64,000 nucleotides of DNA from Candidatus Sungiibacteriota bacterium. Its GTDB lineage: Bacteria; Patescibacteriota; Minisyncoccia; Sungbacterales; HO2-52-23. Below are positions 1 to 64,000 of the stretch, piece after piece. How positions within the stretch are numbered: the first letter of the stretch is position 1; each line of letters begins with the position of its first letter. The stretch covers positions 35,976-99,975 of the forward strand of contig JACPYI010000002.1 of NCBI GenBank assembly GCA_016196115.1, written 5' to 3'. The notes beneath the pieces were generated by a model. That model had not been told where the DNA came from. It worked only from the letters and a program-made list of their open reading frames with translations, and searched no databases. The position numbers and the translations under genes are program-made.

Positions 1-1371
1 ACCGCAGCCCATTATCTGACCACCGGGCAGGTCTATGCGGAAGTTATCCGCCGCGAGCGCAATCTGGAGTACGATGGCGAAGATGTGGAGGTGGTGCCGG
101 ATATTCCCAATGAAATCATCAGGCGTATTGAGAGTGTGGCAAAAAAAGACAAGAGCGATTTTGTCGTGATCGAGATCGGCGGCACCGTAGGAGAGTATCA
201 GAACGTGCTTTTTCTCGAGGCGGCTCGCATGATGAAGTCGCGCCATAAAATCGGCGTGTTGTTTGTATTGGTAAGCTACCTTCCGATTCCGGGAAAAGTG
301 GGAGAGATGAAGACCAAGCCGACGCAGTATGCCGCCCGCACGCTCAACGCGACCGGGATCCAGGCCGATTTTATCCTATGCAGATCGGAACAGCCCATTG
401 ACGCCAAGCGGCGTGAAAAGCTGGCACTCTTTTGCAACATCGAGCCGGAAGATGCCATTGCCGCGCCCGATGTGGATTCAATCTATGACATTCCCGTAAA
501 CTTCGCCAAAGACAAGCTTGATCTGAAAATTTTAAACAAATTCGGGCTGAAACCAAAAGCCGATCGGCTCGGAGAGTGGGTTCGTCTTGCGCGAAAAATC
601 AAGTCGCTTAAAAAAACCGTGTCTATCGGCATCGTCGGCAAATATTTCAATACCGGCGATTTTACACTTTCCGATTCGTACCTCTCCGTGATCGAAGCCA
701 TCAAGCATGCGGCCTGGCATCTGGGGTTTCAGCCGCATATCTCGTGGCTGGATGCGGAAGAATACGAGAAAGACCCCAAAAAACTTCGCCGACTTTCTTC
801 GTTCGGCGGCATTATCGTACCTGGCGGATTCGGGAGCAGGGGAGTGGAGGGAAAGATTCTCGCGGTCGAGTACGTGCGCAAGCATAATATCCCATATCTC
901 GGCCTTTGCTACGGACTGCAGATGGCGGTGATCGAGTTTGCGCGCAATGTGTGCAAAATGAAAGGCGCCAACACGACTGAGGTCAACCCAAAGACGCCTT
1001 ATCCGGTCATTGACGTCATGCCGGAACAGCTTACCAATATCAAGAAGAAAAAGATGGGCGCCTCAATGCGTCTTGGCGCCTATCCGTGTGAACTCCGGCC
1101 CGGCACGATCAGCAGAAAAGCGTACGGGACAACGCGCATCAGCGAGCGCCATCGCCACCGCTATGAAGTGAATAACGACTACCGAAAATTGCTCGAGTCG
1201 GCTGGACTCACGATTGCGGGCGTGAATCCGGAGCGAGATCTCGTCGAAATAATCGAACTAAAAAACCACCCATTTTTCGTGGGTGTGCAATTCCATCCGG
1301 AGTTCAAGTCCCGTCCGCTTGACCCACATCCGTTGTTCCGGGAATTCGTGAGAGCCGCTACTTCACATTGA
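1..1371 (+). CDS. pyrG: CTP synthase, 5'-truncated by the window edge (C-terminal synthetase part plus glutamine amidotransferase domain)
   Basis: Translation from nt 1 is in frame with the listed ORF. The glutamine amidotransferase catalytic region ([15 protein letters not shown]) is present and the preceding part aligns to the CTP synthase synthetase-domain C-terminus. Confidence 0.9.
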
Positions 1372-1630
1372 CCACTTTTGCATATCTATACGTGCGGTCA
1401 AACCGCGTCTTCCGCTTGGTCATGAATTTTACCATACCTTCGCGCAACGCAAAGAGAGAATCGTCCTTGCCGTGTCCGACCCCCGCTCCCGCAAGAAACT
1501 TGCCGCCCCGCTGACGGATGAGAATCTGACCGCATTTGACCCGCTCACCGTCAAACTTCTTTACTCCCAGATATTTGGGCTGCGAATCCCTGCCGTATTT
1601 TGTAGATCCCGCTGATTTGGTATGTGCCAT
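1358..1630 (-). CDS. rpmA: 50S ribosomal protein L27
   Basis: 90 aa protein [29 protein letters not shown]...[10 protein letters not shown] matches the L27 N-terminal signature. Confidence 0.9.
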
Positions 1631-1638
1631 ATAAATCT

Positions 1639-2016
1639 ATGCTATCTCATTCCGCAGAAAAAGTCAAAGAGTGGGTTTCGGAAAACAAGACCGACCTCTT
1701 CACCGCCGCAATCATATTCCTGATCGGTATGGCAAGTTTCGGGCTGGGCCGGCTTTCTGTCTCGCTTCCTCAAAAAGAGCCGATCCGCCTTGAAGACCCG
1801 GCGTCTTCCGAGGAACGAACGGTTAGTTCGACTACCCCCACCGCAGTTGCTTTGAAAAACGGCTCATTCGTGGCGTCAAAATCAGGTTCCGTCTACTATG
1901 CCGTTTGGTGCTCCGGCGTTTCGCGCATCCGCGAAGAAAACAAGGTGTGGTTCAAAACCAAAGAAGACGCAAAAGCCCAAGGATATCGTCCGGCTAAGAA
2001 TTGTCCGGGTTTATGA
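1639..2016 (+). CDS. small membrane-anchored hypothetical protein with a C-terminal Cys-containing (Ada-like metal-binding type) motif
   Basis: N-terminal TM helix (LFTAAIIFLIGMASFGLG). C-terminus YYAVWCSGVSRIR..WFKTKEDAKAQGYRPAKNCP resembles the small Ada-like Zn-binding module family. The start is ambiguous: GTG at 1624 or ATG at 1639. Confidence 0.45.
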   Translation: MLSHSAEKVKEWVSENKTDLFTAAIIFLIGMASFGLGRLSVSLPQKEPIRLEDPASSEERTVSSTTPTAVALKNGSFVASKSGSVYYAVWCSGVSRIREENKVWFKTKEDAKAQGYRPAKNCPGL

Positions 2017-3205
2017 CAGGCTTTGTCGAGACGCTCAATGCCATGTATTCGCGCACGACGTGACGGGTCTCCATGATCGCATTGCGAATGTCTTCGGGAA
2101 CTTCTTTCAGGATCTGCTTGAGTTTCGTCTCGTCCGCTTTCAGGATCAATTCCCACTTGTTGAGAGGGGAGAGCAGCGCTTTTATTTTTTCAAGATCATA
2201 CGCATAACGCTGGATGAGTTTCTTGGAAACCGTACCGTCTTTGCCGAATACCCGCGTGAGTTTTTCCAGTTCCATGTACGCTTTGATCTGATCCTGCAGT
2301 ATCTTGATCTCCTGTTCAAGCTGTTTTTCCGTTTTTTTCAGCTCGAAATATTTTTCAATCGCCGCGTCGGCTTCGTCAGCCGCGAGCCGCGGATCCGCCT
2401 CTTTTTTATACAAATGCCGCCACGCCGGGCACATGGGCCTATATCCGCACCAGTTGCACAAGGCGCTTGGGATCGGCTCAAAGTTCTTGCCGGCTTTGAG
2501 CCGTTCTTGGATTTCCGCAATGGTTCTTAAGATATGTTGCTTTGTCTTTTCCGTGGTATCCGGATTCGTTACCGTGCTCAACTTCTCCTCGTGCCGCAAA
2601 AAATATAAGCTCAACTTTATGTCTTCGGTCTTCAACTGCGGCCATCGCTTTTGAAGCCCAGCCGAATAAAGGGAAAGCTGCAGATCCTGGTTGAGCGAAT
2701 CCTGCGACGGCATACGCCTGCCGGTTTTATAGTCAATGATCTCATATGTCCCGTCATCCAGCTTGTCTATCCGGTCGATAATGCCTGCCAGCACGTGCGT
2801 CTCGCTTGTTTTCTCATCGGTGAGCGTGAGCTCAAACCGCGATTCAAGATCGACGATGTGAAAATTCCACGGCGCGTTTTTTTCATAAAACCGCTTGAGC
2901 ATTTTTACGCCCTGCTCGAAATATATCTTCTCATCCTCTTCCGCCCACGGTTGTTTCAGCACATCGTGCGCCGCGTCTTTATTGAACGTCTCCAGCGCCG
3001 GCCAATGCGCCTGGAAATACCCCACCACTTCGTCGAGCGTCGGAAACAGGGGATCGCGCTGAAACATGAAGTGCAGCGTTGAATGCACCAAAGTCCCAAA
3101 AATCGCCTCCCGCGACTTGGGAACCCTGATCTTCCCGATCTCCTGAAACTCATACCGCTGCGGGCACTGGAGATAGGTCTGTATTGCCGAATACGACGTG
3201 CGCAT
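1994..3205 (-). CDS. PD-(D/E)XK family nuclease (RecB/Cas4-like, Fe-S Cys cluster)
   Basis: 403 aa. Conserved nuclease core motifs (IIDRID, EIIDYKTG) and a C-terminal CNWCGYRPMC Cys cluster plus an N-terminal Cys, typical of Cas4/AddB-like nucleases. Confidence 0.7.
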   Translation of the reverse strand: MRTSYSAIQTYLQCPQRYEFQEIGKIRVPKSREAIFGTLVHSTLHFMFQRDPLFPTLDEVVGYFQAHWPALETFNKDAAHDVLKQPWAEEDEKIYFEQGVKMLKRFYEKNAPWNFHIVDLESRFELTLTDEKTSETHVLAGIIDRIDKLDDGTYEIIDYKTGRRMPSQDSLNQDLQLSLYSAGLQKRWPQLKTEDIKLSLYFLRHEEKLSTVTNPDTTEKTKQHILRTIAEIQERLKAGKNFEPIPSALCNWCGYRPMCPAWRHLYKKEADPRLAADEADAAIEKYFELKKTEKQLEQEIKILQDQIKAYMELEKLTRVFGKDGTVSKKLIQRYAYDLEKIKALLSPLNKWELILKADETKLKQILKEVPEDIRNAIMETRHVVREYMALSVSTKPVINPDNS

Positions 3206-3259
3206 GGTATAAGAAGTATACTATAGGTCTTTAAAGAAAGAAAGGAGGACGGACGGGTG

Positions 3260-3424
3260 ATGGAAACTGATGATAAACTGCTTGTCTGGTCTGAAGAGGT
3301 TGAGCAAGCCAGGAAAAAAATTATAGCCGAACTGCGGGCTGCCGAAAAAACGATGGATCATCAGGAATATTGGGTTTTGACGAATCTAATACAGCGTTAT
3401 TGTTTGGGAGTAGATCAAGAATAG
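3260..3424 (+). CDS. small hypothetical protein (54 aa), not in the ORF track
   Basis: ATG at 3260 preceded by GGAGG about 11 nt upstream. Translates to METDDKLLVWSEEVEQARKKIIAELRAAEKTMDHQEYWVLTNLIQRYCLGVDQE*. Lies between the nuclease and the recombinase. Confidence 0.3.
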   Translation: METDDKLLVWSEEVEQARKKIIAELRAAEKTMDHQEYWVLTNLIQRYCLGVDQE

Positions 3425-3445
3425 GTGAGTGTAGGTAACTTCGCC

Positions 3446-3474
3446 TTTACTTATTGTAATGAATTGAGTATAAT
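3446..3474 (+). promoter_or_regulatory. sigma70-like promoter (TTTACT-17-TATAAT) upstream of the recombinase gene
   Basis: tttact at 3446-3451 and tataat at 3469-3474 with 17 nt spacing, in an AT-rich spacer. Confidence 0.4.
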
Positions 3475-3510
3475 ATCTCTATGGCTGATTTTTAAAATAA
3501 ATAAAACCCT

Positions 3511-4443
3511 ATGCTTCCTCAACAAGACGATTTTCTGTTAAGTTTAAAGGCGAATAATTATTCGCTTGAAACAATTTATAACTATGAACAGGACTTGATT
3601 ATATTTGATCTGTTTTTACAGAACGATGTAAAAATTCCTTTTGATAAAATTTCAAAGAGAACAATTGAAATGTATAAAGCTTTTCTGGCTTCCCGGGATC
3701 GAAAGACGCCAAAACTAAAAAAAGAAACACGACAATTGTCTGCCGGGTCCGTAAATAGAATGCTTTCAACACTTCGTCGATACCTAAGTTATCTCGGAGA
3801 TATGGACTATAGTATACCTATTGGTCCTGATGCAATCAAACTTGTTAAAATGCCGCACCCGCACCCGCGAGTTGCGGAACTCGATGCCTTGATTGAACTT
3901 ATTGAATCCCCTACCCAGTTTGAAAAAACAAAAGAGCTGAAGCTTCGTAATCGCGCCATGCTGGAAACGCTTTTTTCAACAGGTATGCGGATTTCGGAAC
4001 TCGTATCGCTCAATCGCAACCAGATTGACAAGACCGGAAGAATTTTTATTCGTGGCAAGGGTAAAAAAGAACGATTCGTTTATTTGACTGATCGGGCATA
4101 CGAACATATCAAGTCCTATCTTGCCATTCGGACAGATAAGCATCCGGCCCTCTTTATCCCCTATCGTGGCCGCAACGTAAAGAAAACAACAAGTCGCATC
4201 TCTCCCAACTATGTCCAGATGAAAATGAAGCAGTATCGTGAACATCTTGGTATCAATGTGCCAACTTCACCGCATTCCCTCCGCCACGGATTCGCAACTT
4301 ATCTTGCCGAACAAGGCGCCAATCCTGCCGCGATTCAAATCCTGCTCGGCCACGAATCCCTCCAGACCACGACGCGCTATGTGCATGCTTCGGACACCTA
4401 TGCTGAGAAGACCCACAAGCAATTTCACCCCCTTAAGAAATAA
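3511..4443 (+). CDS. tyrosine site-specific recombinase, XerC/XerD family
   Basis: 310 aa. The C-terminal catalytic region (HSLRHGFATYLAEQGANPAAIQILLGHESLQTTTRYVH) carries the R..HxxR..Y tyrosine recombinase signature. Confidence 0.85.
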   Translation: MLPQQDDFLLSLKANNYSLETIYNYEQDLIIFDLFLQNDVKIPFDKISKRTIEMYKAFLASRDRKTPKLKKETRQLSAGSVNRMLSTLRRYLSYLGDMDYSIPIGPDAIKLVKMPHPHPRVAELDALIELIESPTQFEKTKELKLRNRAMLETLFSTGMRISELVSLNRNQIDKTGRIFIRGKGKKERFVYLTDRAYEHIKSYLAIRTDKHPALFIPYRGRNVKKTTSRISPNYVQMKMKQYREHLGINVPTSPHSLRHGFATYLAEQGANPAAIQILLGHESLQTTTRYVHASDTYAEKTHKQFHPLKK

Positions 4444-4453
4444 ACTTTTCGGT

Positions 4454-5803
4454 CTACAAATAATTCAACGGATTCAGGTAGCCGGAGATGCCGGATACCG
4501 GGTCGCTGCCGATCACCGGGAGGGTGATGTCGCGGCGTTTGCCGCACGTATTGGCGGGGAATGAAGTGACTTGTACGGCTTGGGTGAGGGCTACGGTCAG
4601 GTGGAGGTGCGGGCCGGTGGCGTAGCCGGTGCGGCCGGAAAGAGCCATGCGCTGGCCGGAGTTTACGGTCTGGCCGGTTGAAATGTATATTTCCGAAAGA
4701 TGGCCGTAAATGGTCGAGAGATTATTGTTGTGCCGCACCAGAATCCATTTGCCGTAGGACGCGCGGGGGCACTGGGCATCGGTGTCTCCGGTCGCCACTA
4801 CGACACCGCTGCCTGCGGCAAGCACCGGCGTGCCGACCGACGCACGGAAATCAACCCCGTTATGCCCCTTGCCGCTATATGCTCCGCTTGCGGCAAACGG
4901 GGTGTATCCGAAGTACTGGGTAATGCAATTTTCATCGGCGATTATGTTTGAACCGCAGGATGCCGACACCACATTCGGAAGTGGATATGCGAGAACTCCG
5001 TGCCCGCGCGTAGGCAGCAGGGAGGCATTAAGCGTAACTTTGATCTGACGCTCGTAATCGGCAATTTCTTTTTCGAGCTGGACTTCTTTTTGTTCTTGTT
5101 CTTTGATCAATGATTGATACTTTTTCTCTTCGTTTTTCGTGATCGCGAGCAGATCGCTGCGGTCGTTTTTCGCGACAACCTGTCCTTGCTTCTGCGTGGC
5201 CAGATTACTTTCAAGATTCTGCAATTCGGCCTTCTTCTCCTCACTTTGAGATTTCTCGGCTGCGCGCTCGTTGCGCAGCTGGCGGAGATCGCCGATGGAG
5301 GCGAGCATATTTTTTTCAAGCAGGGCGGCGTCGTTTAGATTTTTAAACAGCTGCGAGAGCGGATCACCTTTGAGCAAGACGTAGACAAGGGGTTCTTGTT
5401 CATGCTGCGCAAACGTGTTCATGACATTCGCAAGGCCGCCTTTTATGTTGTGCATCGACGCGTCTTTTTGGGAGATCTCAATGCCAAGCTGCCGTATCTG
5501 GAGCCGCGCTCGCTCGATCTGCCGTTCGGTCAGGGTGATGCTGCTCGAGAGCGCCTGGATCGAAGTGTCTATGTTGGCGATCTCCTGCTTGAGCGTACTG
5601 CTCCGCTGCCGGTTTTTCTGGAGCACGGCCTGGTATTTCTTTTTCGCTTCCTGCAATTTCTGGATTTCGGCGTTCTTCTGGTCAATCCCCTTCTGCAACT
5701 CATGGATCGTGAGCGCACGAGCGGGAAAAACCGTAACAAAAAAAGCGACCGCAATAATCGCTCCGGAACATAAAAAAATAAATCTGCGCATACCGGAGGT
5801 CAT
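4454..5803 (-). CDS. M23/LytM family peptidase with N-terminal signal/TM segment and long coiled-coil (EnvC-like murein hydrolase activator)
   Basis: 449 aa. Coiled-coil in residues about 30-250. The C-terminal M23 motifs HNGVDF and HLHLTV are present. Confidence 0.85.
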   Translation of the reverse strand: MTSGMRRFIFLCSGAIIAVAFFVTVFPARALTIHELQKGIDQKNAEIQKLQEAKKKYQAVLQKNRQRSSTLKQEIANIDTSIQALSSSITLTERQIERARLQIRQLGIEISQKDASMHNIKGGLANVMNTFAQHEQEPLVYVLLKGDPLSQLFKNLNDAALLEKNMLASIGDLRQLRNERAAEKSQSEEKKAELQNLESNLATQKQGQVVAKNDRSDLLAITKNEEKKYQSLIKEQEQKEVQLEKEIADYERQIKVTLNASLLPTRGHGVLAYPLPNVVSASCGSNIIADENCITQYFGYTPFAASGAYSGKGHNGVDFRASVGTPVLAAGSGVVVATGDTDAQCPRASYGKWILVRHNNNLSTIYGHLSEIYISTGQTVNSGQRMALSGRTGYATGPHLHLTVALTQAVQVTSFPANTCGKRRDITLPVIGSDPVSGISGYLNPLNYL

Positions 5804-7293
5804 ATAAGTTTTTGGGCGGCATTAATGCGATTGCGGGATTCGTCGATGCCAAGTATCGCCATGATTTCGAACGGGCCGGGCGACGCTTTTTTGCCCGAGA
5901 GAGCGACGCGCAAAGGCCAGAGGAGCGGCCCCTTGTCGCGCTCGCCGATCTCGTCGAGAAAAGCTTTTTCAATGGCTTCTTTCGAACTGCTGGAATCAAG
6001 CTTGGCGAGGATGTCCTCGCTGCGCCGGAGCGAATTAAGAATTTCCGCATCGCTCGTGTTTTTCCAGCGAAGTAGTTCTCTCTCGTACTCTGGTTGTCTA
6101 TAGAAATATCCTGTGCGCTCCCCTATATCAGAGAGCTTTTTAAGACGTGGTTGTTCTACGGCAGAGACACTAAGATTATATCGTTCATCGTAATCTGTGT
6201 GTTCGGGTGGGAAAAAACCGCCACTATCATTAAAAAATTGTTTGGTTGTAAGTTTCTTGATATATTCACTATTCATCCAGTCCAATTTGGTAGTATCAAA
6301 AATAGCTCCTGAGTGCTGCATATGCATGAGCGAAAATGCTTCAATTAAATCTTTTTTAGGAAGAATCTCCCTATCATCTCCGGGACTCCATCCTAAAAGC
6401 GCCATAAAATTAAAGAGTGCTTCCGGCAAATATCCCTGACTTCTATACTCATCTACAGATGTCGCGCCATGCCTTTTGGAGAGTTTAGATCGGTCGGGAC
6501 CCAAGATAAGGGGCAAATGGGCATATGTCCAAGGCGCTTGCAAGTCGCCTACACCGTCTGTACTTTTTTGTGTCCACCCCAATGCCCATGCGATGAGCAG
6601 TTGTTTTGGAGTATTGGGAATATGATCCTCACCACGAATAACATGAGTAATTTTCATCTCATAATCATCAATCACCACAGCAAAATTATAAAGTGGAACA
6701 TCCAGTGATTTAGCAATGGAAAAATCTCCCAAAAGACGGGTGAAAAAATGAACTTGGTCACGAATGATATCTTGGAATGTAATTTGCGGATTATGAGGTC
6801 CCGGATCCTGATATGTTGAAACATCAAATCTAATTATAGATTCACGACCGGATACTTTTTTTTGTTCTATTTCCTCGCGCGAGAATGCCTTATGCTCACA
6901 AACATGACGTGCAGGTAATTTATTTTGCATTTGTTCCTTTTTCTCGCTTTCCAGTTCTTCTTTTGTATGAAAACAATAAAATGCTTTACCTGCCTCAAGT
7001 AGTTGACGAATGTATTTCCCATAGGTTGCCGCGCGCTCGCTCTGCCGGTACGGCCCGTACGGCCCGCCCTGCTCCGGTCCCTCGTCCGGGTCAATGCCGA
7101 GCCACCGCAATCCTTTAAAAATATTCTGCTCGTATTTCTTGTCCGAACGCCTCACATCAGTATCCTCTATCCGCAAAATGAAAGTGCCGTTGTAATGCTT
7201 TGCAAATAGATAATTAAAAAGCGCGGCGCGCGCGGTGCCGACATGAAGATTTCCGGTTGGGCTTGGTGCTATTCTTACGCGCGGAGCTGACAT
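5800..7293 (-). CDS. gltX: glutamyl-tRNA synthetase
   Basis: N-terminus RVRIAPSPTGNLHVGTARAALFNYLFA (HIGH motif) and a KLSKR (KMSKS-type) motif. Confidence 0.9.
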   Translation of the reverse strand: MSAPRVRIAPSPTGNLHVGTARAALFNYLFAKHYNGTFILRIEDTDVRRSDKKYEQNIFKGLRWLGIDPDEGPEQGGPYGPYRQSERAATYGKYIRQLLEAGKAFYCFHTKEELESEKKEQMQNKLPARHVCEHKAFSREEIEQKKVSGRESIIRFDVSTYQDPGPHNPQITFQDIIRDQVHFFTRLLGDFSIAKSLDVPLYNFAVVIDDYEMKITHVIRGEDHIPNTPKQLLIAWALGWTQKSTDGVGDLQAPWTYAHLPLILGPDRSKLSKRHGATSVDEYRSQGYLPEALFNFMALLGWSPGDDREILPKKDLIEAFSLMHMQHSGAIFDTTKLDWMNSEYIKKLTTKQFFNDSGGFFPPEHTDYDERYNLSVSAVEQPRLKKLSDIGERTGYFYRQPEYERELLRWKNTSDAEILNSLRRSEDILAKLDSSSSKEAIEKAFLDEIGERDKGPLLWPLRVALSGKKASPGPFEIMAILGIDESRNRINAAQKLI

Positions 7294-7294
7294 A

Positions 7295-8416
7295 TTATTT
7301 CTGATGCAACCCCATCTTCAAAATCTCTCTCGCGATGAGTTCTGCTGCATCGATGCGGGAGAATTTCTGGGCGGCGGCTCGCATTTTCTGTAAGAGTTCT
7401 GGATTGTCCAGGACTTTTTTAATTTCGGCGAACAGGACGTGCGGGGAGAGATTCGGCTCCTCGATCACGATGCAGGCGCCTGCCGCGGCGTACTCGTAGG
7501 CGTTTTTACGCTGGTGATCCTGCGCGGAATTGCGGATCGGGATCAGGATCGAGGGCTTGCCCCACGCGGCGATCTCGAAGAGCGAAGAGCTGCCGCGGGA
7601 GATGATGAGATCGGACACGACGTAGAAATCGCGCAAGCCCGGCTCATCGAGAAACCCGAACGCATGATAGCGCTCTTTGTGGCCAAATTCAAGGATGACG
7701 GATGCTTCCTGCATGACATCCTGAAAATTTTTCTCGCCGGTCTGGTGGATGATCTCGTAGCGTTCGGTCAGCTCTTTAAGGATGCCAAGCGCCGCATCGT
7801 TGAGGCGCGCAGCGCCTTGTGAGCCGCCGATGATGCCGATGACCGGCAGATCCGAGAGTATCGCCAGATTTTCCCGCGCGATATCGCGATTGCCGCCAAG
7901 GATCCGCTTTCTGATGGGAATGCCGACAAGCGCCACTTTTTTCTCGGAGAAAAATGGGGCTGCGCCGGGAAACGCGATCCCGATGCGCTTCGCGAAACGG
8001 CCGGCGAATTTATTCACCCTGCCCGGCACCGCATCGGATTCGTGGATGATCAACGGAATGTGCAGCACCGCAGCGGCAACGACCGCGGGAAACGCGCCGT
8101 ATCCCCCTTTTGAAAATACGACGTCCGGCGTGATAAGGAACACGTTCCAGATCGCCTGAAAAACGCCGCCGATGGTTCTAAAAAAGTCCGTGACATTTTG
8201 GAATGAGGCATACCGCCGCATCTTGCCGCTCATGATCGGGACGATGATGACTTCTTCGGCAGCCAACTGCTCCTGGCCAAAATCTTGCGGCCCCATGTAA
8301 AAAAGCTCAAGATCGAGAATCCGCTCTTCTTCGGCAATCCGTTTTAATTCGCGGATGGTCGCGATGATGGGAAATACGTGTCCTCCGCTTCCGCCGCCGG
8401 TGAATAGAATACGCAT
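7295..8416 (-). CDS. murG: undecaprenyldiphospho-muramoylpentapeptide beta-N-acetylglucosaminyltransferase
   Basis: MRILFTGGGSGGHVFPIIA N-terminal G-loop and C-terminal glycosyltransferase-28 region. Confidence 0.9.
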   Translation of the reverse strand: MRILFTGGGSGGHVFPIIATIRELKRIAEEERILDLELFYMGPQDFGQEQLAAEEVIIVPIMSGKMRRYASFQNVTDFFRTIGGVFQAIWNVFLITPDVVFSKGGYGAFPAVVAAAVLHIPLIIHESDAVPGRVNKFAGRFAKRIGIAFPGAAPFFSEKKVALVGIPIRKRILGGNRDIARENLAILSDLPVIGIIGGSQGAARLNDAALGILKELTERYEIIHQTGEKNFQDVMQEASVILEFGHKERYHAFGFLDEPGLRDFYVVSDLIISRGSSSLFEIAAWGKPSILIPIRNSAQDHQRKNAYEYAAAGACIVIEEPNLSPHVLFAEIKKVLDNPELLQKMRAAAQKFSRIDAAELIAREILKMGLHQK

Positions 8417-8419
8417 GGT

Positions 8420-9529
8420 TTAGGTATACTTTGATATGTTTAATAGTACGCCGATGCTCGCCAAAGTTATGACCAGCGACGTTCCCCCGTAGCTTACCAT
8501 AGGAAGGGGTATGCCGGTAAGCGGAAGTAGGCCGGAGATCGCGGCCATGTTGATAAATACCTGCGCCATGATGCCGACCGAGATTCCTGCCCCAAGCAGT
8601 TTGCCGAATACGTCAGGCGCGCGTCTGGCGATGAAGATGCCGCGCCAAAAAAACGTCGCAAAAAGCCCCAGCAACAGGCACACGCCGACCAGTCCCGTCT
8701 CTTCCGCGAAAATCGCGAAAATGGAATCCCCCATTGGTTCGGGCAGATACGAGTATTTCTGCAAACTTTTCCCGAACCCAAGGCCCCAGAATCCTCCCGA
8801 GCCGATGCCGATAAACGCCTGATTGATCTGGTACCCGATTCCTTTCGGATCGGTCTGCGGATCGAGAAAAACAAGAATGCGCTGCAGGCGGTACGGAGCA
8901 ATTTGAACGACCAGATAGAGCATAACCAGTCCAAGAACTATGAGCATGCCGATTTGCGAGACCTTCCCGCCGCCTAAAAAATACATGATCCCCGCGGTGG
9001 CCACAACCACGCCGAGCGTGCCGATGTCCGGCTGCATGACCAGAAAAATCCCGATGATCGCGAGCATGAGCGAGAACGGGATCATGCCGTACGACACGCT
9101 CTTGATCTCTTTTCTCCGCGCATCAAGCCAGCTTGCCAGATATACGAGAAACGAAAACTTGAGCACTTCGGACGGCTGAAAACTGAATCCTCCCGCTTGC
9201 AGCCACCGGCGCGCACCGCCGGCAACATAGCTGAAATGGGGGATGAAAAGAAGCGCTGAGAGCAGAAACGAGAGTATCATGAGCGGCAGCGCCAGCCGTT
9301 TCCATATCCGGTACGGCATCCATTGGGTGAGCGCAAGCGCTATTCCTCCAAGAATTCCTCCATACAAAAATTGCCGCAGCGTGTAGAAGTAGATATTCCC
9401 AAAATTCTTTTGCGACATCACCATGGACGCCGAAGCCAGAATCAAAAGCCCCGCGACCAAGATCGCAAGCGTGAGAAAGAGCATGGGTCTATCGAGTCGG
9501 TGAGGCATTCCGTAGTTTCCGCAACCCAA
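8420..9529 (-). CDS. ftsW: FtsW/RodA/SpoVE family peptidoglycan polymerase
   Basis: Polytopic membrane protein with the conserved C-terminal SEED-family region (PLPMVSYGGTSLV). Confidence 0.85.
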   Translation of the reverse strand: MGCGNYGMPHRLDRPMLFLTLAILVAGLLILASASMVMSQKNFGNIYFYTLRQFLYGGILGGIALALTQWMPYRIWKRLALPLMILSFLLSALLFIPHFSYVAGGARRWLQAGGFSFQPSEVLKFSFLVYLASWLDARRKEIKSVSYGMIPFSLMLAIIGIFLVMQPDIGTLGVVVATAGIMYFLGGGKVSQIGMLIVLGLVMLYLVVQIAPYRLQRILVFLDPQTDPKGIGYQINQAFIGIGSGGFWGLGFGKSLQKYSYLPEPMGDSIFAIFAEETGLVGVCLLLGLFATFFWRGIFIARRAPDVFGKLLGAGISVGIMAQVFINMAAISGLLPLTGIPLPMVSYGGTSLVITLASIGVLLNISKYT

Positions 9530-9588
9530 TCACTTTTTTGCTTAAGTTAAACTTCGTTTAAAAGTCGCAAAAAAAGTGATTGGGTTGC
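9521..9588. repeat. long perfect hairpin (21-bp stem, inner 6-bp stem with TTCG loop) in the ftsW-murD spacer; member of a hairpin repeat family
   Basis: gcaacccaatcacttttttgc [ttaagttaaacttcgtttaaaagtc] gcaaaaaaagtgattgggttgc. Shares a near-identical core with the element at 52679-52745. Confidence 0.6.
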
Positions 9589-9604
9589 TCGAGATAAGCA
9601 CAGC

Positions 9605-11014
9605 TTATTTTGATAGGTTCTTTATTTCCTTCACAAATTGATCTCCGCGATCAAATTCGTTCATGAACAGTCCGAAGCTGGTGGCGCCCGGGCTTAGCAA
9701 TATCCAATCCCCTTTCCGGGCAAGATTGAGGGCCTTTGTACAGGCATCATGCATTGTTTTCGCGTCATGTACTGGGAGCGCGTTTTTCTCTTTATTTTTG
9801 GTCTGCATTTTTTGCAGGTTTTTTTTTATTTTTTCGGTGGCATTGCCGGGCAACAGAACAAGCTCATCGGCATATCGGAGAATCACTTTTGCAAAATCGT
9901 CGAAGATGAGCTTCTTATCGCTGCCCCCCGCGATCAAAATGATGCGCTCGTTCGGTTTTTTTTGCGCATGTACGCGCATCAGTGCCGCGATCGCCGCGTC
10001 CGGAATCGTGGCAGTGGTGTCGTTGATCACATGCGCTCCTTGTACCGACGGAAGCCGTTCCTGGCGTCCTTCAAGCCCGCGGAATTTTTTCAATACGGCC
10101 AGTATATTATCCGGTTTGACCCGAAAGTGCCGGGCAACTGCGATGGCAAGGCCGACGGACGAGCGGTAGTGCGCGCCAAGATGCTCGTCCACCACCAGCG
10201 TATACTGCGGGGCGAGACGCGGCAATACAACATGTGAGTGGGCCTTTCGTATCATGGCGCGAACTTGAGGGTCATCGAAATTTGCAAAAAGATAGTCCTC
10301 TGGTTTCTGGAATTTGAAAATAACGCTTTTTGCTGCACGATACTCAGCCATGCTGCGATGCCAGTTCAGATGATCGCGCATGAAATTGGTAAGTACCGCT
10401 ACGGGAGGACTTACCCGGTCAAGAGACAAGTCCTGCAGTTGAAAACTGGAGAGTTCAAGTACTATCAGATCGTTCAGCTTTAATTCTGGAAGAAATTCAA
10501 GTACAGACTTTCGAATATTCCCTCCGAGAAAAACTCGCCTGTATTTTGTCTGTAAAAACTTCCCTATCAGCCACGCCGTAGTCGATTTCCCCCTCGTGCC
10601 CGTAATCCCGATGATCGTACCAGGACACTCCCGAAAAAAAATCCCCATGTCCGTGGTCACCGGAATTTTGTGTTTTCTCGCCAGCGCCAAGTATGGAGAA
10701 GTGGGCGGCACCCCGGGATTTTTCACGATCAGATCTGATTTCAGGACATCGTTCTCCCGATGCTTGCCAAGCACGTAAGCAATGCCTTGCAGGTCTTTCA
10801 ACTTCTCAAGCGAGGGCTGCAAAACTTTTTTAGTGCGCAAATCCGTAACCGTAACCAGCGCCCCTTGTTTGGCCAAAAACCGTACGGCTCCCACTCCCCC
10901 GCCGTGCAGCCCGAGGCCCATCACGAGCACGCGCTTATTTTTAAAATCTATTTTGTAATTTCTATCCGACTTATGCCTTGCCATGCGGAAAGTATAAGTT
11001 ATTTTCTGTGCCAA
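9605..11014 (-). CDS. murD: UDP-N-acetylmuramoylalanine--D-glutamate ligase
   Basis: VLVMGLGLHGGGVGAVRFLAKQGALVTVTD Rossmann N-terminus and the GITGTRGKSTT P-loop. The true start may be the internal Met at about 10984. Confidence 0.9.
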   Translation of the reverse strand: MAQKITYTFRMARHKSDRNYKIDFKNKRVLVMGLGLHGGGVGAVRFLAKQGALVTVTDLRTKKVLQPSLEKLKDLQGIAYVLGKHRENDVLKSDLIVKNPGVPPTSPYLALARKHKIPVTTDMGIFFRECPGTIIGITGTRGKSTTAWLIGKFLQTKYRRVFLGGNIRKSVLEFLPELKLNDLIVLELSSFQLQDLSLDRVSPPVAVLTNFMRDHLNWHRSMAEYRAAKSVIFKFQKPEDYLFANFDDPQVRAMIRKAHSHVVLPRLAPQYTLVVDEHLGAHYRSSVGLAIAVARHFRVKPDNILAVLKKFRGLEGRQERLPSVQGAHVINDTTATIPDAAIAALMRVHAQKKPNERIILIAGGSDKKLIFDDFAKVILRYADELVLLPGNATEKIKKNLQKMQTKNKEKNALPVHDAKTMHDACTKALNLARKGDWILLSPGATSFGLFMNEFDRGDQFVKEIKNLSK

Positions 11015-11092
11015 AGAAATCTTGACAAAATAAGTATTATATGATATTTATTGGGTACTTTAGTACCCCCTAAATTCAGAGAGGAGGCAGCG

Positions 11093-11533
11093 ATGCCAGC
11101 AGAGATCAGATTTTTTAGATTCTACGAGCGGAACGGATTTCTCTCCAACTTTTACCCGTCTCCTATCGAGATTGATGGCAAGGTCTGGCCTACGGTCGAG
11201 CATTATTTTCAGGCGGCAAAGTTTCCTGACTACCCAGCCTACCAGCAACGGGTAAGGGAAGCGCGAACGCCTGATGATGCCAAGCGGCTTGGCGGAACTC
11301 GCCATCTCCCAATCTTGCGGGATTGGGATAGCAGAAGAGTTCCTATTATGATCAATGCCCTTATCGCAAAATTCACGGGGCATGAAGAATTGCGGGAAGC
11401 ATTGCTCGCAACGGGCGATGCGGCTTTGATTGAAGCAAACCCTCACGATCCCTATTGGGGGAGTGGCCGCCAAGGTAGCGGCCAAAATATGCTCGGCAAA
11501 CTCCTTATGGAGTTGCGAGCGTCGTTGACGTAA
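11093..11533 (+). CDS. NADAR domain protein (YbiA/DUF1768 family)
   Basis: FYERNGFLSNFYPSPIEIDGKVWPTVEHYFQAAKF is the NADAR signature. ATG at 11093 follows GAGGAGG. Confidence 0.8.
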   Translation: MPAEIRFFRFYERNGFLSNFYPSPIEIDGKVWPTVEHYFQAAKFPDYPAYQQRVREARTPDDAKRLGGTRHLPILRDWDSRRVPIMINALIAKFTGHEELREALLATGDAALIEANPHDPYWGSGRQGSGQNMLGKLLMELRASLT

Positions 11534-11540
11534 GACAAAG

Positions 11541-11567
11541 GCGGGTGCCGTTTCGGGCCCGCCTTTA
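11541..11567 (+). terminator. GC-rich hairpin followed by T/A run downstream of the NADAR gene (putative intrinsic terminator)
   Basis: aaaggcgggtgccgtttcgggcccgccttt followed by aaaaattc. Confidence 0.4.
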
Positions 11568-11640
11568 AAAATTCTGGGAACTGTCACTAAAATTTAAATC
11601 AACAAATGGTACACGATCGTGGACGAAATGTTGATTTATT

Positions 11641-13215
11641 TTATTTCCTCCGCAAGACCTGTCCCGCTCGCTCGCCAGTCAGGGTGCCATCGCGCAGTGC
11701 CAGTTTGCCGTTGACGATGACGGCATCGAGGCCGGTGGAGTAGGCAAATGGGTCACGGTAGGTGGACTGGTCTCTGAATGCTTGGGGATCGAAGACGACG
11801 ATGTCGGCATGGTTTCCGGCTTTCAGCATGCCACGTTTGTCAATGCCGAATTTTTTGGCCGGACCGGACGTGATTTTCTGGATCGCGATTTCGGGCTTTA
11901 ATTTTTGCGAATCAGTCACGAACCGGTGCCAGAAGTGCGGGAATGCGCCGAACGAACGGGGGTGTTCCAGATCTCCGCTCTCGCGTTCGTCTATGGACGA
12001 GGTCTGCCCGTCCGACGCGACAAGCGCATGGGAATCCATGATGGCGGCGGTTACGTTTTTGGGCGAGATGGTGTGCCCGATGATCGAGGCGCGGCCTTCG
12101 GTGGCGCGCGCCGTGTTGATCAGGGTCTCCTCCGGAGATACGCCTGCCTCACGCGCGAGTTCGGCAATGGTTTTCCCGACAATAGTTTTGATTTTCGCCG
12201 AAGTAATACGCACGCGGTCATAATGGAGCGTGTAGCTTTTGAGCTCCTCGACCATTTTTTGCCGCATGTTCGGATCGTCTATATTTTTGAACAATGCTGC
12301 CATGCCGCCGGCGCGCGACCATGACGGCAGGAGGGTATAGAGGAGGGATCCGGTGGTCGCGTACGGCGAGACGTCAAAATTAATGTCAGCCCCGGACTCG
12401 TTGGCGCGGGTGATCAGTTCCAGCGCGGTTTTGAAAGAGTGCCACGACTTTCGCCCGATCGCTTTCAGGTGGCTGATCTCGACGGAAACGCCGGTTTCTC
12501 GCGCAATCCGTATCACCTCGTTCACGCCTCCCAAAAGTCCCACGCCTTCGCTCCGAAGGTGTATTTTTAAAACGGCGTCCGATCCGTGCAAAATCTTTGC
12601 AATGTCTATGATTTCTTCCGTGGTGGAGATGCGCTCATGGCCGTAGGAAAGGCCTAGAGACAGACCAAAACTTCCCTGCCGCATACTTTCGGTGATCAGA
12701 TAACGCATCTTTTCACGTTCGTCATAGGTGAGCGGGCGGATTTCATCGTCAATCAGACCCCGGCGCAGCGTGCCATAGCCGACTGAACTTCCAAAATTTA
12801 CCGCCAGATGAAAATCATGAATCTGCCGGAGAAATTCTTCAAACGTAGTCCAGTTCACGTTGATCTGGGACGGATCCGCCCATTTGCGGATTGCCTGCAA
12901 CGCCTCATGCGATGCCAAGGGCGCCAAAGAGCCGCCGCAGTTTCCTCCAAGCGCCGTAGTCACGCCCTGCGAGATAAACGAATCAAAACCGGGATATTTG
13001 AAAAGGGTCAGGTGCGTATCTGAATGGTTGGTCACGTCAACGAATCCCGGAGTCACGAATTTATCAAGCGCGTTGATGTTGAGTGCCGCATCCGACCCCC
13101 CGAGTTTCCCGATTGCCGCGATTGTGCCGTCTTTGATGCCAACATCCCCCACCTCGGGCTCGCGTCCGGTTCCATCAAGAATGGTTCCCGATGTGATTAA
13201 AATGTCGTAGGCCAT
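11641..13215 (-). CDS. N-acyl-D-amino-acid deacylase (D-aminoacylase), amidohydrolase superfamily
   Basis: 524 aa. N-terminal DILITSGTILDGTG..FVD and HSDTHL motifs are typical of D-aminoacylases. Confidence 0.75.
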   Translation of the reverse strand: MAYDILITSGTILDGTGREPEVGDVGIKDGTIAAIGKLGGSDAALNINALDKFVTPGFVDVTNHSDTHLTLFKYPGFDSFISQGVTTALGGNCGGSLAPLASHEALQAIRKWADPSQINVNWTTFEEFLRQIHDFHLAVNFGSSVGYGTLRRGLIDDEIRPLTYDEREKMRYLITESMRQGSFGLSLGLSYGHERISTTEEIIDIAKILHGSDAVLKIHLRSEGVGLLGGVNEVIRIARETGVSVEISHLKAIGRKSWHSFKTALELITRANESGADINFDVSPYATTGSLLYTLLPSWSRAGGMAALFKNIDDPNMRQKMVEELKSYTLHYDRVRITSAKIKTIVGKTIAELAREAGVSPEETLINTARATEGRASIIGHTISPKNVTAAIMDSHALVASDGQTSSIDERESGDLEHPRSFGAFPHFWHRFVTDSQKLKPEIAIQKITSGPAKKFGIDKRGMLKAGNHADIVVFDPQAFRDQSTYRDPFAYSTGLDAVIVNGKLALRDGTLTGERAGQVLRRK

Positions 13216-13217
13216 GC

Positions 13218-13802
13218 TTAAAACGCTACCTTGACCGGTCGCTGTGCCGCATCGTTGTCGGCAAGGTCGAATAGATCCTTTTTGGCAAAGCTGAATATGT
13301 TCGCGATCACGTTTGAAGGAAACGATTCGATCGCGATGTTATAGTCGCGCACGTTGCCGTTATAAAATCTGCGCGCCGCCTGGATTTTATTTTCCGTATC
13401 GGCAAGCTCGCGTTGCAAATCGAGAAAATTCGCGTTGGCTTTCAGATCAGGATAATTTTCCGAAACGGCAAAAAGAGTTTTGAGGGTGTTGGTGAGCGTG
13501 TTTTCGGCATGTCTGCGCTCCTCCGGTGTCTGCGCGCCCATGGCCTGCGTCCGCGCCTGCGTCACGCTGTCCAGCGTCTCGCGCTCGTGCGCCGCGTAGC
13601 CCTTGACGGTCTCGACGATATTGGGAATCAGATCATACCGCCGTTTCAGCTGCACCTCGATATCCGACCACGCCTCCGCGATCCGGTTCGCGCCGCTCAC
13701 AAAACGGTTATACGCAAATATAAACCAGACCACTAATAATCCGACTGCCACAAGAAGTATAAAGGGGAACGTAAAAATATTCATATATCCATAGTACAGC
13801 AA
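13218..13802 (-). CDS. LemA family protein
   Basis: N-terminal TM segment followed by the conserved LemA core YNRFVSGANRIAEAWSDIEVQLKRRYDLIPNIVETVKGYAAHERE. Confidence 0.85.
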   Translation of the reverse strand: MLYYGYMNIFTFPFILLVAVGLLVVWFIFAYNRFVSGANRIAEAWSDIEVQLKRRYDLIPNIVETVKGYAAHERETLDSVTQARTQAMGAQTPEERRHAENTLTNTLKTLFAVSENYPDLKANANFLDLQRELADTENKIQAARRFYNGNVRDYNIAIESFPSNVIANIFSFAKKDLFDLADNDAAQRPVKVAF

Positions 13803-13863
13803 AAGAAAGCAAAAGCAAATTGCGTAAAGATGCGGTATGTGTTAGATTGACTCTATCGAAATA

Positions 13864-15912
13864 ATGAGTAGCAAGGCGCATGCCAAACACGAATTGCTGA
13901 TTGCATCGGTCACTCCCCAAAATCTTGAACGGGGCGTTTTGTGGTTTTCGGAGAATCATGGGGCCATAAAGAAGGCGAGTGCGAGCCATATATGGTGGCA
14001 GAAGAATAGTATGATGGTGGAAGAGAGTTTGGTGATAAAGCCCTCGGAACTGATCAGGCGCATGACCGATATGGGGTATGAGCGCAGCCAAACAGTGGGC
14101 GGCAAGGGCCTCGTGAGCATGCGTGGAGGCATTATCGAAATCTGGCCGGTCAACACCGCGGCTCCGTATCTGATCGAGTTCGACGGAAACGTCATCTCGG
14201 AAATTTTGCCGCGGCAAAAAACCGAAGAGAGATCGAAACCGAAATTGAGCCAAAGGCACGCAATCGAGAAACTTCCCGCGGGAAGTTATGTCGTACACAT
14301 CGACCATGGCATTGGCATTTTCCGTGGCACCGGACCCGCCATTAAAAATTTAAATTTACTGGGCTTCTCTAAGATAGAATATGCGGCACCCGGTCCCGGC
14401 CGCGCACCGGACATGTTATATGTGCCGATCGGTCAAAAAGACCGGCTCTTGCCGTACGTTGGGTTCGAGATGCCGCGCGTCCATCGTCTGGGCGGCAGCG
14501 TGTGGGAGAAAACCAAACGCAAAGTCAAAGAGGAAACCGAGAAACTGGCGCGTGAACTTCTGGAGCTCTACGCGAAGCGCCACGTGGTCGAACGACCTCC
14601 GCATATGGGCGATGCCGGACTTGAGCAAGAATTGATTGCGCGGTTTCCGTTTCAGGAAACGACTGATCAGCTCAAAGCGGAGGAAGAGATCATGCACGAT
14701 CTTGCGCGCACCCGGCCCATGGACAGGATTCTGTGCGGAGATGTCGGATTCGGCAAAACCGAGATCGCGATCCGCGCGGCGCTCCGCGTGATCGCATCGG
14801 AAAAACAGGTGACGCTGCTCGCTCCCACGACCGTGCTCGCCGCGCAGCACGAACGCACGCTCAAAGAGCGTTTCGCAAACACCGCGATCTCCGTGGGCAT
14901 GCTGTCGCGACTTACTTCCCAACACGAAGAAGGAAGGACTCTGCACGGGCTCGCAACCGGAACCGTTGACTGCATAGTCGGCACGCACCGCCTGCTCTCA
15001 AAAGATATTACGTTCAAAAATCTTGGACTGGTCATCATAGATGAGGAACAGCGCTTCGGCGTCAAGCAGAAAGAAGCGCTCAAAAATCTCCGCGCCGAGG
15101 TAGACGTGCTCTCGCTCTCCGCAACCCCGATCCCCCGCACACTGCAGTTGACGTTGGCGCACGTCCGGGATATCTCGTTTCTCAAGACCCCTCCGCCCGA
15201 CCGCCTTGCCATCCATACTTTTGTCCTCCCGTATACGCAAAAGACCATCGCACAGGCCCTGCGTCGCGAGCTTGAACGAGGCGGCCAGATCTATTTTCTC
15301 CATAACCGCATCGAAACCATCGGTGCCGTCAAACAGAAACTGGAAAAACTGCTTCAGAAAGTACCGCTCCGACAAAAGCGAGAGGCGGGTATGCTTGAGC
15401 GTTTTAGCGAAGCGTCTAGCGAAAGCACGCCCGCCTCTCGCTTACCCACGAGCAAGCCGCGAATCGGCGTGATGCACGGGCGCATGAGAGAGCACGAGAT
15501 GATCAAAATCATGGATGAATTCCGCAACAAAGAAATCGATATTCTGCTCGCGACTACGATCATCGAGAACGGACTCGATATCTCGTCCGCAAACACGCTC
15601 ATCGTGGACGATGCGACTCTGATCGGCCTGGCCGAAGCCCACCAACTGCGCGGCCGCGTAGGCAGGAGCGCGGCCCAGGCATTCGCATACTTTTTCTACA
15701 AGCCGCGCCGCATGACTGAAAAAGCCGCAGACCGCCTCCAAGCCCTGCAGGATTACGCCGACCTCGGCTCCGGATACGACATCGCCCTCCGCGACCTCGA
15801 AATCCGCGGCGCCGGAAACATCCTGGGCCGCGAGCAATCCGGCACGATCAACAAAGTTGGTCTCAATCTGTATTATCAAATGCTTGCGGAGGCGATTGAC
15901 CTCCTTCGCTAA
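13864..15912 (+). CDS. mfd: transcription-repair coupling factor, short form (RID plus translocase core; lacks UvrB-homology D1/D2 and C-terminal D7)
   Basis: CarD/TRCF RID motif (GSYVVHIDHGIGIFRG). Superfamily-2 helicase motifs DEEQRFGV, SATPIPRTL and HQLRGRVGR. 682 aa versus about 1150 aa for canonical Mfd. Confidence 0.8.
   Translation: MSSKAHAKHELLIASVTPQNLERGVLWFSENHGAIKKASASHIWWQKNSMMVEESLVIKPSELIRRMTDMGYERSQTVGGKGLVSMRGGIIEIWPVNTAAPYLIEFDGNVISEILPRQKTEERSKPKLSQRHAIEKLPAGSYVVHIDHGIGIFRGTGPAIKNLNLLGFSKIEYAAPGPGRAPDMLYVPIGQKDRLLPYVGFEMPRVHRLGGSVWEKTKRKVKEETEKLARELLELYAKRHVVERPPHMGDAGLEQELIARFPFQETTDQLKAEEEIMHDLARTRPMDRILCGDVGFGKTEIAIRAALRVIASEKQVTLLAPTTVLAAQHERTLKERFANTAISVGMLSRLTSQHEEGRTLHGLATGTVDCIVGTHRLLSKDITFKNLGLVIIDEEQRFGVKQKEALKNLRAEVDVLSLSATPIPRTLQLTLAHVRDISFLKTPPPDRLAIHTFVLPYTQKTIAQALRRELERGGQIYFLHNRIETIGAVKQKLEKLLQKVPLRQKREAGMLERFSEASSESTPASRLPTSKPRIGVMHGRMREHEMIKIMDEFRNKEIDILLATTIIENGLDISSANTLIVDDATLIGLAEAHQLRGRVGRSAAQAFAYFFYKPRRMTEKAADRLQALQDYADLGSGYDIALRDLEIRGAGNILGREQSGTINKVGLNLYYQMLAEAIDLLR
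15378..15441. repeat. palindromic element (12-bp perfect inverted repeat gcgagaggcggg / cccgcctctcgc) encoding an in-frame insertion of about 30 aa inside mfd
   Basis: The arms flank a 40-nt loop. The encoded segment LRQKREAGMLERFSEASSESTPASRLPTSK has no counterpart between the conserved VP and RIxxxHGxM positions of canonical Mfd. Confidence 0.55.
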
Positions 15913-16156
15913 AGCTATGGAGGTTAAAAAGAGGTGAAGAGTCAAAAAAATAGTCTGGAAGTTATTCCAGACTGACTATGTTGCCAATTTACCCAACTGA
16001 TAGTAAGTGTGGCCGTCTTGTATTCTTTTTTCAATTCTGGATAAAGTCAATTACCAAAGATATTTTACTATCGGTTCAAATCTTTGGTAAATCTTGGAAT
16101 GTAGGGGCGCCACATATATTTGCCACTCCTTTCCCTTTATAGTACGCTGAAAGCAC

Positions 16157-17251
16157 ATGAACTCTGATCTTCCGTATCTTCATGCGTTCAATATAATTTC
16201 GCAGGTGGGGGCTGCGACGCTCCGGGCGCTGCGGGAGAGGTTTGGATCATATGAGGTCGCGTGGCAGGTTTCGGCATATGAGATTCGAGCATGCGGGTTG
16301 CGCCAGCAGGATACGGCGGACGCGATTATCGCGGGACGGCCGCTGATTGATCCGGTTCAAGAGTATGAAAAGGTTTTGGCCGCAGGCGTGTGGATGATTA
16401 CCGACACTGATGCGGGCTATCCCCCGCTTCTGAAAGAAATCCACAATCCTCCGGCGGCGCTGTATGGGAAAGGAGCATTGCTTGATGAATTATTTTCTGA
16501 TGAGAAAATCTCCATAGGCATCGTGGGTACACGCCGCACTACGGCATACGGGTTGCAGGCCGCAGAGAAAATTGTAGCCGATCTTGTTTCCGCGGGCATG
16601 ATCATCACGAGCGGGCTTGCGCTCGGCATCGATGCCAAGGCGCACCAGACCGCGCTGGACAGCGAGGGCGCAACCATTGCGGTGGTCGGGTCAGGGCTTG
16701 ATAACTCGGTGCTTTTTCCGCATGAAAATATCAAACTGTCCCGCAAGATCATCGAGAACGGCGGCACCGTGCTTTCAGAATACCCGCCTTTTACTAAAGC
16801 GCGGCGAGAATATTTTCCCATGCGCAACCGCATTCTTTCGGGACTTTCCCGCGGAATCGTGGTGATCGAAGCTCGGGAAAAATCGGGAGCGCTGATCACG
16901 GCGCGCTTCGCATTGGAACAAAACCGCGAGGTGTTTGCCGTGCCCGGCTCGATCTTCTCCCCCACCTCGCACGGGCCCAACGCGCTCATCCGCGAGGGCG
17001 CCAAACTGATCATGTCGGTTGCTGACATACTTGACGAGTTCGGCATTGTATATCAAGATGAAACGCGTCAGCGCGCGGACGTAGACGAAACGGAAGCATC
17101 GCTGCTTACATTACTTGAAGAACCCCACTCCGTTGACGAGATCAAACGAAAACTGGAAATGCAGACCGCGGACATTCTCGCAACGTTATCGCTGCTCGAA
17201 TTAAAAGGATTGGTGAGAACCATGGGCGTGGACATATATCAGAAAACATAG
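16157..17251 (+). CDS. dprA: DNA processing protein DprA/Smf
   Basis: Rossmann-like DprA core GIVGTRRTTAYG..SGLALGIDAKAHQ..GSGLD..YPP..F..RNRIISGLS. Confidence 0.85.
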   Translation: MNSDLPYLHAFNIISQVGAATLRALRERFGSYEVAWQVSAYEIRACGLRQQDTADAIIAGRPLIDPVQEYEKVLAAGVWMITDTDAGYPPLLKEIHNPPAALYGKGALLDELFSDEKISIGIVGTRRTTAYGLQAAEKIVADLVSAGMIITSGLALGIDAKAHQTALDSEGATIAVVGSGLDNSVLFPHENIKLSRKIIENGGTVLSEYPPFTKARREYFPMRNRILSGLSRGIVVIEAREKSGALITARFALEQNREVFAVPGSIFSPTSHGPNALIREGAKLIMSVADILDEFGIVYQDETRQRADVDETEASLLTLLEEPHSVDEIKRKLEMQTADILATLSLLELKGLVRTMGVDIYQKT

Positions 17252-17379
17252 CGCCAAGACATGCGCGATTGTCTTTGAACGGCTTTCCGACCCGAGAGCA
17301 GAAGTCGCGTTACGCGACGAGGCTCGAGGGGAACGGCAGTGAAAAGATAATTGCGCATATAAGCTGAAGTAACATTCGT

Positions 17380-19548
17380 ATGAAACTCGTTATCGTAGAA
17401 TCCCCGGCAAAATCAAAAACGATTTCAAAATATCTGGGACGCGAGTATACGGTCAAGGCATCCGTGGGACACGTGCGCGATCTGCCAAAGAGCAACAAGA
17501 ACGCGATAGACATCGCGCACGGTTTCGTGCCGCACTACGAAATTTCCAAAGGAAAAGAAAAAGTAATCAGCGACTTGGCCGCTTCCGCGAAAAAAGCCGA
17601 TGAAGTCCTGCTTGCTACCGACCCGGATCGCGAAGGCGAGGCGATCGCCTGGCACGTGGCACAGGCGCTGCACCTGAAAAATCCCAAGCGCGTCGTATTT
17701 CACGAGATCACGGAAGGCGCGGTCAAAAACGCGATCGGGCATCCCCGCCACATAGACCAGAATCTGCGCAAGGCCCAGGAGGCCCGGCGCGTGCTCGATC
17801 GGCTGGTCGGGTATGATCTTTCCGGCCTCGTCTGGCAAAAAGTACGCTATGGGCTTTCCGCAGGCCGCGTGCAATCCCCTGCTTTGCGCATTGTAGTCGA
17901 GCGCGAACGCGAGATCCGTGCATTCAAGCCCGAAGATTTCTGGGTGATTACCGCAGATGTCGAGACTGCCGAAAAAATGCCGCTCACGTTCACCTGTTCC
18001 CAAGAGCCGAAAACACAGGAAGAGTCCGATGCCATTCTTGCAAACGGACGAAAGAGCGCGTGGTCAGTCAAAGAGATTGCGGAAAGCGAAATGAAACGGC
18101 AGGCGCGGCCGCCATTCACCACCTCTACCCTGCAGCAGGCGGCATCGTCGCGCTTGGGCATTTCGCCTTCTCGTACTATGGGCATCGCGCAAAAATTATA
18201 CGAGGACGGCTACATCACCTATATGCGCACGGACAGCATGACGTTGAGCACGGTGGCGCAGCGGCGGATTCTCGGCGTGGTCGAGAAGGCATACGGCAAA
18301 AATTATGTCCGCGCCCAGCGCTACAAGACCAAAAGCAAAAACGCGCAGGAAGCGCACGAGGCCATCAGGCCCACCAATGCCGCAGCCACAAGCGCCGGAC
18401 AAACAGAAGAACAGCAACGACTGTATCGCCTCATCTGGCAACGGACCATCGCAAGCCAGATGGCGGCCGTGCAACTTTTGAAAACAAAAATTATCGCGCA
18501 AGTCGGCGACGGCAATACCGTACCGGATTTTTTCGTAAACGGATCACGCACGCTGTTTGACGGCTGGCTCAAAGCAGACCCGCACGCAAAAGGCGAGGAT
18601 GTGGAGCTGCCCAAAGTTTCCATTGGCGAACCCCTCACTCTGCTCGACATCAAAGACGAGCACAAACAGACCCAGCCGCCCGGACGCTATTCCGAAGCCG
18701 GACTCGTCAAAGAATTGGAAAAGCGCGGCATTGGGCGTCCCTCCACGTATGCATCAATCATCAAGACACTCCACAACCGCGGCTATGTGGAGCGTGAAAG
18801 CAGAAGTTTGCGCCCGACCGACACCGGCGAGGTGGTGAGTACGTTTTTGGAAGAGCAGTTTGCCAAATACATCAGTGATTCGTTCACTGCCGAAATGGAG
18901 GATGAGCTTGACGACATTGCCGGCGGCAAACGCGAGTACGAAAAAACGTTGCGCGATTTTTACACCCCGTTCACCAAAGACGTCGCGTCAAAAAAAGACA
19001 CGCCCAAACTCACTACGCTCGGCGACGCCCCCCAAGGCGTTCGATGCCCGATCTGCAACGCCGGCATGGTGGTTAAACTCGGCAGATCAGGAAAATTCTT
19101 AAGCTGCTCCCGCTTTCCCGATTGTATTGGCATGCGCGGGCTCGACGGTGCGATACGCGAAGGTCCCAAAGAGACCGGTGAACACTGCCCCGAGTGTACA
19201 GACGGCCAGCTCATCGAGCGCGAAGGCAGATTCGGCAAGTTCACCGCCTGCAACAGATATCCCAAGTGCAAATATATCAAGAAAGACGAAAACGGCGCCG
19301 GCGGCGAAAAAACCGGCGTTACCTGCCCCGTATGTCATAAGAGCCAGATGGCTGGCCGCCGCGGCCGCTTCGGCGTCTTCTACGGCTGTTCCGCCTATCC
19401 CGCATGCAAATATGCGATCAAAGCCAAACCTACAGGCGCCTTCTGCCCAATTTGCAACTCACTCATGATGGAAGGCACCAAAACCATCCCGGAGCGGTGT
19501 TCCAACAAAGAGTGCCCGAATCATAATCCGAAGAGAATGGAGAAATAG
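17380..19548 (+). CDS. topA: DNA topoisomerase I with C-terminal Zn-ribbon repeats
   Basis: N-terminal Toprim MKLVIVESPAKSKTISKYLG. Four C4 zinc-ribbon motifs (CPICNAG..CSRFPDC and similar) at the C-terminus. Confidence 0.9.
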   Translation: MKLVIVESPAKSKTISKYLGREYTVKASVGHVRDLPKSNKNAIDIAHGFVPHYEISKGKEKVISDLAASAKKADEVLLATDPDREGEAIAWHVAQALHLKNPKRVVFHEITEGAVKNAIGHPRHIDQNLRKAQEARRVLDRLVGYDLSGLVWQKVRYGLSAGRVQSPALRIVVEREREIRAFKPEDFWVITADVETAEKMPLTFTCSQEPKTQEESDAILANGRKSAWSVKEIAESEMKRQARPPFTTSTLQQAASSRLGISPSRTMGIAQKLYEDGYITYMRTDSMTLSTVAQRRILGVVEKAYGKNYVRAQRYKTKSKNAQEAHEAIRPTNAAATSAGQTEEQQRLYRLIWQRTIASQMAAVQLLKTKIIAQVGDGNTVPDFFVNGSRTLFDGWLKADPHAKGEDVELPKVSIGEPLTLLDIKDEHKQTQPPGRYSEAGLVKELEKRGIGRPSTYASIIKTLHNRGYVERESRSLRPTDTGEVVSTFLEEQFAKYISDSFTAEMEDELDDIAGGKREYEKTLRDFYTPFTKDVASKKDTPKLTTLGDAPQGVRCPICNAGMVVKLGRSGKFLSCSRFPDCIGMRGLDGAIREGPKETGEHCPECTDGQLIEREGRFGKFTACNRYPKCKYIKKDENGAGGEKTGVTCPVCHKSQMAGRRGRFGVFYGCSAYPACKYAIKAKPTGAFCPICNSLMMEGTKTIPERCSNKECPNHNPKRMEK

Positions 19549-19636
19549 ATTGACCACAAAGCGCGTTTGCTTTTATGCATCTCATCTGATACTGTATGGT
19601 AAGAGATGCCAATTCTCAAAGAAGAGGAGGATGGTC

Positions 19637-19942
19637 ATGGAAAGAGAAGAAGCGTTGGTAATTTTAGCGCAATGGTGTTTTACCGCGAGATCTTTAGCGG
19701 AGCTTCAATTCATGCAAGGAACCGAATATATTTCTGAAATCAAGTGCGTGCATATTTTGAATCCTTCCGCAAACGTCTATCTTATTCTTCCAAAAGCTGG
19801 ACATGAGGAAACAGTTAACAGGCTGTGTCTGCAAAACGGACTTGTAAGAATCAACGAAGACTCTTCCTCTTCATTTTCATTCCTTGAAACTTTCCGTCAA
19901 CGTCATCAGATGTTATGGGATGAACTTTTAGAAAGTATGTAG
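19637..19942 (+). CDS. hypothetical protein (about 101 aa)
   Basis: ORF with AGGAGG six nt upstream of an internal ATG. No recognisable domain. Confidence 0.35.
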   Translation: MEREEALVILAQWCFTARSLAELQFMQGTEYISEIKCVHILNPSANVYLILPKAGHEETVNRLCLQNGLVRINEDSSSSFSFLETFRQRHQMLWDELLESM

Positions 19943-19972
19943 CAGCAACGCCTCGCCGAGTTCGGTGGGGTG

Positions 19973-21130
19973 TTATTTTTGAAGGGGAAACTCGTCGTAG
20001 TCCATCATGCTGGCCAAATCCCTGAGTTCAGTCTCCGCATGCGGATTGTGCGTGAAGGCGGCCGGTTCCATGAGCTGCTTGAAACGTCCCGAAAGAGTGC
20101 CGGCCCGGTAATACGCATCAAGAATATTTGCGTCAAAATGAGAATAAATCCGTCGCATCTTTTCCCGGAAAAACTCGTTCATGTCAGGGTTGGTTTGAAG
20201 AATTTCAGCAAACCGTATCTTCTGCCATAATAAAAAACCGATTTGCGTTTGCGCCCAGGCAAGCATGTCCTTGGCCGCATTGGCCATCTCAACGACACGT
20301 TCTTTCGGCTTGTCCGACAAATCCGCAAATCCGTCCGCTATTCGTTGGCGAAGCAACGCGCGCAACTCCCAGTATTCCGCGTTGCCCTTTTTACGAAATT
20401 CGCGTGGGTCAACACGCCCGCCTTCGGAAAGGTCTCCTATCGCGACAAGGGCGGTGACGAGCGAACTCTCGGCGGTAAGAAACGGCTGAAAGAATTTCAA
20501 CCCCGCGGGTCTGCCGTCTTCTGTTTTGGAAAGCATGTCAGTCACGTCAATGACAGCTTCCACCTCGCCGGCAGAGTTGCGCCGCCCTATCTTCGCATCA
20601 TCAGGAGAAGGAAAGGGCGCGGGGAACTCAACATCGGGATACGTCGCCGCAATCGCTGCCCGCGCCATGCGCCGGACATTTTCTGTAAAGTACGCGCCGT
20701 CAGGATCTTCCTCGTTCATAATCTGCTCCAGTTCAAGCCAGCTTGCCTCTTCATTGCCGTGTCGATCCTTCTCGCCCTTAAGGGCATCCCGCACAGCCGG
20801 CGGCATCTTCTCGCCAAATCCGCGGTACCGCATGGTGGTCCCATACCCGAACGTTCCCGGCGTCATGTTAACTCTTTTCCGAATGACCATGTCATGAGCC
20901 GCAGCCGCAAACCGACCTGCACGGCGCATCTCTTTGGTAACCGTGATGCCCGACTGCTCCGCAATATCAAGGCCCTCTTCCGCAGCCGCACCCACACCCT
21001 TTGGATGTTCGGGGTTATGATACGGCTCTCCCTCAAACTCCTTCGTCACCTTGTTTTCTATCCTCTCCATGGCACGTTCCCCAATCTGCTCTAACGAGCC
21101 CTCGCGATCTTCAAGAACTCCTTCTTTCAT
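19973..21130 (-). CDS. hypothetical protein, possible HD-type phosphohydrolase fold
   Basis: 385 aa. N-terminal GEPYHNPEHP...AAAHDMV resembles the H...HD arrangement, and the GEPYxxHP start is reminiscent of RelA/SpoT-type HD domains. The similarity is weak. Confidence 0.4.
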   Translation of the reverse strand: MKEGVLEDREGSLEQIGERAMERIENKVTKEFEGEPYHNPEHPKGVGAAAEEGLDIAEQSGITVTKEMRRAGRFAAAAHDMVIRKRVNMTPGTFGYGTTMRYRGFGEKMPPAVRDALKGEKDRHGNEEASWLELEQIMNEEDPDGAYFTENVRRMARAAIAATYPDVEFPAPFPSPDDAKIGRRNSAGEVEAVIDVTDMLSKTEDGRPAGLKFFQPFLTAESSLVTALVAIGDLSEGGRVDPREFRKKGNAEYWELRALLRQRIADGFADLSDKPKERVVEMANAAKDMLAWAQTQIGFLLWQKIRFAEILQTNPDMNEFFREKMRRIYSHFDANILDAYYRAGTLSGRFKQLMEPAAFTHNPHAETELRDLASMMDYDEFPLQK

Positions 21131-21263
21131 AGATGTTTTGTGATTAATTATCTGATGAAACCGACTCTTGCCAATATACTATCACACTTCTCCCATGCAA
21201 CAACCCCAGTATGTATCTGGTTGTAAGATTTAACAGCGTTGTTTATACTTTTCTTACCGGTAT

Positions 21264-21348
21264 GTCATGCCCGTGAAAACGGGCATCCAGAAATATGAGC
21301 ATCAGAGCCAAAATCAACATACTGGATTCCCGCGTAAGCGGGAATGAC
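21264..21348. repeat. double-hairpin MITE-like repeat, copy A (H1 variant with compensatory stem changes, long spacer, H2)
   Basis: gtcatGcccgtgaaaacgggCatccag ... ctggattcccgcgtaagcgggaatgac. In H1, t>g and a>c changes keep the stem paired. Confidence 0.7.
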
Positions 21349-21398
21349 GCATAAGAGTGTAAACAACGCTATGGATTCTTACACTTAGCAATCCAAAT

Positions 21399-22442
21399 CT
21401 ACATCCCCTGCTCTCTAATCATTTTGGAGAGGATGCCGCGCAGTTCTTCTTCGGAGAAGAATTCGACTACGATCTTGCCGCGCTCGCCCATGCGCTGGAG
21501 CTGGACTTTGGTGCCGAGCTGTTCCTGGAGGCGGTTTTGCCAGTCGCGGAGTTCCGGGTCCTGGACGGAGTAGCCGGGGCGTTTGCGGGGGGTGAGGGTT
21601 TTGCCCCCTACCTGGCGGGCGTGGGCCTCGGCGGCGCGCACGCTCATATTGTCGCTCATGATGTCGCGGTAGACCTGGAGCTGCTTGAGTTGGTCGTCTC
21701 CGGCCATGAGAATGGCGCGGGCATGGCCTTCGGTAACGGCGCCGGTGTTGAGAGCGGTCTGGACTTCAGCGGGCAGGGACAAAAGGCGCAGCACGTTTGC
21801 CACGGCTTCGCGCGATTTACCGATGCGCACGGCGATCTCCCGCTGCACCAGGTGGAATTCGTCGATCAGCTGCTTGTAGGCGCGGGCGCGTTCGATCGCG
21901 TTTAAATCCTCGCGCTGCACATTTTCAATGATGGCAAGCTCGAGGCGCACGCGATCGTCCGGCACGCCGCGGCGGATAATCGCCGGGATTTGCGAAAGAC
22001 CCGCCAGCTTTGACGCCCGCCATCTGCGCTCGCCTGCGATCAGCTGGTAGCGGACTTCGAGTCCGGCTGGCGTATCAATCTCCCGTTTGGTCACGAGGAT
22101 CGGCTGCAGCACCCCGTGCTCGCGGATGGAGCGCGCCAGATCCTGCAATGCTTCCTCGTTGAATTCGCGGCGCGGCTGAAACGGATTGGGTTCTATTTTT
22201 TCAAGCTCGATCCAAAACACGGCCTCGCCTCTGCGGGGCGTGAAGTGATCTTCATAGCTTCGCGCGAGCGGGGCGGAGGTGCCGGCTCCTACCGTCGGAG
22301 TACCGGTCGGAGGTTCGACTTCAGGGAGTACCGGAGGCGCGGGAATCTCGTTTGCGGGATCAAGCGCCACAGGTTCATTCTGCGTGCGGTCGGGAATCAG
22401 GGATTCGAGTCCTTTGCCTAGAGGATCCAAAAAAATTTTCAA
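21399..22442 (-). CDS. parB: chromosome partitioning protein ParB/Spo0J with Pro-rich N-terminal linker
   Basis: LGKGLESLIP N-terminal motif. ParB box (LQPILV, IAGERRWRA) and HTH region. Confidence 0.85.
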   Translation of the reverse strand: MKIFLDPLGKGLESLIPDRTQNEPVALDPANEIPAPPVLPEVEPPTGTPTVGAGTSAPLARSYEDHFTPRRGEAVFWIELEKIEPNPFQPRREFNEEALQDLARSIREHGVLQPILVTKREIDTPAGLEVRYQLIAGERRWRASKLAGLSQIPAIIRRGVPDDRVRLELAIIENVQREDLNAIERARAYKQLIDEFHLVQREIAVRIGKSREAVANVLRLLSLPAEVQTALNTGAVTEGHARAILMAGDDQLKQLQVYRDIMSDNMSVRAAEAHARQVGGKTLTPRKRPGYSVQDPELRDWQNRLQEQLGTKVQLQRMGERGKIVVEFFSEEELRGILSKMIREQGM

Positions 22443-22470
22443 TTTTCAATTTTCAATTTTCAAACAAAGA
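22438..22470. repeat. tandem heptamer array (attttca x4) overlapping the parB start codon, followed by inverted TTGAAAAT-like copies in the parA-parB spacer
   Basis: aaattttcaattttcaattttcaattttcaaac, then gaattga / aattgaaaatt in the spacer. Confidence 0.5.
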
Positions 22471-22519
22471 ATTTGAGAATTGAATCATTGGAAATTGATT
22501 AAAAATTATAAATTGAAAA

Positions 22520-23296
22520 TTAAGCTACCCGAATTTCCTCTATGCGCAAAATTTCCTCGGCCAATCGCCGGTATGCTTTGGCGCCGTGGCTGTAGGGGTC
22601 GTAGTGCAAAATGGTCTTGCCGTATGACGGGGCTTCGGCCAAGCTGATGTTTCGCGGGATCACGGTCTCGAACACATATCCGGGAAATTTACGCTTGATC
22701 TCTTTGGCGACCGCGCGGTGCAGGCGTGATTTGCGATCGTACATCGTGAGCAGGGCGCCCATGACGCCGACGCGGGTTTTGAGATTTGCGTTGATCAGCC
22801 GGATCGTGTGCAGGAGATCGGCAAGCCCCTCAAGCGCGTAATACTCGCACTGGCTGGGAATAATGATCTTTTGCGCCGCGACCAGCGCGTTGATCGTGAG
22901 CAGTCCTAAACTGGGCGGCGAATCAATGACAATGAAATCATATCCTTTGCGAACCTGCTCAAGCGCTTCTTTCAGTTTATACTCACGCCTCGGCATGTCA
23001 ACCAGTTCCACGCCCGCTCCGGCAAGCGCAGGAGTGGCGGGCAAAATATCCACCCCCAAAATTCCGGTTTTCCTGATCGCCTCTTTCACGTCCGCTTTGC
23101 CGATGAGCGCATGGTACACCGAAATCTCGATGCGCTTGGAGTTGAGCCCCATGCCCGAGGTCGCGTTTGCCTGCGGATCAAAATCCACCAGCAGCACTTT
23201 CTGTCCGAGCGCAGCCAAGAACGCCGCAAGGTTGGTGCTCGACGTGCTCTTGCCCACCCCACCTTTTTGATTGCAAAGCGTAATAATGCGCGCCAT
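22520..23296 (-). CDS. parA: ParA/Soj family partition ATPase
   Basis: Deviant Walker A MARIITLCNQKGGVGKSTSSTNLAA. Confidence 0.9.
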   Translation of the reverse strand: MARIITLCNQKGGVGKSTSSTNLAAFLAALGQKVLLVDFDPQANATSGMGLNSKRIEISVYHALIGKADVKEAIRKTGILGVDILPATPALAGAGVELVDMPRREYKLKEALEQVRKGYDFIVIDSPPSLGLLTINALVAAQKIIIPSQCEYYALEGLADLLHTIRLINANLKTRVGVMGALLTMYDRKSRLHRAVAKEIKRKFPGYVFETVIPRNISLAEAPSYGKTILHYDPYSHGAKAYRRLAEEILRIEEIRVA

Positions 23297-23394
23297 GTGT
23301 TTTTATGATACGCCTGATCGCGCGGAAATTCAATCACCCGGGAGAGTTGATTTTTCAATAATCTTGAGTTACTATGTCCGTATAAAAAGAACAT

Positions 23395-23478
23395 GCCGCT
23401 GTGATGAAATTGGCAAACATGCGGGACTCAAAATCCCGTGGGGGCAACCCCTTGTCGGTTCAAGTCCGACCAGCGGCA
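23395..23478 (+). tRNA. tRNA-Leu (anticodon CAA), type II with long variable arm
   Basis: Manual cloverleaf: acceptor GCCGCTG/CAGCGGC, 3-bp D stem, anticodon stem CGGGA/TCCCG with loop CTCAAAA, variable arm TGGGGGCAACCCCTT, T arm GTCGG-TTCAAGT-CCGAC, discriminator A. No encoded CCA. Confidence 0.85.
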
Positions 23479-24309
23479 TTATTTTTTCCCCGTCGCGAGC
23501 GCGACGAGATTTTTGAGAAGAACGGCAATAGTGACCGGGCCGACTCCGCCGGGGATGGGGGTGAGGTAGGATGCTTTTTTTGCAACCGATTCGGGGTCCA
23601 TGTCACCGACAAACTTGCCGGCGGATTCGGATGTGCCGGCATCGATGATCACGGCGTTTTCTTTGAGCATATCTCCCTTCACGAAATGCGGTTTGCCGAT
23701 TCCGGAGATCACGATGTCGGCTTTTTGAAGCAGCTGCTCCGGATGAGCCGTGTCTTCGGTGAGCATGTTCAACGACACGCCCTCCTGCAGGAGCCAAAGC
23801 GCTATGGGCCTGCCAACCAGGTTCCCGGCTCCGAGAATCGCGACGTGTTTGTTTTTATATTCGATCTTGTATTCTTCAAGAAGTGCTTTGACGGCTCCCG
23901 CGACCGGAGGCATGATCCTACTTTTGCCGACAATAAAACTCCCGATCGCGCGGCCGGAAAGCACGTCCACGTCTTTTTCGGGCGGGATCGCATTGAGGAT
24001 GTATTGTTTGTTGATGTGAGCCGGCACCGGAAGCTGGATGATAAGACCCGTGTTGTGCGGCTCGTGCACCAGCTTTGCGATGCGTTTGCGCAGTTCATTG
24101 GTTGTGATCGCCGCATCAAACGGATAGACCCGCACATCTATGCCGATCTCCTCCGCGGCTTTCTTCTTCTGCCCCACGAACTTCTCAATCACCGGATCTT
24201 TGCCGACCACGACCACGCCAAGCCGGATTTTCTTTTTCATCGCCGAAATTTCGCCCTTCAGTTCGTCAAAAATCCGCTGTGAAAGTTTTTTCCCGTCGAG
24301 AAGAATCAT
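23479..24309 (-). CDS. folD: bifunctional methylenetetrahydrofolate dehydrogenase/cyclohydrolase
   Basis: MILLDGKKLSQ... and the GxGxxVGRP NAD(P)-binding region (ILGAGNLVGRPIA). Confidence 0.85.
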   Translation of the reverse strand: MILLDGKKLSQRIFDELKGEISAMKKKIRLGVVVVGKDPVIEKFVGQKKKAAEEIGIDVRVYPFDAAITTNELRKRIAKLVHEPHNTGLIIQLPVPAHINKQYILNAIPPEKDVDVLSGRAIGSFIVGKSRIMPPVAGAVKALLEEYKIEYKNKHVAILGAGNLVGRPIALWLLQEGVSLNMLTEDTAHPEQLLQKADIVISGIGKPHFVKGDMLKENAVIIDAGTSESAGKFVGDMDPESVAKKASYLTPIPGGVGPVTIAVLLKNLVALATGKK

Positions 24310-25616
24310 ACGATTGGAAATTTTCTGCAAAGAGCCCCAATGCTCTTTCGTGTCCCAGAAAGGTTACTCTTAGCTAATGTCTCATAGATCAGTTGGGCGA
24401 CGATCTTCATCTCTTTTTCTTTCATGCCGCGCGTGGTGAGCGAGGGGGTGCCGATCCGGATGCCGGACGGGTCGAAGGGCGAGCGCGTGTCGTGCGGAAT
24501 GGTGTTGCGATTGACGATGATGCCCGCCTGTTCGAGTTTGTCCTGCGCCTGTTTGCCGGTAAGCCCCATATTGGTGAGATCGATGAGCATGAGATGATTA
24601 TCGGTACCACCGGAGACGAGTTTGAAACGGAGTTTCCGGAGATGTTGCGCAAGCGCTTTGGCATTTTTTACGATTTGCTTGCCGTATGTCTTGAACGTGG
24701 GCTTCATTGCCTCGCTTAAGCAAACCGCGATCGCGGCGGTCTGGTTGTCGTGCGGACCGCCCTGCAATCCGGGAAATACCGCGCTGTCAATCGCGCGGCT
24801 TATGCTGACTTTCGCGCCGGCTTTGTTTTTCGACATGATCATGCGGTCGTTGCGGGAAAAAATGAGCGCGCCACGCGGCCCGCGCAGGGTTTTATGCGTG
24901 GTGGTGGTAACTACATCGGCCAATACTTGTTCCTGCCCATTCCGCAGGCGGGCGCCTTTGGCGGAAAACGGCGACGGGTGGCTGCCCGATGCAACCAAGC
25001 CCGCGATATGCGCCATGTCCACTATGAGAAACGCGCCGACTTCCCGCGCAATATCCGCGAATTTTTCAAAATCGATGATGCGGGGATAGGCGGTAGCACC
25101 CGCAATGATCATCTTCGGTTTTTCTTTGCGCGCGATTTTGCGAATCTGGTCATAATCGAGAAAACCCTTAGCCGTGACATCATATGATACGATACGAAAC
25201 AACTTACCGGAGAAATTCACCGGGCTGCCGTGCGTCAGGTGGCCGCCGGACGAGAGCGCCATACCCATGACCGTATCTCCGGGCTTGAGCAAGGCGAAAT
25301 ACACGGCCATATTGGCCGGAGAGCCGGAGAGCGCCTGCACGTTCACGCTCCATTCGTCTCCGAGTTCGAACAATTTTTTCGCGCGTTCCTGGCACAGCAT
25401 TTCCACGTCGTCCGCGACTCCATTGCCCGCGTAATATCGTTTGCGCGGATAGCCCTCGGAATATTTATTGATCAATACAGACCCGACCGCTTCGAGCACC
25501 GCGTCCGACACGATATTTTCCGAAGGAATCAAATCAAGCGTCTCGCTCTGACGCTTCGTTTCCGCCGCAACAAGCTTCGCAATGTGAGGATCTGATTTTT
25601 TGAGATAGATATTCAA
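24306..25616 (-). CDS. glyA: serine hydroxymethyltransferase
   Basis: LIPSENIVS, the PLP-lysine region TTTTHKTLRGPRG, and overall SHMT architecture. Confidence 0.9.
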   Translation of the reverse strand: MNIYLKKSDPHIAKLVAAETKRQSETLDLIPSENIVSDAVLEAVGSVLINKYSEGYPRKRYYAGNGVADDVEMLCQERAKKLFELGDEWSVNVQALSGSPANMAVYFALLKPGDTVMGMALSSGGHLTHGSPVNFSGKLFRIVSYDVTAKGFLDYDQIRKIARKEKPKMIIAGATAYPRIIDFEKFADIAREVGAFLIVDMAHIAGLVASGSHPSPFSAKGARLRNGQEQVLADVVTTTTHKTLRGPRGALIFSRNDRMIMSKNKAGAKVSISRAIDSAVFPGLQGGPHDNQTAAIAVCLSEAMKPTFKTYGKQIVKNAKALAQHLRKLRFKLVSGGTDNHLMLIDLTNMGLTGKQAQDKLEQAGIIVNRNTIPHDTRSPFDPSGIRIGTPSLTTRGMKEKEMKIVAQLIYETLAKSNLSGTRKSIGALCRKFPIV

Positions 25617-25621
25617 AAAAA

Positions 25622-26299
25622 TTACAGGCTATTAATCTCCCAATCCTTATGCATCTGCGGCATCATCTGATAGGGACTCCAGGATTTTTTGAGTTCTTCG
25701 ATGTCGTGGGAGCGCTGATATTTCCCGTTCTCACCGGTATAATCGGAATCATGCGCGATCGGTTCGACCTCATAAAACACCATCTGGCCGACGCGCCGTC
25801 CCACCACGAGCGGGATCATAAAGTGCTGCGAGTTGTTGGTCACCTCCATGGTCCAGCGGTTGAAGTAGCCCACATCGCCCCAGCCGGCGTCCTTGCATAC
25901 TTCAATAAAGTTGCGACCCATAGATGAGCGCGCATACAGTTTGGCAACCGCCCGGTCGCGTCCGCCGATAAACTCTTCCGTGTGCGCAAGAATGCTTTCC
26001 CCGGGCCGCAACAAGATTATTTTATCGCTCGGCTTGATGTTTGCAAGCTCGACTCCAAGCCGGCGCGACACCTCATGCGCGCCTTCGGCCTGATGCGGCC
26101 CCCGCCAGACCCGTCTGGTGGACTCCTCGTCGTAGATATTGTGCAGGGTGGCGCGCCCGTCAGGATGGCCTTCGCGCCAATACCATTCCCCGAGCGATAC
26201 GTCATAGCTTACGGTTTTAAGCTTGCGCTCGTCGAACGGGTCAATGACAATATTCCCCTCTTTCCAATGCCGCAAAATCGCGTTTCGGGATAGTAACAT
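25622..26299 (-). CDS. dcd: dCTP deaminase family protein
   Basis: GNIVIDPFDERKLKTVSYDVSLG dUTPase-fold motif. 225 aa, so possibly the bifunctional type. Confidence 0.8.
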   Translation of the reverse strand: MLLSRNAILRHWKEGNIVIDPFDERKLKTVSYDVSLGEWYWREGHPDGRATLHNIYDEESTRRVWRGPHQAEGAHEVSRRLGVELANIKPSDKIILLRPGESILAHTEEFIGGRDRAVAKLYARSSMGRNFIEVCKDAGWGDVGYFNRWTMEVTNNSQHFMIPLVVGRRVGQMVFYEVEPIAHDSDYTGENGKYQRSHDIEELKKSWSPYQMMPQMHKDWEINSL

Positions 26300-26303
26300 A
26301 AAG

Positions 26304-26654
26304 TCACTCTATCACGATCATTAGTAACTCATCAAGCTCTTCTTTGCTGATCGCACCCGTTCGTAAAATCATCGGCTTGGCGTCGGTATAATCAATTACT
26401 GTGTGTGAACTGTTCGCCGATGTCTGCGCAACCGGGACATCGGTATGCTGAAGCAGTTGGACAACAAGCGGATCATCGGACATGCATACGCCGATTGTAT
26501 CGGATCCGTCGGTCAGCGCTTTTGGCAAGTTTTCTTTGTGGTGGAAAATCACCGTAACCGAGCCGGGCCAGATCTTTTCGAGAAACCGCCCTTTTGCATC
26601 ACAAATATAGGCGTAACGGCGGGCCATAGCGATGTCACTCACAAAAATATTCAC
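26304..26654 (-). pseudogene. N-terminally truncated YrdC/TsaC (Sua5-family) domain ORF
   Basis: 116 aa aligning only to the C-terminal two-thirds of the YrdC domain (WPGSVTVIF...TSANSS...). The ATP-binding N-terminal roughly 85 aa are absent, and the upstream gene's stop abuts its start. Confidence 0.45.
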
Positions 26655-29518
26655 TTGAGCAAAGCGTTTATGCTCTCCCGGGTTGGCAGATCAACGCTTC
26701 CGAAACCGGTGGTGCTTTGCGTGCCCTCGCATACGATCGCCTGATCGCACTGGAATTTTTTGACTGCGGTTTCGGTTGTGCCGTCGAAAAATCCTGTGGC
26801 GTTGCCGGCCTCAAGATAGTTGCGCGAGACAAGAAACCGCTGCAGCAGCGTTACCTCCGGATGCTTGATGCCGCGGTACAGATCGCGCGTCAAGATTCGG
26901 ACATCGTTTGAAGACAATTGAAGCGGGGCCGGGGAAGAAGGCGTTTTTGACTTTGCGGGCGGAGCTTTTTTGCGATCCGATGACGGTGATTTTACGGTGC
27001 GCGCCGAGGAAGAGGCGTGCGCGATAACCGCAGGCGTGCTTTCATGAATGTCATCCGACGATTTGGCGCCGAAAGCAGGGCTCGGCGGCATCACCAAAAC
27101 CAAGGAGCCGGGCGGAGGCGCCAAGGAAAGGAGCGAGCTCACTCCGAACAGCACGAACGTGGAAAGTTCCCGGGTCACGCAACTTATCTCGTGCAGATCA
27201 TCGTTCGTGCGGCACTGGCTTGTTTCGGTCCAATCTACGCCGGTCCAGCGCCAGATTTTAAGGGAACCCGGAATAATATCGCTCACGTCTTCCGGAAGAT
27301 AGCGCATAGTCAGCGTAACCGGTTTGTCCGAGGCGAAAACGGACGTTGACGGATCCTTGAGCACTACGATCCGGTATGCGTGGCCGGCGATCAGGCGCAA
27401 TTGCGACATGGGAGCAGGAACCGCGCTTGTGATCCCCGCCGGATCAAGTCCGTTGATCTCAACCGCTGCCGCATCGGGGAATCCGGAAGGAAGCGTGATG
27501 CTTGCCGACCGGTCATCGTCGCGGACCAGCGCAAGCGTCCTGTGCGGCAAAGTTGAAAGAATGCCCTCGCTATGCACAGCCGACAGCATTGTGCTAAGAC
27601 AACCGGTCGTGGTGAGCCGGTTCGTCAAGCTCACCGCCTCCCCGTCCGCAGAATTTTTCGAATATGCGCGATAGAAATAACTTGTGCACGGAACCATACT
27701 TTGAAGATTGACGGTATGCGTTCGCTGGCGGCCATCCGTGTCAAACTCCATGGTCGAGAAACGAAGGCCGCCCACGCCGTCGTACGCGACTCGGGTGGTG
27801 CTGTTTTTATCCGTAGCCCACGTAATCATTGCGGATGTATCGCCCACCTGCTGGCTCATAAGCCGGGAAATTACGGGCAACGAGGCATCGCTCACGAACG
27901 CGAGAGAAAAATCAGTTCCGGGTATTTTCACATCTTTATTTCCTGCAAGATAGCCGGTCAAAAGGTGGGAACCGCCGGGAAGATCGGCGAACACTCGAGA
28001 ACCCTTCAGCAGCGCGTCCGCATGGCCCTTACCGTTGTCAAGCTGAAAATGAATCGAGCGGCTGCCGGGTATGTCCGCGTCTCCGGTTACGGCCGAAGAA
28101 ATCGCGAGATTCGATCCGGGTACTGTCCCGTCAAGAAACGGAGCGCTGAGCGAGACGCTGGGCACCGGCGAGAAACGATTGATCTGCAGCTTGAACGAAA
28201 TCCTTTTTTCTTTTTTCGCGCTGATTGCGGTGATCGTGATCGGATGGATGCCGACCGGTGTTGTCCGCAAGGTCGAGATATACAGCGTGGTCAGGCACGG
28301 AAGCACGCAGGAAGCCGGAGAGAATATGCCGTATGCGTCGCTGGGAATTCCTTGGGCGGTAAAAGCAACGGTTTGACCCGCGCCTGACGTGAGCCGGCCG
28401 CCAAATGAAAAACCAGCCGAAGACCCTTGCGTGGCAGAGGACCCGTGGTCATCATCAAGACCCACGAGCTCAAAATCAAATACCGGCGCATTCACCGGGA
28501 GAAGAGAATCTTCCGAGGTCCAGCCGTCATACCCCACGTCGTAGTTGATGTTCCACCATCGCGAATCCGCCACGACTTCCGGACCGCCGATGATGGTTCC
28601 TTTCGTGTCCGGCGCCTGTACCCCGATCAAAGAATTGGACTTCAAAGGAACCTGCCGCACATCGGCCGCCCGCCAATTCCGGATCCTGTCTCCCGATTTG
28701 ATTCTCGGCCCCGACGGCAGCGCGAGCAGCGGAGAGGACGAGGCGATCATCACGTCGGTGCTGCCGGCATCCCGCACGGTAAAGACAAGCGGTGTGACGC
28801 GGCTTCCCTGAAGCATTTCATGTTTGGGTTGATATGCCGCGAGTATGCCGTCAATGCGATACGTGCCCGGGGGAAATTTTTGCGCAAATGATCCGGAGCG
28901 GAGTGCAGCATTGGTCTGACTGCCAATATCAAAGGCGTCTGCCCGCGCACTCCAGGTACCGTTTCGCAATACATCCGCCCACAGGTACGCGTGCGGGGTT
29001 TGGTCAGCAGCGGGCCAGTTACCGTCGATCTGATACGTGAACGCGACGATCTGGTCTTTGAGAATTTCGTGCTGGCGCGGAGCGGTAAAGGAGAGAATTG
29101 GAGGATTTGTCGCACCGCGCGGGATTTCGCGTAGCGAGACAAGCGGAGCCGAAAACACAAACCGCTGCGACGCGATGCGGTTTCCCGCAGCGTCGACCGA
29201 AATAACGCGATAGAAATAGATTAAACCGGGCTTGAGATTGATAATCCTTACCGCATGACTGAAAACTTGAGTCGGGTCAAGATCAGAACGGTTTCCATAG
29301 TTTTCATCAAGTCCGTACTCTACTTGCGAGTTTGCCAACGCATCAGTCATCCATCTTATCACCACGGTCTTTGGCGATGCTGAAGATGTCCCGATATCAT
29401 AGAGAGTGAATACGGGAGCAGATTGTGCATAGGCAAAACCAAACACACCGAGAAGCAAACTAAAGAGAAAAGCAAGAAGCCGGACAAAGAGTTTTTTTCT
29501 TGAACTCATAGACCTCAT
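26651..29518 (-). CDS. large secreted protein with two FN3-like domains and C-terminal peptidoglycan-binding domain
   Basis: Signal peptide. FN3/PAP-N-like motifs (VVIRWMTDALANSQVEYG...LIYFYRV and AMITWATDKNSTTRVAY...SYFYRAY). C-terminal PG_binding_1-like LLQRFLVSRNYL..ATGFFDGTTETAVKKFQ. Confidence 0.65.
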   Translation of the reverse strand: MRSMSSRKKLFVRLLAFLFSLLLGVFGFAYAQSAPVFTLYDIGTSSASPKTVVIRWMTDALANSQVEYGLDENYGNRSDLDPTQVFSHAVRIINLKPGLIYFYRVISVDAAGNRIASQRFVFSAPLVSLREIPRGATNPPILSFTAPRQHEILKDQIVAFTYQIDGNWPAADQTPHAYLWADVLRNGTWSARADAFDIGSQTNAALRSGSFAQKFPPGTYRIDGILAAYQPKHEMLQGSRVTPLVFTVRDAGSTDVMIASSSPLLALPSGPRIKSGDRIRNWRAADVRQVPLKSNSLIGVQAPDTKGTIIGGPEVVADSRWWNINYDVGYDGWTSEDSLLPVNAPVFDFELVGLDDDHGSSATQGSSAGFSFGGRLTSGAGQTVAFTAQGIPSDAYGIFSPASCVLPCLTTLYISTLRTTPVGIHPITITAISAKKEKRISFKLQINRFSPVPSVSLSAPFLDGTVPGSNLAISSAVTGDADIPGSRSIHFQLDNGKGHADALLKGSRVFADLPGGSHLLTGYLAGNKDVKIPGTDFSLAFVSDASLPVISRLMSQQVGDTSAMITWATDKNSTTRVAYDGVGGLRFSTMEFDTDGRQRTHTVNLQSMVPCTSYFYRAYSKNSADGEAVSLTNRLTTTGCLSTMLSAVHSEGILSTLPHRTLALVRDDDRSASITLPSGFPDAAAVEINGLDPAGITSAVPAPMSQLRLIAGHAYRIVVLKDPSTSVFASDKPVTLTMRYLPEDVSDIIPGSLKIWRWTGVDWTETSQCRTNDDLHEISCVTRELSTFVLFGVSSLLSLAPPPGSLVLVMPPSPAFGAKSSDDIHESTPAVIAHASSSARTVKSPSSDRKKAPPAKSKTPSSPAPLQLSSNDVRILTRDLYRGIKHPEVTLLQRFLVSRNYLEAGNATGFFDGTTETAVKKFQCDQAIVCEGTQSTTGFGSVDLPTRESINALLK

Positions 29519-32487
29519 TGTACCACAAAGTTAATGAGCTTGTCAGGAATAAAGATTACTCGAGTCGGTTCACTCGGCAGACGCTGTTTTACGGCATCCA
29601 AATTCCGGGCCAGCCGTGTTGCTTCCTGTTGGGAACTGCCGCGTTTAATTTCTATGACTACGCGTGTTTTACCGTTAATCTGAAAAATAAAATCAACCAT
29701 ATTTTCTTGAATGAATCGAGGATTATATTTCGGCCATGCCTCGCGATGGATAGATCTGAATTTCCGGCTTCCAGCCCCAAGCTCCCGGTTTCCAGATTTC
29801 TGCCATAATTCCTCCGTGATATGGGGGGCAAACGGCGCGAGCAACTTGAGAAAAATTTTTATGTCTTCCGCGCCTACCGCATTCTGTGATGCCTCAACCT
29901 CATTGAGTAAAATCATCAGCGCTGATATTGCCGTGTTGTACTGCAAATTCTCAATATCCTCCGTAACTTTCTTAATTGTTTTGTGCAGTATTATTTGTAA
30001 TGCGTCATCTTGAGGGCGATGCCCGAAGGATCTCTTGAGATTCTTCTCCGCCGGTTGGCGGATCATAATGACTTTGTGTGCAAACTTCCATACGCGCTCC
30101 AAAAATCGAGTTATGCCGCGAATGCCGGTGTCGCGGAAATCCCCGCCCTGTTCGAACGGCGCGAGAAACGCCAGATACATGCGCACCGCGTCGGCTCCGT
30201 ACGCGCGAATATAGTCGTCGGGATTGACCACGTTTCCTTTCGATTTTGACATTTTAGCGCCATCTTTAGTGATGAGTCCATGCGCCCTGAATTTCGGAAA
30301 CGGCTCTTCGAACTTCAGCAGTTTCCAATCGCAGAAAGCCATAGTCAGAAAACGCGAATACATGAGGTGCAATACGGAGTGTTCGGCGCCGCCGATATAA
30401 ATGCTTACCGGCAGCCACTTCTTGGTGATTTCTTGATCCCAAGGGACTTGTCCCGAGCGAGCAGAGCGAGTCGAGGGGTAGCGAAGAAAATACCACGCCG
30501 AATCAAGAAAAGTGTCCGAGACATCGGTCTCCCGACGCGCCATTTTTTTACACTTCGGACAACGGACTTTATAAAATGTCGCAACCGATGCAAGCGGCGA
30601 TTGGTCCGTACCGGTCGGCCGGAAATCTTTTACAAACGGCAGCTTGACCGGCAGATTTTTCTCCGGCACCGCATACCATCCGGGCATCTCCGGCCGCTCC
30701 CCTCTGCCGGTATTCTTGCATACCTCGCAAAAAATCATCGGAATCGGCGGTCCCCAGTACCGCTGCCGCGAAAGCAGCCAATCGCGCAGATGATATTGCG
30801 AAACCCTTTTCCCCCTCACGAATTTCGTGATCTCCCATTTTGCCTCTTCCGAATCCATGCCGGTGAACGAACCGGAATGGGTCAAAATTCCGTCTCCCGT
30901 ATAGGCGCGAGATCTGTCAAGAATCGCAAGCGCCCAGCGATGGCTTTCAGGCGACAAAAATTTTTCCAAGTCCTCTTTTGAAAACCAGAACATATCGTGG
31001 TTCTTCTGCTCGGCTTCGGAGATTGCTTCGCGTGCTCCATCTTGCAGCTCAAAATACAGCGCCCGCGCGTGTCCGAAACGATTCACCTGTTTGGGTACGT
31101 GGTACCATTTGCCATGTATGATGCCAAGATCGGCAATAAGTTTCGGATGCAGGAATCCTGCTTCTTCCCTGATTTCAGCTTTTGCGGCTTCTTCCGCAGT
31201 CTGTCCTTTTTCAATGCCGCCGGTTACCAGGGTCTGCCATGCCACGGTCTTCCACTTGAGTCCGATATACTTTTCTTCGGACCAATGCTTCACGATGGCG
31301 ATGATCGCGTCGCGATGTTCAAACGGCAAATCTTTGCGCACAATACCAGGCTCGGTCGTCTGGATGAATACCGGCTCGATCACCTGCCGGTTCGCGATCT
31401 TGTATTTCTTCGCAAACGCAAAATCGCGCTCGTCATGCGCCGGCACCGCCATGATCGCACCCGTACCGTAGCTGCCCAGCACGTAATCGGCGACAAAAAT
31501 CGAAATCTCTTCGTTGTTTGCCGGATTAATCGCCTTGATTCCTTTCAGTTCGACGCCGGTCTTTTCCTTGCCTGCGGCAATGCGATCCGCTTCTGCTTTT
31601 GTCCGTGCCTTTTTCACATATGCCACGACTTGCACATAGTTGGTAATCTGGGACTTGTGACTCTCTATAAATTCATGTTCAGGAGCAACCACCAAGTATG
31701 TCGCCCCAAACAGCGTATCCGGACGAGTAGTAAAAACTTCAATATCGTCATTCTTCACATCACTTTTCACTTTGAACTTTATCATCGCTCCTTCCGATTT
31801 TCCGATCCAGTTTTTCTGCGCGATTTTTACCCGCTCGGACCAGTCGATCTTCTCAAGATTTTGCAACAGGCGTTCTGTATATTGAGTAATGCGAAAAAAC
31901 CATTGCTCCAATTCTTTTTTAACCACCACGGACCCGCATCGCTCGCATTCGCCTGCGATAACCTGCTCGTCCGCAAGCACGGTCTTGCACGACGGACACC
32001 AGTTGACCGCCTGTTTTTTTCGGTATGCCAAACCCCGCTTAAACATCTGCACAAAGATCCATTGCGTCCATCGGTAATATTCAGCATCGTTCGTCTCCAG
32101 TCGTTCATCCCATGCAAACCCGTTGCCCATCATGGCAAGTTGCCGGTAAAAATTCTTTTCCAGAACACGACCGTAAGTCATTGGGTGCCGTCCGGTTTTC
32201 AGTCCATAATTTTCCGAGTGAATGCCAAACGCATCAAGTCCGATTGGCTCAAATACGTCATACCCCTGCATTCGCTTGAGACGGCCGTAGATATCAACAC
32301 CGGTGAACGTCCTCATGCCCCCAATGTGCAGCCCCTCCGCAGACGTGTACGGGAACATCATGAGATTATAAAACGGCTTTTTGGCGTGCTTAAAATCTGG
32401 TTCGTACGTCTTGTCCGCAAGCCACTTTTTTTGCCATCTGGCCTCAATTTTTTTCGGGTCGTATCGCATAGTTGACAAATTTTTCAA
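29515..32487 (-). CDS. leuS: leucyl-tRNA synthetase carrying an in-frame Nudix-like domain insertion (about aa 372-528)
   Basis: HIGH (EGLHIGG), TTRPDT, AVPAHDERDF and RDWLLSRQRYWG motifs, and the C-terminal domain. Inserted segment contains a Nudix-box-like GGIEKGQTAEEAAKAEIREEAGF. Confidence 0.9.
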   Translation of the reverse strand: MKNLSTMRYDPKKIEARWQKKWLADKTYEPDFKHAKKPFYNLMMFPYTSAEGLHIGGMRTFTGVDIYGRLKRMQGYDVFEPIGLDAFGIHSENYGLKTGRHPMTYGRVLEKNFYRQLAMMGNGFAWDERLETNDAEYYRWTQWIFVQMFKRGLAYRKKQAVNWCPSCKTVLADEQVIAGECERCGSVVVKKELEQWFFRITQYTERLLQNLEKIDWSERVKIAQKNWIGKSEGAMIKFKVKSDVKNDDIEVFTTRPDTLFGATYLVVAPEHEFIESHKSQITNYVQVVAYVKKARTKAEADRIAAGKEKTGVELKGIKAINPANNEEISIFVADYVLGSYGTGAIMAVPAHDERDFAFAKKYKIANRQVIEPVFIQTTEPGIVRKDLPFEHRDAIIAIVKHWSEEKYIGLKWKTVAWQTLVTGGIEKGQTAEEAAKAEIREEAGFLHPKLIADLGIIHGKWYHVPKQVNRFGHARALYFELQDGAREAISEAEQKNHDMFWFSKEDLEKFLSPESHRWALAILDRSRAYTGDGILTHSGSFTGMDSEEAKWEITKFVRGKRVSQYHLRDWLLSRQRYWGPPIPMIFCEVCKNTGRGERPEMPGWYAVPEKNLPVKLPFVKDFRPTGTDQSPLASVATFYKVRCPKCKKMARRETDVSDTFLDSAWYFLRYPSTRSARSGQVPWDQEITKKWLPVSIYIGGAEHSVLHLMYSRFLTMAFCDWKLLKFEEPFPKFRAHGLITKDGAKMSKSKGNVVNPDDYIRAYGADAVRMYLAFLAPFEQGGDFRDTGIRGITRFLERVWKFAHKVIMIRQPAEKNLKRSFGHRPQDDALQIILHKTIKKVTEDIENLQYNTAISALMILLNEVEASQNAVGAEDIKIFLKLLAPFAPHITEELWQKSGNRELGAGSRKFRSIHREAWPKYNPRFIQENMVDFIFQINGKTRVVIEIKRGSSQQEATRLARNLDAVKQRLPSEPTRVIFIPDKLINFVVQ

Positions 32488-32500
32488 AAATGCGTATGAT
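32472..32500 (+). promoter_or_regulatory. consensus sigma70 promoter TTGACA-17-TATGAT
   Basis: ttgaca at 32472-32477 and tatgat at 32495-32500. An RBS-like aaggat lies upstream of the ATG at 32546. Confidence 0.55.
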
Positions 32501-32545
32501 TTCTAGCACACATTCGATCTTTTTACCGCAAGATAAGGATTCGCC

Positions 32546-33055
32546 ATGTATCTCACCATGAGCATCGATGCATCACTTTTGTTCAATACCCAATTATCTG
32601 TATGGGAACTCGTCTCCAGGGAACAAGGACTCATGAGCTTGAGGGAAAAGAGCCGCTCTCTCCCGGGTTGGTTCGAATATAGGTTGAAAACAAAACAATA
32701 TCAGGAACAATATAAAGAAGACTGTGCTCACTGCGAATTGACCCTTATCGGGTTGTACCCCAAAGAAAAGCAAAAGATTCACCATATAGAGCACAAGCTC
32801 GCAGAACATATCCTGACCTCACCCGATGATCGCGTTCTGGGAACAGAACTGAATGATGCGATTCCCTCGTACATGGTGGTAGTGCGCGTTGCGGTTGCAA
32901 TTTTTACGATATCATCGTTTTTGGAAATAGCGGCCACCATGAGAATGCGTCTCGATTCTCGTATGAATGACCGCGCCTATAGAGGACCGGTTCTTCATCC
33001 AGAAAGATATCCTCATCTTATGGGAGCGATGCAACATCTTTTAGCACGCGAATAA
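32546..33055 (+). CDS. hypothetical protein (169 aa)
   Basis: ORF downstream of a near-consensus promoter. No recognisable domain. Confidence 0.45.
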   Translation: MYLTMSIDASLLFNTQLSVWELVSREQGLMSLREKSRSLPGWFEYRLKTKQYQEQYKEDCAHCELTLIGLYPKEKQKIHHIEHKLAEHILTSPDDRVLGTELNDAIPSYMVVVRVAVAIFTISSFLEIAATMRMRLDSRMNDRAYRGPVLHPERYPHLMGAMQHLLARE

Positions 33056-33880
33056 CGCGCGCGCGTTCTGTGTTGTCACTCTAGCTGCCGTCTCAAACGG
33101 CAGCTTTTTTATTTCAGCGAGCTTTCTCGCAATCTCGATCATATACGCAGGTTCGTTCCGTTTGCCCCGATAGGGCACGGGCGTGATATAGGGCGCATCG
33201 GTCTCCAGCACGATCCGCTCCAATGGAATATAGCGTACCATATCGTCATAGTCCCGCGCAAACGTGATTACCCCGCCGAACGAGAATGAAAATCCGAGAT
33301 CAAGCAATGTCTTTGCGTCATCCACCGTACCGGTAAAAAAATGAATAATGCCGGGAGGCGCGGTGAATGCTGAACGATGCCCGTTTAAAACATCGATCAA
33401 ATCCGCGAACGCATTCCTGCAGTGGATCATGAGCGGCTTCCGCACCTCGCTTGCCAACGCGATCTGTTGCCCGAACACGGCAAACTGCTTCTGCTTTGTC
33501 TGCTCCCCGAGCCGGTAATAATCCAACCCGCACTCGCCTATCGCAACCACTTTCGGATTCTGCAAAAGTTTTTTATAATACGCATAATCGAATTCCTCTC
33601 CCCGGCTGACGAAAGTTTGTTCACCTCCCAATTCCTCTTTGTCATGATGCGATTTGTCCGTGTGGATCGGGTGCAACCCAACCGTCGCATACACACCCTC
33701 TGCATAGTGATGTGCCGTCTCCACCGCCGCGGCGGACGTATCTTTTTGCGTACCCACATTCACTATCCACACTTGCCGCTCCAACGCGCGTCGAATCACC
33801 GCATCCTGATTCTCGGCAAAAGCCGCAAACTGCGTATGGGTATGGACATCGAACAATAAAGGTGATATAGATTCATGCAT
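33041..33880 (-). CDS. tatD: TatD family metal-dependent hydrolase
   Basis: FDVHTH N-terminal motif and conserved TatD His/Glu/Asp positions. Confidence 0.85.
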   Translation of the reverse strand: MHESISPLLFDVHTHTQFAAFAENQDAVIRRALERQVWIVNVGTQKDTSAAAVETAHHYAEGVYATVGLHPIHTDKSHHDKEELGGEQTFVSRGEEFDYAYYKKLLQNPKVVAIGECGLDYYRLGEQTKQKQFAVFGQQIALASEVRKPLMIHCRNAFADLIDVLNGHRSAFTAPPGIIHFFTGTVDDAKTLLDLGFSFSFGGVITFARDYDDMVRYIPLERIVLETDAPYITPVPYRGKRNEPAYMIEIARKLAEIKKLPFETAARVTTQNARALFAC

Positions 33881-33913
33881 ACGAGCATCTTAACAAATAA
33901 AGGACCCCTAATA

Positions 33914-34117
33914 ATGGAGCAAATACATATTACACTTAAACTTGATAAGCAGACTGCAAGAGGATTATGCGAGTTAATTCGCAGGAGAGCAGCGAATGAA
34001 AATATGGAGGAACTGGTCAATCAACTTCTCCGAGACTGGGTAATGATAAATCGGGAAGACCTTCAGGGGCGTGGCGACCGTGGAACTCCGGATGTGGGCA
34101 ATTACGATATTTTTTAG
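33914..34117 (+). CDS. small hypothetical protein, possible ribbon-helix-helix fold
   Basis: MEQIHITLKLDKQTARGLCELIRRRAANENMEELVNQLLRDWV has a beta-alpha-alpha pattern. AAAGGA RBS upstream. Confidence 0.3.
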   Translation: MEQIHITLKLDKQTARGLCELIRRRAANENMEELVNQLLRDWVMINREDLQGRGDRGTPDVGNYDIF

Positions 34118-34184
34118 AACTAGCGAAATGTTACAATCGCGGGAATAAATTTCCCGCTTTTTAATTCTGAAACGAGAAAATATG

Positions 34185-34424
34185 TTACGCCCGCGCAGGC
34201 ACAAAAGACCCTCGCAACGGCGCATGGAGAAGGGTGGATGCCTGCTTGAGAAATTTTGACGCTTCGAGAATTTCAACATATACCGGCAAACCGCTCGGGC
34301 TAAAATGCACGATGGCGTCGCCTATCTCCGTTGCGTATGCTATCGGCCCGCTGCCCGACTCAATCCGCAGGACATCGGCCTCCGGCTCATAGCTCATTTT
34401 CATTTTTTTATTGGTTTTTTTCAT
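34185..34424 (-). CDS. DUF2283 family protein
   Basis: YEPEADVLRIE...VHFSPSGLPVYVEILEAS matches the DUF2283 pattern. Confidence 0.55.
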   Translation of the reverse strand: MKKTNKKMKMSYEPEADVLRIESGSGPIAYATEIGDAIVHFSPSGLPVYVEILEASKFLKQASTLLHAPLRGSFVPARA

Positions 34425-34508
34425 ATTGCGCTTTTCTGCCGGGATAAAAAGTGATTACAATTTTAGTTAGGATCGTAAACTTTTCCAGCGCATGTTTGGT
34501 AAAATGAA

Positions 34509-35984
34509 TCATGAAAGCCGAGGGAAAAGATTCGGCCCCTTTTTTATTACAATTTCCATTTCGCCGACGTTAATCTGCTCGTTGATTTTTCTTGCCGTGT
34601 CGGGCATGAACGGAGCAATCAGACGAGATATTGTGCCAATCCGATGGCATTCATCACCAATGATATGGCGAAGATATGCTTCGTCGGACACCGCCCATGG
34701 TTTCCGATCATTGATCTCTTTATCCCTCTCTCCAATAATTCCCCATATAAATTCCAATGCCTCGTTCAAACGAAATCCCATTACTCTCTTCTCATATGCT
34801 TCATCTATCAATCTAGTCTGCGGCTGCTCTTTTGGATAGACATCTTTTAAGGAAATGGGGCTAATTTTTTCTCCAAGTGTTGCCACGCGCGCAACCAGAT
34901 TTCCCAAACCGTTGGCGAGATCTCCGTTGTAGCGAGTCACGAATTTTTCGTAGCTGAAATCGCCGTCCTCGCCGGACGGGATCTCGCGAAGGAGGTAGTA
35001 GCGCACGGGATCCGTGCCGTATTTTTCGATCATCTCAAACGGGTCAATCGTGTTGCCGATCATTTTCGACATTTTCTGTCCGTCAACGGTTATGTAGCCG
35101 TGGACATAGAGCGCTTTAGGAAGCGGGAGCTTTGCCGAGAGCAGGAAGGCAGGCCAGTACACGGCGTGGAAGCGCGTAATGCCCTTGCCGATCACGTGTA
35201 CATCCGCAGGCCACCATTTTTGGTACTGTTGTTCGTCCCACCCGAAGCCGACGCCGGACTGGTAGATGTTAAGCGCATCAAACCAGACGTACATGCGCTG
35301 AGTGTCGTCTCCGGGCACCGGCACTCCCCAATTTTTTGCGCGCGCGTTCGTGCGCGAGATGCTGATGTCCCGCAACGGCTGTTTGAGAAACGACAAGACC
35401 TCGTTCTTTCGGCTCTTGGGAAGGATGGCGAGCGTGTCGGAAGAAACAAGTTCGATGAGCGCGTCCTGATATTTTGACAACCGGAAAAAATAATTCTCCT
35501 CCGATACGAGTTCGAGTTTTCTTCCCGGATGCTCAAAACATTCTCCATTTTCATTCAACTCGTCCGATGTATAGAACGTCTCGCAGCCGAGACAGTACAG
35601 TCCCTCATACGATTTTTTGTAAATGTCCCCGGCCGCATCGCACAACTCCCACAGCTTCTGGCTCGCGGGATAATGATGAGCGCGATCGCTGCCTTTCTGA
35701 AATCTATCAAATTGCACGTTAAGCCGCTGCGCGAGGTCGGCGAACAGAGCCGCATTGGTATCAATGAACTGCTGTACATCCATGCCGGCCGCCTCCGCCG
35801 CCTGCACGTTTTTCAGAGCATTGTCATCGCTCCCGGAAAGAAGCGCCGTTTCCCTTCCCTGCAAGCGATGATACCTTGCCACCGCGTCCGTCTGCACAAA
35901 TTCAAGAGCATGCCCAAGATGCGGCTTTGCATTTACATATGGAATCGCGGTCGTGATGTAGAATTTTTCTTGTCCGTTCTCCAT
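34509..35984 (-). CDS. metG: methionyl-tRNA synthetase (short form, no C-terminal dimerization/tRNA-binding extension)
   Basis: FYITTAIPYVNAKPHLGHA (HIGH) and KMSKM motifs. Confidence 0.9.
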   Translation of the reverse strand: MENGQEKFYITTAIPYVNAKPHLGHALEFVQTDAVARYHRLQGRETALLSGSDDNALKNVQAAEAAGMDVQQFIDTNAALFADLAQRLNVQFDRFQKGSDRAHHYPASQKLWELCDAAGDIYKKSYEGLYCLGCETFYTSDELNENGECFEHPGRKLELVSEENYFFRLSKYQDALIELVSSDTLAILPKSRKNEVLSFLKQPLRDISISRTNARAKNWGVPVPGDDTQRMYVWFDALNIYQSGVGFGWDEQQYQKWWPADVHVIGKGITRFHAVYWPAFLLSAKLPLPKALYVHGYITVDGQKMSKMIGNTIDPFEMIEKYGTDPVRYYLLREIPSGEDGDFSYEKFVTRYNGDLANGLGNLVARVATLGEKISPISLKDVYPKEQPQTRLIDEAYEKRVMGFRLNEALEFIWGIIGERDKEINDRKPWAVSDEAYLRHIIGDECHRIGTISRLIAPFMPDTARKINEQINVGEMEIVIKKGPNLFPRLS

Positions 35985-35987
35985 GAC

Positions 35988-37028
35988 TTACTCCGGCATG
36001 ATGCCGCGCTTCTTTTTGTCCCAGTCGTCTATAAATTCGGCGAGGATAGCGGTGAGCGGTACGGCGAGGAGAATGCCCAGGAGGCCGCCGAGGCGGCCGC
36101 CGACAAGCAGGGCCATAACCACGATCAACGGGCTCAAGCCTACGACGCGCCGCATGACCACCGGGACAATGACGTGGCTCTCGGTTTGCTGCACCACTAC
36201 ATAGAGCAAAAGAGTTAACACGCCAAGTACGGGTGACTGCAAAAATGCGGTCGCCACGGCCGGGATTGCGGCAAGAATGGGTCCCGCAATCGGGATGATC
36301 TCAAAAATGCCGGCAAGAAGCGCGAAAAGGAATGCCTGTTTCACTCCGAGAAACGTGAGCCCGAAAAAGATAAACACGCCCACGATCGCCCCCAGCAGCA
36401 ACTGCGCCCGCAGCCACTTGCCCAGCTTGTGCTGCGAGCGCTCCCACAGGTTGATCACATACGCCTCATGCTTGAGCGGAGTTGCCAGGCGCAAAAACGC
36501 CTCGATGCCTTTCTCCTGCACCGCCAGATAAAACGACGAGACTACGATAAGCACAAAGGAAAAGATGCCGCCGAACACCGTTGCCGCGATGTCAAAAGGC
36601 CCTTGACCGAGCTTGCCGAAGTATTCGGAAGGAACTCTGAGCAGTGCGTCGGTATTGCTGGCAAAAAAAGACAAGAACGGGAGAGCTGATGTTTGTCTGA
36701 TGCCCGCGGTAATATTTTGCTCAAGCTGGGGATAGGTTGTTGAGAGCACGCGCAGCTCCTCGGCGAGAATCGGGAATATGAGATAAAAGAGCGAGACAAA
36801 AAACCCCGCGATCACCAGATATATCAGGATCGCTCCCAGAATCCGCGGTACACTGTTTTTTTTGAGCCACATGATTGCCGGCTCAACCGCTGACGCGATG
36901 ATCACCGCGCATAGCAAGGCCAACAGGATGTCATAGATGTAATATGCCAGCGCCAAGCCGAGAACAATCGCAAAAAAGCGGATCATGGTTCCGGTGGAGA
37001 TTGACCAAGATTGATGTGGTACAGGCAT
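35988..37028 (-). CDS. AI-2E family transporter (PerM-like)
   Basis: Eight-TM architecture and conserved AI-2E C-terminal region. Confidence 0.8.
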   Translation of the reverse strand: MPVPHQSWSISTGTMIRFFAIVLGLALAYYIYDILLALLCAVIIASAVEPAIMWLKKNSVPRILGAILIYLVIAGFFVSLFYLIFPILAEELRVLSTTYPQLEQNITAGIRQTSALPFLSFFASNTDALLRVPSEYFGKLGQGPFDIAATVFGGIFSFVLIVVSSFYLAVQEKGIEAFLRLATPLKHEAYVINLWERSQHKLGKWLRAQLLLGAIVGVFIFFGLTFLGVKQAFLFALLAGIFEIIPIAGPILAAIPAVATAFLQSPVLGVLTLLLYVVVQQTESHVIVPVVMRRVVGLSPLIVVMALLVGGRLGGLLGILLAVPLTAILAEFIDDWDKKKRGIMPE

Positions 37029-37045
37029 ATGAAAACTATACTCCT

Positions 37046-37082
37046 GTCATTCTCGCGGAAGCGGGAATCCAGAAAAATGACA
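37046..37082. repeat. double-hairpin repeat family, truncated copy E (H1 plus remnant of H2 end)
   Basis: gtcattCtcgcggaagcgggaatccag aaaaatgacaa. Lies immediately upstream of the AI-2E transporter start. Confidence 0.6.
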
Positions 37083-37091
37083 ACACAAGGG

Positions 37092-38366
37092 CTAAAACTC
37101 CCGAAGGATTTTCTCAAACGGAGCGGCATCCCTAAAAGGACCGATCATGGCGAGGTTTAGTTTTTCCGGACGGATGATATCTGCGGCTGCCTCGCAAATA
37201 TCTTGGGCGGTCACGGCATCGATTCTTGCAAAGACCTCGTCGATCGTGAGCGGCTTGCCGGTCACGATCTCCTCCATGCCCACAAACCCGGCAACGGCGT
37301 TGGACTGCTCAAGGGAGATCAGCGTAGTGCCGCGGATATAATCCTTGACCCGCTTCAATTCTACCTCGTCAATTGGCTTGGTGCAAATATTTTTGTATTC
37401 GTCAAGCGCCGCGCGGATTGTTTTCTCCACATTGGCATGATCCACCCCCGCGTACGTAATGAGATATCCGCGGTTTGAGTAGGACTCGTGGCTTGACCAG
37501 ACCGTATAGGCAAGGCCGAGTTTCTCGCGGATCCGGTCCCACATGCGCGAACTCCACGATCCGCCAAGCAGCGTGGCTAAAATCTCCGCAGCATAGCGCT
37601 TGGGGTGATTCGCGTCGTATCCGCGGAAGCCCAGCGCGATGTGCGTCTGATCCGTTTCTTTATATTCGATGAGCAGTTGCGGTTCGGTCTGTTGCTCCAC
37701 CACTACGGCCGGCTTCTTCCATTTTGGCGGGGCGTGGCGGATGTCAAAGAAGAGATTCTTTATTTTCTCAATGGTCTCCTGCTCGTCAAAATTACCCGCA
37801 ATCGAGATCACGGTATTTCCTGCAACGTATTGATTATTAAAATAGTTTACAAACTCTCCCTGCTTGAGTGTGCGTATGGTTTGTTCTTTGCCGATCACGT
37901 CAAGCCCTGCCGGCTGATCGCCGTAAAGCAAGTGCTCCCATACCCACCAGATATAGAGCGTGGGCGTGTCGCGGTCTTTGTGCAGTTCCTCCACAATCAC
38001 CTGCCGCTCGCGCTCGATCTCGTCCGGCGAGAGCAGCGAATTTTTATAAATGTCAGCCAAGAGATCAAGCGACTGGTCAAGATACGTCTTTCCGGCCTTG
38101 ATATGATAGCCCGTTACCTCGTGCGTGGTAAAGGCATTGGATATGGATCCCATGCCGTCGAGTTCGTGCGTGATGGACATGGGAGTGGGCCGGTTTTTCG
38201 TGCCCTTGAAAAACATGTGCTCCAGAAAGTGCGACACGCCGCCGATCTCGGGGGATTCGTAGTCCGACCCGGTGCCGCACAATACCAAAATCGTCACCGT
38301 ATTGGTGCCGCTCATCGGAGCCGTCATAATCCGCAATCCGTTCTCAAGCGTTGTTTTTTTGAACAT
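37092..38366 (-). CDS. M16 family zinc peptidase (insulinase/pitrilysin-like)
   Basis: HFLEHMFFKGT inverted zincin motif HxxEH. Confidence 0.85.
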   Translation of the reverse strand: MFKKTTLENGLRIMTAPMSGTNTVTILVLCGTGSDYESPEIGGVSHFLEHMFFKGTKNRPTPMSITHELDGMGSISNAFTTHEVTGYHIKAGKTYLDQSLDLLADIYKNSLLSPDEIERERQVIVEELHKDRDTPTLYIWWVWEHLLYGDQPAGLDVIGKEQTIRTLKQGEFVNYFNNQYVAGNTVISIAGNFDEQETIEKIKNLFFDIRHAPPKWKKPAVVVEQQTEPQLLIEYKETDQTHIALGFRGYDANHPKRYAAEILATLLGGSWSSRMWDRIREKLGLAYTVWSSHESYSNRGYLITYAGVDHANVEKTIRAALDEYKNICTKPIDEVELKRVKDYIRGTTLISLEQSNAVAGFVGMEEIVTGKPLTIDEVFARIDAVTAQDICEAAADIIRPEKLNLAMIGPFRDAAPFEKILREF

Positions 38367-38390
38367 GATTTGGAATCAACATTCGTAACA

Positions 38391-39716
38391 TCACCTCTCC
38401 TGAATTTTTTGAAGAAAGGCGGAAATTTCAGCAATTTTTATCCTTTCCTGCTGTGCCGTATCCCGGTCACGCACAGTCACGGTATCGTCTTCGAGCGTCT
38501 GGAAGTCCACCGTGATACACCATGGCGTGCCGATCTCGTCTTGCGCATAATAGCGCTTGCCGATGTTGCCGCGATCATCCCATGCGACCACGAAATCTTT
38601 CTTGAGATCATTATAGACCGATTTTGCTTTCTCGACAAGTTGCGGCTTGTTGGCCAATAACGGAAACACGGCGGCTTTGTAGGGCGCCAGCCGCGGATGG
38701 AGTTTCAATATTTTTCTTTCTCCGTCTTCATGATACGCATCGAGCAAAAAGAATAGGATCGCACGATCCACGCCACCGGATGTCTCAATCACCCATGGGA
38801 CATAGCGCTCTTTTCGCTCTTCATCGTAATAACTCAAGTCCTGGCCCGAGAACTGTGCGTGTCGCGAAAGATCCCAATCGCCGCGATGATGGATTCCCTC
38901 CATTTCTTTCCAGCCGCCAAAGGGCGAATCGTATTCAATGTCCCAAGCCGCACGAGCATAATGCGCGCGTTCATCCTTCTCATGCTCGCGAAAGCACAGA
39001 CGCTTTGGATCCATACCGAGTGATGCATACCAGCGCATCCGTTCTTGTTTCCAGTATTCAAAGATTTCTCCGGCTTCGCGTTCCTCCGGCTTCACGTAGT
39101 ACTGAAGTTCCATCTGCTCAAACTCGCGGAGCCGAAAAAGAAAATTGCCAGGCGTGATCTCGTTGCGAAACGCCTTGCCAATCTGCACCACGCCAAAGGG
39201 AAGTTTGCGGTGCGTTGAATCAAGCACATTTTTGAAATTCACATGCACTCCCTGTGTGATTTCTCCGCGAAGATACACGGTGGTTTTTTCGCCTTCCACC
39301 GCGCCAAGCTTTGCTTCAACCAACAAATTAAACTGCCGCGGTTCGGTCCAGGAAACCGGTTCTTTCTTCTTTTTGTGCGCTTTCGCGTGCTCCTCTATCT
39401 CTTCCGAATGATCCGCACGTATTCGCTCATGGCACGTCTTACACTCCACCAACGGATCGGTAAACGCGCTCGTATGCCCCGATGCTTCCCATGCTTTGGG
39501 ATTCATGATGATTGCCGCATCCAAACCCACCGTGTCTTGCCGGTCATACACCATAGCGCGCCAGAATTCTTTTTTGAGATTATTCTTCATCTCCACTCCC
39601 AGCGGCCCGTAATCATACGTACCCGCAAGGCCGCCGTAAATCTCTGATCCGGGAAAAATAAAACCACGCCGCTTGGCCAGCGATACGATTTTCTCCATGA
39701 GCGACGCGGATTCCAT
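38391..39716 (-). CDS. glyQS: glycyl-tRNA synthetase, alpha2 dimeric type
   Basis: N-terminal FIFPGSEIYGGLAGTYDYGPLG and class II motifs. Confidence 0.9.
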   Translation of the reverse strand: MESASLMEKIVSLAKRRGFIFPGSEIYGGLAGTYDYGPLGVEMKNNLKKEFWRAMVYDRQDTVGLDAAIIMNPKAWEASGHTSAFTDPLVECKTCHERIRADHSEEIEEHAKAHKKKKEPVSWTEPRQFNLLVEAKLGAVEGEKTTVYLRGEITQGVHVNFKNVLDSTHRKLPFGVVQIGKAFRNEITPGNFLFRLREFEQMELQYYVKPEEREAGEIFEYWKQERMRWYASLGMDPKRLCFREHEKDERAHYARAAWDIEYDSPFGGWKEMEGIHHRGDWDLSRHAQFSGQDLSYYDEERKERYVPWVIETSGGVDRAILFFLLDAYHEDGERKILKLHPRLAPYKAAVFPLLANKPQLVEKAKSVYNDLKKDFVVAWDDRGNIGKRYYAQDEIGTPWCITVDFQTLEDDTVTVRDRDTAQQERIKIAEISAFLQKIQER

Positions 39717-39761
39717 GCGCCCACTATAGCAGAAACGAGAGAAAAATCAAAATGACGGGGA

Positions 39762-40325
39762 TCAGAAATTTTTTATAACATAGAGTCCGGAATTAAATCC
39801 GCTTACACCGGGACAAGCATTTGTTATCCCATCATACCAAATCCATATTTTTGCCGGACAGATTACGGTAGAAGTGTTCTCAAGTACGACCATGAGCCAG
39901 TATTTTTGATTTGTGCTGCCCGGTGCCCATACTGTGCCTGCGGCATAATGATAGGGCCAAGATCCTGACGCATATGGTGTAGGATTGTGAGGCATGGAGG
40001 GCAAGAATGGCGTAAGCCCCGGTATCCAGTTCTCAATCGGCGTTACACTGGTGTCGCTTCTCATATCTCGACACCACTGATCATCAAGGTCATTAAGACC
40101 GGGATTGCATGCGCCGCTTATAAACGGATATGCGTTATTGCTGTCGTAGTAAAATTCAAGCGCGGTTTGAAGCTGTCCGAAATCTGCAATTCTTCGCGTA
40201 TCCCGTGCTTTTGATCGAGCGCTGTTCAAAGACGCCAAAACGATACTTGCAAGAAGTGAGATGATGGAAATAACCACGAGCAGCTCAATAAGAGTAAAGC
40301 CTCTATGAGTTTTTAGGTGGCGCAT
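39762..40325 (-). CDS. type IV pilin-like protein (prepilin-type N-terminal cleavage/methylation domain)
   Basis: GFTLIELLVVISIISLLASIVLASL N-terminal signature. Confidence 0.75.
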   Translation of the reverse strand: MRHLKTHRGFTLIELLVVISIISLLASIVLASLNSARSKARDTRRIADFGQLQTALEFYYDSNNAYPFISGACNPGLNDLDDQWCRDMRSDTSVTPIENWIPGLTPFLPSMPHNPTPYASGSWPYHYAAGTVWAPGSTNQKYWLMVVLENTSTVICPAKIWIWYDGITNACPGVSGFNSGLYVIKNF

Positions 40326-40342
40326 AACATTTTAATTTTTAT

Positions 40343-40609
40343 CTATTGACCCGTACCAAGCGGAGGATGAAGCGGGGATGGGGATGATGAGAAACCGAAT
40401 GCTCCCAAAAATACGAGGATTGCCGTGAGCAAGATTATCCCGGCTGCCGCCAGTAGTATGTAGCTTGCCTGTCTGGTATTTTGAATTCTCCCGCCGGAGA
40501 GACGCATGACCAGACGGATGAAAAATCCGTACTCTTGATACGGTCGCCTTTGCGGGGCTGCGCGTACCGGTTGCGGATTTTGTTTTTCATATTCTCCAAG
40601 AAGATCCAT
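40343..40609 (-). CDS. small hypothetical membrane protein
   Basis: 88 aa with a single TM segment (ILLAAAGIILLTAILVFLGAF). Confidence 0.3.
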   Translation of the reverse strand: MDLLGEYEKQNPQPVRAAPQRRPYQEYGFFIRLVMRLSGGRIQNTRQASYILLAAAGIILLTAILVFLGAFGFSSSPSPLHPPLGTGQ

Positions 40610-40664
40610 ACGTTGTTTATCATAACACCCCCCCCGCGGAGCGCAAGAAGTTTATCCACAGGCC

Positions 40665-42621
40665 CTATTTCACCAGCCATTCTTTTGGGTTGGCCGGGGT
40701 GTCGTTTTTGAGTTCGATGGTCAGGGAACCGATGTGTTGCTCGACCGGTTGCCCGGTGAAACTATCGATGCCGATCAGTTTGACATCTCTGACCAGTTCG
40801 ATAATCTTTCCGCGGTCGAACTCCGACGGCGTGATGGATGCCTGGAAGGCGGCGGTAAGCGCGGGCGAAAAGATACCGGTGCCGGCGGGTATCTCCCCGA
40901 TGTTCCATATCAGATCCTGGGTACCGCGATCAAACGTCATTCGGGCGCTTTGCGGAAATGTTTTTTCTTCCCAATGCACATGGCTCGGCAGTGTAGTGCT
41001 TACCACGACATTCTGCAGCGTATTGGAAAAACTTCGCGCCTCGAGCAGGATTGTATACGTCGTTTTCTTGCCGACTTCCGGCGGCAGCGGTCCGCTGTTC
41101 AAAATCGGAGACGCGTGATACACGGCTCTGCCCGCAAACACGACATGCGAGCGTACTTTGAGGCGCAGCGCGTCGTTCGCGGTCAGATCAGTCCCGGCGA
41201 GTTCGCTTGGCTGCTCGCCTGCTTCAATGTGCGCGCTTATTCCGGCAGCCAGATTTTTTTCGCCGGCATTGCGAAGTATGGGTGTCTTTCGCAAATCCAC
41301 GAGGATGCTCACCTGGCCGCCCTGCCCCGGGGCAAGCTCGCGAAGCCCGGTCACGTTTGCCGGCGCCCAGATCAGGGTGCGGGTCTGGCCGTCATAGATC
41401 CCTGCATCCTGAATCCGCAGCGACGGAAAATCATATATCCGATACTCACCGCGCTCGAATCGCGTCAGCGTATCCAATGCTCCCGATGCGTTAAAAAATT
41501 CTTCAAGCGACGCGCGGATCGTGATATTTTTGAGCAGCGACAACGTATTATTCCGATATCGCAGGGTGAATGCCACACTGTCGCCTTCTCCGACCACGCC
41601 CTCGCGTTTGTCATTGAAAAACGCCTGAACGGAAAGCGGCGCCGCGGCAATGCGTGTCTCCGAACTGGCCTCGCTGTAGATCATAAACTCTTCATTCGCT
41701 CCATTGAATACGCCAAGCATGCCGTGGAATGCCTTGATGTCGCCGTCCTGCCCCGAGAGGGTACCGTGGATCGTGATGTCGCCGCCGGCTCCGGGCGAAA
41801 GCGTACCGAGATCCCAGAGCATCGTGTCTTTGGCCGGCGCGGGATCGGCGGAAGCGAACGAGAAGCCGTCCGGATACTCGAGCCGGAGCGACATGTGCTC
41901 GAATGGAAGCCGGGCACTGGACACATAATGCACTTTTACGTCTACGTTCTGCCCGCGGCTCACGGTCTGGGGCACTTCCCACGAGACCGCCAGGGGCACG
42001 CTTGCGACCAGAAGCGTTTCCGCGGCACGGGTCGTAAAGCGCGCCTGGAGATTTTGCGGGCGGTACAGAAGCACCGCTTCTATGTTTTTCTGGTCCCCTT
42101 CTTTGCCGAAGATCCGGGTGGTGATTTCGACGACGCGTTCCTCGTCCGGCTTGAGATCGTCAAGTTTTTCAACGAACCGCGACGGCACCACCGTTTCCTG
42201 GTTGCCCTGTTGGATCACGGACCCGGGAGGCAGCACGAGTGCCAATTCAACATCCTGCACGGTCGTATGAGACGTGTTATGCATGCTGACCGGAATCGTG
42301 CGCGCCTCGCCCGATATGAGCGGCCCCTGATCATGCAAAGCCAAGCGTACCTCTTGCCCGCGCGTGCCAAGATACAGGAATAAAAACGTTGCCATACCAA
42401 TGATCAGAACCAATATGAATCCGCCCAGAATAGGCCAGAAAAGCTTGCGCTCAAAAAGGCTCTGTTTTTGGACCGGAGGCGCGTATCCGGGCTCCTCCCA
42501 TGAGGCCTGCGGGCGGCGCATGGTCTCGGGAAAATGCTCGCGATATTGCATCCGCCTCTTCAACTCTTCATCCGAACCCGACTCGTATAATTTTTTTTGC
42601 AAATCTTCGACTTTGGTCATA
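40665..42621 (-). CDS. large membrane-anchored hypothetical protein with repeated beta-sandwich (DUF11/CARDB-like) modules
   Basis: N-terminal TM helix then about 550 aa of repetitive extracellular sequence. The start is taken at MTKVEDLQKK, because the longer listed ORF would run into the upstream hairpin element. Confidence 0.55.
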
Positions 42622-42643
42622 CACCTTAACTTATTTTTACCAA

Positions 42644-42712
42644 GCAAGAAAGGCAAGTGCTTTAAGCGGCTTAGCGTACTCGCGTCAAAGCGTAAGCACT
42701 TGCCTTTCTTGC
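42644..42712. repeat. long perfect hairpin (19-bp stem, 31-nt loop) between recO stop and the next gene start
   Basis: gcaagaaaggcaagtgctt ... aagcacttgcctttcttgc. Confidence 0.6.
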
Positions 42713-42716
42713 TCCT

Positions 42717-43163
42717 CTACAAATGTAATCCCAGAAACGGCGCGAAACGATCCGCAAACCTCCGGAACACTTCTTCTGAAAATTCCCGTTCATCGAGCAG
42801 CAGCATGCTTTCAAGCAAAAGCTCCCACAGCGCGGCGTCTTTTTGTCCGGGAAACGAGCGTTCGTTCATGAGCGCCGCAATCCGGAGCGCCGCAAAGAGC
42901 TTTTCGGGATTTTGCCGCATGCCCTCCCAAAACCGCGTCATGGTCGCATGCGTCAGGCGCTCGCCGCGCTTGCCTAAAACAAATGTCACGCGCACCATGC
43001 TTAATGGCTCAAGATGGCCCTTGAGCTTCGCGCCTTCCTTTTTTACGCTTTGCGCCCGGCCGCGGATTTTCCCGAATTCTTTGGTATAAATGTCGTACAG
43101 CGCGTCATATTCGCCGTATGAAGTTTTATTCAATACGATTCCTTCTGTGGTGTGATATTCCAT
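42717..43163 (-). CDS. recO: DNA repair protein RecO, N-terminal OB-fold domain only
   Basis: EGIVLNKTSYGEYDALYDIYTKEFGKIRGRAQSVKK matches the RecO N-domain. At 148 aa it lacks the C-terminal Zn-finger domain. Confidence 0.65.
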   Translation of the reverse strand: MEYHTTEGIVLNKTSYGEYDALYDIYTKEFGKIRGRAQSVKKEGAKLKGHLEPLSMVRVTFVLGKRGERLTHATMTRFWEGMRQNPEKLFAALRIAALMNERSFPGQKDAALWELLLESMLLLDEREFSEEVFRRFADRFAPFLGLHL

Positions 43164-43170
43164 TCAGCAT

Positions 43171-43237
43171 GTCATTCCCGACTTGATCGGGAATCCAGTT
43201 CTTTACCATTCCGGATTCCCGCTTTCGCGGGAATGAC
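43171..43237. repeat. double-hairpin repeat family, copy B, 7 nt upstream of recO ATG
   Basis: gtcattcccgacttgatcgggaatccag ttctttaccattc cggattcccgctttcgcgggaatgac. Confidence 0.7.
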
Positions 43238-43249
43238 GCCAATACGCTT

Positions 43250-43675
43250 TTATTTTCCTCCCACCACATGCAGCGTACCCACCATGTCGAAGTGCGTGCG
43301 CTTATGGCCGTCTACCACTCCCTCTCCGCACGGCACCGAACAGTAGAACGGAAAGTCGCCCTCCTGGGTTACGACAAATTCGACTTTGATGGTCTGGCCC
43401 GCAGGCATCCGCTGCGAGATGCCGAACGCGTCAATCGCAAACCCGTGATCGTAGTCGTCCTCGTTGATGATCGTTGCCACGATCCTGTCTCCGCGCTGGG
43501 CCTCGATGGCCTCCGGCTCAAACTGCCAGTGATTTTGCTTCGCGCGAATGGTGATTTCCCGCACCTTGCCCGTGGTCACCGGAACCGACTTTTGCGGCAG
43601 CAAAAACACGCGATACCCGACGCCGCCCGCCAGGATCAGCACGGCAATAATAATTAAAACAAGATATTTATTCAT
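43250..43675 (-). CDS. membrane-anchored cupredoxin-like protein with CuA/CoxII-type ligand pattern
   Basis: N-terminal TM. HGFAID...FYCSVPCGEGVVDGHKRTHFDM gives the H...C..C...H..M arrangement of CuA-type cupredoxins. Confidence 0.55.
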   Translation of the reverse strand: MNKYLVLIIIAVLILAGGVGYRVFLLPQKSVPVTTGKVREITIRAKQNHWQFEPEAIEAQRGDRIVATIINEDDYDHGFAIDAFGISQRMPAGQTIKVEFVVTQEGDFPFYCSVPCGEGVVDGHKRTHFDMVGTLHVVGGK

Positions 43676-43678
43676 GGG

Positions 43679-44848
43679 TCAGGGGCTCGGGTTTACTTTT
43701 AAAAAATTCTTTACTCCCCAACTGAGAAGCAAAATGGATCCGAGAGACGCAAGGAACAGGACGATTTTAGGATTCTGGCCGGGCGCCTTGTCTTCTACCT
43801 TGATCCAAAAACTTGCGGTGAGCGCTTTGTCCGGCGGCAGATTAATTCCTTGCGGACGGAACTCGGCAAACGTCTTGTAGAGCCCGGCCTCAGGGAAAAC
43901 TACTCGAAACTGAATTCCGTGATCGGCGGCGTCCGACCCGGCGATATTTTCTTCCTCTCCATGCGCCTGCGCAACCTCAAGGATGCGAAATCCTTTTTTA
44001 TCATACATCATATGTCCGGCTCCTTCAGGATGCGTATGAATAAACTGCTTCCAGTCGTCTTTGATGAGCGTCAAATGCATTGGAGCGCCAAGATAGTTCT
44101 CTGTATTGACTTCTTTTCCGTCTTTCGTATGAATCTCCAGAAACAGGCGCGTCTCGCCGTCTTTTACCGCAGGGTCCTGTATATTCAGATTTACTTCATA
44201 GGCACCGACCTCAGCCGTGCGGCTAAACGAAACAGATTTTGAAAAACGCTCGCCCACCCCCCCTACCTCAATCGGCTCCTGCCCAAAGGAGTCGTTCATC
44301 CCATCTTTTTTGACTTCAGACCAGATTTTATACCGTCCCGGCTTTTCAAAAACATGCACGATCGTGAACATGCCCGATGTCGCAGCCGGCACCGGATGAA
44401 TATGAAAGAATTCATTCATATCGTCCCGGATGCCGATCACATGCATCAGTTTCGTGTGTTCGATTTCAAGTGCGTCCGCGGGAACCGGCGTGCCCTCGGG
44501 TTTTTGATTGACATAAAAATTCAAATGAGTTCTCGTGCCGGTCGCGCCAAAAAGCGGGTGCCCTTCCGGTGGCCATGCATCATAGGACAAGTCAACACTC
44601 AATCCGCTTTTGATATCGGCGACTTCATGATATGTGCTGTCTTCATGCCCGTCGTGTTCTTCTCCCATCATCGCGTCGTGCGCATCGGGCATGGCATCCA
44701 TATGCGCATGAACGTCGGTCAGGGCATTGTACTGAAACCGCATCGGCACATACCAGCCGAACATCACGATTAAGAGACAAGTGAACGTAACGGAAAACCA
44801 AAACCGCCACGGCAGGATTTGCTGTTCGATTTTTTTATCTTCGTCCAT
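43679..44848 (-). CDS. His-rich membrane protein with two internally repeated (cupredoxin/YtkA-like) domains, putative metal binding
   Basis: N- and C-terminal TM segments. Repeated motifs FFHIHP/FIHTHPEG, MHVIG/MHLTL, and an N-terminal HAHMDAMPDAHDAMMGEEHDGHED His/Asp-rich stretch. Confidence 0.45.
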   Translation of the reverse strand: MDEDKKIEQQILPWRFWFSVTFTCLLIVMFGWYVPMRFQYNALTDVHAHMDAMPDAHDAMMGEEHDGHEDSTYHEVADIKSGLSVDLSYDAWPPEGHPLFGATGTRTHLNFYVNQKPEGTPVPADALEIEHTKLMHVIGIRDDMNEFFHIHPVPAATSGMFTIVHVFEKPGRYKIWSEVKKDGMNDSFGQEPIEVGGVGERFSKSVSFSRTAEVGAYEVNLNIQDPAVKDGETRLFLEIHTKDGKEVNTENYLGAPMHLTLIKDDWKQFIHTHPEGAGHMMYDKKGFRILEVAQAHGEEENIAGSDAADHGIQFRVVFPEAGLYKTFAEFRPQGINLPPDKALTASFWIKVEDKAPGQNPKIVLFLASLGSILLLSWGVKNFLKVNPSP

Positions 44849-45918
44849 TATAAAGATTCACGTTTCTTTTTAACATAATACCACCAAATCGGAAAAATCC
44901 AAAGCGCGATCAGCACCCAAGTGCCAAGCCGGAGCGGCAACCCGAAAAGTCCCGTCTGCCCCGCGAGTTCGGCAATGCCATGGCTATGCGGAATGCCTGC
45001 AAAGTGGAAATTATTGATGATGCGCCCCAGAAAATATTCCTCCTGCGTAAATTCTTCAAGCAGCGAATGCTGTCCGGAATACACCCACCACGCGTGGCTG
45101 AACAGCCCCAGCACGAGGATAAACCCGGCCACAAACACCATGCCCCATCCGGTCGCGCGCTCGATCTTGTCTTTGCGCGCTACGAGCCACGAGAGTCCGT
45201 TCACGCCCATGATCGCGAGTATCGCAAGAAACAGCAGCGGAAGAACCCGCCCGATCGCGTGCACGAAAAACAACAGCCACCCGTAAAAAATGCTGCCCGA
45301 CACCGCGATGCGCCCGAGAATAAACGGCGTTGCCGGATGCGGACATCCCACGCCCACATTGCCCAGGAAAAGCCCGAGCGCCAGCGCTTTGATATAATCC
45401 TGCTGTTTCTGGATGAACGCCGGAGCCGAGCCGGTGTAGGTCGGCATGTGCGCGTTGATCAGGCCGAGCTCGCCCAAGGCAAAAAGATACGCGAGAACGC
45501 CCGCAACAAAATACAGCCAGTTTTTTACTACCTCAAGCGGCGCGCCAAGCGTGCCGATCGCCACCTTGCCGATTACGGCCGCCGCCACTCCGTACAAGCT
45601 TAACGTGATGGTGACTCCGAGGCCAAAAAAAATAGCAACGCCCAGTCCCTTAACTGCTCCTTTACCCATGGAGAGCGGCACGATTACGAACGCGAGCGGC
45701 AAAGTGCAGGGCAGCACGATCATGGTAAGCCCGGCCGCAAAACTGAACACGTACCATCCGAACCCGATCGTGGATCCGGCCGCCTCAAGCCCACTGCCCA
45801 CATTGAGCGTGGTCGTAAAAAACCAAACCAGCCCGCCCGCGATCACCGCGAGCAGCACCGTCCCGAACCCCGCGAGCAAAATCTTAGCTTTGTGCGTTGT
45901 CTGTGCCTGTTCCATAAT
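44848..45918 (-). CDS. CcdA/DsbD-family transmembrane thiol-disulfide electron transporter
   Basis: Polytopic. Cys in TM1 (VLPCTLP) and a second conserved Cys (VGCPHP), as in the cytochrome c biogenesis CcdA/DsbD_2 family. Start taken at MEQAQ. Confidence 0.65.
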   Translation of the reverse strand: MMEQAQTTHKAKILLAGFGTVLLAVIAGGLVWFFTTTLNVGSGLEAAGSTIGFGWYVFSFAAGLTMIVLPCTLPLAFVIVPLSMGKGAVKGLGVAIFFGLGVTITLSLYGVAAAVIGKVAIGTLGAPLEVVKNWLYFVAGVLAYLFALGELGLINAHMPTYTGSAPAFIQKQQDYIKALALGLFLGNVGVGCPHPATPFILGRIAVSGSIFYGWLLFFVHAIGRVLPLLFLAILAIMGVNGLSWLVARKDKIERATGWGMVFVAGFILVLGLFSHAWWVYSGQHSLLEEFTQEEYFLGRIINNFHFAGIPHSHGIAELAGQTGLFGLPLRLGTWVLIALWIFPIWWYYVKKKRESL

Positions 45919-46291
45919 GCGACCTCTGCATAAAAAAGAGCGCCAGCGCCGCTCCAAGCAATCCAATATCGCGAAACGTGATGCGGTCAATTCCGACAAA
46001 AAGCAGTATGAACGCCATTTCTAATGTGGCGAGTAGGGCGGCGATACGCACGCCCCGCGCGCCGAAAAACCGCGCGATCAGCACAAGCGCCAAAATAAAT
46101 TCTCCCGTCGCCTGGACTTTCAGAAAAATGTCCAATGGCATTACCGGCGTGATCAGATGAAAAAGCCATGGGGAAACATAGCTCTTCCATTGCTGGGTGT
46201 TATAAAAAATATCGTAGCTGGAATACAGATATACGAGACCAAGACCGAGACGAAGCATCCATTCGGGAAGTTTTTGTTGAAGAGAACTCAT
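45884..46291 (-). CDS. DoxX family membrane protein
   Basis: 135 aa four-TM protein with a DoxX-like profile (LRLGLGLVYLYSSYD...). Confidence 0.7.
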   Translation of the reverse strand: MSSLQQKLPEWMLRLGLGLVYLYSSYDIFYNTQQWKSYVSPWLFHLITPVMPLDIFLKVQATGEFILALVLIARFFGARGVRIAALLATLEMAFILLFVGIDRITFRDIGLLGAALALFFMQRSHYGTGTDNAQS

Positions 46292-46306
46292 AAATTTCTC
46301 TATTCA

Positions 46307-46765
46307 CTACTCCACTTTCAACCCGAATTGCTCCGGATGCTCCAGAACATTTTTCACGGCGTGAAGAAATATGTCGAAGTCGCCAAGATTATCGCGTAGG
46401 ATGCCGTATAGTTCTTCGGGTTTGATTTCAGCATAAAAATGCGTCAGGCGATTACGATACCCGGCCATACGAGCAAGCGCGGAGTCCGCAAACTTTTTTT
46501 CCACGATTCCCAATTCTCCCAATTTTTTGGCGATATCTTTATACTCTGTCCCTCGTCCGCCGTTTAAGCGCGACAGGATATGCGTTCCGATATGAAAAAC
46601 ACCTTCCAGCGCCTCGCGAAGATGCAGCTTGGCAACGTCAAAATGATAATCCTCCCGCGCAAACTGCTCGAGCGGATAGGCGCTCAATTTTCGCAACAAC
46701 TCCAAGTCGCGCAAAATGCCGTCCATGCGGGGAATCAATGATTGTCGTTTCAGCGGGGGCGTCAT
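46307..46765 (-). CDS. hepT: HepT-like HEPN toxin (DUF86)
   Basis: Rx4HxY motif (RNRLTHFY) near the C-terminus. Overlaps the upstream NTase gene by 4 nt. Confidence 0.8.
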   Translation of the reverse strand: MTPPLKRQSLIPRMDGILRDLELLRKLSAYPLEQFAREDYHFDVAKLHLREALEGVFHIGTHILSRLNGGRGTEYKDIAKKLGELGIVEKKFADSALARMAGYRNRLTHFYAEIKPEELYGILRDNLGDFDIFLHAVKNVLEHPEQFGLKVE

Positions 46766-47184
46766 ATGCGTTGGAGAACTCCTCGATTAAATTCATTGAG
46801 CAATGGCATGAAGTCGCGATAGAGCGCTGCAACGCGTTCTTCAAAATCCAATCGAATGTCCGGGTCTGTTTCAAACAGCACCTGCCCGTGCGTAATTACG
46901 TCAAACCGAAGTTCAAGCGGCACGCGGTCAAGAAAAACAATGTCAATGTCGCGAAAACCGCTCATGTCAAAAACATCCGTGAAGACATCGTACAATGCGT
47001 TATACAATTCCGTCTTGTTTTCGGGCAACGGCAGCGCATTGCGCGAGAATAGAACGCCCACATCTATATCGCTTGCAGACGTTGCCAATCCTTCGGCGTG
47101 GGAACCAAAGAGATACAAAACCGCAACACCCAGTTGGCGCAGCCGGTCTGCTGGAATCGGTTTTTTTTGTATCGGGAAAAGCAT
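46762..47184 (-). CDS. mntA: MntA-like minimal nucleotidyltransferase antitoxin
   Basis: LFGSHAEGLATSASDIDVGVLF is the GS..(n)..DxD NTase-fold motif. Operonic with the HepT gene. Confidence 0.8.
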   Translation of the reverse strand: MLFPIQKKPIPADRLRQLGVAVLYLFGSHAEGLATSASDIDVGVLFSRNALPLPENKTELYNALYDVFTDVFDMSGFRDIDIVFLDRVPLELRFDVITHGQVLFETDPDIRLDFEERVAALYRDFMPLLNEFNRGVLQRI

Positions 47185-47193
47185 ATCTCCATC

Positions 47194-47454
47194 TTACGAC
47201 AGTTCTTTTAACTTCGCAACAAATTTTTCTTTGTCAAACCCGCCGCTTGCCCACAACTCGCCGTTGAGAATGATCCCGGGCGATGCGAGTATCATATGCT
47301 TGCCCGCCATCTCCTGTCCTTCCGGCGTTGTCACTTGTACGTTCCGATACGCCACATTCGGCCAGTCCTTTTCGATGGAGTGCCAGAACTCCTCAAAGAG
47401 TTTGCACACATGGCACCCGGGAGACGAAAGCGTTTCAAGTATAACGGATTTCAT
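47194..47454 (-). CDS. small thioredoxin-fold protein (CxxC, redox-active disulfide protein-like)
   Basis: 86 aa with SPGCHVCK CxxC near the N-terminus. Confidence 0.6.
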   Translation of the reverse strand: MKSVILETLSSPGCHVCKLFEEFWHSIEKDWPNVAYRNVQVTTPEGQEMAGKHMILASPGIILNGELWASGGFDKEKFVAKLKELS

Positions 47455-47517
47455 ATGGTCTTGAGTATACCAGAATGATCTGAAAACGCACGCGAGGTTA
47501 TCAACATGCTTCGTATT

Positions 47518-47557
47518 CCACTAAGCAAAATAGACGGCCGTCTATTTTGCTTAGTGG
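47518..47557. repeat. 40-bp perfect palindrome (20-bp arms, no loop) immediately after xseB stop
   Basis: ccactaagcaaaatagacgg|ccgtctattttgcttagtgg. Confidence 0.6.
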
Positions 47558-47559
47558 AG

Positions 47560-47778
47560 CTACTCGGCGCTTTCTTCCGCGTCCTCTTCAATCTCCTTTT
47601 TCACCTCTTCAAACTCGTTCTCGATCTGTTTGAGCCGTTCCCGGGCGGTCTTGATCAGACGCGCGCCCTCGCGCACTTTTTCAAGCCCGGCTTCCACATC
47701 CACTTCTTTCTGCTTCTCGAACCAGTTCACGATCTCCTCGAGTTTTTTCAGCGACTCATTGATATTTGTTTTGGCCAT
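47560..47778 (-). CDS. xseB: exodeoxyribonuclease VII small subunit
   Basis: 72 aa helical protein SLKKLEEIVNWFEKQ...LEKVREGARLIKTARERL fits the XseB family. Confidence 0.8.
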   Translation of the reverse strand: MAKTNINESLKKLEEIVNWFEKQKEVDVEAGLEKVREGARLIKTARERLKQIENEFEEVKKEIEEDAEESAE

Positions 47779-47789
47779 CCGGTTGTCCT

Positions 47790-47889
47790 GTCATTCCCGC
47801 GTAAGCGGGAATCCAGATCTGACAGTCGCTGGATTCCCGACCCACGCTCCGCCAAAGGCTTCGGCGAGGCGAGTCAAGTCGGGAATGAC
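47790..47889. repeat. double-hairpin repeat family, copy C, in the xseA-xseB spacer (H2 loop carries a 36-nt insertion)
   Basis: gtcattcccgcgtaagcgggaatccag atctgacagtcg ctggattcccga[ccacgctccgccaaaggcttcggcgaggcgagtcaa]gtcgggaatgac. On the coding strand the element end supplies AGGA 7 nt before the xseB ATG. Confidence 0.75.
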
Positions 47890-47903
47890 AAAATACATGC
47901 GTC

Positions 47904-49106
47904 TTAACTTCTTATCTTCTTAACTTCCGTCTCAATCATACCATCTGCGAATGTAAGATCAAGCGCGTCACCGGGATATACGTCACGCGCGCTCCGGATT
48001 ATTTTTCCCCGGACCCGGGCAATACTGTAGCCCAATTTCAATTGCCGCTCCGGATCGTATGCAAGAATTGTTTTTTGATAGCCCGAGATCGTATCGTTCA
48101 CGGCATCCAGACAGGCAGAGAAATATTTCGGAAGTGCCAAAGCAAACTCGAGCGTGTGCCGCTTGCGAAGAAGCGCTTCATGGTACGCGCCGAAAATTTC
48201 CCGTTCCGCAAGCCGCACGCGGCTTAACGCCTGCTCCCATGAACTGTTCAGCACGCGCGTCACCGCTGTCGGCGTTGATACCGCGATGTCCGCCGCAAGC
48301 GCCATGAGCGGCACGTCTTTGTCGTGCCCGATCCCGCAGATCACGGGCTTGGGAAACCGGCTGATCTCGCGCACCAGCATTTCGTTGTTGAATGCAAGCA
48401 GTGATTCCAGCGACCCGCCGCCGCGGATCACCACGAGCACGTCAATGTCTTTGTCGCGAAATGAGCGCACAGCCGCGAGCAGCTCGCCCACCGCGAGCTG
48501 CCCCTCCACGCGCGAATCGATAAACTTGATTTGATACCCGAACTTCCCGATATTGTTTAAAAAATCGTGGATCACGGCCCCGGTTTTTGACGTGATCAGC
48601 CCGATCTCCTCCGGATACTCCGGAATCGCACGCTTGCGCTCCGGCGCAAACATCCCTTCGCGTTCAAGCTTTTGTCTCAATTCATCATACGCCTTTTTCA
48701 AAGCGCCTTCGCCTATCAGCTCAATGCTGTCCGCATGAAAACTTAAACGTCCCGACGGCTTATAAATTTCCGGAAACCCGTGCGCGATGATCTCCATCCC
48801 TTCGCCGATCACTACTCCGCTCATCCGATACTCCCGCTGCCACATAAAACAGTTGATGGCACTTCCGTCATCGTTGTCCTTGAGCGTGAAAAACAAATAA
48901 TTAAGGCGAAAATCACAGCTCGACACCTCCCCCACGATCTTCGCCTCCGACGTCCGCAACCCGATATTCAAGAGATCCAAAAATTGACCCACGGAAAATA
49001 TCTTCTCTTCTGTGCCAGTAGCCACAGTATTCGAAAACAACTCAATTTGTTTCGATTTTTTCACCTTACCGCGCCGTGTTTTTGGTTTTTGCACAGGGCT
49101 TGACAT
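47904..49106 (-). CDS. xseA: exodeoxyribonuclease VII large subunit
   Basis: N-terminal OB-fold and conserved XseA catalytic core (VIRGGGS.EDL..FN). Confidence 0.85.
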   Translation of the reverse strand: MSSPVQKPKTRRGKVKKSKQIELFSNTVATGTEEKIFSVGQFLDLLNIGLRTSEAKIVGEVSSCDFRLNYLFFTLKDNDDGSAINCFMWQREYRMSGVVIGEGMEIIAHGFPEIYKPSGRLSFHADSIELIGEGALKKAYDELRQKLEREGMFAPERKRAIPEYPEEIGLITSKTGAVIHDFLNNIGKFGYQIKFIDSRVEGQLAVGELLAAVRSFRDKDIDVLVVIRGGGSLESLLAFNNEMLVREISRFPKPVICGIGHDKDVPLMALAADIAVSTPTAVTRVLNSSWEQALSRVRLAEREIFGAYHEALLRKRHTLEFALALPKYFSACLDAVNDTISGYQKTILAYDPERQLKLGYSIARVRGKIIRSARDVYPGDALDLTFADGMIETEVKKIRS

Positions 49107-49265
49107 GAAAAATGATCCTTGCTAATATTATACCAATACTTACGAAAAAGACCCCTATGCGGTTCCGTCCGCATCGGGGGCTTTTTCTTTATTTGCAATC
49201 CCCTTATGCAAATTCGCCCCATCTATGTAAGCACAGTTATTTTGTTTTTGAAAATCTTTTTTCAT

Positions 49266-50228
49266 TTATTTCGCACTTTCCAGCCCCTGCAAGATTTTTT
49301 TCATCTGCTCTACGGAATCGAAGTCGTAGATGGAGACGGGGTGGACGGATTTGTTGAGTTTTTTGAGCACGGTGATTTTTTTCTTGAGATCTTTGGGGTC
49401 GACGGCGTCGGTCTTGGTGAGAAATACGTACTCGGGTTTTTGGAGCAGTTTTTTGTGGTGGCCGGCAAGCTCCGCGCGGACGGTTTTGTAGTCGGCGGCC
49501 GGATTTTCGGAATCGGCGGCGATGAAGTGGAATAGGACTTTGGTGCGCTCGATATGGCGGAGAAATTTGATGCCAAGACCCTTGCCGGTCGAGGCGCCTT
49601 CGATCAGGCCCGGAATGTCCGCGAGGATCAGATCATAGAACACGCCGAGGTTTGGTTCAAGCGTGGTGAATCGGTAATTCGCGACTTTGGCTTTGGCGTT
49701 GGTGAGCTCGTTGAGCAAACTGGATTTGCCTACGTTTGGCAGGCCGATGAAGCCCACGTCCGCGATGTATTTTAATTCGAGCCGGAGCGTTGCCTGCTCG
49801 CCGGGCACGCCGTACTCGAATTCTTTGGGCGTGGTATTGGTCGAGGAACGGAACTGAAAATTGCCCCGGCCGCCTTTGCCGCCTTTTACAGCAAGCACGC
49901 GCTCGCCTATCTTCACGAGCTCTTGATCCATTCCATTGGTAAGATCGTGAATCACGGTCCCGACCGGCACGTGGATTACCGGATCTTTTCCGGTGGTCCC
50001 GTCGCTGAATTGCGGCCGGCCGTCCTGCCCGTTTTCGGCATGGAATTCTTTTTTAAAGCGCAATCGATTAAGCGCAGCCAAATCCGACACGGCCTCAATA
50101 TACAAATTGCCGCCGCTTCCCCCGCTTCCCCCGGCCGGCCCCAAGCTCATCAAGTTTTTATTAAACGCGACCGCGCCTTTGCCGCCGGATCCTGCTTTCA
50201 CTTTGATGGTAATGTCGTCGATAAACAT
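49266..50228 (-). CDS. obg: GTPase Obg/CgtA
   Basis: FIDDITIKVKAGSGGKG Obg-fold Gly-rich N-domain and G1-G4 GTPase motifs (GLPNVGKSS, DIPG, TKTD). Start taken at the internal Met. Confidence 0.85.
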   Translation of the reverse strand: MFIDDITIKVKAGSGGKGAVAFNKNLMSLGPAGGSGGSGGNLYIEAVSDLAALNRLRFKKEFHAENGQDGRPQFSDGTTGKDPVIHVPVGTVIHDLTNGMDQELVKIGERVLAVKGGKGGRGNFQFRSSTNTTPKEFEYGVPGEQATLRLELKYIADVGFIGLPNVGKSSLLNELTNAKAKVANYRFTTLEPNLGVFYDLILADIPGLIEGASTGKGLGIKFLRHIERTKVLFHFIAADSENPAADYKTVRAELAGHHKKLLQKPEYVFLTKTDAVDPKDLKKKITVLKKLNKSVHPVSIYDFDSVEQMKKILQGLESAK

Positions 50229-50321
50229 GAAGAAGAATAATGCAAAGCGAACGATATGTTTCTCCGCGACTTTACTTCGTAATCGAAGTATGTAAGCGGA
50301 AAACATATTCATGAGCGATGG

Positions 50322-51635
50322 CTATATTTCAGTCAGTTCTTTTGTCAGATCATAAATATCGCCCGCACCCATGAGGAGAATAATATCGCCGGGATGGGCT
50401 TCGACGCGGATTGCTTTTTTTGCATCGTCAAACGAATCAAAATATGAGACGTCTTTGCTGCGTTTCTCGATCTCGCCGGCAAGCTTGAGCGAATTTACTT
50501 GTTTCTTTGCCGCAGCGGTTTCGCGGCCCGCGACATCATATACTGGCAGAAATGAAATGCGGTCCGCCTGATCAAACGCCGTGACAAAATCATCCCATAA
50601 GAATTGAAGGCGCTGGTGCTGGTGCGGCTGGAATATGCACCAGATGCGACGCAGAGGGAAGCGGTCGCGCGCGGCCTGAATGGTCGCTTTGATTTCGCTC
50701 GGGTGGTGGCCGTAGTCGGCGATCACAAAAGCTCCGTTGATAACGCCGCGCAATTCGAACCTGCGCCACGCGCCGCTGAAACGGGAAAGCCCGCGGAGAA
50801 TATCGTGCTCGAATACGCCGAGGGCTCTCCCGAGCTTGAATGCGGCAAGGGCATTGGAAAGATTGTGCTCGCCCGGAATCTTGAGGATCGGTTTGATCAG
50901 GACCGCTTCCGGGTCGCGCAGCGAGTACCAGCGAACTTTATCGCCGAATTTCCGGCTGACCTTGGCGAGTGTCGGATCATCGGCATTTGCCACGATCACG
51001 CCCTTTGGGGGCACTTTTGCAAGATACTCGGTAAATGTTTCTTCAAGTTCGTGAAGCGTCTTATATGTATCCACATGTTCCCGATCAATATTGGTAACCA
51101 CGGCATGCTCCGGCGAATAGTTGAGAAACGAGCGATTCCACTCGTCCGCTTCGATCACGAGATACGGTCCTCTGCCCCGGCGGAAATTCGATCCGCCAAA
51201 CTCGCGCAGCTTCACGCCGATGATGACCGTGGGATCAAAATATCCCTCTTCAAGCACGAGCGAAACCAGTGCCGTGGTTGTGCTTTTTCCGTGCGATCCA
51301 GAAATCGTAGCGGTCTGGTATGTTCTGGTGAGCTCGCCAAGCGCCTCCGGATAGGTCTGGACAAGTATGCCGCGTGCGTGCGCTTCTTTCACCTCCGCAT
51401 TTTTTTCCGATATGGCCGGACTGGATACCACTGCCGTCGTGTTTTTGGGCACGTTGTTTTTTTTGTGCCGTCCGATCTTGATTTCCACTCCCTGTCGCGC
51501 AAGATCTTCGGTAATTTCCGACGACACCAAATCAGAGCCGCTTACGGTAGCGCCCATAGCCAAATAATATTTTGCAAGCGCGCTCACCCCGATCCCGCCA
51601 ATGCCGACAAAATGAATATTTGGCGAAACAATCAT
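50322..51635 (-). CDS. murC: UDP-N-acetylmuramate--L-alanine ligase
   Basis: IHFVGIGGIGVSALA N-terminus and the ISGSHGKSTTTA P-loop. Confidence 0.85.
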   Translation of the reverse strand: MIVSPNIHFVGIGGIGVSALAKYYLAMGATVSGSDLVSSEITEDLARQGVEIKIGRHKKNNVPKNTTAVVSSPAISEKNAEVKEAHARGILVQTYPEALGELTRTYQTATISGSHGKSTTTALVSLVLEEGYFDPTVIIGVKLREFGGSNFRRGRGPYLVIEADEWNRSFLNYSPEHAVVTNIDREHVDTYKTLHELEETFTEYLAKVPPKGVIVANADDPTLAKVSRKFGDKVRWYSLRDPEAVLIKPILKIPGEHNLSNALAAFKLGRALGVFEHDILRGLSRFSGAWRRFELRGVINGAFVIADYGHHPSEIKATIQAARDRFPLRRIWCIFQPHQHQRLQFLWDDFVTAFDQADRISFLPVYDVAGRETAAAKKQVNSLKLAGEIEKRSKDVSYFDSFDDAKKAIRVEAHPGDIILLMGAGDIYDLTKELTEI

Positions 51636-51643
51636 GTGATGAT

Positions 51644-52660
51644 TTACATTGCCTCCTTCATCCTCTCGCGGATTTTTTTCATGATCTCTTCGCACACTTT
51701 GGGGTTCTCTTTGAGAAAATTCTTGGCGTTATCAAAACCGACGCCGAGTTTCGTGGTATCATAGCTTAAAGTGGCACCGGTTTTTTTGACCAGATCATAG
51801 GTAAGAGCTACGTTAATCACCTCTGCCTCGCGCGAAATACCCTCTCCGTAAAAAATATCAAACTCTGCGACCCGAAACGGAGCCGCCACTTTGTTTTTGA
51901 CGATCTTCACTTTAGTACGGCTGCCGATGATCTCCTCGCCTTTCTTGATCTGCGCGGAGCGGCGGATATCCATACGCACCGATGAGTAAAATTTAAGCGC
52001 TTTGCCGCCCGGCGTGGTTTCCGGATTGCCCCACACCACGCCGATCTGCATGCGGATCTGGTTGATGAAGATCACCACGGTTTTTGATTTTGCCACAATG
52101 GCGGTGAGTTTGCGAAGCGCGTGCGACATGAGCCGCGCTTGCAGTCCCATATGCTGCTGCCCCATATCGCCCTCGATCTCTGCGCGGGGTGTGAGTGCCG
52201 CAACTGAATCAATCACGATCACGTCCATCGCGTGCGAGCGCACGAGCGACTCCACGATCTCCAGTGCTTGCTCACCGGTATCGGGCTGGGAGATGAGCAA
52301 ATCGTTGATCTTCACCCCGATCTTTTTTGCGTATTCCGGATCAAGCGCGTGCTCCGCGTCAACGAACGCCGCGAGTCCGCCCTTTTTTTGCGCCTCGCGG
52401 ACGATATGGAGACAAAGTGTTGTCTTGCCGGACGACTCCGGCCCGAAAATTTCAACAATGCGCCCGGCCGGCACGCCGCCGACTCCCAAAGCCGCATCAA
52501 GCGAAAAAGACCCGGTCGGAATCGAGTCCACATTGACCCGTGGTGCCTCGCCAAGCTTCATGATCGATCCCTCCCCATACTTTTCCTGAATATCTTTCAC
52601 CGCCGCCTCAAGCATCTTGTTTTTGTCGAGCTTGTCGTCTTTTTTTGTTTCTTTGGGCAT
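51644..52660 (-). CDS. recA: recombinase RecA
   Basis: GPESSGKTT Walker A and highly conserved RecA core throughout. Confidence 0.95.
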
Positions 52661-52678
52661 AAGTTTTGTTAGGAGTAA

Positions 52679-52745
52679 GCAAGTCGGTTGCTTTTTTGCG
52701 ACTTTTAAAGGCAGCTTAACGTAAGCAAAAAAGTGACCGACTTGC
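52679..52745. repeat. long hairpin (21-bp stem with two T.G/G.T wobble positions); inverted copy of the 9521-9588 element core
   Basis: gcaagtcggttgcttttttgc [gacttttaaaggcagcttaacgtaa] gcaaaaaagtgaccgacttgc. The reverse-complemented loop matches the 9542-9566 loop at 21 of 25 positions. Confidence 0.6.
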
Positions 52746-52754
52746 GAAACAGTG

Positions 52755-53459
52755 TTATCTCACTACTCCAGCTCGCGTGATCCGCGTCTCCTTGCCAAAA
52801 CGGCTGCGCGCCAAAAATTGGAGGATGTTTACGCCGGGCTGCATATCTATCTGCACATCAAAATGTCCCGCTCCGTCTATGGTAACTTCGCGGCCGTTCA
52901 CTGTCAATGTACTTTCTTTTTCCGTGGTCCCGGTCACTCGCACCAGCGGACTGTTCACTACAAACATATCGGCAGGTTCCCGCAATACCAGAGCCGGCGC
53001 GCCAGTGAAGTGCATCAGCTGTATGCCAAGAAAGACGAAAAACACAACGAGCGCCGCCCCGCCCAATGCCTGCATCAGCCGCATAGGCGTGAGCAGCCAG
53101 GAATACTTTTGCATGCTCGTCGGGAGCGGCACCGATTCTTCATTTTTTTCAGGGAAATGTGCGCGCCATTCTTCCTGGAACAATTCCATGCACGCGGTCT
53201 GCTGGTCTTCATCAACGACTCCGAGAAATGTCAAACTCCGTTTGAAAAATCCGTGCGCATAAATTTTTGCCGGAAATATATGGTATGCGCCTTCCTCAAG
53301 CGCCACCACATACCGCGGCGCCATTTTTAATTCGCGTGCCATCTCATCCGTGCTGATGTGTTTCGCTTCGCGACGCATGCGCAGATACTCCCCCAGCGCG
53401 ATGTCCTCCGCCGGCTTTTCCGGAAATGTGGCCTTATGCAAATCGTTGACCGATTTCAT
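52755..53459 (-). CDS. RodZ-like protein (XRE-type HTH, TM segment, C-terminal DUF4115-like domain)
   Basis: N-terminal HTH ([38 protein letters not shown]), a central TM segment, and a C-terminal beta-rich domain. Confidence 0.65.
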
Positions 53460-53468
53460 ACGATTCCA

Positions 53469-55550
53469 TCATACTTCATCCCCAAAAATATCTTCGCTCT
53501 GGGGAATGTAATCCGCGGTCTTGATGAGGACTTCGCGGGGCTTGGCGCCCTCGCCGGGGCCGATTACGCCTTCCTGCTCAAGGATGTCAAGCAGGCGCGC
53601 GGCGCGAGCGTATCCTACGCGTAGGCGGCGCTGCAAATACGATGCCGATGCTTTTCCCGAGTCGATCACGAGCGCTTTTGCTTCCGGGTAGAGGACATCG
53701 TCTCCGTCGTCAAACATCTCACCACTTGCCTTCTTGGCATCTTCTTCAGGACTGGTGTCGAGGATGGCCTCTTCATACTCGGGCGCCTCGGATTCCTCGC
53801 GCAGAAAATCAACCACGCATTTTACTTCCTGCTCGGATACAAACCCGCCCTGCAGACGGCGCGGCTTTGCGGTATCACCCGCAAGAAACAGCATGTCGCC
53901 GTTGCCGAGCAGTTTTTCCGCGCCGGCCATGTCAAGAATCGTGCGCGAGTCAACCTGCGACGCCACCTGAAATGCGATGCGCGAGGTGATGTTGGCTTTG
54001 ATGAGTCCGGTGATTACCTCTACCGAGGGCCGCTGGGTAGCCACGATCAGGTGAATGCCGATTGCGCGCGCCATCTGCGCCAGACGGATAACCGAGTGCT
54101 CGATTTCGCGCGGGAAAAGCGCCATGAGATCCGCGAGCTCGTCGATTATGAGCACGATATAGGGCAGAATTTCGCCATCCGGTTCTTTGGACACGGCGGC
54201 GTTGTAGCTCACAATGTCACGGGCGTGGCGCACGGACAACAGTTCATAGCGGCGGTCCATTTCTTTGGTGACCCATCGAAGCGCCTGCACCGTTGTTTTT
54301 GCATCGGTGATAACGGGAGTGAGCAGGTGCGGAATATCGCTGTATACGGAAAGCTCCACGCGTTTGGGATCAACCAAAATAAAACGGAGCAGTTCCGGAG
54401 GGTTGCGGTAGAGCAATGACGTAATGATTGAATGCGCCGCGATTGATTTGCCCGATCCGGTTGCGCCGCTGATGAGCAGATGCGGCATGCGCGCGAGGTC
54501 CCCGTACACCGGCGCGCCGGCAACATCGCGGCCAAGCGCCAGAAACAAGGGTTGCGACGCCTCCTGAAACGCGGCTGTTTCCATGAGCGCGCGAATACCT
54601 ACGAGCGCGATTGAACGGTTCGGAATCTCAATCCCGACAAGCGACTTGCCCGGAATCGGCGCCTCTATACGGATTGGGTGCGCCGCCAATGCCAGTGAAA
54701 GGTCATTGTGAAGCGCGATGATACGCGCAAGCTTTACGCCTTCGGCGGGTCGGAGCGTATATTGCGTGACCGTAGGCCCGATCGATACCTCGCCCATCTC
54801 GACCAAAATGCCGAAATTCTCGAGCGTGCGCTTGATGATATTGGCGTTGGCGCGGATGTCTCCGGACGACGGTTTGCCGTGATCTCCCTGCAGCAGTTCA
54901 AGCGGCGGTTTCGTATACACGAATTTTTTCGCGAATGTGCGAAGCGAGATCAGAGCATCATCCTGCTTGGGAGCGGCCGATGCCTGGCCGGCCGAGCCGC
55001 TGCCGTGGATTGGCTCATCTGTTTTTCTCTCAAGCGCCGCAGATAATTTCTCCTGCATTCCGGCGATCATTGCCTGCACACCATTCATTTCTGTGCCTTC
55101 AGTATCTGTTGCCGCATCGCTCTCTTCCGAGTTTTCATCTTCTTCATCTTGTGATCCCAATTTCCACAAGATGGGCATGTCAAAAATAAGCAAAGACGAG
55201 ATCACCAAAAGTCCTCCCACCAAAATCACGCTTGCCCAAAAATCAAAAAGTTTCAGGAAAAGCGCCCCGAGCATGAGTCCGATAAACCCGCCGGTTCCCG
55301 CTCCGAACACCACATGAAATCCGGTCAGGCACGAGACAAGCAAAAGCATGCCGCCGGCAAGCGTCACGCCGAGCACCTGCTTGGGTCCGGAGAACAGCAG
55401 CGAAAATCCCATGAGCACCAAAATCAGCGGCGCGAAAAAATACCCTTTGCCAAGCAGAAAATCAAACACCCGAAAGATGAGCGATCCCGCCTCCCCTCCC
55501 TGCCCGACATAGCTCAACACGAGAAAGGCCGTAACCAAAAAAAGAAGCAC
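53469..55550 (-). CDS. ftsK: DNA translocase FtsK/SpoIIIE
   Basis: N-terminal TM segments, motor domain with Walker A GATGSGKS, and C-terminal gamma domain. GTG start. Confidence 0.9.
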   Translation of the reverse strand: MLLFLVTAFLVLSYVGQGGEAGSLIFRVFDFLLGKGYFFAPLILVLMGFSLLFSGPKQVLGVTLAGGMLLLVSCLTGFHVVFGAGTGGFIGLMLGALFLKLFDFWASVILVGGLLVISSLLIFDMPILWKLGSQDEEDENSEESDAATDTEGTEMNGVQAMIAGMQEKLSAALERKTDEPIHGSGSAGQASAAPKQDDALISLRTFAKKFVYTKPPLELLQGDHGKPSSGDIRANANIIKRTLENFGILVEMGEVSIGPTVTQYTLRPAEGVKLARIIALHNDLSLALAAHPIRIEAPIPGKSLVGIEIPNRSIALVGIRALMETAAFQEASQPLFLALGRDVAGAPVYGDLARMPHLLISGATGSGKSIAAHSIITSLLYRNPPELLRFILVDPKRVELSVYSDIPHLLTPVITDAKTTVQALRWVTKEMDRRYELLSVRHARDIVSYNAAVSKEPDGEILPYIVLIIDELADLMALFPREIEHSVIRLAQMARAIGIHLIVATQRPSVEVITGLIKANITSRIAFQVASQVDSRTILDMAGAEKLLGNGDMLFLAGDTAKPRRLQGGFVSEQEVKCVVDFLREESEAPEYEEAILDTSPEEDAKKASGEMFDDGDDVLYPEAKALVIDSGKASASYLQRRLRVGYARAARLLDILEQEGVIGPGEGAKPREVLIKTADYIPQSEDIFGDEV

Positions 55551-55856
55551 CGCGAGTACGCTCTTCTTCGTCTCCGGTTTGAGATCGGAATGCCACGCTG
55601 GAGATGCAGGAGATTTTTTCTTTCCGCTCCCCCGACGTACGTCGGGGTTCCCGTTTGCCTTTTTTTTGTTGCCATGGCTTTCAGTATACCAACAAAAAGC
55701 TCATGAGCGCAAATGAATCGAGTTTAAAAACCCAATGGCTGATCTATTGATTCATCTACCTGCTATGCTTCTCGGTATGGCGTACGAAAAACCAAAGAGT
55801 GAGTATAATCACGCCTGCTCCCAAATAAATTAAGATAGATCCATCCATATGTCTTT

Positions 55857-57164
55857 TGAGACCGTAGAACAATACACACTTCAGAACTGGTATGCGTCCT
55901 GAAAAGCATGTCTCGCTGCTACGGGTAGAGAGATAATCTCCTGATTACCACCCTGCCTGTGGCAGTGATGAGGGGGTTTCAAGGTTCTTTAATGTTGTGA
56001 GGCAACTTGCAGAGGAAGGAGAAGAGTTACGATGCGCTTTAAGTTCATCATAAGGTAGGTCAGGAGACCTTGCACGTGTACTTTCCATCTCCCCCGATAC
56101 CGTGCGGTGCCCAGATGATGCCAGCGTTTACCTTCGGCGTACTTTCGCTCCACGTTATGGCGCTGATGCTTGAGATGAAGGTAGTGGGTATTCCATCTTT
56201 TCTGTGCTCGCTCCTCATGCATATTGTTACGGGGAATCGTGTAGTCAAGGATACCTCGTTGGTAAAGAGCTTGTGCATTACCCACATATGCCTTGTCTCC
56301 TCCCTGCTTACGAATGGTATCCTCACCCCGTGCATCCCGTTCCTTGTCTACGAGAGACGCAAGCATTGACCCGTCGCTTACTGACGCATCGGTTGTTTCT
56401 ACTGCTGTTACCAGTTCTGTTTTGGCGTCCTGATTGATGTGACTCTTGTACCCATACCAGCGTTTGCTGCCCGGAGCAGTCCCTTTTGTGCCAAATCCCG
56501 CATCTGGATCAGAGGTATTGCGGGAGATCCATCTGTGATCCTGCTCACCCTTCTTGTCTTTCAGGCATCGCGCCACATCAACATCTGCCTTGATATCGGT
56601 CGCATCCGCATTCCGTTTGCTTGAAATCTCAATACCCAGACGCTCTGCTTCTTCAAGTATTCGGTAAAACAGTCGTTCAAAGGCATCGATCCCGATCCGC
56701 TCCTTGAACTTTCCAATCTCTGTCCAGTGAGGAATTGCATCAGTCATACTCATCCCGATAAAGTAGCGGTACATGATATTGAGGTCTGTCTGTTCGCACA
56801 CAACCCGTTCAGATAGGTTGTAGAGATTCTGGAGGATCAGCAGTTTGAAGATGATCAGGGGGTGGTAGGCGTGCTGACCAATTGTTGCATAACAATCCGC
56901 TACCTCTGACTCCACAAATGACCAATCAATGAGCTGCTGCATTCTAACAAGGAGGTGGTCTTGATGCCGGTCAATGACAGATTGGTACGCATAGGAGCCA
57001 AAGAGTGAATTGTTGAATCCTTCTTGATTTTTGAACATAGAGATGTATGGTTAATTGGCGAATAATATACCTATTGTACCACACACATCCCTGTTTGAGA
57101 TGGGGAAAACAAACACGAAAGGTCGTATCAGTTGTTCAAGGGGCGGTATTGTTCTACGGTCTCA
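55857..57164. mobile_element. IS5-family insertion sequence (about 1.3 kb) with 19-bp terminal inverted repeats
   Basis: TIR TGAGACCGTAGAACAATAC at 55857-55875 and its reverse complement at 57146-57164 (18 of 19 match), enclosing a single DDE transposase gene. No clear target-site duplication. Confidence 0.75.
55989..57038 (-). CDS. IS5/IS1182-type DDE transposase
   Basis: 349 aa. DDE_Tnp_1-like regions (N-terminal HTH, DKAYVGN, C-terminal YRGRW). Confidence 0.8.
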   Translation of the reverse strand: MFKNQEGFNNSLFGSYAYQSVIDRHQDHLLVRMQQLIDWSFVESEVADCYATIGQHAYHPLIIFKLLILQNLYNLSERVVCEQTDLNIMYRYFIGMSMTDAIPHWTEIGKFKERIGIDAFERLFYRILEEAERLGIEISSKRNADATDIKADVDVARCLKDKKGEQDHRWISRNTSDPDAGFGTKGTAPGSKRWYGYKSHINQDAKTELVTAVETTDASVSDGSMLASLVDKERDARGEDTIRKQGGDKAYVGNAQALYQRGILDYTIPRNNMHEERAQKRWNTHYLHLKHQRHNVERKYAEGKRWHHLGTARYRGRWKVHVQGLLTYLMMNLKRIVTLLLPLQVASQH

Positions 57165-57184
57165 GTATAGACCCAAGAAGTATC

Positions 57185-57224
57185 TTGTCAATTGATTGAC
57201 AATAGATTAATTTTATAGTAAACT
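57185..57224 (+). promoter_or_regulatory. operator-like palindrome TTGTCAAttgaTTGACAA overlapping a TTGACA-17-TAAACT promoter
   Basis: Palindrome at 57185-57202. The -35 ttgaca is at 57196-57201 and the -10 taaact at 57219-57224. Lies upstream of the 57287 ORF. Confidence 0.45.
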
Positions 57225-57286
57225 CGTATTAATTTTCAATGATCTATAGCGTGATTAAACTGGCGGATAAAATCAGGAGAGGGATC

Positions 57287-57649
57287 ATGGAAATTGCTGA
57301 TATAGCAGAAGTTAAAGTTCTTTTTGAGAGAAATAAGTACCTACTAGTTAAAGTTTCGGCACCGGACGGTTCTGAAAAGTTTATTGTGCGAACTGGGCCC
57401 GATCCAGGTCTTCATAAACAAATCTGGCGCAATATTATTCAAGAATTGTCCGGATTTAAGGTACGGCGTTTCGGAGGCGGATCACTCTTTGTTGACGAAC
57501 AGTCCAAGCACATAAAAATCTCTGATTTCAGTGGTGATTACGGACTTGCTGACCATAACAAAACGGCAAAGATACTTGCGCAACAAGAGTGTTTTCGTGA
57601 ATACTCTATTGAAACGCACTTTCCCAAAGATTTGAAAGTGGTTCAATAA
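57287..57649 (+). CDS. hypothetical protein (about 120 aa)
   Basis: ATG preceded by AGGAGAG. No recognisable domain. Confidence 0.4.
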   Translation: MEIADIAEVKVLFERNKYLLVKVSAPDGSEKFIVRTGPDPGLHKQIWRNIIQELSGFKVRRFGGGSLFVDEQSKHIKISDFSGDYGLADHNKTAKILAQQECFREYSIETHFPKDLKVVQ

Positions 57650-57722
57650 AGTCTCCCACCCTTATCATGAGAGCTTCCCCTCAAGGAAGCTCTCATTTTT
57701 TAATATCGATAATTTATACGAG

Positions 57723-60700
57723 TTACAAATTCTTCCGGTACCCCGTCCCTGCGGGGATGAGGCGGCCGATGATGACGTTTTCTTTTAATCCTTTGAGTTC
57801 GTCTTTGCGGCCTCGGATGGCGGCGTCTATGAGGACCCTGGCGGTTTCCTGGAAGGAGGCGGCGGAGAGAAAAGAAGAGGTGGAAAGGGAGACGCGGGTG
57901 ATGGCCATAAGAAGCTGGTAGGCGGTCGCCGGCTTTTTGCCGGCTTTGACGCATGAGCGGTTGGCGTTGCGGAATTCGAATTTCTCGACCACCTCGCCGG
58001 CGCTGAATTCGGTGTCTCCGGCGTCTTTGATCTTGACGCGCGAGAACATCTGCTTGACCACGATCTCGATGTGCTTGTCGTTGATGGGCGCGCCCTGCAG
58101 AGAATAGATTTTCTGCACCTCTTTGATCACATAGCGCTCGACGGCATCCTTGCCGGCAAACTTGAAAAGCTCGCGAAGATCCGCATGGCCTTCGGAAAGA
58201 ATGTCGCCGCGCTTGATCGTGGAGCCGAGCTTCACTAATATGCCGATTCCCGGCGCTACGCGGAATTCTCGGATGCCGCCGTCATCCACGACTCCCTTCT
58301 TTTTTGATTTTGATTTCTTCGCGGTTTTTGCGTTTTCATCCGGCAGCATTTCGATCTTGATCACCCACTCGCGGCCGACTTCGGACATCTCGATCACCTC
58401 GCCCGAAACATCGCTCACAATCGCCTTGCCTTTGGGCGGGCGCACCTCGAAAATTTCTTCCACGCGCGGCAGACCGCTCGTGATGTCCGTGCCTCCGGCA
58501 ACCCCTCCCTGGTGGAACGTGCGCATGGTGAGCTGGGTGCCCGGCTCGCCGATTGCCTGTGCGGCAACTATGCCGACTGCCTCGCCCAAGCGCACAAGCA
58601 TGTTTTTGCCAAGATCAAATCCGTAGCACTGCTGGCATACGCCCCGCAAACTCCGGCACGTGATGGGAGAGCGCACCACCAGGCGCTGGACTTTTTTCTC
58701 ATCAAGCAGTTTGACGCGCTCGTAGTCCACGATCTCGCCTTTCGCAACCACCATATTTCCGTCCGCATCCAGCGCATCCTCAAAGAGCACGCGGCCGAAT
58801 GCGCGGCTCGCAAGAGGCTTATTGATCTCCTCCGAGTCCTTTGCGAGAATTTCATATCCGTTTTTGATCTTGCAATCGGGTTCGGTCACGATCACGTCCT
58901 GCGATACGTCAACGAGCCGGCGCGTCAGGTATCCTGCCGCAGACGTGCGGAGGGCCGTATCCGCAGTTCCTTTTCGAGCTCCGTGCGTGGAGATGAAGAA
59001 TTCAAGCACGTTCAAACCCTCTTTATATGATGACAGCACCGGCAGCTCGATAATGCGCCCTGCCGGGTTTACCACCAGCCCCTTCATGCCGGACATCTGG
59101 CGCAGCTGGGTCCAGGATCCGCGCGCGCCGGAGTTGACGAGCGTTGAGATGGAGCCGGCCGGATCAAGCGCGGTCGGCACGAGCTTGGTCACCTTCTCAA
59201 CCACTCCGGTCCAGATTTCCACGATCCGCGCGTAGCGTTCGCGCTCGGTAAGCAGCCCGCGCTGGTACTGGTCGATCACGCTGTTTACCTCCTCTTCTGC
59301 CTTGCCGATCAGCGCCGTCTTCTCTTTCGGGATCACGAGATCGCCCATGCCCCACGATATGCTCGAGACCGTCGCATATGTAAAACCGAAGTCCTTAATA
59401 TTGTCCAAAATCTGGGGCGTGCCTTCAATCCCGTATTTCTTGATGACCCGCGCCACAATGTCTCCGAGATCGCGGCTGCGAAGATGATTGTTTACGTACG
59501 GGAAATCAGGCGGCAGCGCACGATTGAATAAAATCCTGCCGACTGATGTTTCAATAATTTCGGTTTCCTGAAAATCGGCGGACGTTTCATCCGGATACAA
59601 TTTCGCTTTAGGCGTGCGCACTTTTATTTTCGCCTGCAGATCAACAATGCCAAAATCCTTGGCAAGCACGGCCTCCTGCTCCGAGCCGAATATCTTTCCT
59701 TCTCCGGTCAGTCCGTCTTTGACCGTGGTCGCGAAATAGCATCCGAGCACCATGTCCTTGGTCGGGTCAACAATAGGGCCCCCGGTCGCGGGCTTGAGCA
59801 AATTTTTAGCCGAGAGCATGACGTTACGCGCCTCGTCCTGCGCCTCGTCCGTGAGCGGCAAGTGCACCGCCATCTGGTCTCCGTCAAAGTCCGCGTTGAA
59901 CGCGGGACACACCATGGGGTGGATTTGGATGGCATCGCCCTCGATCAGAATCGGCTGAAATGCTTGGATGCCGAGCCGGTGCAATGTTGGCGCGCGGTTG
60001 AGGAGAATACAGCGTCCTTTGATCACTTCTTCCAGCACTTCCCACACGTGCGGATCCTGGTCTTCAATGAGTTTGCCGGCGCCGCGCACATTGTGCGCAA
60101 CCTCGCGCTCGATGAGCTTACGGATCACGAACGGCTTGAACAACTCAAGCGCCATTTTTTTCGGCAGCCCGCACTGGTGCAGTTTCAAATACGGACCCAC
60201 CACGATCACGGATCGTCCCGAATAATCCACGCGCTTGCCCAGAAGATTTTGACGGAAGCGGCCCTGTTTTCCTTTGAGGATGTCGGCAAGGGACTTCAAA
60301 GGTCTTCGCTGCACCTGCGAGGCAACGGGCGTGGTGCCGCGGCGGATTGAATTGTCTATCAGAGCGTCCACGGCCTCCTGCAGCATGCGCTTTTCGTTTC
60401 GCGTGATCACGTCGGGCGCCACAAGTTCATGCAAACGCTTGAGCCGGTTGTTGCGGTTGATCACGCGGCGGTACAGATCATTAAGGTCGGACGTGGCATA
60501 GCGGCCGCCGTCAAGCTGCACCATGGGGCGCAGATCCGGCGGGATAATCGGGATTTGCGTCAGAAACATCCATTCGGGGCGTACGCCGGAGCGGATCATG
60601 CCGCGGATCACCGCAAGGCGGCGTTCGGTTTTGTGGCGCTGGATCGGCGTCTGATTGGGCAGCTCAAGCGTGAGCGTTGATTCAAGTTCCACCAGATCAA

Positions 60701-61370
60701 TACTTTGCAAAATATCGCGGATGGCCTCGGCGCCGATTGCGGCGTCAAACACCTCACCGAATTTTTTCGAAAGCCGGTGGTACTCGACTTCCGAGATCAC
60801 GTCGTGGAATGAGATGGAGCGCAACTCATCTTTGATCTTTTCTTTCGCGTCTTTGAGCCGGGCGATTTCTTCCTTACCCGCGTCTTTTGATTTTTGCTTG
60901 AACTCGCGTTCAATCTCATCAAGCGCCGTGAGCCGTGCCTGCTCGTCAACGCGCGTGATCACATAGCCCGCAAAGTAGATCACCTTTTCAAGATTGCCCA
61001 CGGACATGTCGAGCATGAGCCCGACTTTCGACGGCACGCCGCGCAAAAACCAGATATGACTCACCGGAGCCGCAAGCGAAATATGCCCCATGCGCTCGCG
61101 CCGCACGATCGCGCGCGTCACCTCCACCCCGCACTTGTCGCAGACAATCCCCTTGTACCGGATCCGGCGGTACTTCCCGCAGTAGCACTCCCAGTCCTTA
61201 ACCGGCCCGAAAATCCGCTCGTCAAACAACCCATCGCGCTCCGGCTTGGCGGTCCGGTAATTGATCGTCTCCGGCTTGGTCACCTCTCCGAACGACCACG
61301 CCAAAATATTCTCCGGCGAGGCCAGCTTGAGCGAAATCCCCTCAAAATCAGTCAGCGATGATTGTTCCAT
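57723..61370 (-). CDS. rpoC: DNA-directed RNA polymerase subunit beta'
   Basis: ASPENILAWSFGEVTKPETINYRT, the Zn-binding CxxC..CxxC motif, NADFDGD catalytic motif, and the rest of the beta' protein. Start taken at MEQSSL, since the upstream ATG lies inside the repeat element. Confidence 0.95.
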   Translation of the reverse strand: MEQSSLTDFEGISLKLASPENILAWSFGEVTKPETINYRTAKPERDGLFDERIFGPVKDWECYCGKYRRIRYKGIVCDKCGVEVTRAIVRRERMGHISLAAPVSHIWFLRGVPSKVGLMLDMSVGNLEKVIYFAGYVITRVDEQARLTALDEIEREFKQKSKDAGKEEIARLKDAKEKIKDELRSISFHDVISEVEYHRLSKKFGEVFDAAIGAEAIRDILQSIDLVELESTLTLELPNQTPIQRHKTERRLAVIRGMIRSGVRPEWMFLTQIPIIPPDLRPMVQLDGGRYATSDLNDLYRRVINRNNRLKRLHELVAPDVITRNEKRMLQEAVDALIDNSIRRGTTPVASQVQRRPLKSLADILKGKQGRFRQNLLGKRVDYSGRSVIVVGPYLKLHQCGLPKKMALELFKPFVIRKLIEREVAHNVRGAGKLIEDQDPHVWEVLEEVIKGRCILLNRAPTLHRLGIQAFQPILIEGDAIQIHPMVCPAFNADFDGDQMAVHLPLTDEAQDEARNVMLSAKNLLKPATGGPIVDPTKDMVLGCYFATTVKDGLTGEGKIFGSEQEAVLAKDFGIVDLQAKIKVRTPKAKLYPDETSADFQETEIIETSVGRILFNRALPPDFPYVNNHLRSRDLGDIVARVIKKYGIEGTPQILDNIKDFGFTYATVSSISWGMGDLVIPKEKTALIGKAEEEVNSVIDQYQRGLLTERERYARIVEIWTGVVEKVTKLVPTALDPAGSISTLVNSGARGSWTQLRQMSGMKGLVVNPAGRIIELPVLSSYKEGLNVLEFFISTHGARKGTADTALRTSAAGYLTRRLVDVSQDVIVTEPDCKIKNGYEILAKDSEEINKPLASRAFGRVLFEDALDADGNMVVAKGEIVDYERVKLLDEKKVQRLVVRSPITCRSLRGVCQQCYGFDLGKNMLVRLGEAVGIVAAQAIGEPGTQLTMRTFHQGGVAGGTDITSGLPRVEEIFEVRPPKGKAIVSDVSGEVIEMSEVGREWVIKIEMLPDENAKTAKKSKSKKKGVVDDGGIREFRVAPGIGILVKLGSTIKRGDILSEGHADLRELFKFAGKDAVERYVIKEVQKIYSLQGAPINDKHIEIVVKQMFSRVKIKDAGDTEFSAGEVVEKFEFRNANRSCVKAGKKPATAYQLLMAITRVSLSTSSFLSAASFQETARVLIDAAIRGRKDELKGLKENVIIGRLIPAGTGYRKNL

Positions 61371-61380
61371 GATTTTTATT

Positions 61381-61447
61381 GTCATTCCCGCGAACGCGGG
61401 AATCCAGAGTCAATATGTCCTGGATTCCCGATCAAGTCGGGAATGAC
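61381..61447. repeat. double-hairpin repeat family, copy D, filling the rpoB-rpoC spacer
   Basis: gtcattcccgcgaacgcgggaatccag agtcaatatgtc ctggattcccgatcaagtcgggaatgac. Coordinates are plus or minus 1. Confidence 0.75.
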
Positions 61448-61458
61448 AGATCGGCAAT

Positions 61459-64000
<2,542 letters not shown>

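Follow-up and report, generated by a model that had tools for sequence, protein, structure and literature searches.

The strong hairpins in this stretch of Candidatus Sungbacteria DNA (64 kb, called here the window) are probably small (~80–96 nt), non-autonomous palindromic insertion cassettes that make up several low-copy families of one Candidatus Sungbacteria clade. It is the centre (loop, internal loop and inner stem) that is conserved, while the outer arms diverge fast and yet stay Watson-Crick complementary, and the centre can invert in place. Sequence comparison with close relatives indicates that each copy tested is an insertion, through which overlapping or abutting genes gain a spacer.

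Hairpins in the window

The elements concerned, with the spacers or gene in which they lie, are:

9509–9604, plus strand: family A copy A1, filling the whole 96-nt murD–ftsW spacer, with its hairpin at 9521–9588.
52661–52754, minus strand: family A copy A2, filling the 94-nt spacer between the rodZ-like gene and recA, with its hairpin at 52679–52745.
50244–50319, minus strand: family A-like copy A3, in the 93-nt spacer (50229–50321) between the murC-like gene and obg.
15358–15447, plus strand: family B copy B1, inserted in frame in mfd and 90 nt (30 codons) long, with its hairpin at 15376–15443.
42621–42716, plus strand: family B copy B2, filling the 96-nt spacer between the RecO_N gene and that for a DUF11 protein, with its hairpin at 42643–42713.
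47517–47558, no strand assigned: loop-less palindrome in a 105-nt spacer (47455–47559), 1 nt past the stop codon of the xseB-like gene.
11595–11638, no strand assigned: family C hairpin in a 53-nt spacer (11588–11640), with arms AAATCAACA and TGTTGATTT and centre CACGATCGTG.
17261–17358, plus strand: imperfect hairpin of 98 nt that takes up most of the 128-nt dprA–topA spacer.

An initial annotation of the sequence had reported four of these (at 9521, 42643, 47517 and 52679) as long inverted repeats between co-directional minus-strand genes, and all four are present. The A1 repeat (9521–9539/9570–9588) is perfect over 19 nt and reaches 21 bp with one bulged A; that of A2 (52679–52699/52725–52745) has 21 nt with two adjacent mispairs; that of B2 (42643–42662/42694–42713) is perfect over 20 nt with a 31-nt loop; and 47517–47537/47538–47558 is a perfect 21+21 palindrome, with no spacer and CGGCCG at its centre. 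A stem scan gives seven hairpins of this strength in the window and none or one in shuffled sequence, and the folding z-scores of the four, as RNA or as DNA, are −5.6 to −10 relative to shuffles, so the hairpins are real and far beyond chance. The outer stem of 17261–17358 has 16 bp including two G.T pairs. Strong folding is also common among the spacers at large, 13 of the 27 tested (nearly all of 50–160 nt) having z ≤ −4. A fifth hairpin of the same class, 15376–15443, had been overlooked in the annotation.

The four start 1–16 nt past the upstream stop codon, and the neighbours are co-directional on the minus strand in every case: murD and ftsW, the RecO_N and DUF11 genes, the xseB-like and thioredoxin-like genes, and the HTH_25 ‘rodZ-like’ gene and recA. 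Pfam supports FtsW, MurD, RecO_N, the DUF11 protein, the thioredoxin-like protein, XseA, RecA and the HTH_25 ‘RodZ-like’ protein, and the 72-aa ORF at 47560–47778 that adjoins xseA looks like XseB. The spacers with hairpins measure 93, 94, 96 and 96 nt, against 90 nt for the mfd insert, lengths similar enough to suggest a cassette unit of ~90 nt.

The annotation had treated the four as a single family, and this does not hold. Only 9521 and 52679 have a common core and 42643 pairs with 15376–15443, so that the sequences fall into families A and B plus the separate palindrome at 47517–47558. The latter has no sequence relative within the window; it is similar to palindromes in relatives that lack a loop and have CGATCG at their centre (L014 6136–6181 and L016 8372–8409), and its family placement is tentative.

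Position just past stop codons might bring to mind intrinsic terminators of an unusual kind, lacking a U-tract, but this reading is extremely improbable. No T-run follows any of the four on either strand, as the annotation had noted, and stems of 19–21 bp are unlike the canonical GC-rich ~5–12 bp with a U-tract. One hairpin is inside mfd, and the genes flanking hairpins are translationally coupled in relatives. Canonical hairpin-plus-T-run terminators occur elsewhere in the genome, those in the window being short GC-rich hairpins followed by a T-run at 19947–19974, 49144–49187 and 57667–57696. Scans for sigma-70 promoters and for terminators gave nothing inside the hairpins.

Family A: a common core in opposite orientations

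The core pattern CACTTTTTTGCTTANGTTAAN6TTTAAAAGTCGCAAAAAA (44 nt) matches exactly two sites in the window, 9531–9574 on the plus strand and 52692–52735 on the minus strand, with no match in 100 shuffles, which bears out the near-identical core in opposite orientation that had been annotated. A1 folds into a 21-bp outer helix, a 5×5 internal loop TTAAG/AAGTC, a 6-bp inner helix and a TTC loop. The two copies have in common their termini (GCAA...TTGC), inner arms and centre, and differ at 5 of 21 arm positions, all compensated; that the outer arms differ yet stay complementary, another of the annotated features, is correct. The motif of A1 is on the plus strand, antisense to the operon mRNA, and that of A2 on the minus strand, in mRNA sense. 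The mispairs in the A2 arms are G.T on the plus strand, where the annotation rightly saw pairing kept by wobble, but the operon mRNA corresponds to the minus strand, on which they are A.C and C.A mismatches; the annotated case for an RNA role from wobble thus concerns the wrong strand.

A third copy, A3, escaped both the simple stem scan and the annotation. It has the family A architecture, with a GCTTA...AAAGTCGC internal loop and a bulged outer stem, and scores 24.5 bits, on the minus strand only, with covariance model R2, which was built from A1 and A2. With its filters off R2 gives any long hairpin 17–31 bits, so the score is not specific to family A and the membership of A3 rests on the shared motif and on its likeness to a copy in another Sungbacteria genome (GCA_016206285.1). 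That copy, at 4943–5019 of L098, scores 35.8 bits with R2 (E 7e-5) and is 87% identical to A3 (66/76), the inner helices differing by two compensated pairs; the two occupy non-orthologous junctions in different genomes, between the murC-like gene and obg for A3 and between dprA and topA for its relative. All four copies fold alike, as outer helix, 5×5 internal loop, inner helix and loop, the consensus being an internal loop TTA(A/C)(G/A)/AAGTC closed by G-C, an inner helix of 5–7 bp and a loop of 3–5 nt. MAFFT misregistered the inner helices of the two subfamilies, and covariation across them was read from the individual folds. Only A1 has the motif antisense to the mRNA; the other three have it in mRNA sense.

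The annotation had regarded confinement of the core to these two loci as telling against a family. For the exact core this is nearly the case, as it has no hits in 185,579 species genomes (GTDB), JGI metagenomes or IMG/VR, but the structure-aware model finds diverged members. A blastn search with A1 against 50,697 phage records gave only chance matches of 20–27 nt. A similarity between families A and B (CTTCG.T.AAAA) is absent from B2 and was judged coincidental.

The cassettes mislead gene callers. A TTG ORF start at 9529 overlaps the A1 hairpin; the start that relatives conserve is the ATG at 9508. An ORF start at 50312 runs into A3, where the conserved Obg start (MFIDD) is the ATG at 50228.

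Family B: an invertible centre within a coding sequence

B2 consists of a 20-bp perfect stem and a 31-nt centre with the blocks AGCG..TTAGCG..GCGTC..AGCG, and the sequence common to it and the mfd copies is GCTT..AGCG..TTAGCG..GCGTC..AGCG..AAGCAC. In mfd the B1 insert encodes ...KVPLRQKREAGMLERFSEASSESTPASRLP... and lengthens a surface loop of the protein by 30 codons. Residues 498–529 of the window Mfd are without counterpart in Mycobacterium smegmatis Mfd, in the alignment to which residues 497 and 530 correspond to residues 895 and 896 of the solved chain. An AlphaFold2 model has the insert at pLDDT < 50, flanked by a helix and a strand of the helicase that are both confidently modelled. 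A homologous insert is present at the orthologous site in the window, L007/L008, L005 and L097, and the empty site, the junction of CTGCTTCAC and ACGAGCAAGCC, is seen in P0124/L006 and P0127/L013. Among 43 Sungbacteria sequences this site has 4–9 residues in 19 and 10–54 in 24, the longer versions frequently including the peptides SYDRK, HDR or DDR of family C; a second hot spot, after HIDHGIGIF, shows the same behaviour across these sequences.

The six pairwise comparisons of the four mfd orthologues give 0, 1, 1, 3, 3 and 4 differences in the 26-nt centre, a near-invariance to be set against differences of 0.44–0.56 at four-fold degenerate sites of mfd (P ~1e-6 to 4e-9). The centre is reverse-complemented, exactly or nearly so, in L005 and L097, and since this flip alters the peptide completely (LERFSEASSES becomes LSLDASLKRSS) the constraint is on nucleotides and is independent of orientation. 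How often flips and losses occurred is uncertain, the clade having a star-like gene tree. The L007/L008 hairpin was found in independent NCBI and Logan assemblies and so is not an assembly artefact.

The mfd arms differ between genomes at 3–7 of 20 positions (15–35%), and are fully complementary in three copies with two mispairs in that of the window. Between family B copies 9 of 21 stem pairs have both partners changed and no pair has a single change, and 96% of cells are paired, a level matched by none of 500 shuffles. All the stem changes are Watson-Crick. The lack of G.U intermediates between copies, together with the A.C mispairs of A2 on the mRNA strand, argues that complementarity of the arms is maintained at the DNA level.

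Pattern scans for family B gave the known relative only, plus three chance matches lacking arms, and covariance model R1 for this family, applied to the window and to 0.94 Mb of CPR loci, detected no further copies. A metagenome scan for Mfd reached mainly distant relatives (mostly 40–58% identity) and provides background only. A 9-mer common to window 15952–15973 and L004 811–848 was judged a chance match.

Families C and D

The hairpin at 11595–11638, outside the four annotated, is part of the same wider phenomenon. It represents family C, with centre ACGATCGT and arms that are often AATCAACA and TGTTGATT. In relatives the family C centre is found in spacers and, as in-frame copies, within mfd and murD, and of the 15 ACGATCGT sites in close relatives 12 form the centre of a hairpin; the family C pattern has no hits in IMG/VR. 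Family D elements of the window, of the type GTCATTCCCGCGTAAGCGGGAATCCAG, match the NTS/SRM hairpin repeats, which are cut in single-stranded DNA by GIY-YIG Ssn nucleases (PMC11893778).

Filled and empty sites

Homologues of RecA, Mfd and FtsW put the window in Candidatus Sungbacteria, within the Parcubacteria/CPR. The closest genomes compared, all Candidatus Sungbacteria, have 91–94% RecA identity and ~80–85% Mfd identity to the window. Where murD and ftsW are separated by 96 nt in the window, they overlap by 1 nt in L014 and L015 and are 3 nt apart in L016. The 94 nt between the rodZ-like gene and recA correspond to 16 nt without a hairpin in L001, whose RecA is 93% identical, and the 128 nt between dprA and topA to a 4-nt overlap in L006, L007 and L013. 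The converse also occurs: at ftsW–murG and gltX–M23, junctions with 3 nt or an overlap in the window, L014 and L016 have spacers that contain hairpins. By analogy B2 (42643–42713) would be an insertion too. Related copies lie at non-orthologous loci, both within one genome and between genomes.

No direct flanking repeat of 3 nt or more is present at A1, A2, B1, B2 or 47517; this was judged from filled versus empty sites with imprecise boundaries, so a duplication of 1–2 nt is possible. Conserved terminal inverted repeats are not visible across copies. The annotation had raised a possible origin of the arms from the target site, but the empty sites of relatives have nothing like either arm, and this origin was rejected.

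The same empty sites bear on whether the palindromes arose locally, each by an independent inverted duplication through template switching or fold-back repair. Arms that are perfect and locus-specific, and the loop-less state of some (47517–47558; L014 6136–6181), would suit such an origin. It is nevertheless very unlikely as a general account: unrelated loci and different genomes have centres in common, which largely refutes it for families A, B and C and leaves it possible only for the singleton at 47517–47558.

Possible function in RNA or in DNA

Host-functional punctuation of polycistronic mRNA, by RNase III sites, 3′-end stabilizers or a protein-binding motif, is an unlikely explanation, though several features fit it. 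The copies start 1–16 nt after stop codons, and three of the four family A copies are in mRNA sense. RNase III needs stems of ~20 bp, a length provided by the 19–21 bp helices that fold on the mRNA strand (in A2 with a 2×2 mismatch). The internal-loop bases of family A are conserved between covarying inner and outer helices, which is what suggests a protein-binding motif, and most spacers in the window fold strongly. There is precedent in the Correia elements, whose transcripts fold into hairpins that are bound or cleaved by RNase III (PMC2649163). Against this, close relatives lack the hairpins and have the same gene pairs overlapping, and it is the complement of the motif that the mRNA would display in A1 and in half of the four mfd copies. 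The mRNA strand is also where A2 has its A.C mispairs, and the exclusively Watson-Crick stem changes of family B are likewise unfavourable. No Rfam family matches: in Rfam 15 only a tRNA passes its gathering score and a search at E ≤ 1 gave nothing relevant, the hit of a miRNA precursor model to 9521–9590 being sub-threshold (25.8 bits versus 56.4).

Two points count against the RNase III idea in particular: the core is found in either orientation with respect to transcription, and one member is within coding sequence. A role in RNA may be a secondary effect, neither required nor favoured by the orientation data. Among the roles that the annotation had offered, REP-like elements come closest, the copies being insertions absent in relatives that form small dispersed families with one genic member.

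Orientation-independent conservation of the centre suits DNA better than RNA, and the sites might be kept by the host for recognition, with the centre bound or cut by a sequence-specific protein on double-stranded DNA, a cruciform or single-stranded DNA. Examples would be an Ssn-like single-stranded DNA nuclease that acts on transforming DNA as it enters, or a protein with an architectural role, comparable to BIME/RIP or the Correia cores. dprA is present in the window, and NTS/SRM-like repeats, known targets of GIY-YIG Ssn, are found in the same genome. This is a quite improbable account all the same, as the window has no GIY-YIG, HUH or other candidate gene and the 2–3 copies per 64 kb are far under the density of uptake- or restriction-type motifs. 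Furthermore, NTS conserves the stem and 5′ flank and has a dispensable loop (PMC11893778), the reverse of the pattern here.

Probable palindromic insertion cassettes

As insertion cassettes, the elements would spread by copying through a trans-acting enzyme that recognizes the folded centre. Fitting candidates would be enzymes of the hairpin-specific, single-stranded DNA type, whether HUH/RAYT or GIY-YIG Ssn. The copies that survive would be the harmless ones, between genes or in frame in tolerant loops. Template switching or recombination within the palindrome could keep the arms perfect, and could also flip the centre and delete the element precisely. Speculatively, and by analogy with Correia elements, stems of ~20 bp that are transcribed in operons could secondarily act as RNase III or stability sites.

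The window has no candidate mobilizing gene. Its sole transposase is that of an IS5-type element at 55857–57164, which was considered as parent of the cassettes and rejected, since its 19-bp ends, TGAGACCGTAGAACAATAC, are unrelated to the hairpin arms.

Some observations sit less easily with insertion cassettes. Copy number is very low (2–3 copies per family in 64 kb), and nearly every window spacer of 50–130 nt folds strongly, which might instead reflect some function for the host. That the centre hardly varies among vertically inherited mfd copies resembles host selection and is not predicted for a purely selfish element; this conservation keeps alive a reading in terms of host function or of a dedicated enzyme. 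One such reading, itself rather unlikely, is of a domesticated CPR class of ‘centre-conserved, arm-free’ cassettes. Here a hairpin-specific protein would read the folded centre, which in family A would be the 5×5 loop TTAAG/AAGTC between two covarying helices, and the host would keep either orientation by purifying selection at the nucleotide level, with overlapping genes being uncoupled and protein loops remodelled.

Patescibacteria have tiny, tightly packed genomes that are usually thought to be repeat-poor. If the favoured interpretation as insertion cassettes is right, cassettes in one clade actively reshape operon spacing, splitting murD from ftsW and dprA from topA, and add peptides to essential proteins, a parallel in an unrelated reduced lineage to the RPE of Rickettsia. 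An invariant, flippable centre with freely covarying arms points to a putative hairpin-recognizing enzyme, and this could serve as a single-stranded DNA tool as Ssn nucleases do. The cassettes could also be strain markers in metagenomes.

Comparison with known systems

The rickettsial RPE are, like the cassettes, small palindromic repeats of a reduced genome, in several families without a transposase of their own, and both occur between genes and in frame in housekeeping proteins at places that the fold tolerates (PMC10969869). The mfd insert is just such an in-frame insertion at a structurally tolerant site. RPE are ~100–150 bp in tens of copies with a conserved peptide, whereas the elements here are ~80–96 nt in 2–3 copies per family and their peptide is not conserved. 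The flipping centre, the unconserved outer arms and a host that is a CPR bacterium rather than Rickettsia also set the cassettes apart from the RPE description.

With the Correia elements of Neisseria (CREE/NEMIS) there is a likeness in the combination of inverted repeat and conserved core, in location in transcribed spacers and in polymorphism between strains. Correia elements, however, have conserved 26-bp terminal repeats, a TA duplication, an IHF site and hundreds of copies; the termini of the cassettes are variable and no duplication was seen. In relation to MITEs more generally, the cassettes show no conserved terminal repeats, no target-site duplication and no related autonomous element in the window, the ends of the IS5-type element being unrelated.

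REP/BIME with RAYT, and NTS/SRM with Ssn, are also short extragenic hairpins that often lie just after genes, and in both REP and NTS the hairpin is recognized as single-stranded DNA by a dedicated single-domain enzyme (PMC3733652, PMC11893778). REPs are 20–40 nt with a GTAG/CGTC tag and a conserved stem, are present in high copy and flank the enzyme gene, while in the cassettes it is the centre that is conserved. Families A and B have no GTAG or CGTC tag at the foot of the hairpin and there is no Y1 transposase among the window proteins. The NTS/SRM motif CGTCATTCCCGCGMAVGCGGGAATCYRG is matched by family D and not by families A and B, and there is no GIY-YIG gene in the window.

TIGR-Tas arrays were rejected. 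TIGR are tandem stem-loop arrays next to the Nop-domain gene tas, with loops that carry two variable spacers of 8–12 nt flanked by box C/D (PMC12045711); the copies here are dispersed singletons with conserved loops, and no Nop-domain protein is encoded in the window.

The ERIC/IRU of enterobacteria resemble the cassettes in being imperfect palindromes of ~127 bp or less with a conserved central inverted repeat that are found in transcribed operon spacers in either orientation. ERIC have far higher copy numbers than the cassettes, and in-frame genic copies of them are exceptional. There is no sequence relation between the two; ERIC are among the elements listed in PMC10969869. The best-supported comparison is that the cassettes behave like RPE in having genic in-frame copies and like Correia and ERIC elements in occupying operon spacers with a conserved core.

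Hairpins within genes and at gene junctions

Hairpins appear to have landed repeatedly in Sungbacteria Mfd; the examples from the window and from related genomes are listed here, together with CGATCG-centred hairpins of the relatives that lie just past mfd or in murD:

15376-15443, within insert 15358-15447: fifth long hairpin, in the mfd/TRCF-like gene; in frame, 30-codon insert
L098 1609-1648, 2736-2783 and 3255-3302: CGATCG-centred hairpins
L014 1385-1411: CGATCG-centred hairpin

Comparison with related genomes shows the window's mfd site either occupied by the same insert with its centre flipped, or empty. The three L098 hairpins lie within 1.7 kb, two of them in frame in mfd, one at each of the two hot spots where inserts recur, and the remaining one directly past the mfd stop; the L014 hairpin is internal to murD. 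At the dprA|topA junction the window has a spacer:

17252-17379: dprA|topA spacer of 128 nt, containing a 98-nt imperfect hairpin (17261-17358)

Three relatives have dprA and topA overlapping by 4 nt, and in a fourth, L098, a cassette resembling family A of the proposed small palindromic insertion cassettes occupies the junction in place of the imperfect hairpin.

Cassettes also bear on the assignment of gene starts. The ORF-finder start of obg is at 50312 whereas the conserved Obg N-terminus (MFIDDITIKVKAGSGG) begins at ATG 50228, and the 93 nt adjoining the latter (50229-50321) are an A-like hairpin cassette. The longest ftsW ORF (TTG 9529) extends into A1, the family A hairpin between murD and ftsW; the conserved ftsW start lies at ATG 9508. 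The stop codon of the recO-like ORF (42717-43163, minus strand), which at only 148 aa has RecO_N as its sole detected domain, is 3 nt ahead of the family B hairpin at 42643-42713.

Other elements of the window

Canonical terminators are also in use in this genome, as hairpins with T-runs are present at gene ends; an IS element is present as well:

19947-19974, 49144-49187 and 57667-57696: ordinary terminator-like hairpins at gene ends, GC-rich stems of 10-12 bp, then T-runs
55857-57164: IS of 1308 bp bounded by terminal inverted repeats (TGAGACCGTAGAACAATAC; 19 bp, perfect)
55989-57038, minus strand: IS5-type transposase (DUF772 and DDE_Tnp_1) encoded by the IS

The IS is inserted in the ftsK/rpoC interval and is absent there in relatives. 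The parB|parA spacer (22434-22521) has an AT-rich imperfect palindrome built from TTTTCAA repeats and conserved in a relative (L007 18116-18205); it is outside the hairpin families and may be connected with a centromere or an origin. Immediately downstream of the thioredoxin-like gene, a HepT-like RNase adjoins a nucleotidyltransferase (MNT; 46307-47184, minus strand), a putative toxin-antitoxin module. In the leucyl-tRNA synthetase ORF (29515-32487, minus strand, 990 aa), a NUDIX domain match (aa 416-510) separates the editing domain from the catalytic domain's second half.

A repeat family resembling NTS/dRS3 and SRM

Spacers also contain repeats of a further family, with the form (G)TCATTCCCGCGTAAGCGGGAATCCAG:

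21326-21345, 37049-37068, 43174-43234, 47793-47860 and 61384-61444

The pattern ATTCCCG-N6-CGGGAAT has five matches in the window against 0.03 expected. No ssn-like gene was seen within the window. The GIY-YIG Ssn nucleases act on ssDNA, with the Neisseria NTS/dRS3 and 'SRM' hairpin repeats as targets (PMC11893778), and it is these repeats that the window's ATTCCCG-N6-CGGGAAT family matches.

Follow-up and report, generated by a model that had tools for sequence, protein, structure and literature searches.

We find that mfd, within a 64-kb stretch of a Candidatus Sungbacteria genome (the whole stretch analysed, hereafter the window), carries a hairpin-forming palindrome inserted in frame at a position that is empty in its closest relatives. 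The paired arms change together between orthologues, the loop occurs in both orientations, a second copy lies elsewhere in the window, and unrelated palindrome families, themselves dispersed, occupy the same site. The reading we prefer, with a probability of about 0.62, is an event resembling those of the palindromic repeats of Rickettsia (RPEs), in which a permissive loop would accommodate a short palindromic repeat and template switching from arm to arm would preserve its pairing.

A palindrome in frame within mfd

The host gene and the parts of the insertion are as follows.

13864 to 15912, plus strand: mfd, short-form transcription-repair coupling factor of 682 aa, assigned from the open reading frame, Pfam matches and structural relatives.
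15358 to 15447, plus strand: inserted segment of 90 nt, encoding 30 aa (K499-P528), delimited by codon and protein alignments against the closest empty allele, L092, in which LLH runs directly into TSKPRIG.
15376 to 15396, plus strand: left arm, AAGCGAGAGGCGGGTATGCTT, with a perfect core at 15376-15389, defined by pairing with the right arm and by the covariation of the two across four orthologues.
15397 to 15422, plus strand: loop of 26 nt, GAGCGTTTTAGCGAAGCGTCTAGCGA, with four AGCG motifs and a central GCGAAGC at 15407-15413.
15423 to 15443, plus strand: right arm, AAGCACGCCCGCCTCTCGCTT, with a perfect core at 15430-15443, defined by pairing and covariation.

The mfd reading frame matches the Pfam families UvrB_inter, CarD_TRCF_RID, DEAD and Helicase_C, and its best solved relatives are the Mfd proteins of M. 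smegmatis, M. tuberculosis and E. coli. Its helicase motifs are intact, and the product is 100% identical to a protein of a Candidatus Sungbacteria MAG at NCBI. Adjoining mfd is dprA, a transformation gene.

The first-pass annotation had described a 12-bp perfect inverted repeat with 40 nt between its halves, and this is confirmed: GCGAGAGGCGGG (15378-15389) returns as its exact reverse complement CCCGCCTCTCGC (15430-15441), and the two form the core of a longer stem. Perfect pairing reaches 14 bp (15376-15389 with 15430-15443); if one U-G pair and one A-C mismatch are allowed, the arms extend to 21 nt each, and the resulting 21-bp stem closes the 26-nt loop in a hairpin of 68 nt. The region 15365-15455 folds as RNA at -48.8 kcal/mol, compared with -27.5 ± 3.1 kcal/mol for 200 shuffled sequences, none of which equalled it (z = -6.84), and the hairpin region folds as DNA at -25.8 kcal/mol (z = -4.7). 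When the whole 64 kb was folded in sliding windows of 80 nt, the mfd hairpin was among the 13 most stable and was the only one of these formed by a single long stem within a long ORF.

Read in frame 0 of the mfd ORF, the hairpin contains no stop and encodes K505-L527; peptides encoded by the whole insert include EAGMLER and FSEASSESTPASR. In the M. smegmatis Mfd structure 6ac6, the residues aligned to positions 497 and 530 of our protein are neighbours in the chain (895 and 896). The GGQ.YFLHNRI-type motif and HGxM have an invariant spacing of 22 residues across 33 diverse bacterial mfd loci, and a spacing of 54 here. This spacing set derives from a scan of genome contigs with an Mfd alignment (80 mfd loci from unrelated phyla, none from Sungbacteria); the alignment was keyed on universal helicase motifs, so the scan is uninformative on the hairpin and was used for spacing alone. 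Measured against 6ac6 and the 22-residue spacing, the insert comprises 32 aa (residues 498-529). Both measures bear out the earlier statement that nothing separates the flanking positions in canonical Mfd, and the proposed in-frame insertion of about 30 aa stands at 30-32 residues.

AlphaFold2 places the insert between a helix (483-498) and a strand (534-537), with a block-mean pLDDT of 45-50 across residues 501-530 and values below 50 at 502-504 and 510-528. It is modelled mostly as coil, and its sole regular element is a short, low-confidence helix at 504-511. Taken with the intact helicase motifs, the predicted segment suggests a site at the protein surface and away from the catalytic motifs, as would be expected of RPE-like insertions.

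Evolution of the hairpin among relatives

The site is extremely variable in length among Sungbacteria-type Mfd proteins: 54 of 121 sequences have at most 8 residues there, and the remainder have 9-53 unrelated residues. We call the hairpin family of mfd and recO (see below) type A; its stem measures about 20 bp and its loop 26-31 nt. A neighbour-joining tree places L004 and L092, whose amino-acid identity is 85% and 83% when gapped columns are left out, nearest to the genomes carrying type A. Both are without the insert in their DNA, so that alignment with close orthologues agrees with the original view of the segment as an insertion. Neither arm is homologous to any sequence in these two empty alleles, and immediately 3′ of the site the window and L092 are identical at 29/29 nt. 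By-eye comparison with the empty alleles revealed no direct repeat flanking the insert that would indicate a target-site duplication. The distribution of type A on the Mfd tree is patchy, and the empty sites of L004 and L092 next to its carriers imply at least two losses or several gains.

Besides the window, orthologous copies are present in L001, L003 and L091, all three with perfect stems of 20-21 bp. Across the four orthologues both partners have changed in 9/21 stem pairs, and pairing holds in 98.8% of cells, a level reached by 0/500 shuffles. The exceptions are a single one-sided G-U change at one pair in one sequence and, as the sole unpaired cell, the A-C mismatch of the window copy. 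Stem identity between the copies is 65-85%, that is, they differ by 15-35%.

The loop behaves differently. In L003 and L091 it is exactly reverse-complemented, and the covariance model accordingly gives these copies 95 bits on the minus strand and 44 bits on the plus strand. Once orientation is normalised, 22-26 of the 26 loop positions are identical among the four copies (85-100%), compared with 43-56% of the four-fold degenerate sites of the same genes. A recent recombination tract was considered as the cause of this conservation and rejected, as third-position identity in the flanks is ordinary and does not rise beyond the element. Whichever way round the element lies, the mfd frame stays open. 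The loop peptides encoded by the two orientations (ERFSEASSE and SLDASLKRS) are wholly unlike and the peptide of the insert is therefore not conserved; together with the lack of the segment in most homologues, this speaks against the protein-level conservation that an ancestral loop would show.

Monttinen and Loytynoja (2022, PMC8794818) document that template switching generates perfect stems, compensatory changes of several bases and inverted loops. The mfd copies share the pattern set out there, with reverse-complement arms in near-perfect pairing, multi-base changes on both sides, almost no intermediates and loop inversion with length kept. Unlike those cases, which come from rRNA and microRNA genes, the type A hairpin lies inside a protein-coding ORF, where we infer the mechanism from the pattern.

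A second type A copy and other palindrome families

One further member of the family was found in the window.

42643 to 42713, no strand assigned: second, diverged type A copy, with perfect 20-bp arms AGCAAGAAAGGCAAGTGCTT and a 31-nt loop, intergenic between recO and a DUF11 gene.

It falls between the recO stop (42717) and the DUF11 gene start (42620), both on the minus strand. A covariance model built from the mfd copies scores the recO copy (42636-42719) at 42.0 bits (E about 6e-8), whereas other, unrelated perfect hairpins score about 15 bits and at most 16.5. Both window copies share the stem pattern GC.AGA..GG.A.GTGCTT, and the arms differ among copies in the middle 9 nt. Their loops align weakly, with 42.0 and 40.5 bits for the two orientations. 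The idea that stems are unrelated between loci and only the loops are shared was rejected, as the covariance model shows a shared stem pattern and a weakly similar loop at recO.

The 12-mer arm is unique in the 64-kb window even with one mismatch allowed, so the search for other copies suggested by the first-pass annotation yields none of the exact arm and one diverged member of the family. At the recO–DUF11 junction of three related contigs there is no spacer (L096, L097) or no hairpin after recO (L095), and the covariance model finds no type A copy outside mfd in 122 kb of related loci. Three other searches do not bear on dispersal. A loop 20-mer gave two matches in an unrelated gene among metagenome contigs, with no flanking inverted repeat, and did not return the known carrier L003, so that it cannot serve as a test; likewise, a loop 18-mer gave one chance match without a hairpin among viral contigs. 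Four open-frame element peptides matched nothing in a protein database at E <= 10, the queries being too short to inform.

Other palindromes occupy the same Mfd site in related lineages. Those of L085, L086, L088 and L093 have a CGATCG centre, and that of L087 is of the GTCATTCC/GGAATCC type; the GTCATTCC...GGAATGAC family also has intergenic copies in this window, where three full intergenic copies of the sister families are present. Sister families are further present at a second site in Mfd (L004, L085, L086 and L093; L001) and, in L085, after the mfd stop. The CGATCG-type copies at the first and second sites of the single L085 gene are 34/40 identical, a closer match than orthologues show. 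These sister families are thus clearly multi-copy, dispersed and in frame in mfd. Proliferation as first proposed is less strongly supported for type A itself, with one more copy at 42 bits and 0 in the 122 kb, than for its sisters.

Comparison with known repeat classes

The palindromic repeats of Rickettsia are described as lying both between genes and in frame in conserved housekeeping genes (Ogata et al. 2000, 2002, summarised in PMC10969869), and, according to that summary, the host proteins are judged able to fold and function with the extra segments that the repeats encode. Type A resembles RPEs, as summarised there, in being a short hairpin-forming palindrome, seen so far at one in-frame genic and, as a diverged copy, one intergenic position, translated without a stop in a conserved ORF at a position absent from orthologues, and in coexisting with several families. 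It differs in its unrelated host lineage (CPR / Candidatus Sungbacteria), in being a simple stem-loop of 68 nt, much shorter than the approximately 100-150 bp of the Rickettsia families RPE-1 to RPE-10, in the re-use by several families of one codon-level site of one gene, in its loop flips and in a copy number that is low so far. The analogy drawn earlier with RPEs therefore stands for the behaviour, an in-frame palindrome in a Sungbacteria host; it implies no sequence relationship.

Like REP/REPIN sequences and bacterial MITEs (Correia, ERIC, BOX; PMC3733652, PMC10969869), type A is a small, non-autonomous, hairpin-forming interspersed repeat. Those elements are mostly intergenic, often just 3′ of genes, with occasional in-frame fusions (PMC3733652, PMC10969869). 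Type A lacks the GTAG or CGTC tag of REP/REPIN, beginning instead with AAGCGAG or GGCGAG, and no RAYT or parent IS was seen. MITEs have conserved terminal inverted repeats and target-site duplications, whereas type A has arms that vary and no such duplication. Pfam searches of 11 ORFs of the window revealed no transposase, and no mobilising enzyme or nuclease was identified for type A. Sponge mitochondrial RHE, as described in PMC2800124, are likewise short hairpin-forming repeat families in a compact genome, which they invade repeatedly and mainly between genes; that description concerns an organelle and other sequence families.

An intrinsic terminator was rejected, since ACCCACGAGC follows the hairpin in place of a U-tract and a terminator scan was silent there. 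At gathering threshold Rfam 15 detects only a tRNA in the window. Sub-threshold matches at the hairpin are to generic hairpins, mostly miRNA precursors (18-24 bits against thresholds of 59-95), and a known RNA family was rejected on this basis.

Origin and maintenance of the element

In the preferred reading, type A would be a short, non-coding, non-autonomous palindromic repeat that arrived by mobility, landing in mfd of an ancestor from which a small subclade of Candidatus Sungbacteria descends. The landing site would be a loop on the surface of the second RecA-like helicase domain, lying between helix 1 and strand 2 of Helicase_C. Here the in-frame, stop-free insert would be translated into a disordered loop of some 30 additional residues, neutral for Mfd function and leaving the motor unharmed. 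The hairpin may have persisted in mfd because this site is tolerant, and since the frame is open in both orientations, flips would be tolerated too. The arms would have evolved in concert through replication template switching, which transfers a change from one arm to its partner and can turn the loop into its reverse complement; stems would then be species-specific and always paired, and loops would occur in either orientation. The element would since have been lost at least twice (L004, L092), and the same loop would have been taken in neighbouring lineages by other palindrome families. That the site resembles a hot spot is probably due mainly to the scarcity of positions in Mfd where insertions are tolerated.

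Several observations count against this reading. Neutral drift with template switching does not lead one to expect a near-invariant loop (85-100%) beside about 50% identity at four-fold sites; the loop's conservation points to some nucleotide-level constraint or recent exchange. Also against it are the low copy number of type A (2 in 64 kb, 0 in 122 kb outside mfd), the absence of a target-site duplication and of a mobilising enzyme, and the weak alignment of the two window loops.

It is conceivable, if improbable, that type A is a selected nucleic-acid element or a palindrome that actively homes. The loop, almost invariant whichever way it faces beside a stem that may vary while it pairs, would then be a recognition site on double-stranded or extruded DNA. 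Some nuclease, recombinase or partition-type protein might read the loop and drive spread or maintenance of the element, and CPR bacteria would host orientation-independent palindromic elements inside essential ORFs.

With similarly low odds, the palindrome may have arisen locally and without any mobile element, as a template-switch error that left an inverted duplication in an indel-prone loop, the likeness at recO being coincidental. One such event can create a long perfect stem (PMC8794818), the site is extremely variable in length, the arm 12-mer is unique in the window, and there is neither target-site duplication nor transposase. The empty alleles L004 and L092, however, contain nothing homologous to either arm, the second copy has the same stem pattern at 42 bits against about 15, and the other palindromes at the site belong to families with clear copies elsewhere.

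Marginally less probable again is a functional cis-element in mfd, in which a sequence-specific 26-nt loop and a stem that matters only as structure would be under nucleic-acid-level selection; candidates are a protein site on double-stranded or cruciform DNA, an RNase III/stability RNA hairpin or a translation pause between the RecA-like domains. Pairing preserved through nine double stem changes, the great stability of the hairpin, the internal patterning of the loop and its identity of 22-26/26, in a gene whose flank third positions are ordinary, would all suit such a role. Against it, the closest relatives, L004 and L092, are without the element, other relatives have unrelated palindromes in its place, the recO paralogue has a quite different loop, and no U-tract, terminator call or Rfam family match is found at the hairpin. 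Moreover, with the loop flipped in 2/4 carriers, RNA from the mfd strand would show a different loop.

Horizontal spread of a self-propagating ('homing') palindrome between co-occurring Sungbacteria, with transformation and then homologous recombination in the highly conserved mfd flanks, seems distinctly unlikely. It would fit the patchy distribution, a loop far less diverged than synonymous sites, the conserved flanking DNA (29/29 nt against L092 on the 3′ side) and the adjoining dprA, but recent transfer of whole elements does not predict stems that differ by 15-35%, flank third-position identity is not elevated beyond the element, and no nuclease was identified. Nothing beyond the intact ORF favours an ancestral protein loop of Mfd or an artefact of assembly. 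These are refuted by homologue lengths, with the insert missing from most homologues and every solved structure, by the contiguity in 6ac6, the 22-residue spacing and the non-conserved peptide; the presence of the hairpin in four independent assemblies (NCBI, JGI) and of the L001 copy in an additional Logan contig also counts against them.

Implications

Selfish palindromes inside protein-coding genes have classically been a Rickettsia peculiarity, and the preferred reading would extend them to the Candidate Phyla Radiation, whose genomes are tiny and have scarce intergenic space. The Sungbacteria Mfd site is a compact natural experiment, combining at one codon-level position an empty allele, three unrelated palindrome families, flips, losses and compensated stems, and is useful for weighing template switching against selection in the origin and maintenance of hairpins. 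The Mfd inserts also show a route to protein length variation in streamlined genomes. Such inserts inflate the apparent 'lineage-specific loops' of CPR proteins and may mislead alignments, structure prediction and orthology calls.

Insertion of a hairpin into mfd

The 682-aa open reading frame at 13864-15912 matches UvrB_inter, CarD_TRCF_RID, DEAD and Helicase_C in Pfam and is therefore an Mfd of the short form. Its product is 100% identical to a protein from a Candidatus Sungbacteria MAG, so the window belongs to the Candidate Phyla Radiation. Mfd proteins of solved structure have 1148-1254 aa. M. smegmatis Mfd is matched by the window protein only over about residues 185-254 and 521-1048; a large part of the N-terminal UvrB-homology module and the C-terminal domain is therefore missing, as it is in all 120 homologues listed. 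Two copies of a hairpin, here called type A, were located in the window, one of them in this gene:

13864-15912, mfd, with the hairpin in frame 0
15376-15396 and 15423-15443, arms of the mfd hairpin
42636-42719, second copy, in the spacer separating the recO stop codon from a DUF11 gene start, found with a covariance model

The first-pass annotation had proposed an in-frame palindromic insertion like those of Rickettsia, containing a 12-bp inverted repeat around 40 nt. Reading of 15200-15620 confirmed the repeat: GCGAGAGGCGGG occupies 15378-15389, and 15430-15441 is its exact reverse complement. A repeat finder lengthened the arms to 21 nt with 90% complementarity around a 26-nt loop. The RNA fold of the 91-nt stretch reached -48.8 kcal/mol against -27.5 +/- 3.1 for shuffles (z = -6.84; 0/200 as good), and the DNA fold of the hairpin gave z = -4.7. 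When the whole window was folded in sliding 80-nt segments, the hairpin ranked among the 13 most stable, and of these it is the only single long stem within a long ORF. An intrinsic terminator was ruled out by a terminator scan, and identity with an Rfam family by comparison with Rfam.

The segment was said to separate positions contiguous in canonical Mfd, and this holds: chain residues 895 and 896 of M. smegmatis Mfd (6ac6) align with query residues 497 and 530, leaving 32 query residues unaligned, and HGxM follows the GGQ.YFLHNRI-type motif at a distance of 22 residues in 33/33 mfd loci of diverse phyla but 54 in the window. Only model positions 39-109 of Helicase_C are matched, at residues 531-602, indicating that the insert separates the start of the domain from the remainder. 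An AlphaFold2 model built from a 34-sequence alignment places the insert between helix 483-498 and strand 534-537, mainly as coil; the sole helix (504-511) is short and of low confidence, and block-mean pLDDT over residues 501-530 is 45-50. The site is hypervariable, with at most 8 residues in 54 of 121 Sungbacteria-type Mfd sequences and up to 53 in the remainder. Comparison with close relatives also revealed empty alleles in the DNA of L004 (LLQR/GRIG) and L092 (LLH/TSKPRIG), the window having 90 additional nt relative to L092 (15358-15447). This evidence rules out an ancestral loop of the Mfd protein, and four independent assemblies rule out an assembly artefact.

Orthologous copies differ in loop orientation

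Three relatives hold the same element at the same Mfd junction:

L001, left arm GAGCGAGACGGGAATGTGCTT, loop GAGCGTTTTAGCGAAGCGTCTAACGA, right arm AAGCACATTCCCGTCTCGCTC
L003, left arm GGCGAGATAGGGAGGTGCTT, loop TCGCTAGACGCTTCGCTAAAACGCTC, right arm AAGCACCTCCCTATCTCGCC
L091, left arm GGCGAAACAGGGATGTGCTT, loop TCACTGGACGCTTCGCTAAAACGTTC, right arm AAGCACATCCCTGTTTCGCC

The loop of L003 reads as an exact reverse complement of that in the window, and a covariance model scored L003 and L091 at 95 bits on the minus strand against 44 bits on the plus strand, confirming the flipped orientation. In the four copies taken together, 98.8% of the stem cells are paired; 9 of the 21 stem pairs are altered on both sides, and a single one-sided G-U change occurs at one pair. 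None of 500 shuffles reached these pairing and compensation values, and slid controls pair only 35-55%. The element is open in the mfd frame in either orientation (4/6 frames in total), and the two orientations encode unrelated peptides (ERFSEASSE and SLDASLKRS). An unrelated metagenomic gene (L089 1609-1628, L090 3424-3443) has an exact 20-mer in common with the loop and ends in ...KERFSEASPE; it lacks a flanking inverted repeat, and we judged the match to be due to chance.

In a neighbour-joining tree carriers are mixed with empties (sister pairs P0007/P0002 and P0004/P0003) and loop orientations are likewise interleaved, implying two or more losses and a minimum of one or two flips. Identity among the four Mfd genes is 82-86% for protein and 76-80% for DNA, and only 43-56% at four-fold degenerate sites. 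Orientation-normalised loop identity is 22-26/26, well above synonymous sites and also above the stem (65-85%). The flanks show ordinary identity at third positions, so the loop conservation does not come from a recombination tract.

A second copy and further hairpin families

The 12-mer arm does not recur in the 64-kb window even with one mismatch allowed; a search for other copies, as proposed in the first-pass annotation, gave the diverged copy at 42636-42719, which a model built from the mfd copies detects at 42.0 bits (E about 6e-8). No unrelated perfect hairpin of the window exceeds 16.5 bits. The arms of the second copy (AGCAAGAAAGGCAAGTGCTT) are 20 bp long and pair perfectly; its 31-nt AGCG-rich loop differs from the mfd loops, and its stem shows the pattern GC.AGA..GG.A.GTGCTT common to the mfd copies. 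In the related loci L096 and L097, with the same gene order and RecO 80% identical, recO and the DUF11 gene overlap by ATGA with zero spacer, and L095 (RecO 90% identical) has no hairpin after recO. Presence and absence at the two junctions show that both type A loci are polymorphic. No additional copies were found in 122 kb of related loci. RecO of the window (42717-43163, minus strand) has just 148 aa, with RecO_N as the sole domain detected; homologues in the clade have 125-187 aa.

Other palindromes occupy the same gene in relatives. The focal site holds palindromes with ACGATCGT at the centre in L085, L086, L088 and L093, coding for an S[YD]DR motif that recurs in many homologues, and nested GTCATTCC/GGAATCC-type palindromes in L087. 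Two or more additional indel hot spots exist in Mfd of the clade. Site 2, after DHGIGIF.G, is empty in the window (about 14330-14350); it holds CGATCG-centred palindromes coding for NQHF.HDR in L004 (2053-2102), L085 (about 1600-1660), L086 and L093, and a GTCATTCC...GGAATGAC element, in-frame, in L001. Site 3, between KGLR and VDVLSLSATP, is occupied only in L085 and L093, by a 24-aa insert. The CGATCG-type copies at sites 1 and 2 of L085 are 34/40 identical (z about 20), closer than orthologous copies, a similarity that indicates intragenomic spread or conversion; L085 has another such palindrome after the mfd stop. CGATCG occurs 27 times in the window (about 17 expected from base composition), and none of these occurrences is central to a long palindrome, in contrast to L085, L086 and L088.

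Dispersed repeats elsewhere in the window include three full intergenic copies and a half copy of the GTCATTCC...GGAATGAC family, which has the nested architecture TGTCATTCCCG..CGGGAATCCAG..CTGGATTCCCG..CGGGAATGACA, alongside two other long hairpins:

43171-43237, full copy, intergenic
47790-47889, full copy, intergenic
61381-61447, full copy, rpoB-rpoC spacer
21324-21348, half copy
9521-9588 and 52679-52745, two long hairpins, arms 19-21 bp, loops 25-30 nt

One copy of the GTCATTCC family lies immediately upstream of recO, and the spacer upstream of recO in L096 (9918-10001) holds a variant (CCAGTCATTCCAGACTTAGTCTCC...). The two long hairpins lie in the murD-ftsW spacer and the interval between an HTH_25 gene and recA; their cores are 41/45 identical after reverse-complementing one, and so represent another family. 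It occurs in either orientation, and the differences between its arms are compensated. At 47517-47558 lies a perfect palindrome of 42 nt, TCCACTAAGCAAAATAGACGG/CCGTCTATTTTGCTTAGTGGA; the surrounding stretch of some 440 nt (47465-47903) is probably non-coding and includes a GTCATTCC-family copy as well, and an overlapping 133-aa ORF has no Pfam match. An AT-rich block of AATTTTCAATTTTCAATTTTCAA repeats and inverted copies (22434-22521) is conserved in L001 (18116-18204), where its place is between parA and parB; it may be a partition or origin-type site.

Discussion

The simplest account is that Sungbacteria genomes hold several families of short hairpin repeats, of which the mfd hairpin is one copy. 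Such repeats would enter intergenic spacers and occasionally, in-frame, the few Mfd loops that tolerate extra residues. Rickettsia palindromic elements are described as behaving in this way (PMC10969869); the likeness is one of behaviour, and we do not assign the hairpin to those families. The insertion, the empty alleles, the second copy and the sister families in mfd support the Rickettsia-like reading of the first-pass annotation. For type A, comparison with the empty alleles showed no target-site duplication, and none of the 11 window ORFs scanned against Pfam is a transposase or other mobilising enzyme.

Perfect but species-specific stems and a flipped loop also match published signatures of template switching in replication (PMC8794818), a process that can hold a palindrome paired without selection. 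Among the sequences compared, conservation of the loop is locus-specific and orientation-independent, and is explained neither by neutral drift nor by a constraint from transposase recognition. Given this conservation, the hairpin may instead be an element that functions at the DNA level or a palindrome that spreads horizontally.

Within the literature searchable, no palindromic in-frame insertions were described in CPR/Patescibacteria. In-frame selfish palindromic repeats are a known kind of element, here in a new phylum, and the evolutionary series at a single Mfd site is unusually informative.

Follow-up and report, generated by a model that had tools for sequence, protein, structure and literature searches.

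As judged from sequence profiles and predicted structure, a complete Nudix domain that folds autonomously is lodged in a surface loop (site B) of the CP1 editing domain of a bacterial leucyl-tRNA synthetase (LeuRS). The gene lies in the window, a 64,000-nucleotide stretch of DNA from the genome of an ultra-small bacterium, Candidatus Sungbacteria. The fusion is lineage-wide in Parcubacteria-type Patescibacteria rather than a singleton, and the Nudix subfamily is almost confined to LeuRS, or its neighbourhood, in these bacteria. We propose, at about even confidence, that the LeuRS-associated module is an active pyrophosphohydrolase with an accessory role, which would most likely act on dinucleoside or nucleoside polyphosphates and clear LeuRS by-products.

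A Nudix domain within the editing domain of LeuRS

The leuS coding sequence (29515-32469, reverse strand; 984 aa from M7 plus stop) matches TIGR00396 leuS_bact over the whole protein at 842.9 bits (cut-off 548.4). Its product is identical to NCBI MBI3442230.1 (Candidatus Sungbacteria, start M7), which bears the name 'class I tRNA ligase family protein'; several Nudix-bearing relatives are likewise given this name or 'hypothetical protein', not LeuRS, by NCBI. The mechanical open reading frame begins at a TTG and spans 990 aa (29515-32487, reverse strand), and residue numbering throughout follows it. The class I motifs HIGG (54-57) and KMSKS (745-749) are present, as are the editing motifs TTRPDT (T253-T258) and AVPAHDERDF (347-356, with AHDERD at 350-355); HIGG, KMSKS, TTRPDT and HD..D are kept in 47-50 of 50 Nudix-bearing relatives. 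The second half of the catalytic core (RDWLLSRQRYWG at 568-579, followed by KMSKS) and the anticodon-binding and C-terminal domains were assigned to 29518-30789 (reverse strand) from motifs, HMM matches and alignment to Thermus thermophilus LeuRS (1h3n), and every domain folds confidently in a full-length AF2 model. The gene reads as a working bacterial-type LeuRS with synthetic and editing sites intact, and the 64-kb window holds no second LeuRS or free Nudix paralog.

The insert at site B is a complete Q-type Nudix domain (residues 373-525; 30913-31371, reverse strand), which the sequence-only reading had drawn at 30904-31374, or residues 372-528. Pfam NUDIX PF00293 matches residues 416-510 with 34.3 bits in the whole protein (E 2.7e-8) and the excised segment with 37.7 bits, both above the gathering cut-off of 21.1. 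The predicted structure and the fold search give an alpha/beta/alpha Nudix fold, so that HMM, model and fold search agree with that reading's main claim, a Nudix fold of about 150 residues inserted in frame between AHD and RDW. Aligned to 1h3n, query residues 8-372 correspond to Tth 3-364 and 526-739 to Tth 374-577, with about 153 residues in place of a loop of about nine (Tth 365-373). The PF13603 editing domain (194 bits) is split in two by the insert. The N-terminal part of CP1 (residues 225-372; 31372-31815, reverse strand) holds PF13603 at 225-373 (profile positions 1-143); the C-terminal part (526-566; 30790-30912, reverse strand) resumes straight after the insert according to PF13603 and the 1h3n alignment, with the second profile segment at residues about 507-556 (positions 136-183). 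The T-rich and AHD motifs of CP1 are kept in 49-50 of 50 Nudix-bearing relatives. The insertion site had been taken for a linker, normally of about 17 aa, but it lies inside the editing domain, and relatives lacking the insert show a spacing of 61-85 aa (mode 69) from AHD..D to RDW.

Conservation of the Nudix box and X-loop

The Nudix box (residues 423-445, GGIEKGQTAEEAAKAEIREEAGF; 31153-31221, reverse strand) has the canonical 23-residue spacing, G423-x5-Q429-x7-A437-E438-I439-x-E441-E442-x-G444-F445, and is not one residue short as first described. It departs from the consensus only by E-to-Q at Q429 and R-to-A at A437, both of which had been read correctly, as had the retention of the REUxEE-type glutamates E438, E441 and E442, the predicted metal-binding residues. 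All 74 fused copies, at 22 to 85% identity to the window insert, keep G423, E438, E442 and G444, and 72 of them have Glu at 441. Nine free-standing paralogs all retain G423, E438, E441, E442 and G444, and among the nearest relatives conservation of the insert (82-85%) equals that of the catalytic core. This pattern points to selection on the catalytic signature.

Position 429 and position 437 change together. Gln at 429 is always paired with a residue other than Arg at 437 (53 sequences with E/D and R, 29 with Q and non-R, none with Q and R), and this strict coupling looks like a compensated pair swap, not decay. The consensus first Glu and the Arg are both present in 53 of the 74 fused members, whereas the window copy has neither; its module is a derived form, here termed Q-type, and internal conservation is tighter among Q-type than among ER-type modules.

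Beyond the box, a strand end and loop (residues 461-470, WYHVPKQVNR; 31078-31107, reverse strand) are equivalent to the Nudix X-loop by conservation and secondary structure. Residues 461 and 462 are aromatic in the family (F/Y/W and F/Y, respectively), and K466, N469 and R470 are near-invariant. The X-loop carries specificity motifs in Nudix enzymes, and ApnA hydrolases have a marker Tyr there, downstream of the box (PMC5389931); Y462 of the window, at +17 past the box, is a candidate for this position.

Distribution and further modules in relatives

LeuRS accounts for 109 of the 149 cluster representatives of the Nudix subfamily, and every named source is patescibacterial. The locus search used a Q-type-only alignment, so the 76 species-level loci it yielded are biased towards Q-type modules. 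The Q-type module occupies site B in 52 of these loci, site A in about eight and a tandem arrangement with an ER-type module in one; it stands as a separate gene immediately upstream of leuS in three and lies elsewhere in four, so that 72 of 76 loci lie in or beside leuS. The top profile matches scanned with Pfam were all LeuRS or free Nudix, with no other aminoacyl-tRNA synthetase among them. When the insert was the sole query, the word index limited the matches to nine free-standing Nudix proteins, with LeuRS absent; full-length and exhaustive profile searches recovered the LeuRS fusions. The insert is spread across Parcubacteria-type Patescibacteria. That the fusion was undescribed held for the literature, in that open-access papers and bioRxiv yielded no description of a LeuRS-Nudix or other synthetase-Nudix fusion, nor of a LeuRS with several added hydrolases, but Nudix-bearing LeuRS proteins already stand in public databases under generic names.

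Relatives use other sites and carry other enzymes. Site A, the first CP1 beta-hairpin loop (residues 241-248, KSDVKNDD; 31744-31767, reverse strand), is empty in the window; in relatives it receives alpha/beta-hydrolase and/or Nudix modules, whose insertion points correspond to window residues from about 236 to about 242. A third insertion place lies before the anticodon-binding domain. The alpha/beta 'Ser_hydrolase' module is found at site B in two relatives (P0024 and P0043) and at site A in others, one LeuRS (L025) has a HAD_2 module and another (P0164) a Ham1/ITPase module. Family members carry one to three Nudix copies, with up to four additional hydrolase modules per LeuRS, and catalytic signatures are retained (GHSxG in the alpha/beta-hydrolase modules, DFDGV in HAD).

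One relative, P0016, has no Nudix although its backbone and those of the Nudix-bearing P0011 and P0012 are equally close to the window protein, and insertion states are interspersed across the LeuRS backbone tree (neighbour-joining, midpoint rooting); the insert is therefore dispensable for LeuRS. In gapped local alignments of P0016 with the Nudix domains, the observed score was reached by 9 of 2000 shuffled sequences for P0012, but by 134 for the window and 148 for P0011 (each of 2000), which is no more than suggestive of a decayed Nudix remnant.

Proposed function, alternatives and known systems

On the proposed reading, the domain would be a Mg2+/Mn2+-dependent pyrophosphohydrolase, with E438, E441 and E442 on the Nudix helix binding metal and activating water, and with the basic loop (K466, N469, R470) and the aromatic pair 461/462 gripping a polyphosphate-linked nucleotide. 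Candidate substrates are ApnA/NpnN-type molecules, which aminoacyl-tRNA synthetases make from aminoacyl-adenylate and ATP. Tethering to LeuRS, or co-expression with it, would clear or recycle these by-products in a minimal-genome organism, and the conservation of the association across four topologies is what functional linkage predicts. Because the module may sit at site A, at site B or in a free gene, it needs no set placement relative to the active sites of LeuRS, which argues against direct channelling. Ap4A-type substrates are compatible, by analogy, with the nearest structural neighbours, among them the T. thermophilus Ndx1 Ap6A hydrolase (1vc8), Mycobacterium tuberculosis Rv2985 (9cxx), the Aquifex Ap4A hydrolase (3i7u) and DIPP/DDP1. 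Structural neighbours are, however, weak predictors of Nudix substrates, and the closest one, 2azw from Enterococcus faecalis, is uncharacterised. Two further counterpoints are that Q429 and A437 could lower or change the activity of the window copy, and that the steadiest NCBIfam matches, though sub-threshold, are to RppH, not to ApnA hydrolases.

The two Q-type substitutions could also mean that the enzyme is dead, its fold being kept as a stabilising, tRNA-contacting or ligand-sensing module. E429Q and R437A in the window, a Gln with non-Arg in all 29 Q-type sequences and the loss of the Nudix without loss of LeuRS fit such a history, and Nudix-fold domains without an enzymatic role exist (PMC5389931). 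We consider this improbable: the Q-type proteins, nine free-standing ones included, keep the box glutamates and glycines; a free-standing copy could hardly be expected to survive if the domain were dead; and the pair-swap pattern and the tighter conservation of the Q-type count against it as well. The inactive structural insertion that the sequence-only reading had listed as an option is thus disfavoured by the conservation pattern. An RppH-like module would trim the 5' end of tRNALeu or of some other LeuRS-bound RNA by removing pyrophosphate or an Np4 cap; CP1, approaching the acceptor end, might bring this 5' end near. RppH models are matched by 40 of 42 members (YtkD by 24 of 42), RppH and decapping Nudix effectors are among the fold matches, and Ap4A made by synthetases is known to cap RNA (PMC9437257); at 17-21 bits against cut-offs of 116-259 (NF001934-NF001938), the insert is not a member of the RppH families, and we find this activity distinctly improbable. 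Pre-transfer editing, in which the Nudix site would hydrolyse misactivated aminoacyl-adenylates such as norvalyl-AMP from the synthetic site, draws its sole support from the location within the editing domain. An aminoacyl-AMP, whose single phosphate forms part of a mixed anhydride, falls outside the nucleoside-diphosphate-X type of substrate, and its hydrolysis by a Nudix enzyme is chemically unlikely. With the canonical post-transfer editing site intact and the module also placed at site A or in a separate protein, pre-transfer editing seems hardly credible.

A less specific account makes the module a passenger: a house-cleaning hydrolase of the usual kind, serving nucleotide-pool sanitation or salvage and mechanistically unconnected with leucylation. 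The two CP1 surface loops would then be permissive landing pads, and fusion to an essential, constitutively expressed gene would merely secure co-expression in a minimal genome. The unrelated hydrolases (alpha/beta, HAD_2, Ham1/ITPase) at the same or other sites of this LeuRS family fit the passenger account equally well. The catalytic signatures kept by the alpha/beta-hydrolase and HAD modules, the scattered insertion states with a close relative lacking the insert, and the four free Q-type genes away from leuS also speak for it. It sits less easily with a subfamily almost restricted to LeuRS surroundings, with top profile matches that include no other synthetase and with an association in four topologies, as expected of functional linkage; we regard it as possible but doubtful. 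More far-reaching, and in our view unlikely, is the idea that parcubacterial LeuRS is a modular multi-hydrolase scaffold in which the Q-type Nudix, be it inserted at one of the two CP1 loops or encoded just upstream, is a dedicated partner that destroys a LeuRS-made nucleotide (Ap4A/Ap3A-type alarmones or Np4 caps). If true, alarmone control and nucleotide salvage would both be tied directly to tRNA charging in bacteria that are thought to rely on scavenged nucleotides, and the other modules (ER-type Nudix, alpha/beta-hydrolase, HAD, Ham1) would be further steps of an on-enzyme clean-up line.

Extra synthetase domains are usually discussed as a eukaryotic feature. Here they occur in bacteria whose genomes are among the smallest known, where one essential synthetase bears as many as four added hydrolase modules. 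If the Nudix substrate is indeed a by-product of LeuRS, the module would form the first hard-wired connection of a synthetase to dinucleoside-polyphosphate degradation and a tractable entry to the nucleotide economy of uncultivated Patescibacteria. Should it be a mere passenger, the two CP1 loops would be natural, evolution-validated permissive insertion sites of use in protein engineering. There is also a consequence for annotation, as generic NCBI names hide the LeuRS identity of the window protein and several relatives.

Compared with bacterial LeuRS of known structure (T. thermophilus 1h3n/2byt, Escherichia coli 4aq7/4arc), the window protein is homologous and collinear over its full length (E 2.7e-190 to 1h3n) and shares the core, CP1 with its T-rich and HD motifs, and the anticodon-binding and C-terminal domains; it differs in bearing a 153-residue enzyme domain where T. 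thermophilus has its short loop, and its relatives add a second CP1 loop and the site before the anticodon-binding domain. The Nudix polyphosphate hydrolases among the fold neighbours (1vc8, 9cxx, 3i7u, DIPP/DDP1, 2azw) are just 17-22% identical to the insert, in which Q429 and A437 stand in place of the consensus Glu and Arg and which is embedded in another enzyme. RppH/NudH shares the fold and gives the steadiest family match at sequence level; the insert reaches no NCBIfam family cut-off, and for the MutT 8-oxo-dGTPase model (TIGR00586) it scores 11.5 bits against 97.9. NadM-Nudix, to which weak NCBIfam matches were seen here, sets a precedent for joining a Nudix domain to adenylate chemistry: a HIGH-superfamily adenylyl-transferring enzyme and a Nudix able to act on its adenylylated product share one polypeptide (PMC7824862). 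NadM-Nudix is, however, an end-to-end fusion of a small nucleotidyltransferase with an ADP-ribose/NAD-type Nudix, whereas the domain described here is nested in the editing domain of a synthetase. NCBIfam NF040702 ('isoleucine--tRNA ligase, N-acetyltransferase domain-containing') is likewise a class Ia synthetase with an added enzyme domain. Domain accretion in eukaryotic aminoacyl-tRNA synthetases is the same general phenomenon of grafted functional domains. In both cases the host enzyme and the added fold are different, and patescibacterial LeuRS is set apart by two nested CP1 sites and as many as four hydrolase modules, in reduced genomes.

Fold and position of the Nudix insert

The leuS open reading frame (ORF; window 29515..32487, minus strand) encodes a 990-aa bacterial-type LeuRS, which scored 842.9 bits against TIGR00396 (cut-off 548.4), matched T. 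thermophilus (Tth) LeuRS 1h3n with an E value of 2.7e-190 and carries HIGG (residues 54-57), the T-rich editing-site motif TTRPDT (253-258), AVPAHDERDF (347-356) and KMSKS (745-749). The NCBI version starts at M7 (984 aa; MBI3442230.1, from a Candidatus Sungbacteria MAG) and is named 'class I tRNA ligase family protein'.

The sequence-only reading had placed a Nudix-like domain in frame within this protein at 30904-31374 (residues 372-528), and the domain was borne out: Pfam NUDIX PF00293 matched residues 416-510 at 34.3 bits (gathering cut-off 21.1; 37.7 bits for the excised insert segment), while the LeuRS editing-domain profile PF13603 was interrupted, with residues 225-373 covering profile positions 1-143 and residues ~507-556 covering 136-183. 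From the alignment to Tth LeuRS (query 8-372 to Tth 3-364; query 526-739 to Tth 374-577), residues 373-525 (window 30913-31371) take the place of a CP1 loop of about nine residues. The figure of some 150 additional residues was therefore correct, but the site is not in a linker, as had been proposed; it falls within CP1, the editing domain. Nor is about 17 aa the normal spacing: AHD..D-to-RDW measured 61-85 aa (mode 69) in 33 insert-less relatives and 205-217 aa in Nudix-bearing ones. The Nudix box (G423-x5-Q429-x7-A437-E438-I439-x-E441-E442-x-G444-F445), which had been read as one residue short, has the canonical 23-residue spacing; the E-to-Q and R-to-A substitutions noted in it are real (Q429 and A437).

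An AF2 model of residues 372-530 (42-sequence alignment; pLDDT 94.2, pTM 0.88) showed the strand and helix order of a Nudix fold. Foldseek against the PDB returned 2azw as the top match (E 6.7e-11, TM 0.78/0.84), followed by Aquifex Ap4A hydrolase, Tth Ndx1 Ap6A hydrolase, NudB, NudI, MutT1/Rv2985, RppH and CT771. In the full-length model (60-sequence alignment; mean pLDDT 86.7, pTM 0.73), the Nudix segment ranked among the regions of highest confidence (block means 87-97) and CP1 was well formed on either side, so the insert is predicted to fold autonomously and leave its host undisturbed. In a LeuRS that is otherwise canonical, a surface loop of CP1 hosts an entire Nudix fold, its predicted metal-binding triad intact.

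By sequence, the best PDB match of the insert was the PAM-interacting domain of SpCas9 (residues ~1108-1217; aligned stretch '...D..IA..K.W...KY.G..W.TVA...LV....EKG'), which outscored every PDB Nudix, with E values of 3e-5 for engineered D1135L/S1136W-type variants and 0.004 for the wild type. Fold searches with the insert model did not list Cas9, so this resemblance is probably due to chance.

A single RNA gene was detected in the 64 kb: a tRNA-Leu of 86 nt with anticodon CAA and a long variable arm (window 23394-23479, plus strand), ~6 kb from leuS. Directly 3' of leuS lies a 955-aa ORF (26651-29518, minus strand) with weak PG_binding_1 and purple-acid-phosphatase-N matches. Its first ATG overlaps the leuS stop by 4 nt, public gene calls put the start slightly later, and its GC content (0.57-0.59) is markedly above that of leuS (0.43-0.54). 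About 2.5 kb upstream of leuS, beyond TatD and a 169-aa ORF of unassigned function, is a 491-aa short, MetRS-like class I synthetase (Pfam tRNA-synt_1g / tRNA-synt_1; ~34956-35984, minus strand).

Module-bearing LeuRS in Patescibacteria

The Nudix-LeuRS fusion is lineage-wide and no singleton. A full-length search retrieved LeuRS from many Patescibacteria MAGs (Sung-, Lipton- and Jorgensen-bacteria, Tyrphobacter, Paceibacterota and Parcubacteria), with a Nudix domain (~940-1045 aa), Nudix plus alpha/beta-hydrolase (~1130-1212 aa), alpha/beta-hydrolase only (~1000-1034 aa) or no extra domain (~812-893 aa). A profile built from the Nudix alignment, searched exhaustively, gave 170 cluster representatives at E<=1e-30; among the best 149, 109 were LeuRS or LeuRS fragments (one Nudix copy in 99, two in 8, three in 2), 33 were free proteins (<=260 aa) and 7 were other proteins. 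Taken alone, a word-indexed search with the insert would wrongly suggest a unique fusion, as it returned nine free proteins only and missed all LeuRS, even the 100%-identical P0010.

The loop hosting the window's insert (site B) is not the only one occupied in relatives; site A, the first beta-hairpin loop of CP1 (window residues 241-248), is empty in the window LeuRS. An alpha/beta 'Ser_hydrolase' (PF06821) replaces the Nudix at site B in P0024 (1001 aa; residues 390-549) and P0043 (1016 aa; residues 398-557). P0013, P0026 and L026 (1186-1207 aa) combine a site A hydrolase (P0013 residues 283-441) with a site B Nudix, and L056 (complete genome CP175956.1; 1346 aa, ORF 1706-5743) has two alpha/beta hydrolases at site A and a Nudix at site B. 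Three Nudix copies, the maximum, occur with HAD_2 (residues 1011-1165, C-terminal half) in L025 (1528 aa, ORF 1170-5753) and with Ser_hydrolase in L041 (1558 aa, ORF 2675-7348), the largest proteins reaching ~1,560 aa. P0164 (1330 aa) adds to its site B Nudix a Ham1/ITPase in its C-terminal half (residues 984-1167), before the anticodon-binding domain. Catalytic signatures are kept in the extra modules (GHSxG in alpha/beta hydrolases, DFDGV in the HAD_2 phosphatase).

Conservation and association with leuS

Across 74 fused copies (22 to 85% identity to the window insert), G423, E438, E442 and G444 were invariant, position 441 was E in 72, and R392, W412, W417, K466, N469, R470, L481, E493, H497 and W501 were near-invariant. 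The family consensus is the canonical Nudix box (E429, R437), with E in 51, Q in 20 and D in 3 fused copies at position 429, and R in 53, A in 9 and other residues in the rest at 437. These positions are strictly coupled (E/D+R in 53 sequences, Q+non-R in 29, E+non-R in 1, Q+R in 0), suggesting a compensated swap between residues that would be in contact. Q429 with non-R437 defines a derived clade (Q-type; motif VHgKFyHvPK..NRfaH...lYFEL), whose conservation is tighter than that of the ancestral ER-type (E/D429, R437). Mean identity to the window over 49 relatives was 41% in the Nudix region, 46% in the anticodon-binding and C-terminal region and 72-74% in the catalytic core; in the nearest relatives the Nudix region was 82-85% identical, equal to the core. 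This conservation pattern argues for an active enzyme. Editing and synthetic motifs were intact in 47-50 of 50 Nudix-bearing LeuRS, so the module is no substitute for a lost editing site.

Scanning GTDB species genomes for the Q-type motif yielded 76 loci, 75 of them titled Patescibacteria or unclassified bacterium (Sung-, Taylor-, Azam-, Kaiser-, Adler-, Nomura-, Moran- and Campbell-bacteria among others) and one, L024, labelled Nanoarchaeota. The Q-type module stood alone at site B in 52 loci, at site A in ~8 (several with an ER-type at site B) and in tandem with an ER-type at site B in 1; as a free gene, it lay directly upstream of leuS in 3 and lacked any leuS within 4 kb in 4. The nine free-standing homologues from the initial search are 163-186 aa long and align over the full length of the insert at up to 60% identity; all were Q-type and nested within the fused Q-type clade. 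The leuS genes at L001/L022 and L028 bear an ER-type module at site B and are directly preceded by a free Q-type gene; the ER-type module is 24% identical to the window insert and 30-33% to its free neighbour, low values that mark the two types as distinct coexisting paralogs. The adjoining genes span 4001-4444 and 4544-7420 at L001/L022, and L028 and L079 are arranged likewise. Further genes at L001 are a second free Nudix after nusB and, a few kb upstream, FemAB-family, Mur-ligase and free alpha/beta-hydrolase genes.

In a backbone tree with insert columns masked, insertion states were interspersed. P0016, an 841-aa relative without the Nudix, is 82% identical to the window protein N-terminally and 74% C-terminally, as close as the Nudix-bearing P0011 and P0012. 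Judged from such comparisons, the module is dispensable for its host LeuRS. The 30-residue site B loop of P0016 (PAAARSVYPRNAVDLAMGAKAELHIVADCW) aligns patchily with the Nudix (RNAV / AKAELH / IVAD) and may be a decayed deletion remnant, although the statistics are weak (score reached by 9/2000 shuffles against P0012 and 134/2000 against the window).

Candidate function and known systems

LeuRS itself produces Ap4A at a modest rate. We propose that the insert would be an active pyrophosphohydrolase, with dinucleoside or nucleoside polyphosphates as its likeliest substrates, because ApnA/polyphosphate-type hydrolases are its closest structures after the uncharacterised 2azw, because aromatic and basic residues are conserved in the specificity-loop region (PMC5389931), and because synthetases are documented to make Ap4A when ATP attacks the aminoacyl-adenylate (PMC9437257). 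A functional link to LeuRS is argued for chiefly by the pattern of fusion and neighbourhood, the Nudix module being conserved across the lineage and associated with leuS; that the module's geometry varies speaks against a rigid composite active site.

The main rival to such a link is a passenger model, supported by the diverse modules in related LeuRS and their frequent gain and loss: unrelated house-cleaning hydrolases would use CP1 loops as permissive landing pads. Hydrolysis of aa-AMP by the insert is less likely, as is a dead structural domain, given a conservation pattern that favours an active enzyme. RppH-like action on an RNA 5' end is also less likely.

The window protein belongs to bacterial LeuRS and to the Nudix superfamily. 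It falls below the cut-off of every curated Nudix subfamily (17-21 bits vs 116-259 for RppH; 11.5 vs 97.9 for MutT). The fusion proteins are already public under generic names, with Pfam matches precomputed. Literature searches on LeuRS or aaRS with Nudix, including CPR/Patescibacteria and the editing domain, turned up no description of the architecture, none of the papers listed by a looser search on CP1 insertion in parcubacterial LeuRS deals with it, and the 2017 review of the Nudix clan makes no mention of tRNA (PMC5389931). The fusion joins the domain accretion known from aaRSs to a Nudix hydrolase, and of broader interest than the single insert is that minimal-genome bacteria use LeuRS to carry several hydrolases. 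The closest precedent in concept is NadM-Nudix, in which an adenylyltransferase of the HIGH superfamily is joined to a Nudix domain (PMC7824862); there, however, the fusion is end-to-end and involves another Nudix subfamily, whereas the window's Nudix is nested in CP1.

Follow-up and report, generated by a model that had tools for sequence, protein, structure and literature searches.

A copper- and thiol-linked gene cluster of Patescibacteria as a candidate extracytoplasmic arm of copper homeostasis

Related copper and thiol systems

The cop operon of S. pneumoniae consists of copY, cupA, and copA, in which CupA is a membrane-anchored Cu(I) chaperone with a cupredoxin fold and a ligand set of Cys and Met only. 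CupA was reportedly described as cytoplasmic (by Fu et al., in Nat Chem Biol in 2013). YtkA-type domains are membrane-tethered, extracytoplasmic beta-sandwiches that deliver copper outside the cytoplasm in B. subtilis and have been implicated in its delivery to the CuA site (PMC13344008). In TlpA/ScoI/PcuC (with CoxB as client) and in the Sco/PCuAC system of Thermus, a thiol reductant keeps the CuA-type CxxxC reduced while chaperones insert copper (PMC6669012). Both the Scs system (ScsB/ScsC/ScsD) and the DsbD (cutA2/dipZ) system devote a membrane reductase of the DsbD family to managing envelope copper (PMC10907172, PMC3322552), and the DsbD-like ScsB/ScsC pair couples thiol reduction with copper tolerance (PMC10907172). 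Finally, the genes most strongly induced by copper in C. glutamicum include one for a TlpA-like thioredoxin (PMC3140484).

Here we discuss a cluster that shares the logic of the TlpA/ScoI/PcuC route, but without a Sco, a PCuAC, an extracytoplasmic thioredoxin, or an oxidase. Its chain of reductants apparently ends with CcdA. Like Scs, it includes a membrane reductase of the DsbD family. Scs, however, belongs to diderm Proteobacteria, relies on Cu(I)-binding partners with a thioredoxin fold in the periplasm, and has neither a cupredoxin nor a YtkA-like component. We found no description of the cluster in the literature, in agreement with the preliminary description of this DNA. Our favored reading, to which we give about an even chance, assigns it to copper homeostasis, as the part of a cop system that works outside the cytoplasm; the system is conserved in Paceibacteria-type Patescibacteria, which probably exchange it laterally.

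The locus and its conserved gene order

The window (i.e., the whole 64-kb stretch of DNA analysed) stems from a Candidatus Sungbacteria (Patescibacteria) bacterium. An ORF check recovered all seven of the genes claimed earlier, running on the minus strand from 47454 down to 43250. Most of their original labels were borne out by HMM matches above cut-off (thioredoxin, MntA/HepT, CcdA, and cupredoxin), the exception being DoxX, as detailed below. Otherwise, the gene content of the window is housekeeping only, and no respiratory or nitrite-reductase genes were seen within its 64 kb, so that the proposed lack of a respiratory context holds at this scale.

To place the cluster in a wider frame, we compared 57 non-redundant loci from genomes of the ultra-small Patescibacteria. 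The order thioredoxin, DoxX-like protein, CcdA, His-rich protein, and cupredoxin, whose conservation had been named as a point on which the proposal could fail, is strongly conserved among them. Among the 46/57 loci whose upstream sequence extends over 4.5 kb or more, the thioredoxin is present as the first gene in 43/46, the DoxX-like gene in 44/46, and CcdA in 45/46. On the downstream side, 6 kb or more of sequence is available for 36 loci. The copper export pump CopA is encoded there on the strand of the cluster in 34/36 and its chaperone CopZ in 28/36, and the gap between cupredoxin and CopA measures 10 nt or less in 14/44 loci. The sole exceptions to the downstream CopA are the window and its closest relative (L005): neither has CopA or CopZ adjoining the cluster, and neither gene occurs anywhere in the window's 64 kb. 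The link to efflux is made by orthology only in the window.

All 39 full-length CopA proteins carry CPC, YN(x4)P, M(x2)SS, and an N-terminal MxCxxC, motifs that mark them as Cu(I)-type (P1B-1) pumps, and MxCxxC recurs in 34/34 CopZ. No further conserved genes were found around the cluster in the 57 loci, no conserved regulator among them, which leaves copper or thiol proteins as its only conserved partners. That the cluster of the relatives runs directly into copA-copZ, which had been overlooked before, is the strongest piece of evidence in the comparison.

The thioredoxin, the DoxX-like protein, and CcdA

The first gene (minus strand, 47194..47454) encodes an 86-aa thioredoxin-fold protein with a CHVC motif (C14-H-V-C17), both cysteines of which are invariant in 48/48 orthologues. 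It scores 24.9 bits with Pfam Thioredoxin_3 (cut-off 24.8) and weakly matches the MJ0307-type thioredoxin model TIGR00411. No N-terminal signal peptide or TM helix was seen in the ORF, and the protein is predicted to be cytoplasmic.

The DoxX-like gene (minus strand, 45884..46291) codes for a 135-aa protein with 4 TM helices. For the window protein, Pfam and NCBIfam gave nothing at E<0.1, whereas its orthologues match MauE (16/32) or DoxX (7/32) weakly, with a best E of about 1e-3. We therefore place it only tentatively in the MauE/DoxX superfamily. R14, Y23, W35, E64, and T105-F-R-D108 are invariant, and no Cys is conserved.

The CcdA/DsbD-type electron transporter (minus strand, 44848..45918) scores 30 bits with Pfam DsbD_TM (cut-off 27.1) and has two extra TM helices as well as a His-bearing outside loop. 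Its ORF is open up to a TTG at 45999, but the ATG at 45918 is probably the true start since conservation is lacking over the initial ~27 residues. Two cysteines (C98 and C219) and six histidines (H221, H247, H302, H311, H338, and H340) are invariant in 48/48 orthologues. Its stop codon overlaps the start of the His-rich gene by one base (TAATG), and the two proteins are fused in frame in 32/57 loci.

CcdA plus a thioredoxin-fold protein make up the classic reductant-export pair, and the cluster might accordingly be read as generic envelope disulfide reduction or cytochrome c maturation of the CcdA-ResA type, with coincidental neighbors. This reading is already strongly disfavoured, and we leave it hardly any probability: the thioredoxin lacks an export signal, the conserved neighbors do not include genes for cytochrome c maturation or for any other thiol client, and neither the His-rich fusions nor the order kept with cupredoxin, CopA, and CopZ over dozens of genomes can be coincidence.

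The His-rich tandem-domain protein

The 389-aa His-rich protein (minus strand, 43679..44848) has no Pfam, NCBIfam, or PDB sequence match. The HIHP and HTHPEG motifs noticed earlier are indeed present and turn out to be part of an internal repeat, MH(x4)(R/K)DD(x2)(E/Q)F(x)H(x)HP, which is recovered by BLASTP of the two halves (E = 8e-5). AlphaFold2 (pLDDT 84.9) models two beta-sandwich domains flanked by an N-terminal and a C-terminal TM helix, and a His/Met-rich linker follows the first helix. Each domain carries an H..MH..D..HxHP set, and these His/Met sets are invariant among orthologues. The C-terminal tail is rich in Lys/Arg (3.0 vs 0.8 for Asp/Glu), a charge from which we predict that the metal domains face outside.

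By structure comparison, the closest folds are those of the periplasmic metal-binding proteins CrdA (H. pylori), P19/Tp34/HftA/FtrA, and Zcp (DUF4198), all with extracytoplasmic metal sites based on His/Met; Zcp likewise consists of two domains (PMC12663993). No sequence similarity to any of these was detected. They also handle other metals with other partners and are soluble, whereas the His-rich protein is doubly membrane-anchored. Although the window protein has no YtkA match in Pfam, relatives exceed the YtkA cut-off and occur as CopC-CopD fusions. In other distant relatives, the domain is joined to DsbD_TM, on either side of it, or to CupA-type C...CGMxM cupredoxins (13/150 best representatives), with a lipobox in one of the latter. 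The protein is a divergent YtkA-like extracytoplasmic metal-binding module, and we propose that it acts as a copper-binding chaperone. With YtkA-type proteins it shares its membrane-tethered extracytoplasmic beta-sandwich domains, but it differs in its tandem domains, two TM anchors, His/Met-rich linker, and H..MH..D..HxHP signature. Moreover, it sits beside a stand-alone cupredoxin, while its YtkA-type counterpart works with cytochrome oxidase.

Several of these features would also suit a metal reductase or uptake aid at the cell surface that draws its electrons from thioredoxin. These electrons would pass through the His-decorated CcdA and reduce metal, either Cu(II) or Fe(III), bound to the YtkA-like domains or to the cupredoxin, so that it can be taken up or safely handled. 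In favor of this reading are the six invariant histidines around the CcdA cysteines (in the outside loop), the missing extracytoplasmic thioredoxin partner, the direct fusion of CcdA to metal-binding domains, the fusion of other relatives to the CopC-CopD import module, and structural echoes of the iron-uptake pair P19 (FtrA) and cupredoxin (FtrB). The last likeness is at the fold level only, however, and the transporter conserved with the cluster is an exporter (CopA), with no conserved importer beside it. An Nramp gene adjoins the cluster in Yanofskybacteria loci, which would fit uptake, yet it does so in this one lineage only and on the opposite strand. On balance, we deem a metal reductase quite improbable.

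The cupredoxin

The last gene (minus strand, 43250..43675) encodes a membrane-anchored, 141-aa cupredoxin (Pfam Cupredoxin_1, 38.9 bits; cut-off 27). The CuA-like H..C..C..H..M set claimed for it stands: H77, C112-x3-C116, and H128-x2-M131, of which H77, C112, C116, and H128 are invariant (57/57 orthologues) and M131 is kept in 55/57, with Gln in the other two. An 8-residue hairpin is inserted in the ligand loop, between G119 and H128. The N-terminal flank carries a net charge of +1, against about 0 on the opposite flank; from this weak bias and by analogy, the metal domain is predicted to face outside. C112 and C116 would then be the only conserved extracytoplasmic cysteines of the cluster.

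In sequence and structure, the protein is nearest to CuA domains (cytochrome oxidase subunit II and N2O reductase), nitrosocyanin, and CupA. With the His-rich protein being distantly YtkA-like, neither protein falls into an unrelated, well-characterised family, an outcome that would have spoken against the earlier proposal. Fold and ligands (H...C-x3-C...H-x2-M) are common to CuA domains and nitrosocyanin, but the window cupredoxin stands alone, carries the loop insertion, and occurs in hosts that seem to lack the corresponding enzymes. From CupA it differs in its 2His-2Cys-Met ligands, its predicted outward orientation, and its company of CcdA, thioredoxin, and a YtkA-like partner, as well as in the absence of an adjacent copA in the window.

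The ligand set raises the question of whether the cluster is an assembly line together with its client. The cupredoxin would then be a genuine CuA-type one-electron redox protein, and the other genes would encode biogenesis factors: the tandem YtkA-like protein a copper chaperone like CtaK or PCuAC, thioredoxin and CcdA a substitute for TlpA that reduces the CxxxC before metallation, and CopA and CopZ the suppliers of copper. Besides the conserved ligands, the spacing of 35 from H77 to C112 and the stretch CSVPCGEG...HFDM argue for this; on inspection, they reproduce, apart from the 8-residue insertion, what we take to be the CuA motif of COX2 ('CSELCGxxHxxM'). The YtkA/CtaK domains of B. subtilis act in CuA assembly (PMC13344008), TlpA-type reduction and chaperone-mediated metallation are established for CoxB (PMC6669012), and a survey reports a single-domain cupredoxin in some Patescibacteria, annotated as plastocyanin and suggested to donate electrons to NirK (PMC12931201). 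Against it, an oxidoreductase partner is conserved in 0/57 loci, the window has no respiratory or nitrite-reductase gene, and the spacing from Cys to His is 11 instead of 3. Furthermore, the cluster is tightly coupled to CopZ and to a CopA of the detoxification type (with an N-terminal metal-binding domain), and non-Patescibacteria relatives pair the His-rich domain with CupA-type Cu(I) sites and not with CuA-type ones. We consider an assembly line possible but rather doubtful.

A putative mechanism for copper handling

As the extracytoplasmic arm of a cop system, the cluster could work as follows. In the cytoplasm, CopZ would pass Cu(I) to the P1B-1 pump CopA, encoded directly downstream in most relatives. 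At the outer face of the membrane, copper would be taken up by the membrane-tethered tandem YtkA-like protein, through one His3/Met-type site per domain and the His/Met-rich linker, and by the cupredoxin, through its 2Cys-2His-Met site. The CxxC thioredoxin would donate electrons from the cytoplasm, and CcdA would relay them by way of its two cysteines within the membrane. This may keep the two Cys ligands of the cupredoxin reduced and copper-competent despite copper-catalysed oxidation. The His-rich protein would thus hand over copper while thioredoxin and CcdA reduce the cupredoxin, and as a net result the cell would tolerate copper or control its trafficking at the surface. Copper binding by both proteins, the direction of copper flow, and the electron transfer from CcdA to the cupredoxin are what we infer from the observed gene content, synteny, and fusions, from the folds and invariant residues of the proteins, and from the motifs that mark CopA and CopZ as Cu(I)-type. 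The copA-copZ synteny and the fusions of the His-rich domain to CcdA, CopC-CopD, and CupA-type cupredoxins support the earlier suggestion of an extracytoplasmic copper-handling or disulfide-reducing module.

Critically speaking, no extracytoplasmic thioredoxin-fold protein is encoded in the cluster, which counts against a cop arm, as all characterised CcdA/DsbD pathways, to our knowledge, include such a partner. The full 2His-2Cys-Met set also exceeds the needs of a Cu(I) acceptor and is a better fit to a redox-active CuA-type center, a point in favor of the assembly line. Likewise, stoichiometric copper binding offers a limited capacity for detoxification.

Probable lateral mobility and a passenger toxin-antitoxin pair

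CopA proteins are 72-78% identical, vs 23-53% for flanking housekeeping genes, and the flanks of the cluster vary between loci, which suggests that it is laterally mobile. The preliminary description had likewise suggested that the region is accessory or horizontally acquired, albeit from the embedded toxin-antitoxin pair, an argument that does not hold: the pair occurs at this position in the window only and is absent from the other 56 loci. It is a passenger insertion outside the conserved cluster and in itself no evidence about it. The nucleotidyltransferase antitoxin MntA (minus strand, 46762..47184; Pfam Polbeta and NTP_transf_2) matches the NCBIfam equivalog NF047752 with 74.8 bits, and the RNase toxin HepT (minus strand, 46307..46765) matches NF047751 with 73.8 bits (cut-off 60 for both) and Pfam HepT-like with 67 bits. 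The two genes overlap by 4 nt, HepT displays an RNRLTHFY (Rx4HxY) motif, and together they are assigned, from these matches, to the type VII toxin-antitoxin pairs.

Gene content of the cluster

The preliminary description placed seven co-directional genes on the minus strand, running from 47454 down to 43250, and the ORF listing bears this out. The first gene (47194-47454) encodes an 86-aa thioredoxin (Trx), assigned by HMM scan to the Thioredoxin_3 type, with a CHVC motif and no signal peptide. It is followed by MntA (46762-47184) and HepT (46307-46765), with 74.8 and 73.8 bits against an NCBIfam equivalog cut-off of 60. Their genes overlap by 4 nt and HepT contains RNRLTHFY, an instance of Rx4HxY, so that by sequence the pair qualifies as a predicted type VII HepT/MntA toxin-antitoxin system. 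Next come a DoxX-like membrane protein (45884-46291) and a CcdA (44848-45918) that scores 30.0 bits with Pfam DsbD_TM (cut-off 27.1). The CcdA reading frame is open as far as a TTG at 45999, and its start is probably the ATG at 45918, since the ~27 residues that a TTG start would add lack conservation. The last two genes encode a 389-aa His-rich protein (43679-44848), of which an identical copy is on record in a Candidatus Sungbacteria metagenome-assembled genome, and a cupredoxin (43250-43675) that matches Cupredoxin_1 with 38.9 bits and, secondarily, the NosZ CuA domain, nitrosocyanin, and CoxB.

The genes are tightly packed. The CcdA stop and the His-rich start overlap as TAATG, and the cupredoxin gene follows the His-rich gene after just 3 nt. 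A promoter and terminator scan of 42500-48000 returned signals at or below the shuffled expectation and does not define an operon. Neither respiratory genes nor a CopA were found within the 64-kb window, whose other large ORFs are housekeeping genes (PyrG, GltX, MurG, FtsW, MurD, Mfd, DprA, TopA, ParAB, GlyA, Dcd, LeuRS, TatD, MetRS, RecA, FtsK, and RpoC, among others).

Conservation and association with copper export

A scan with one genome per species yielded 80 loci encoding relatives of the His-rich protein. ORFs were called in these loci and searched, the queries being the window proteins plus the CopA, CopZ, and Nramp of a Yanofskybacteria locus. The order Trx, DoxX-like protein, CcdA, His-rich protein, and cupredoxin is kept across 57 non-redundant patescibacterial loci, a favorable outcome for the neighborhood comparison that the preliminary description had proposed. 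Where at least 4.5 kb lies upstream of the cupredoxin (46 loci), Trx is present in 43, the DoxX-like protein in 44, and CcdA in 45; in 32/57 loci CcdA and the His-rich protein even form a single reading frame.

On the other side of the cupredoxin, 36 loci extend for 6 kb or more; a CopA is encoded there on the same strand in 34 of the 36, and a CopZ in 28 of the 36. Only the window and L005, its closest relative, have no adjacent CopA. The gap between cupredoxin and CopA has a median of ~270 nt and is no larger than 10 nt in 14/44. All 39 full-length CopA sequences contain CPC, YN(x4)P, M(x2)SS, and DKTGT, and 38 also have an N-terminal MxCxxC, a motif likewise found in 34/34 CopZ. By these motifs, the CopA of the orthologous loci is classed as a P1B-1 Cu(I) ATPase. 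All-against-all clustering of neighboring ORFs in the 57 loci revealed no further conserved neighbor or regulator.

We therefore read the cluster, with about even confidence, as the extracytoplasmic arm of a CopZ/CopA copper system. Trx and CcdA would keep membrane-tethered copper acceptors in the thiol-reduced state, and the outcome would be copper tolerance or controlled trafficking of copper at the surface. The cupA-copA pair is one precedent for such an arrangement. Others, which link copper to thiols, are the Scs system (PMC10907172, PMC3322552) and a copper-induced TlpA-like thioredoxin of C. glutamicum (PMC3140484). Iron uptake by a system like FtrABCD, which pairs P19 with a cupredoxin, was considered and rejected, as an FTR1-type permease is absent and the sequence-level links are all to copper proteins.

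HepT/MntA lies between Trx and the DoxX-like gene in the window only. As it is absent from that position in the other 56 loci, it was rejected as a component of the system. Insertions elsewhere are of other kinds and occupy other junctions. Insertions of 2.5-5 kb split the cluster in L005 (5197-8921), L006 (1319-3803 and 8332-9230), L019 (4607-9953), L021 (7350-9953), L030 (4914-8441), and L043 (585-3939), and some of these, like the window, carry genes of the HepT/MntA type. Toxin-antitoxin or mobile genes seem to have landed in the cluster repeatedly. In Yanofskybacteria-type loci alone (L001-L004, L025, L035, and L037), an Nramp (Mn/Fe importer) is encoded divergently, directly upstream of the Trx gene.

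Possible lateral mobility

Mean pairwise identities were calculated over the 26 loci that hold all seven genes of the conserved unit (L009, L011, L013, L014, L016, and 21 more). They are highest for CopA (74.5%), CopZ (68.9%), and CcdA (67.2%), followed by the cupredoxin (62.8%) and Trx (62.1%), and lowest for the DoxX-like (45.5%) and His-rich (44.3%) proteins. For the same genome pairs, CopA is 72-78% identical, as opposed to 23-53% for flanking Fmt-, Def-, and Mur-ligase-like genes; a GltX-like neighbor averages 49% across its five loci. The flanks of the cluster also vary between genomes. Taken together, a cluster identity that exceeds flank identity and the variable flanks suggest that the whole cluster may have been laterally exchanged among these lineages (Paceibacteria), or is under exceptional constraint. 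The earlier proposal that the region is accessory or horizontally acquired is thus plausible on account of the identity contrast and the variable flanks, and not for the reason first put forward, the embedded toxin-antitoxin pair.

The His-rich protein and its superfamily

The 389-aa His-rich protein has no match in Pfam, NCBIfam, or the PDB; in the latter, neither the single sequence nor a 103-sequence profile retrieved anything meaningful. An AlphaFold2 model built on 103 homologs (pLDDT 84.9) consists of two beta-sandwich domains (~71-195 and ~211-352) flanked by TM helices at the N- and C-terminus, with a disordered linker between the first helix and the first domain. The domains correspond to an internal repeat detected by BLASTP (E = 8e-5) and share a signature, namely H131, M135, H136, D143, H149, and H151 in the first and H240, M257, H258, D264, H271, and H273 in the second; the six core histidines are invariant in the 103 sequences. 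The linker varies from 10 to 101 residues and is composed of 25% His and Met, versus 7% elsewhere in the protein. The protein is predicted to be membrane-tethered with its domains outside the cytoplasm, because these are modeled between two TM helices, the C-terminal tail is rich in Lys and Arg, the fusions occur after the last TM segment of CcdA, and a manual TM count agrees.

A profile search of 1.84 billion representatives found 4,042 relatives at a threshold of E ≤ 1e-3, of which 1,975 reach E ≤ 1e-10; they make up a large unannotated superfamily. Distant relatives are fused to DsbD_TM, in either order, or to CopC-CopD in a YcnJ-like architecture in which Pfam YtkA (PF13115) scores above its cut-off. 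Thirteen of the 150 best representatives have a C-terminal Cupredoxin_1 domain bearing a CupA-like C...CGMxM, one of them with a lipoprotein signal. PF13115 gives nothing at E < 0.1 on the window protein itself. Precomputed PF13115 matches exist for three close homologs (P0004, P0008, and P0025), and two distant relatives reach 33.6 bits (P0335) and 29.1 bits (P0358) against a cut-off of 25.9. In Bacillus subtilis, the YtkA domains of CtaK and of the YcnJ C-terminus lie outside the cytoplasm, where they take part in copper delivery to a CuA site (PMC13344008). We conclude that the His-rich protein is a divergent tandem YtkA-like extracytoplasmic module, predicted to bind copper, that lies outside Pfam YtkA by score.

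Two loci from other Patescibacteria, L069 (7961-10663) and L077 (8084-10777), encode ~900-aa proteins with an N-terminal CopC and the tandem His domain. They resemble the YcnJ-like CopC-CopD fusions of the distant relatives, with no CopD match reported for either, and constitute a second, import-type context of the His domain within the phylum.

A stand-alone CuA-like cupredoxin

The 141-aa cupredoxin stands alone. A search found 897 homologs, the best 120 of which share at least 70% identity with the window protein; among these 120, those listed with a source name are Patescibacteria. In the 57 orthologs H77, C112, C116, and H128 are invariant, as is the segment CSVPCGEG, and M131 is present in 55 and replaced in 2 by Gln. 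Glutamine is a known axial ligand. The fold is closest to the CuA domains of COX2 and NosZ. The ligands are spaced H77-x34-C112-x3-C116 and H128-x2-M131, with 11 residues from C116 to H128 instead of the 3 of the CuA pattern. The protein departs from the strict CuA ligand pattern because an 8-residue hairpin is inserted between C116 and H128; this segment, VVDGHKRT, is modeled as a beta-hairpin (AlphaFold2, pLDDT 91). On inspection, the H77-to-C112 spacing and the motif without this segment equal the COX2 consensus CSELCGxxHxxM. In short, the cupredoxin is not a strict CuA protein, on grounds of loop spacing and context, and its site is predicted from sequence and model to work like a CuA-type or CupA-type binuclear copper site.

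CupA is a TM-anchored cupredoxin encoded next to copA; such an arrangement is seen in 34 of 36 orthologous loci, but neither in the window nor in L005. In its ligands, CupA binds Cu(I) through Cys...Cys-x-Met-x-Met, whereas the window protein has CSVPCGEG...HFDM; CupA-like CGMxM is confined to cupredoxin domains that distant relatives of the His-rich protein carry as fusions.

Could the cupredoxin be a real CuA-type redox protein, with the remaining genes serving to assemble it in the manner of TlpA/ScoI/PcuC and CtaK (PMC6669012, PMC13344008)? The full 2His-2Cys-Met set speaks for this reading, the main rival, yet a redox partner is conserved in none of the 57 loci and the coupling is to a detoxification-type CopA, so that we consider it possible but rather unlikely. 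Heme-copper oxidase or N2O reductase genes accompany the cupredoxin neither in the window nor, as a conserved feature, in the 57 loci. That it is a COX2 remnant of a decayed oxidase operon was rejected, given its strong conservation (62.8% mean pairwise identity), its invariant ligands, and a COX1 that is never adjacent. A survey annotated a single-domain cupredoxin in some Patescibacteria as a plastocyanin serving NirK (PMC12931201); the genomic context here suggests another role for this family.

Thioredoxin, CcdA, and the DoxX-like protein

By Pfam score and two membrane-embedded cysteines, CcdA is assigned to the CcdA/DsbD_TM family. These cysteines, C98 (LPCTLP) in TM1 and C219 (GCPHP) in TM4, are invariant in 48/48 orthologs. 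So are H221, H247, H302, H311, H338, and H340, four of which lie in or beside the loop between TM6 and an extra TM7. Both ends of CcdA are predicted to be cytoplasmic from a manual TM count and the charge distribution, which together with the in-frame fusions would place the YtkA-like domains outside. This topology agrees with the abundance of Lys and Arg in the C-tail of the His-rich protein and with a +1/0 charge bias at the anchor of the cupredoxin.

With an invariant CxxC and no signal for export, Trx is a plausible cytoplasmic donor for CcdA, and such a candidate is available in 43/46 loci. Among the neighboring ORFs of the 57 loci, no exported thioredoxin-fold protein is conserved within the cluster, although another part of the genome may encode one. 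C112 and C116 of the cupredoxin are the cluster's only conserved extracytoplasmic cysteines and would for that reason be the most natural substrate for CcdA. A generic disulfide or cytochrome c pathway would also employ CcdA, but other maturation genes are conserved nowhere among these neighbors and we hold it to be very unlikely. A thioredoxin-driven metal reductase would fit with the invariant histidines of CcdA and with the missing thioredoxin-fold acceptor, yet it appears quite improbable to us.

A bolder version holds that the His-decorated CcdA passes electrons directly to copper on the fused YtkA-like domains and the CuA-like cupredoxin, with no thioredoxin-fold intermediary. We find this doubtful. 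If true, it would amount to a thioredoxin-fueled transmembrane redox chain, free of quinones and cytochromes, that ends on a copper center and could act as a cupric reductase or an extracellular electron outlet, in bacteria that, to our knowledge, are otherwise thought to be without any membrane electron transport.

The 135-aa DoxX-like protein has four TM segments by inspection and no conserved cysteine. The DoxX label given to it earlier holds only loosely, as the window protein has no Pfam or NCBIfam match and 32 orthologs gave weak matches to MauE (16/32) and DoxX (7/32), all sub-threshold (best E = 1.3e-3). A stray match to HvfX, a copper-RiPP DoxX-type protein, occurred in 2/32 (E = 0.011) and is no more than a lead.

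Novelty and significance

The component families are all known or resemble known ones, and copper-thiol coupling is established. New, as far as we found, is their combination in non-respiring bacteria. It joins CopA/CopZ to a cytoplasmic Trx, a His-decorated CcdA that has no thioredoxin-fold partner, a YtkA-like protein with tandem domains and frequent fusion to CcdA, and a CuA-like cupredoxin that stands alone. Literature searches on copper, cupredoxins, CopA, CcdA, and cytochrome c biogenesis in Patescibacteria/CPR yielded no description of the cluster. As patescibacterial genomes are minimal, a seven-gene, ~7-kb unit that dozens of species retain, and have seemingly passed between them, is a significant investment.

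The cluster offers a testable function to a large unannotated superfamily (~2,000 clusters at E ≤ 1e-10), to a stand-alone CuA-like cupredoxin annotated as "plastocyanin" or "COX2" in surveys, and to an unusual CcdA whose outward-facing histidines are invariant and which lacks a thioredoxin partner. Should the proposed copper-acceptor mechanism hold, it would show how non-respiring bacteria with a single membrane deal with copper once CopA has exported it, and it would extend the Scs/TlpA copper-thiol link to a new architecture. Caution is also warranted in annotation, for a cupredoxin of this type in such genomes should not be taken as a sign of respiration.

Other features of the window

RecO (42717-43163, minus strand) has 148 aa and covers positions 2-133 of the 239-position TIGR00613 model, i.e., only the N-terminal OB domain; the protein is truncated or represents a shorter patescibacterial variant. 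Directly downstream, the region 39762-42656 (minus strand) encodes a surface-type protein of 663 aa with DUF11/NEW3 domains, as well as a protein that resembles type IV pilins and has a methylation motif at its N-terminus, and a long antisense ORF (40734-42383, plus strand) is probably an artifact. The 990-aa LeuRS (29515-32487, minus strand) has a NUDIX match at residues 416-510, past the editing domain, which is an unusual insertion. Mobile-element types are represented by a DDE transposase (DUF772/DDE_Tnp_1; 55989-57038, minus strand) and a tyrosine recombinase (3511-4443, plus strand) adjoining a PD-(D/E)XK/Cas4-like nuclease (1994-3205, minus strand). Finally, a 955-aa protein (26651-29518, minus strand) combines a purple-acid-phosphatase N-terminal domain with a peptidoglycan-binding domain, and a 385-aa ORF (19973-21130, minus strand) has no Pfam match.
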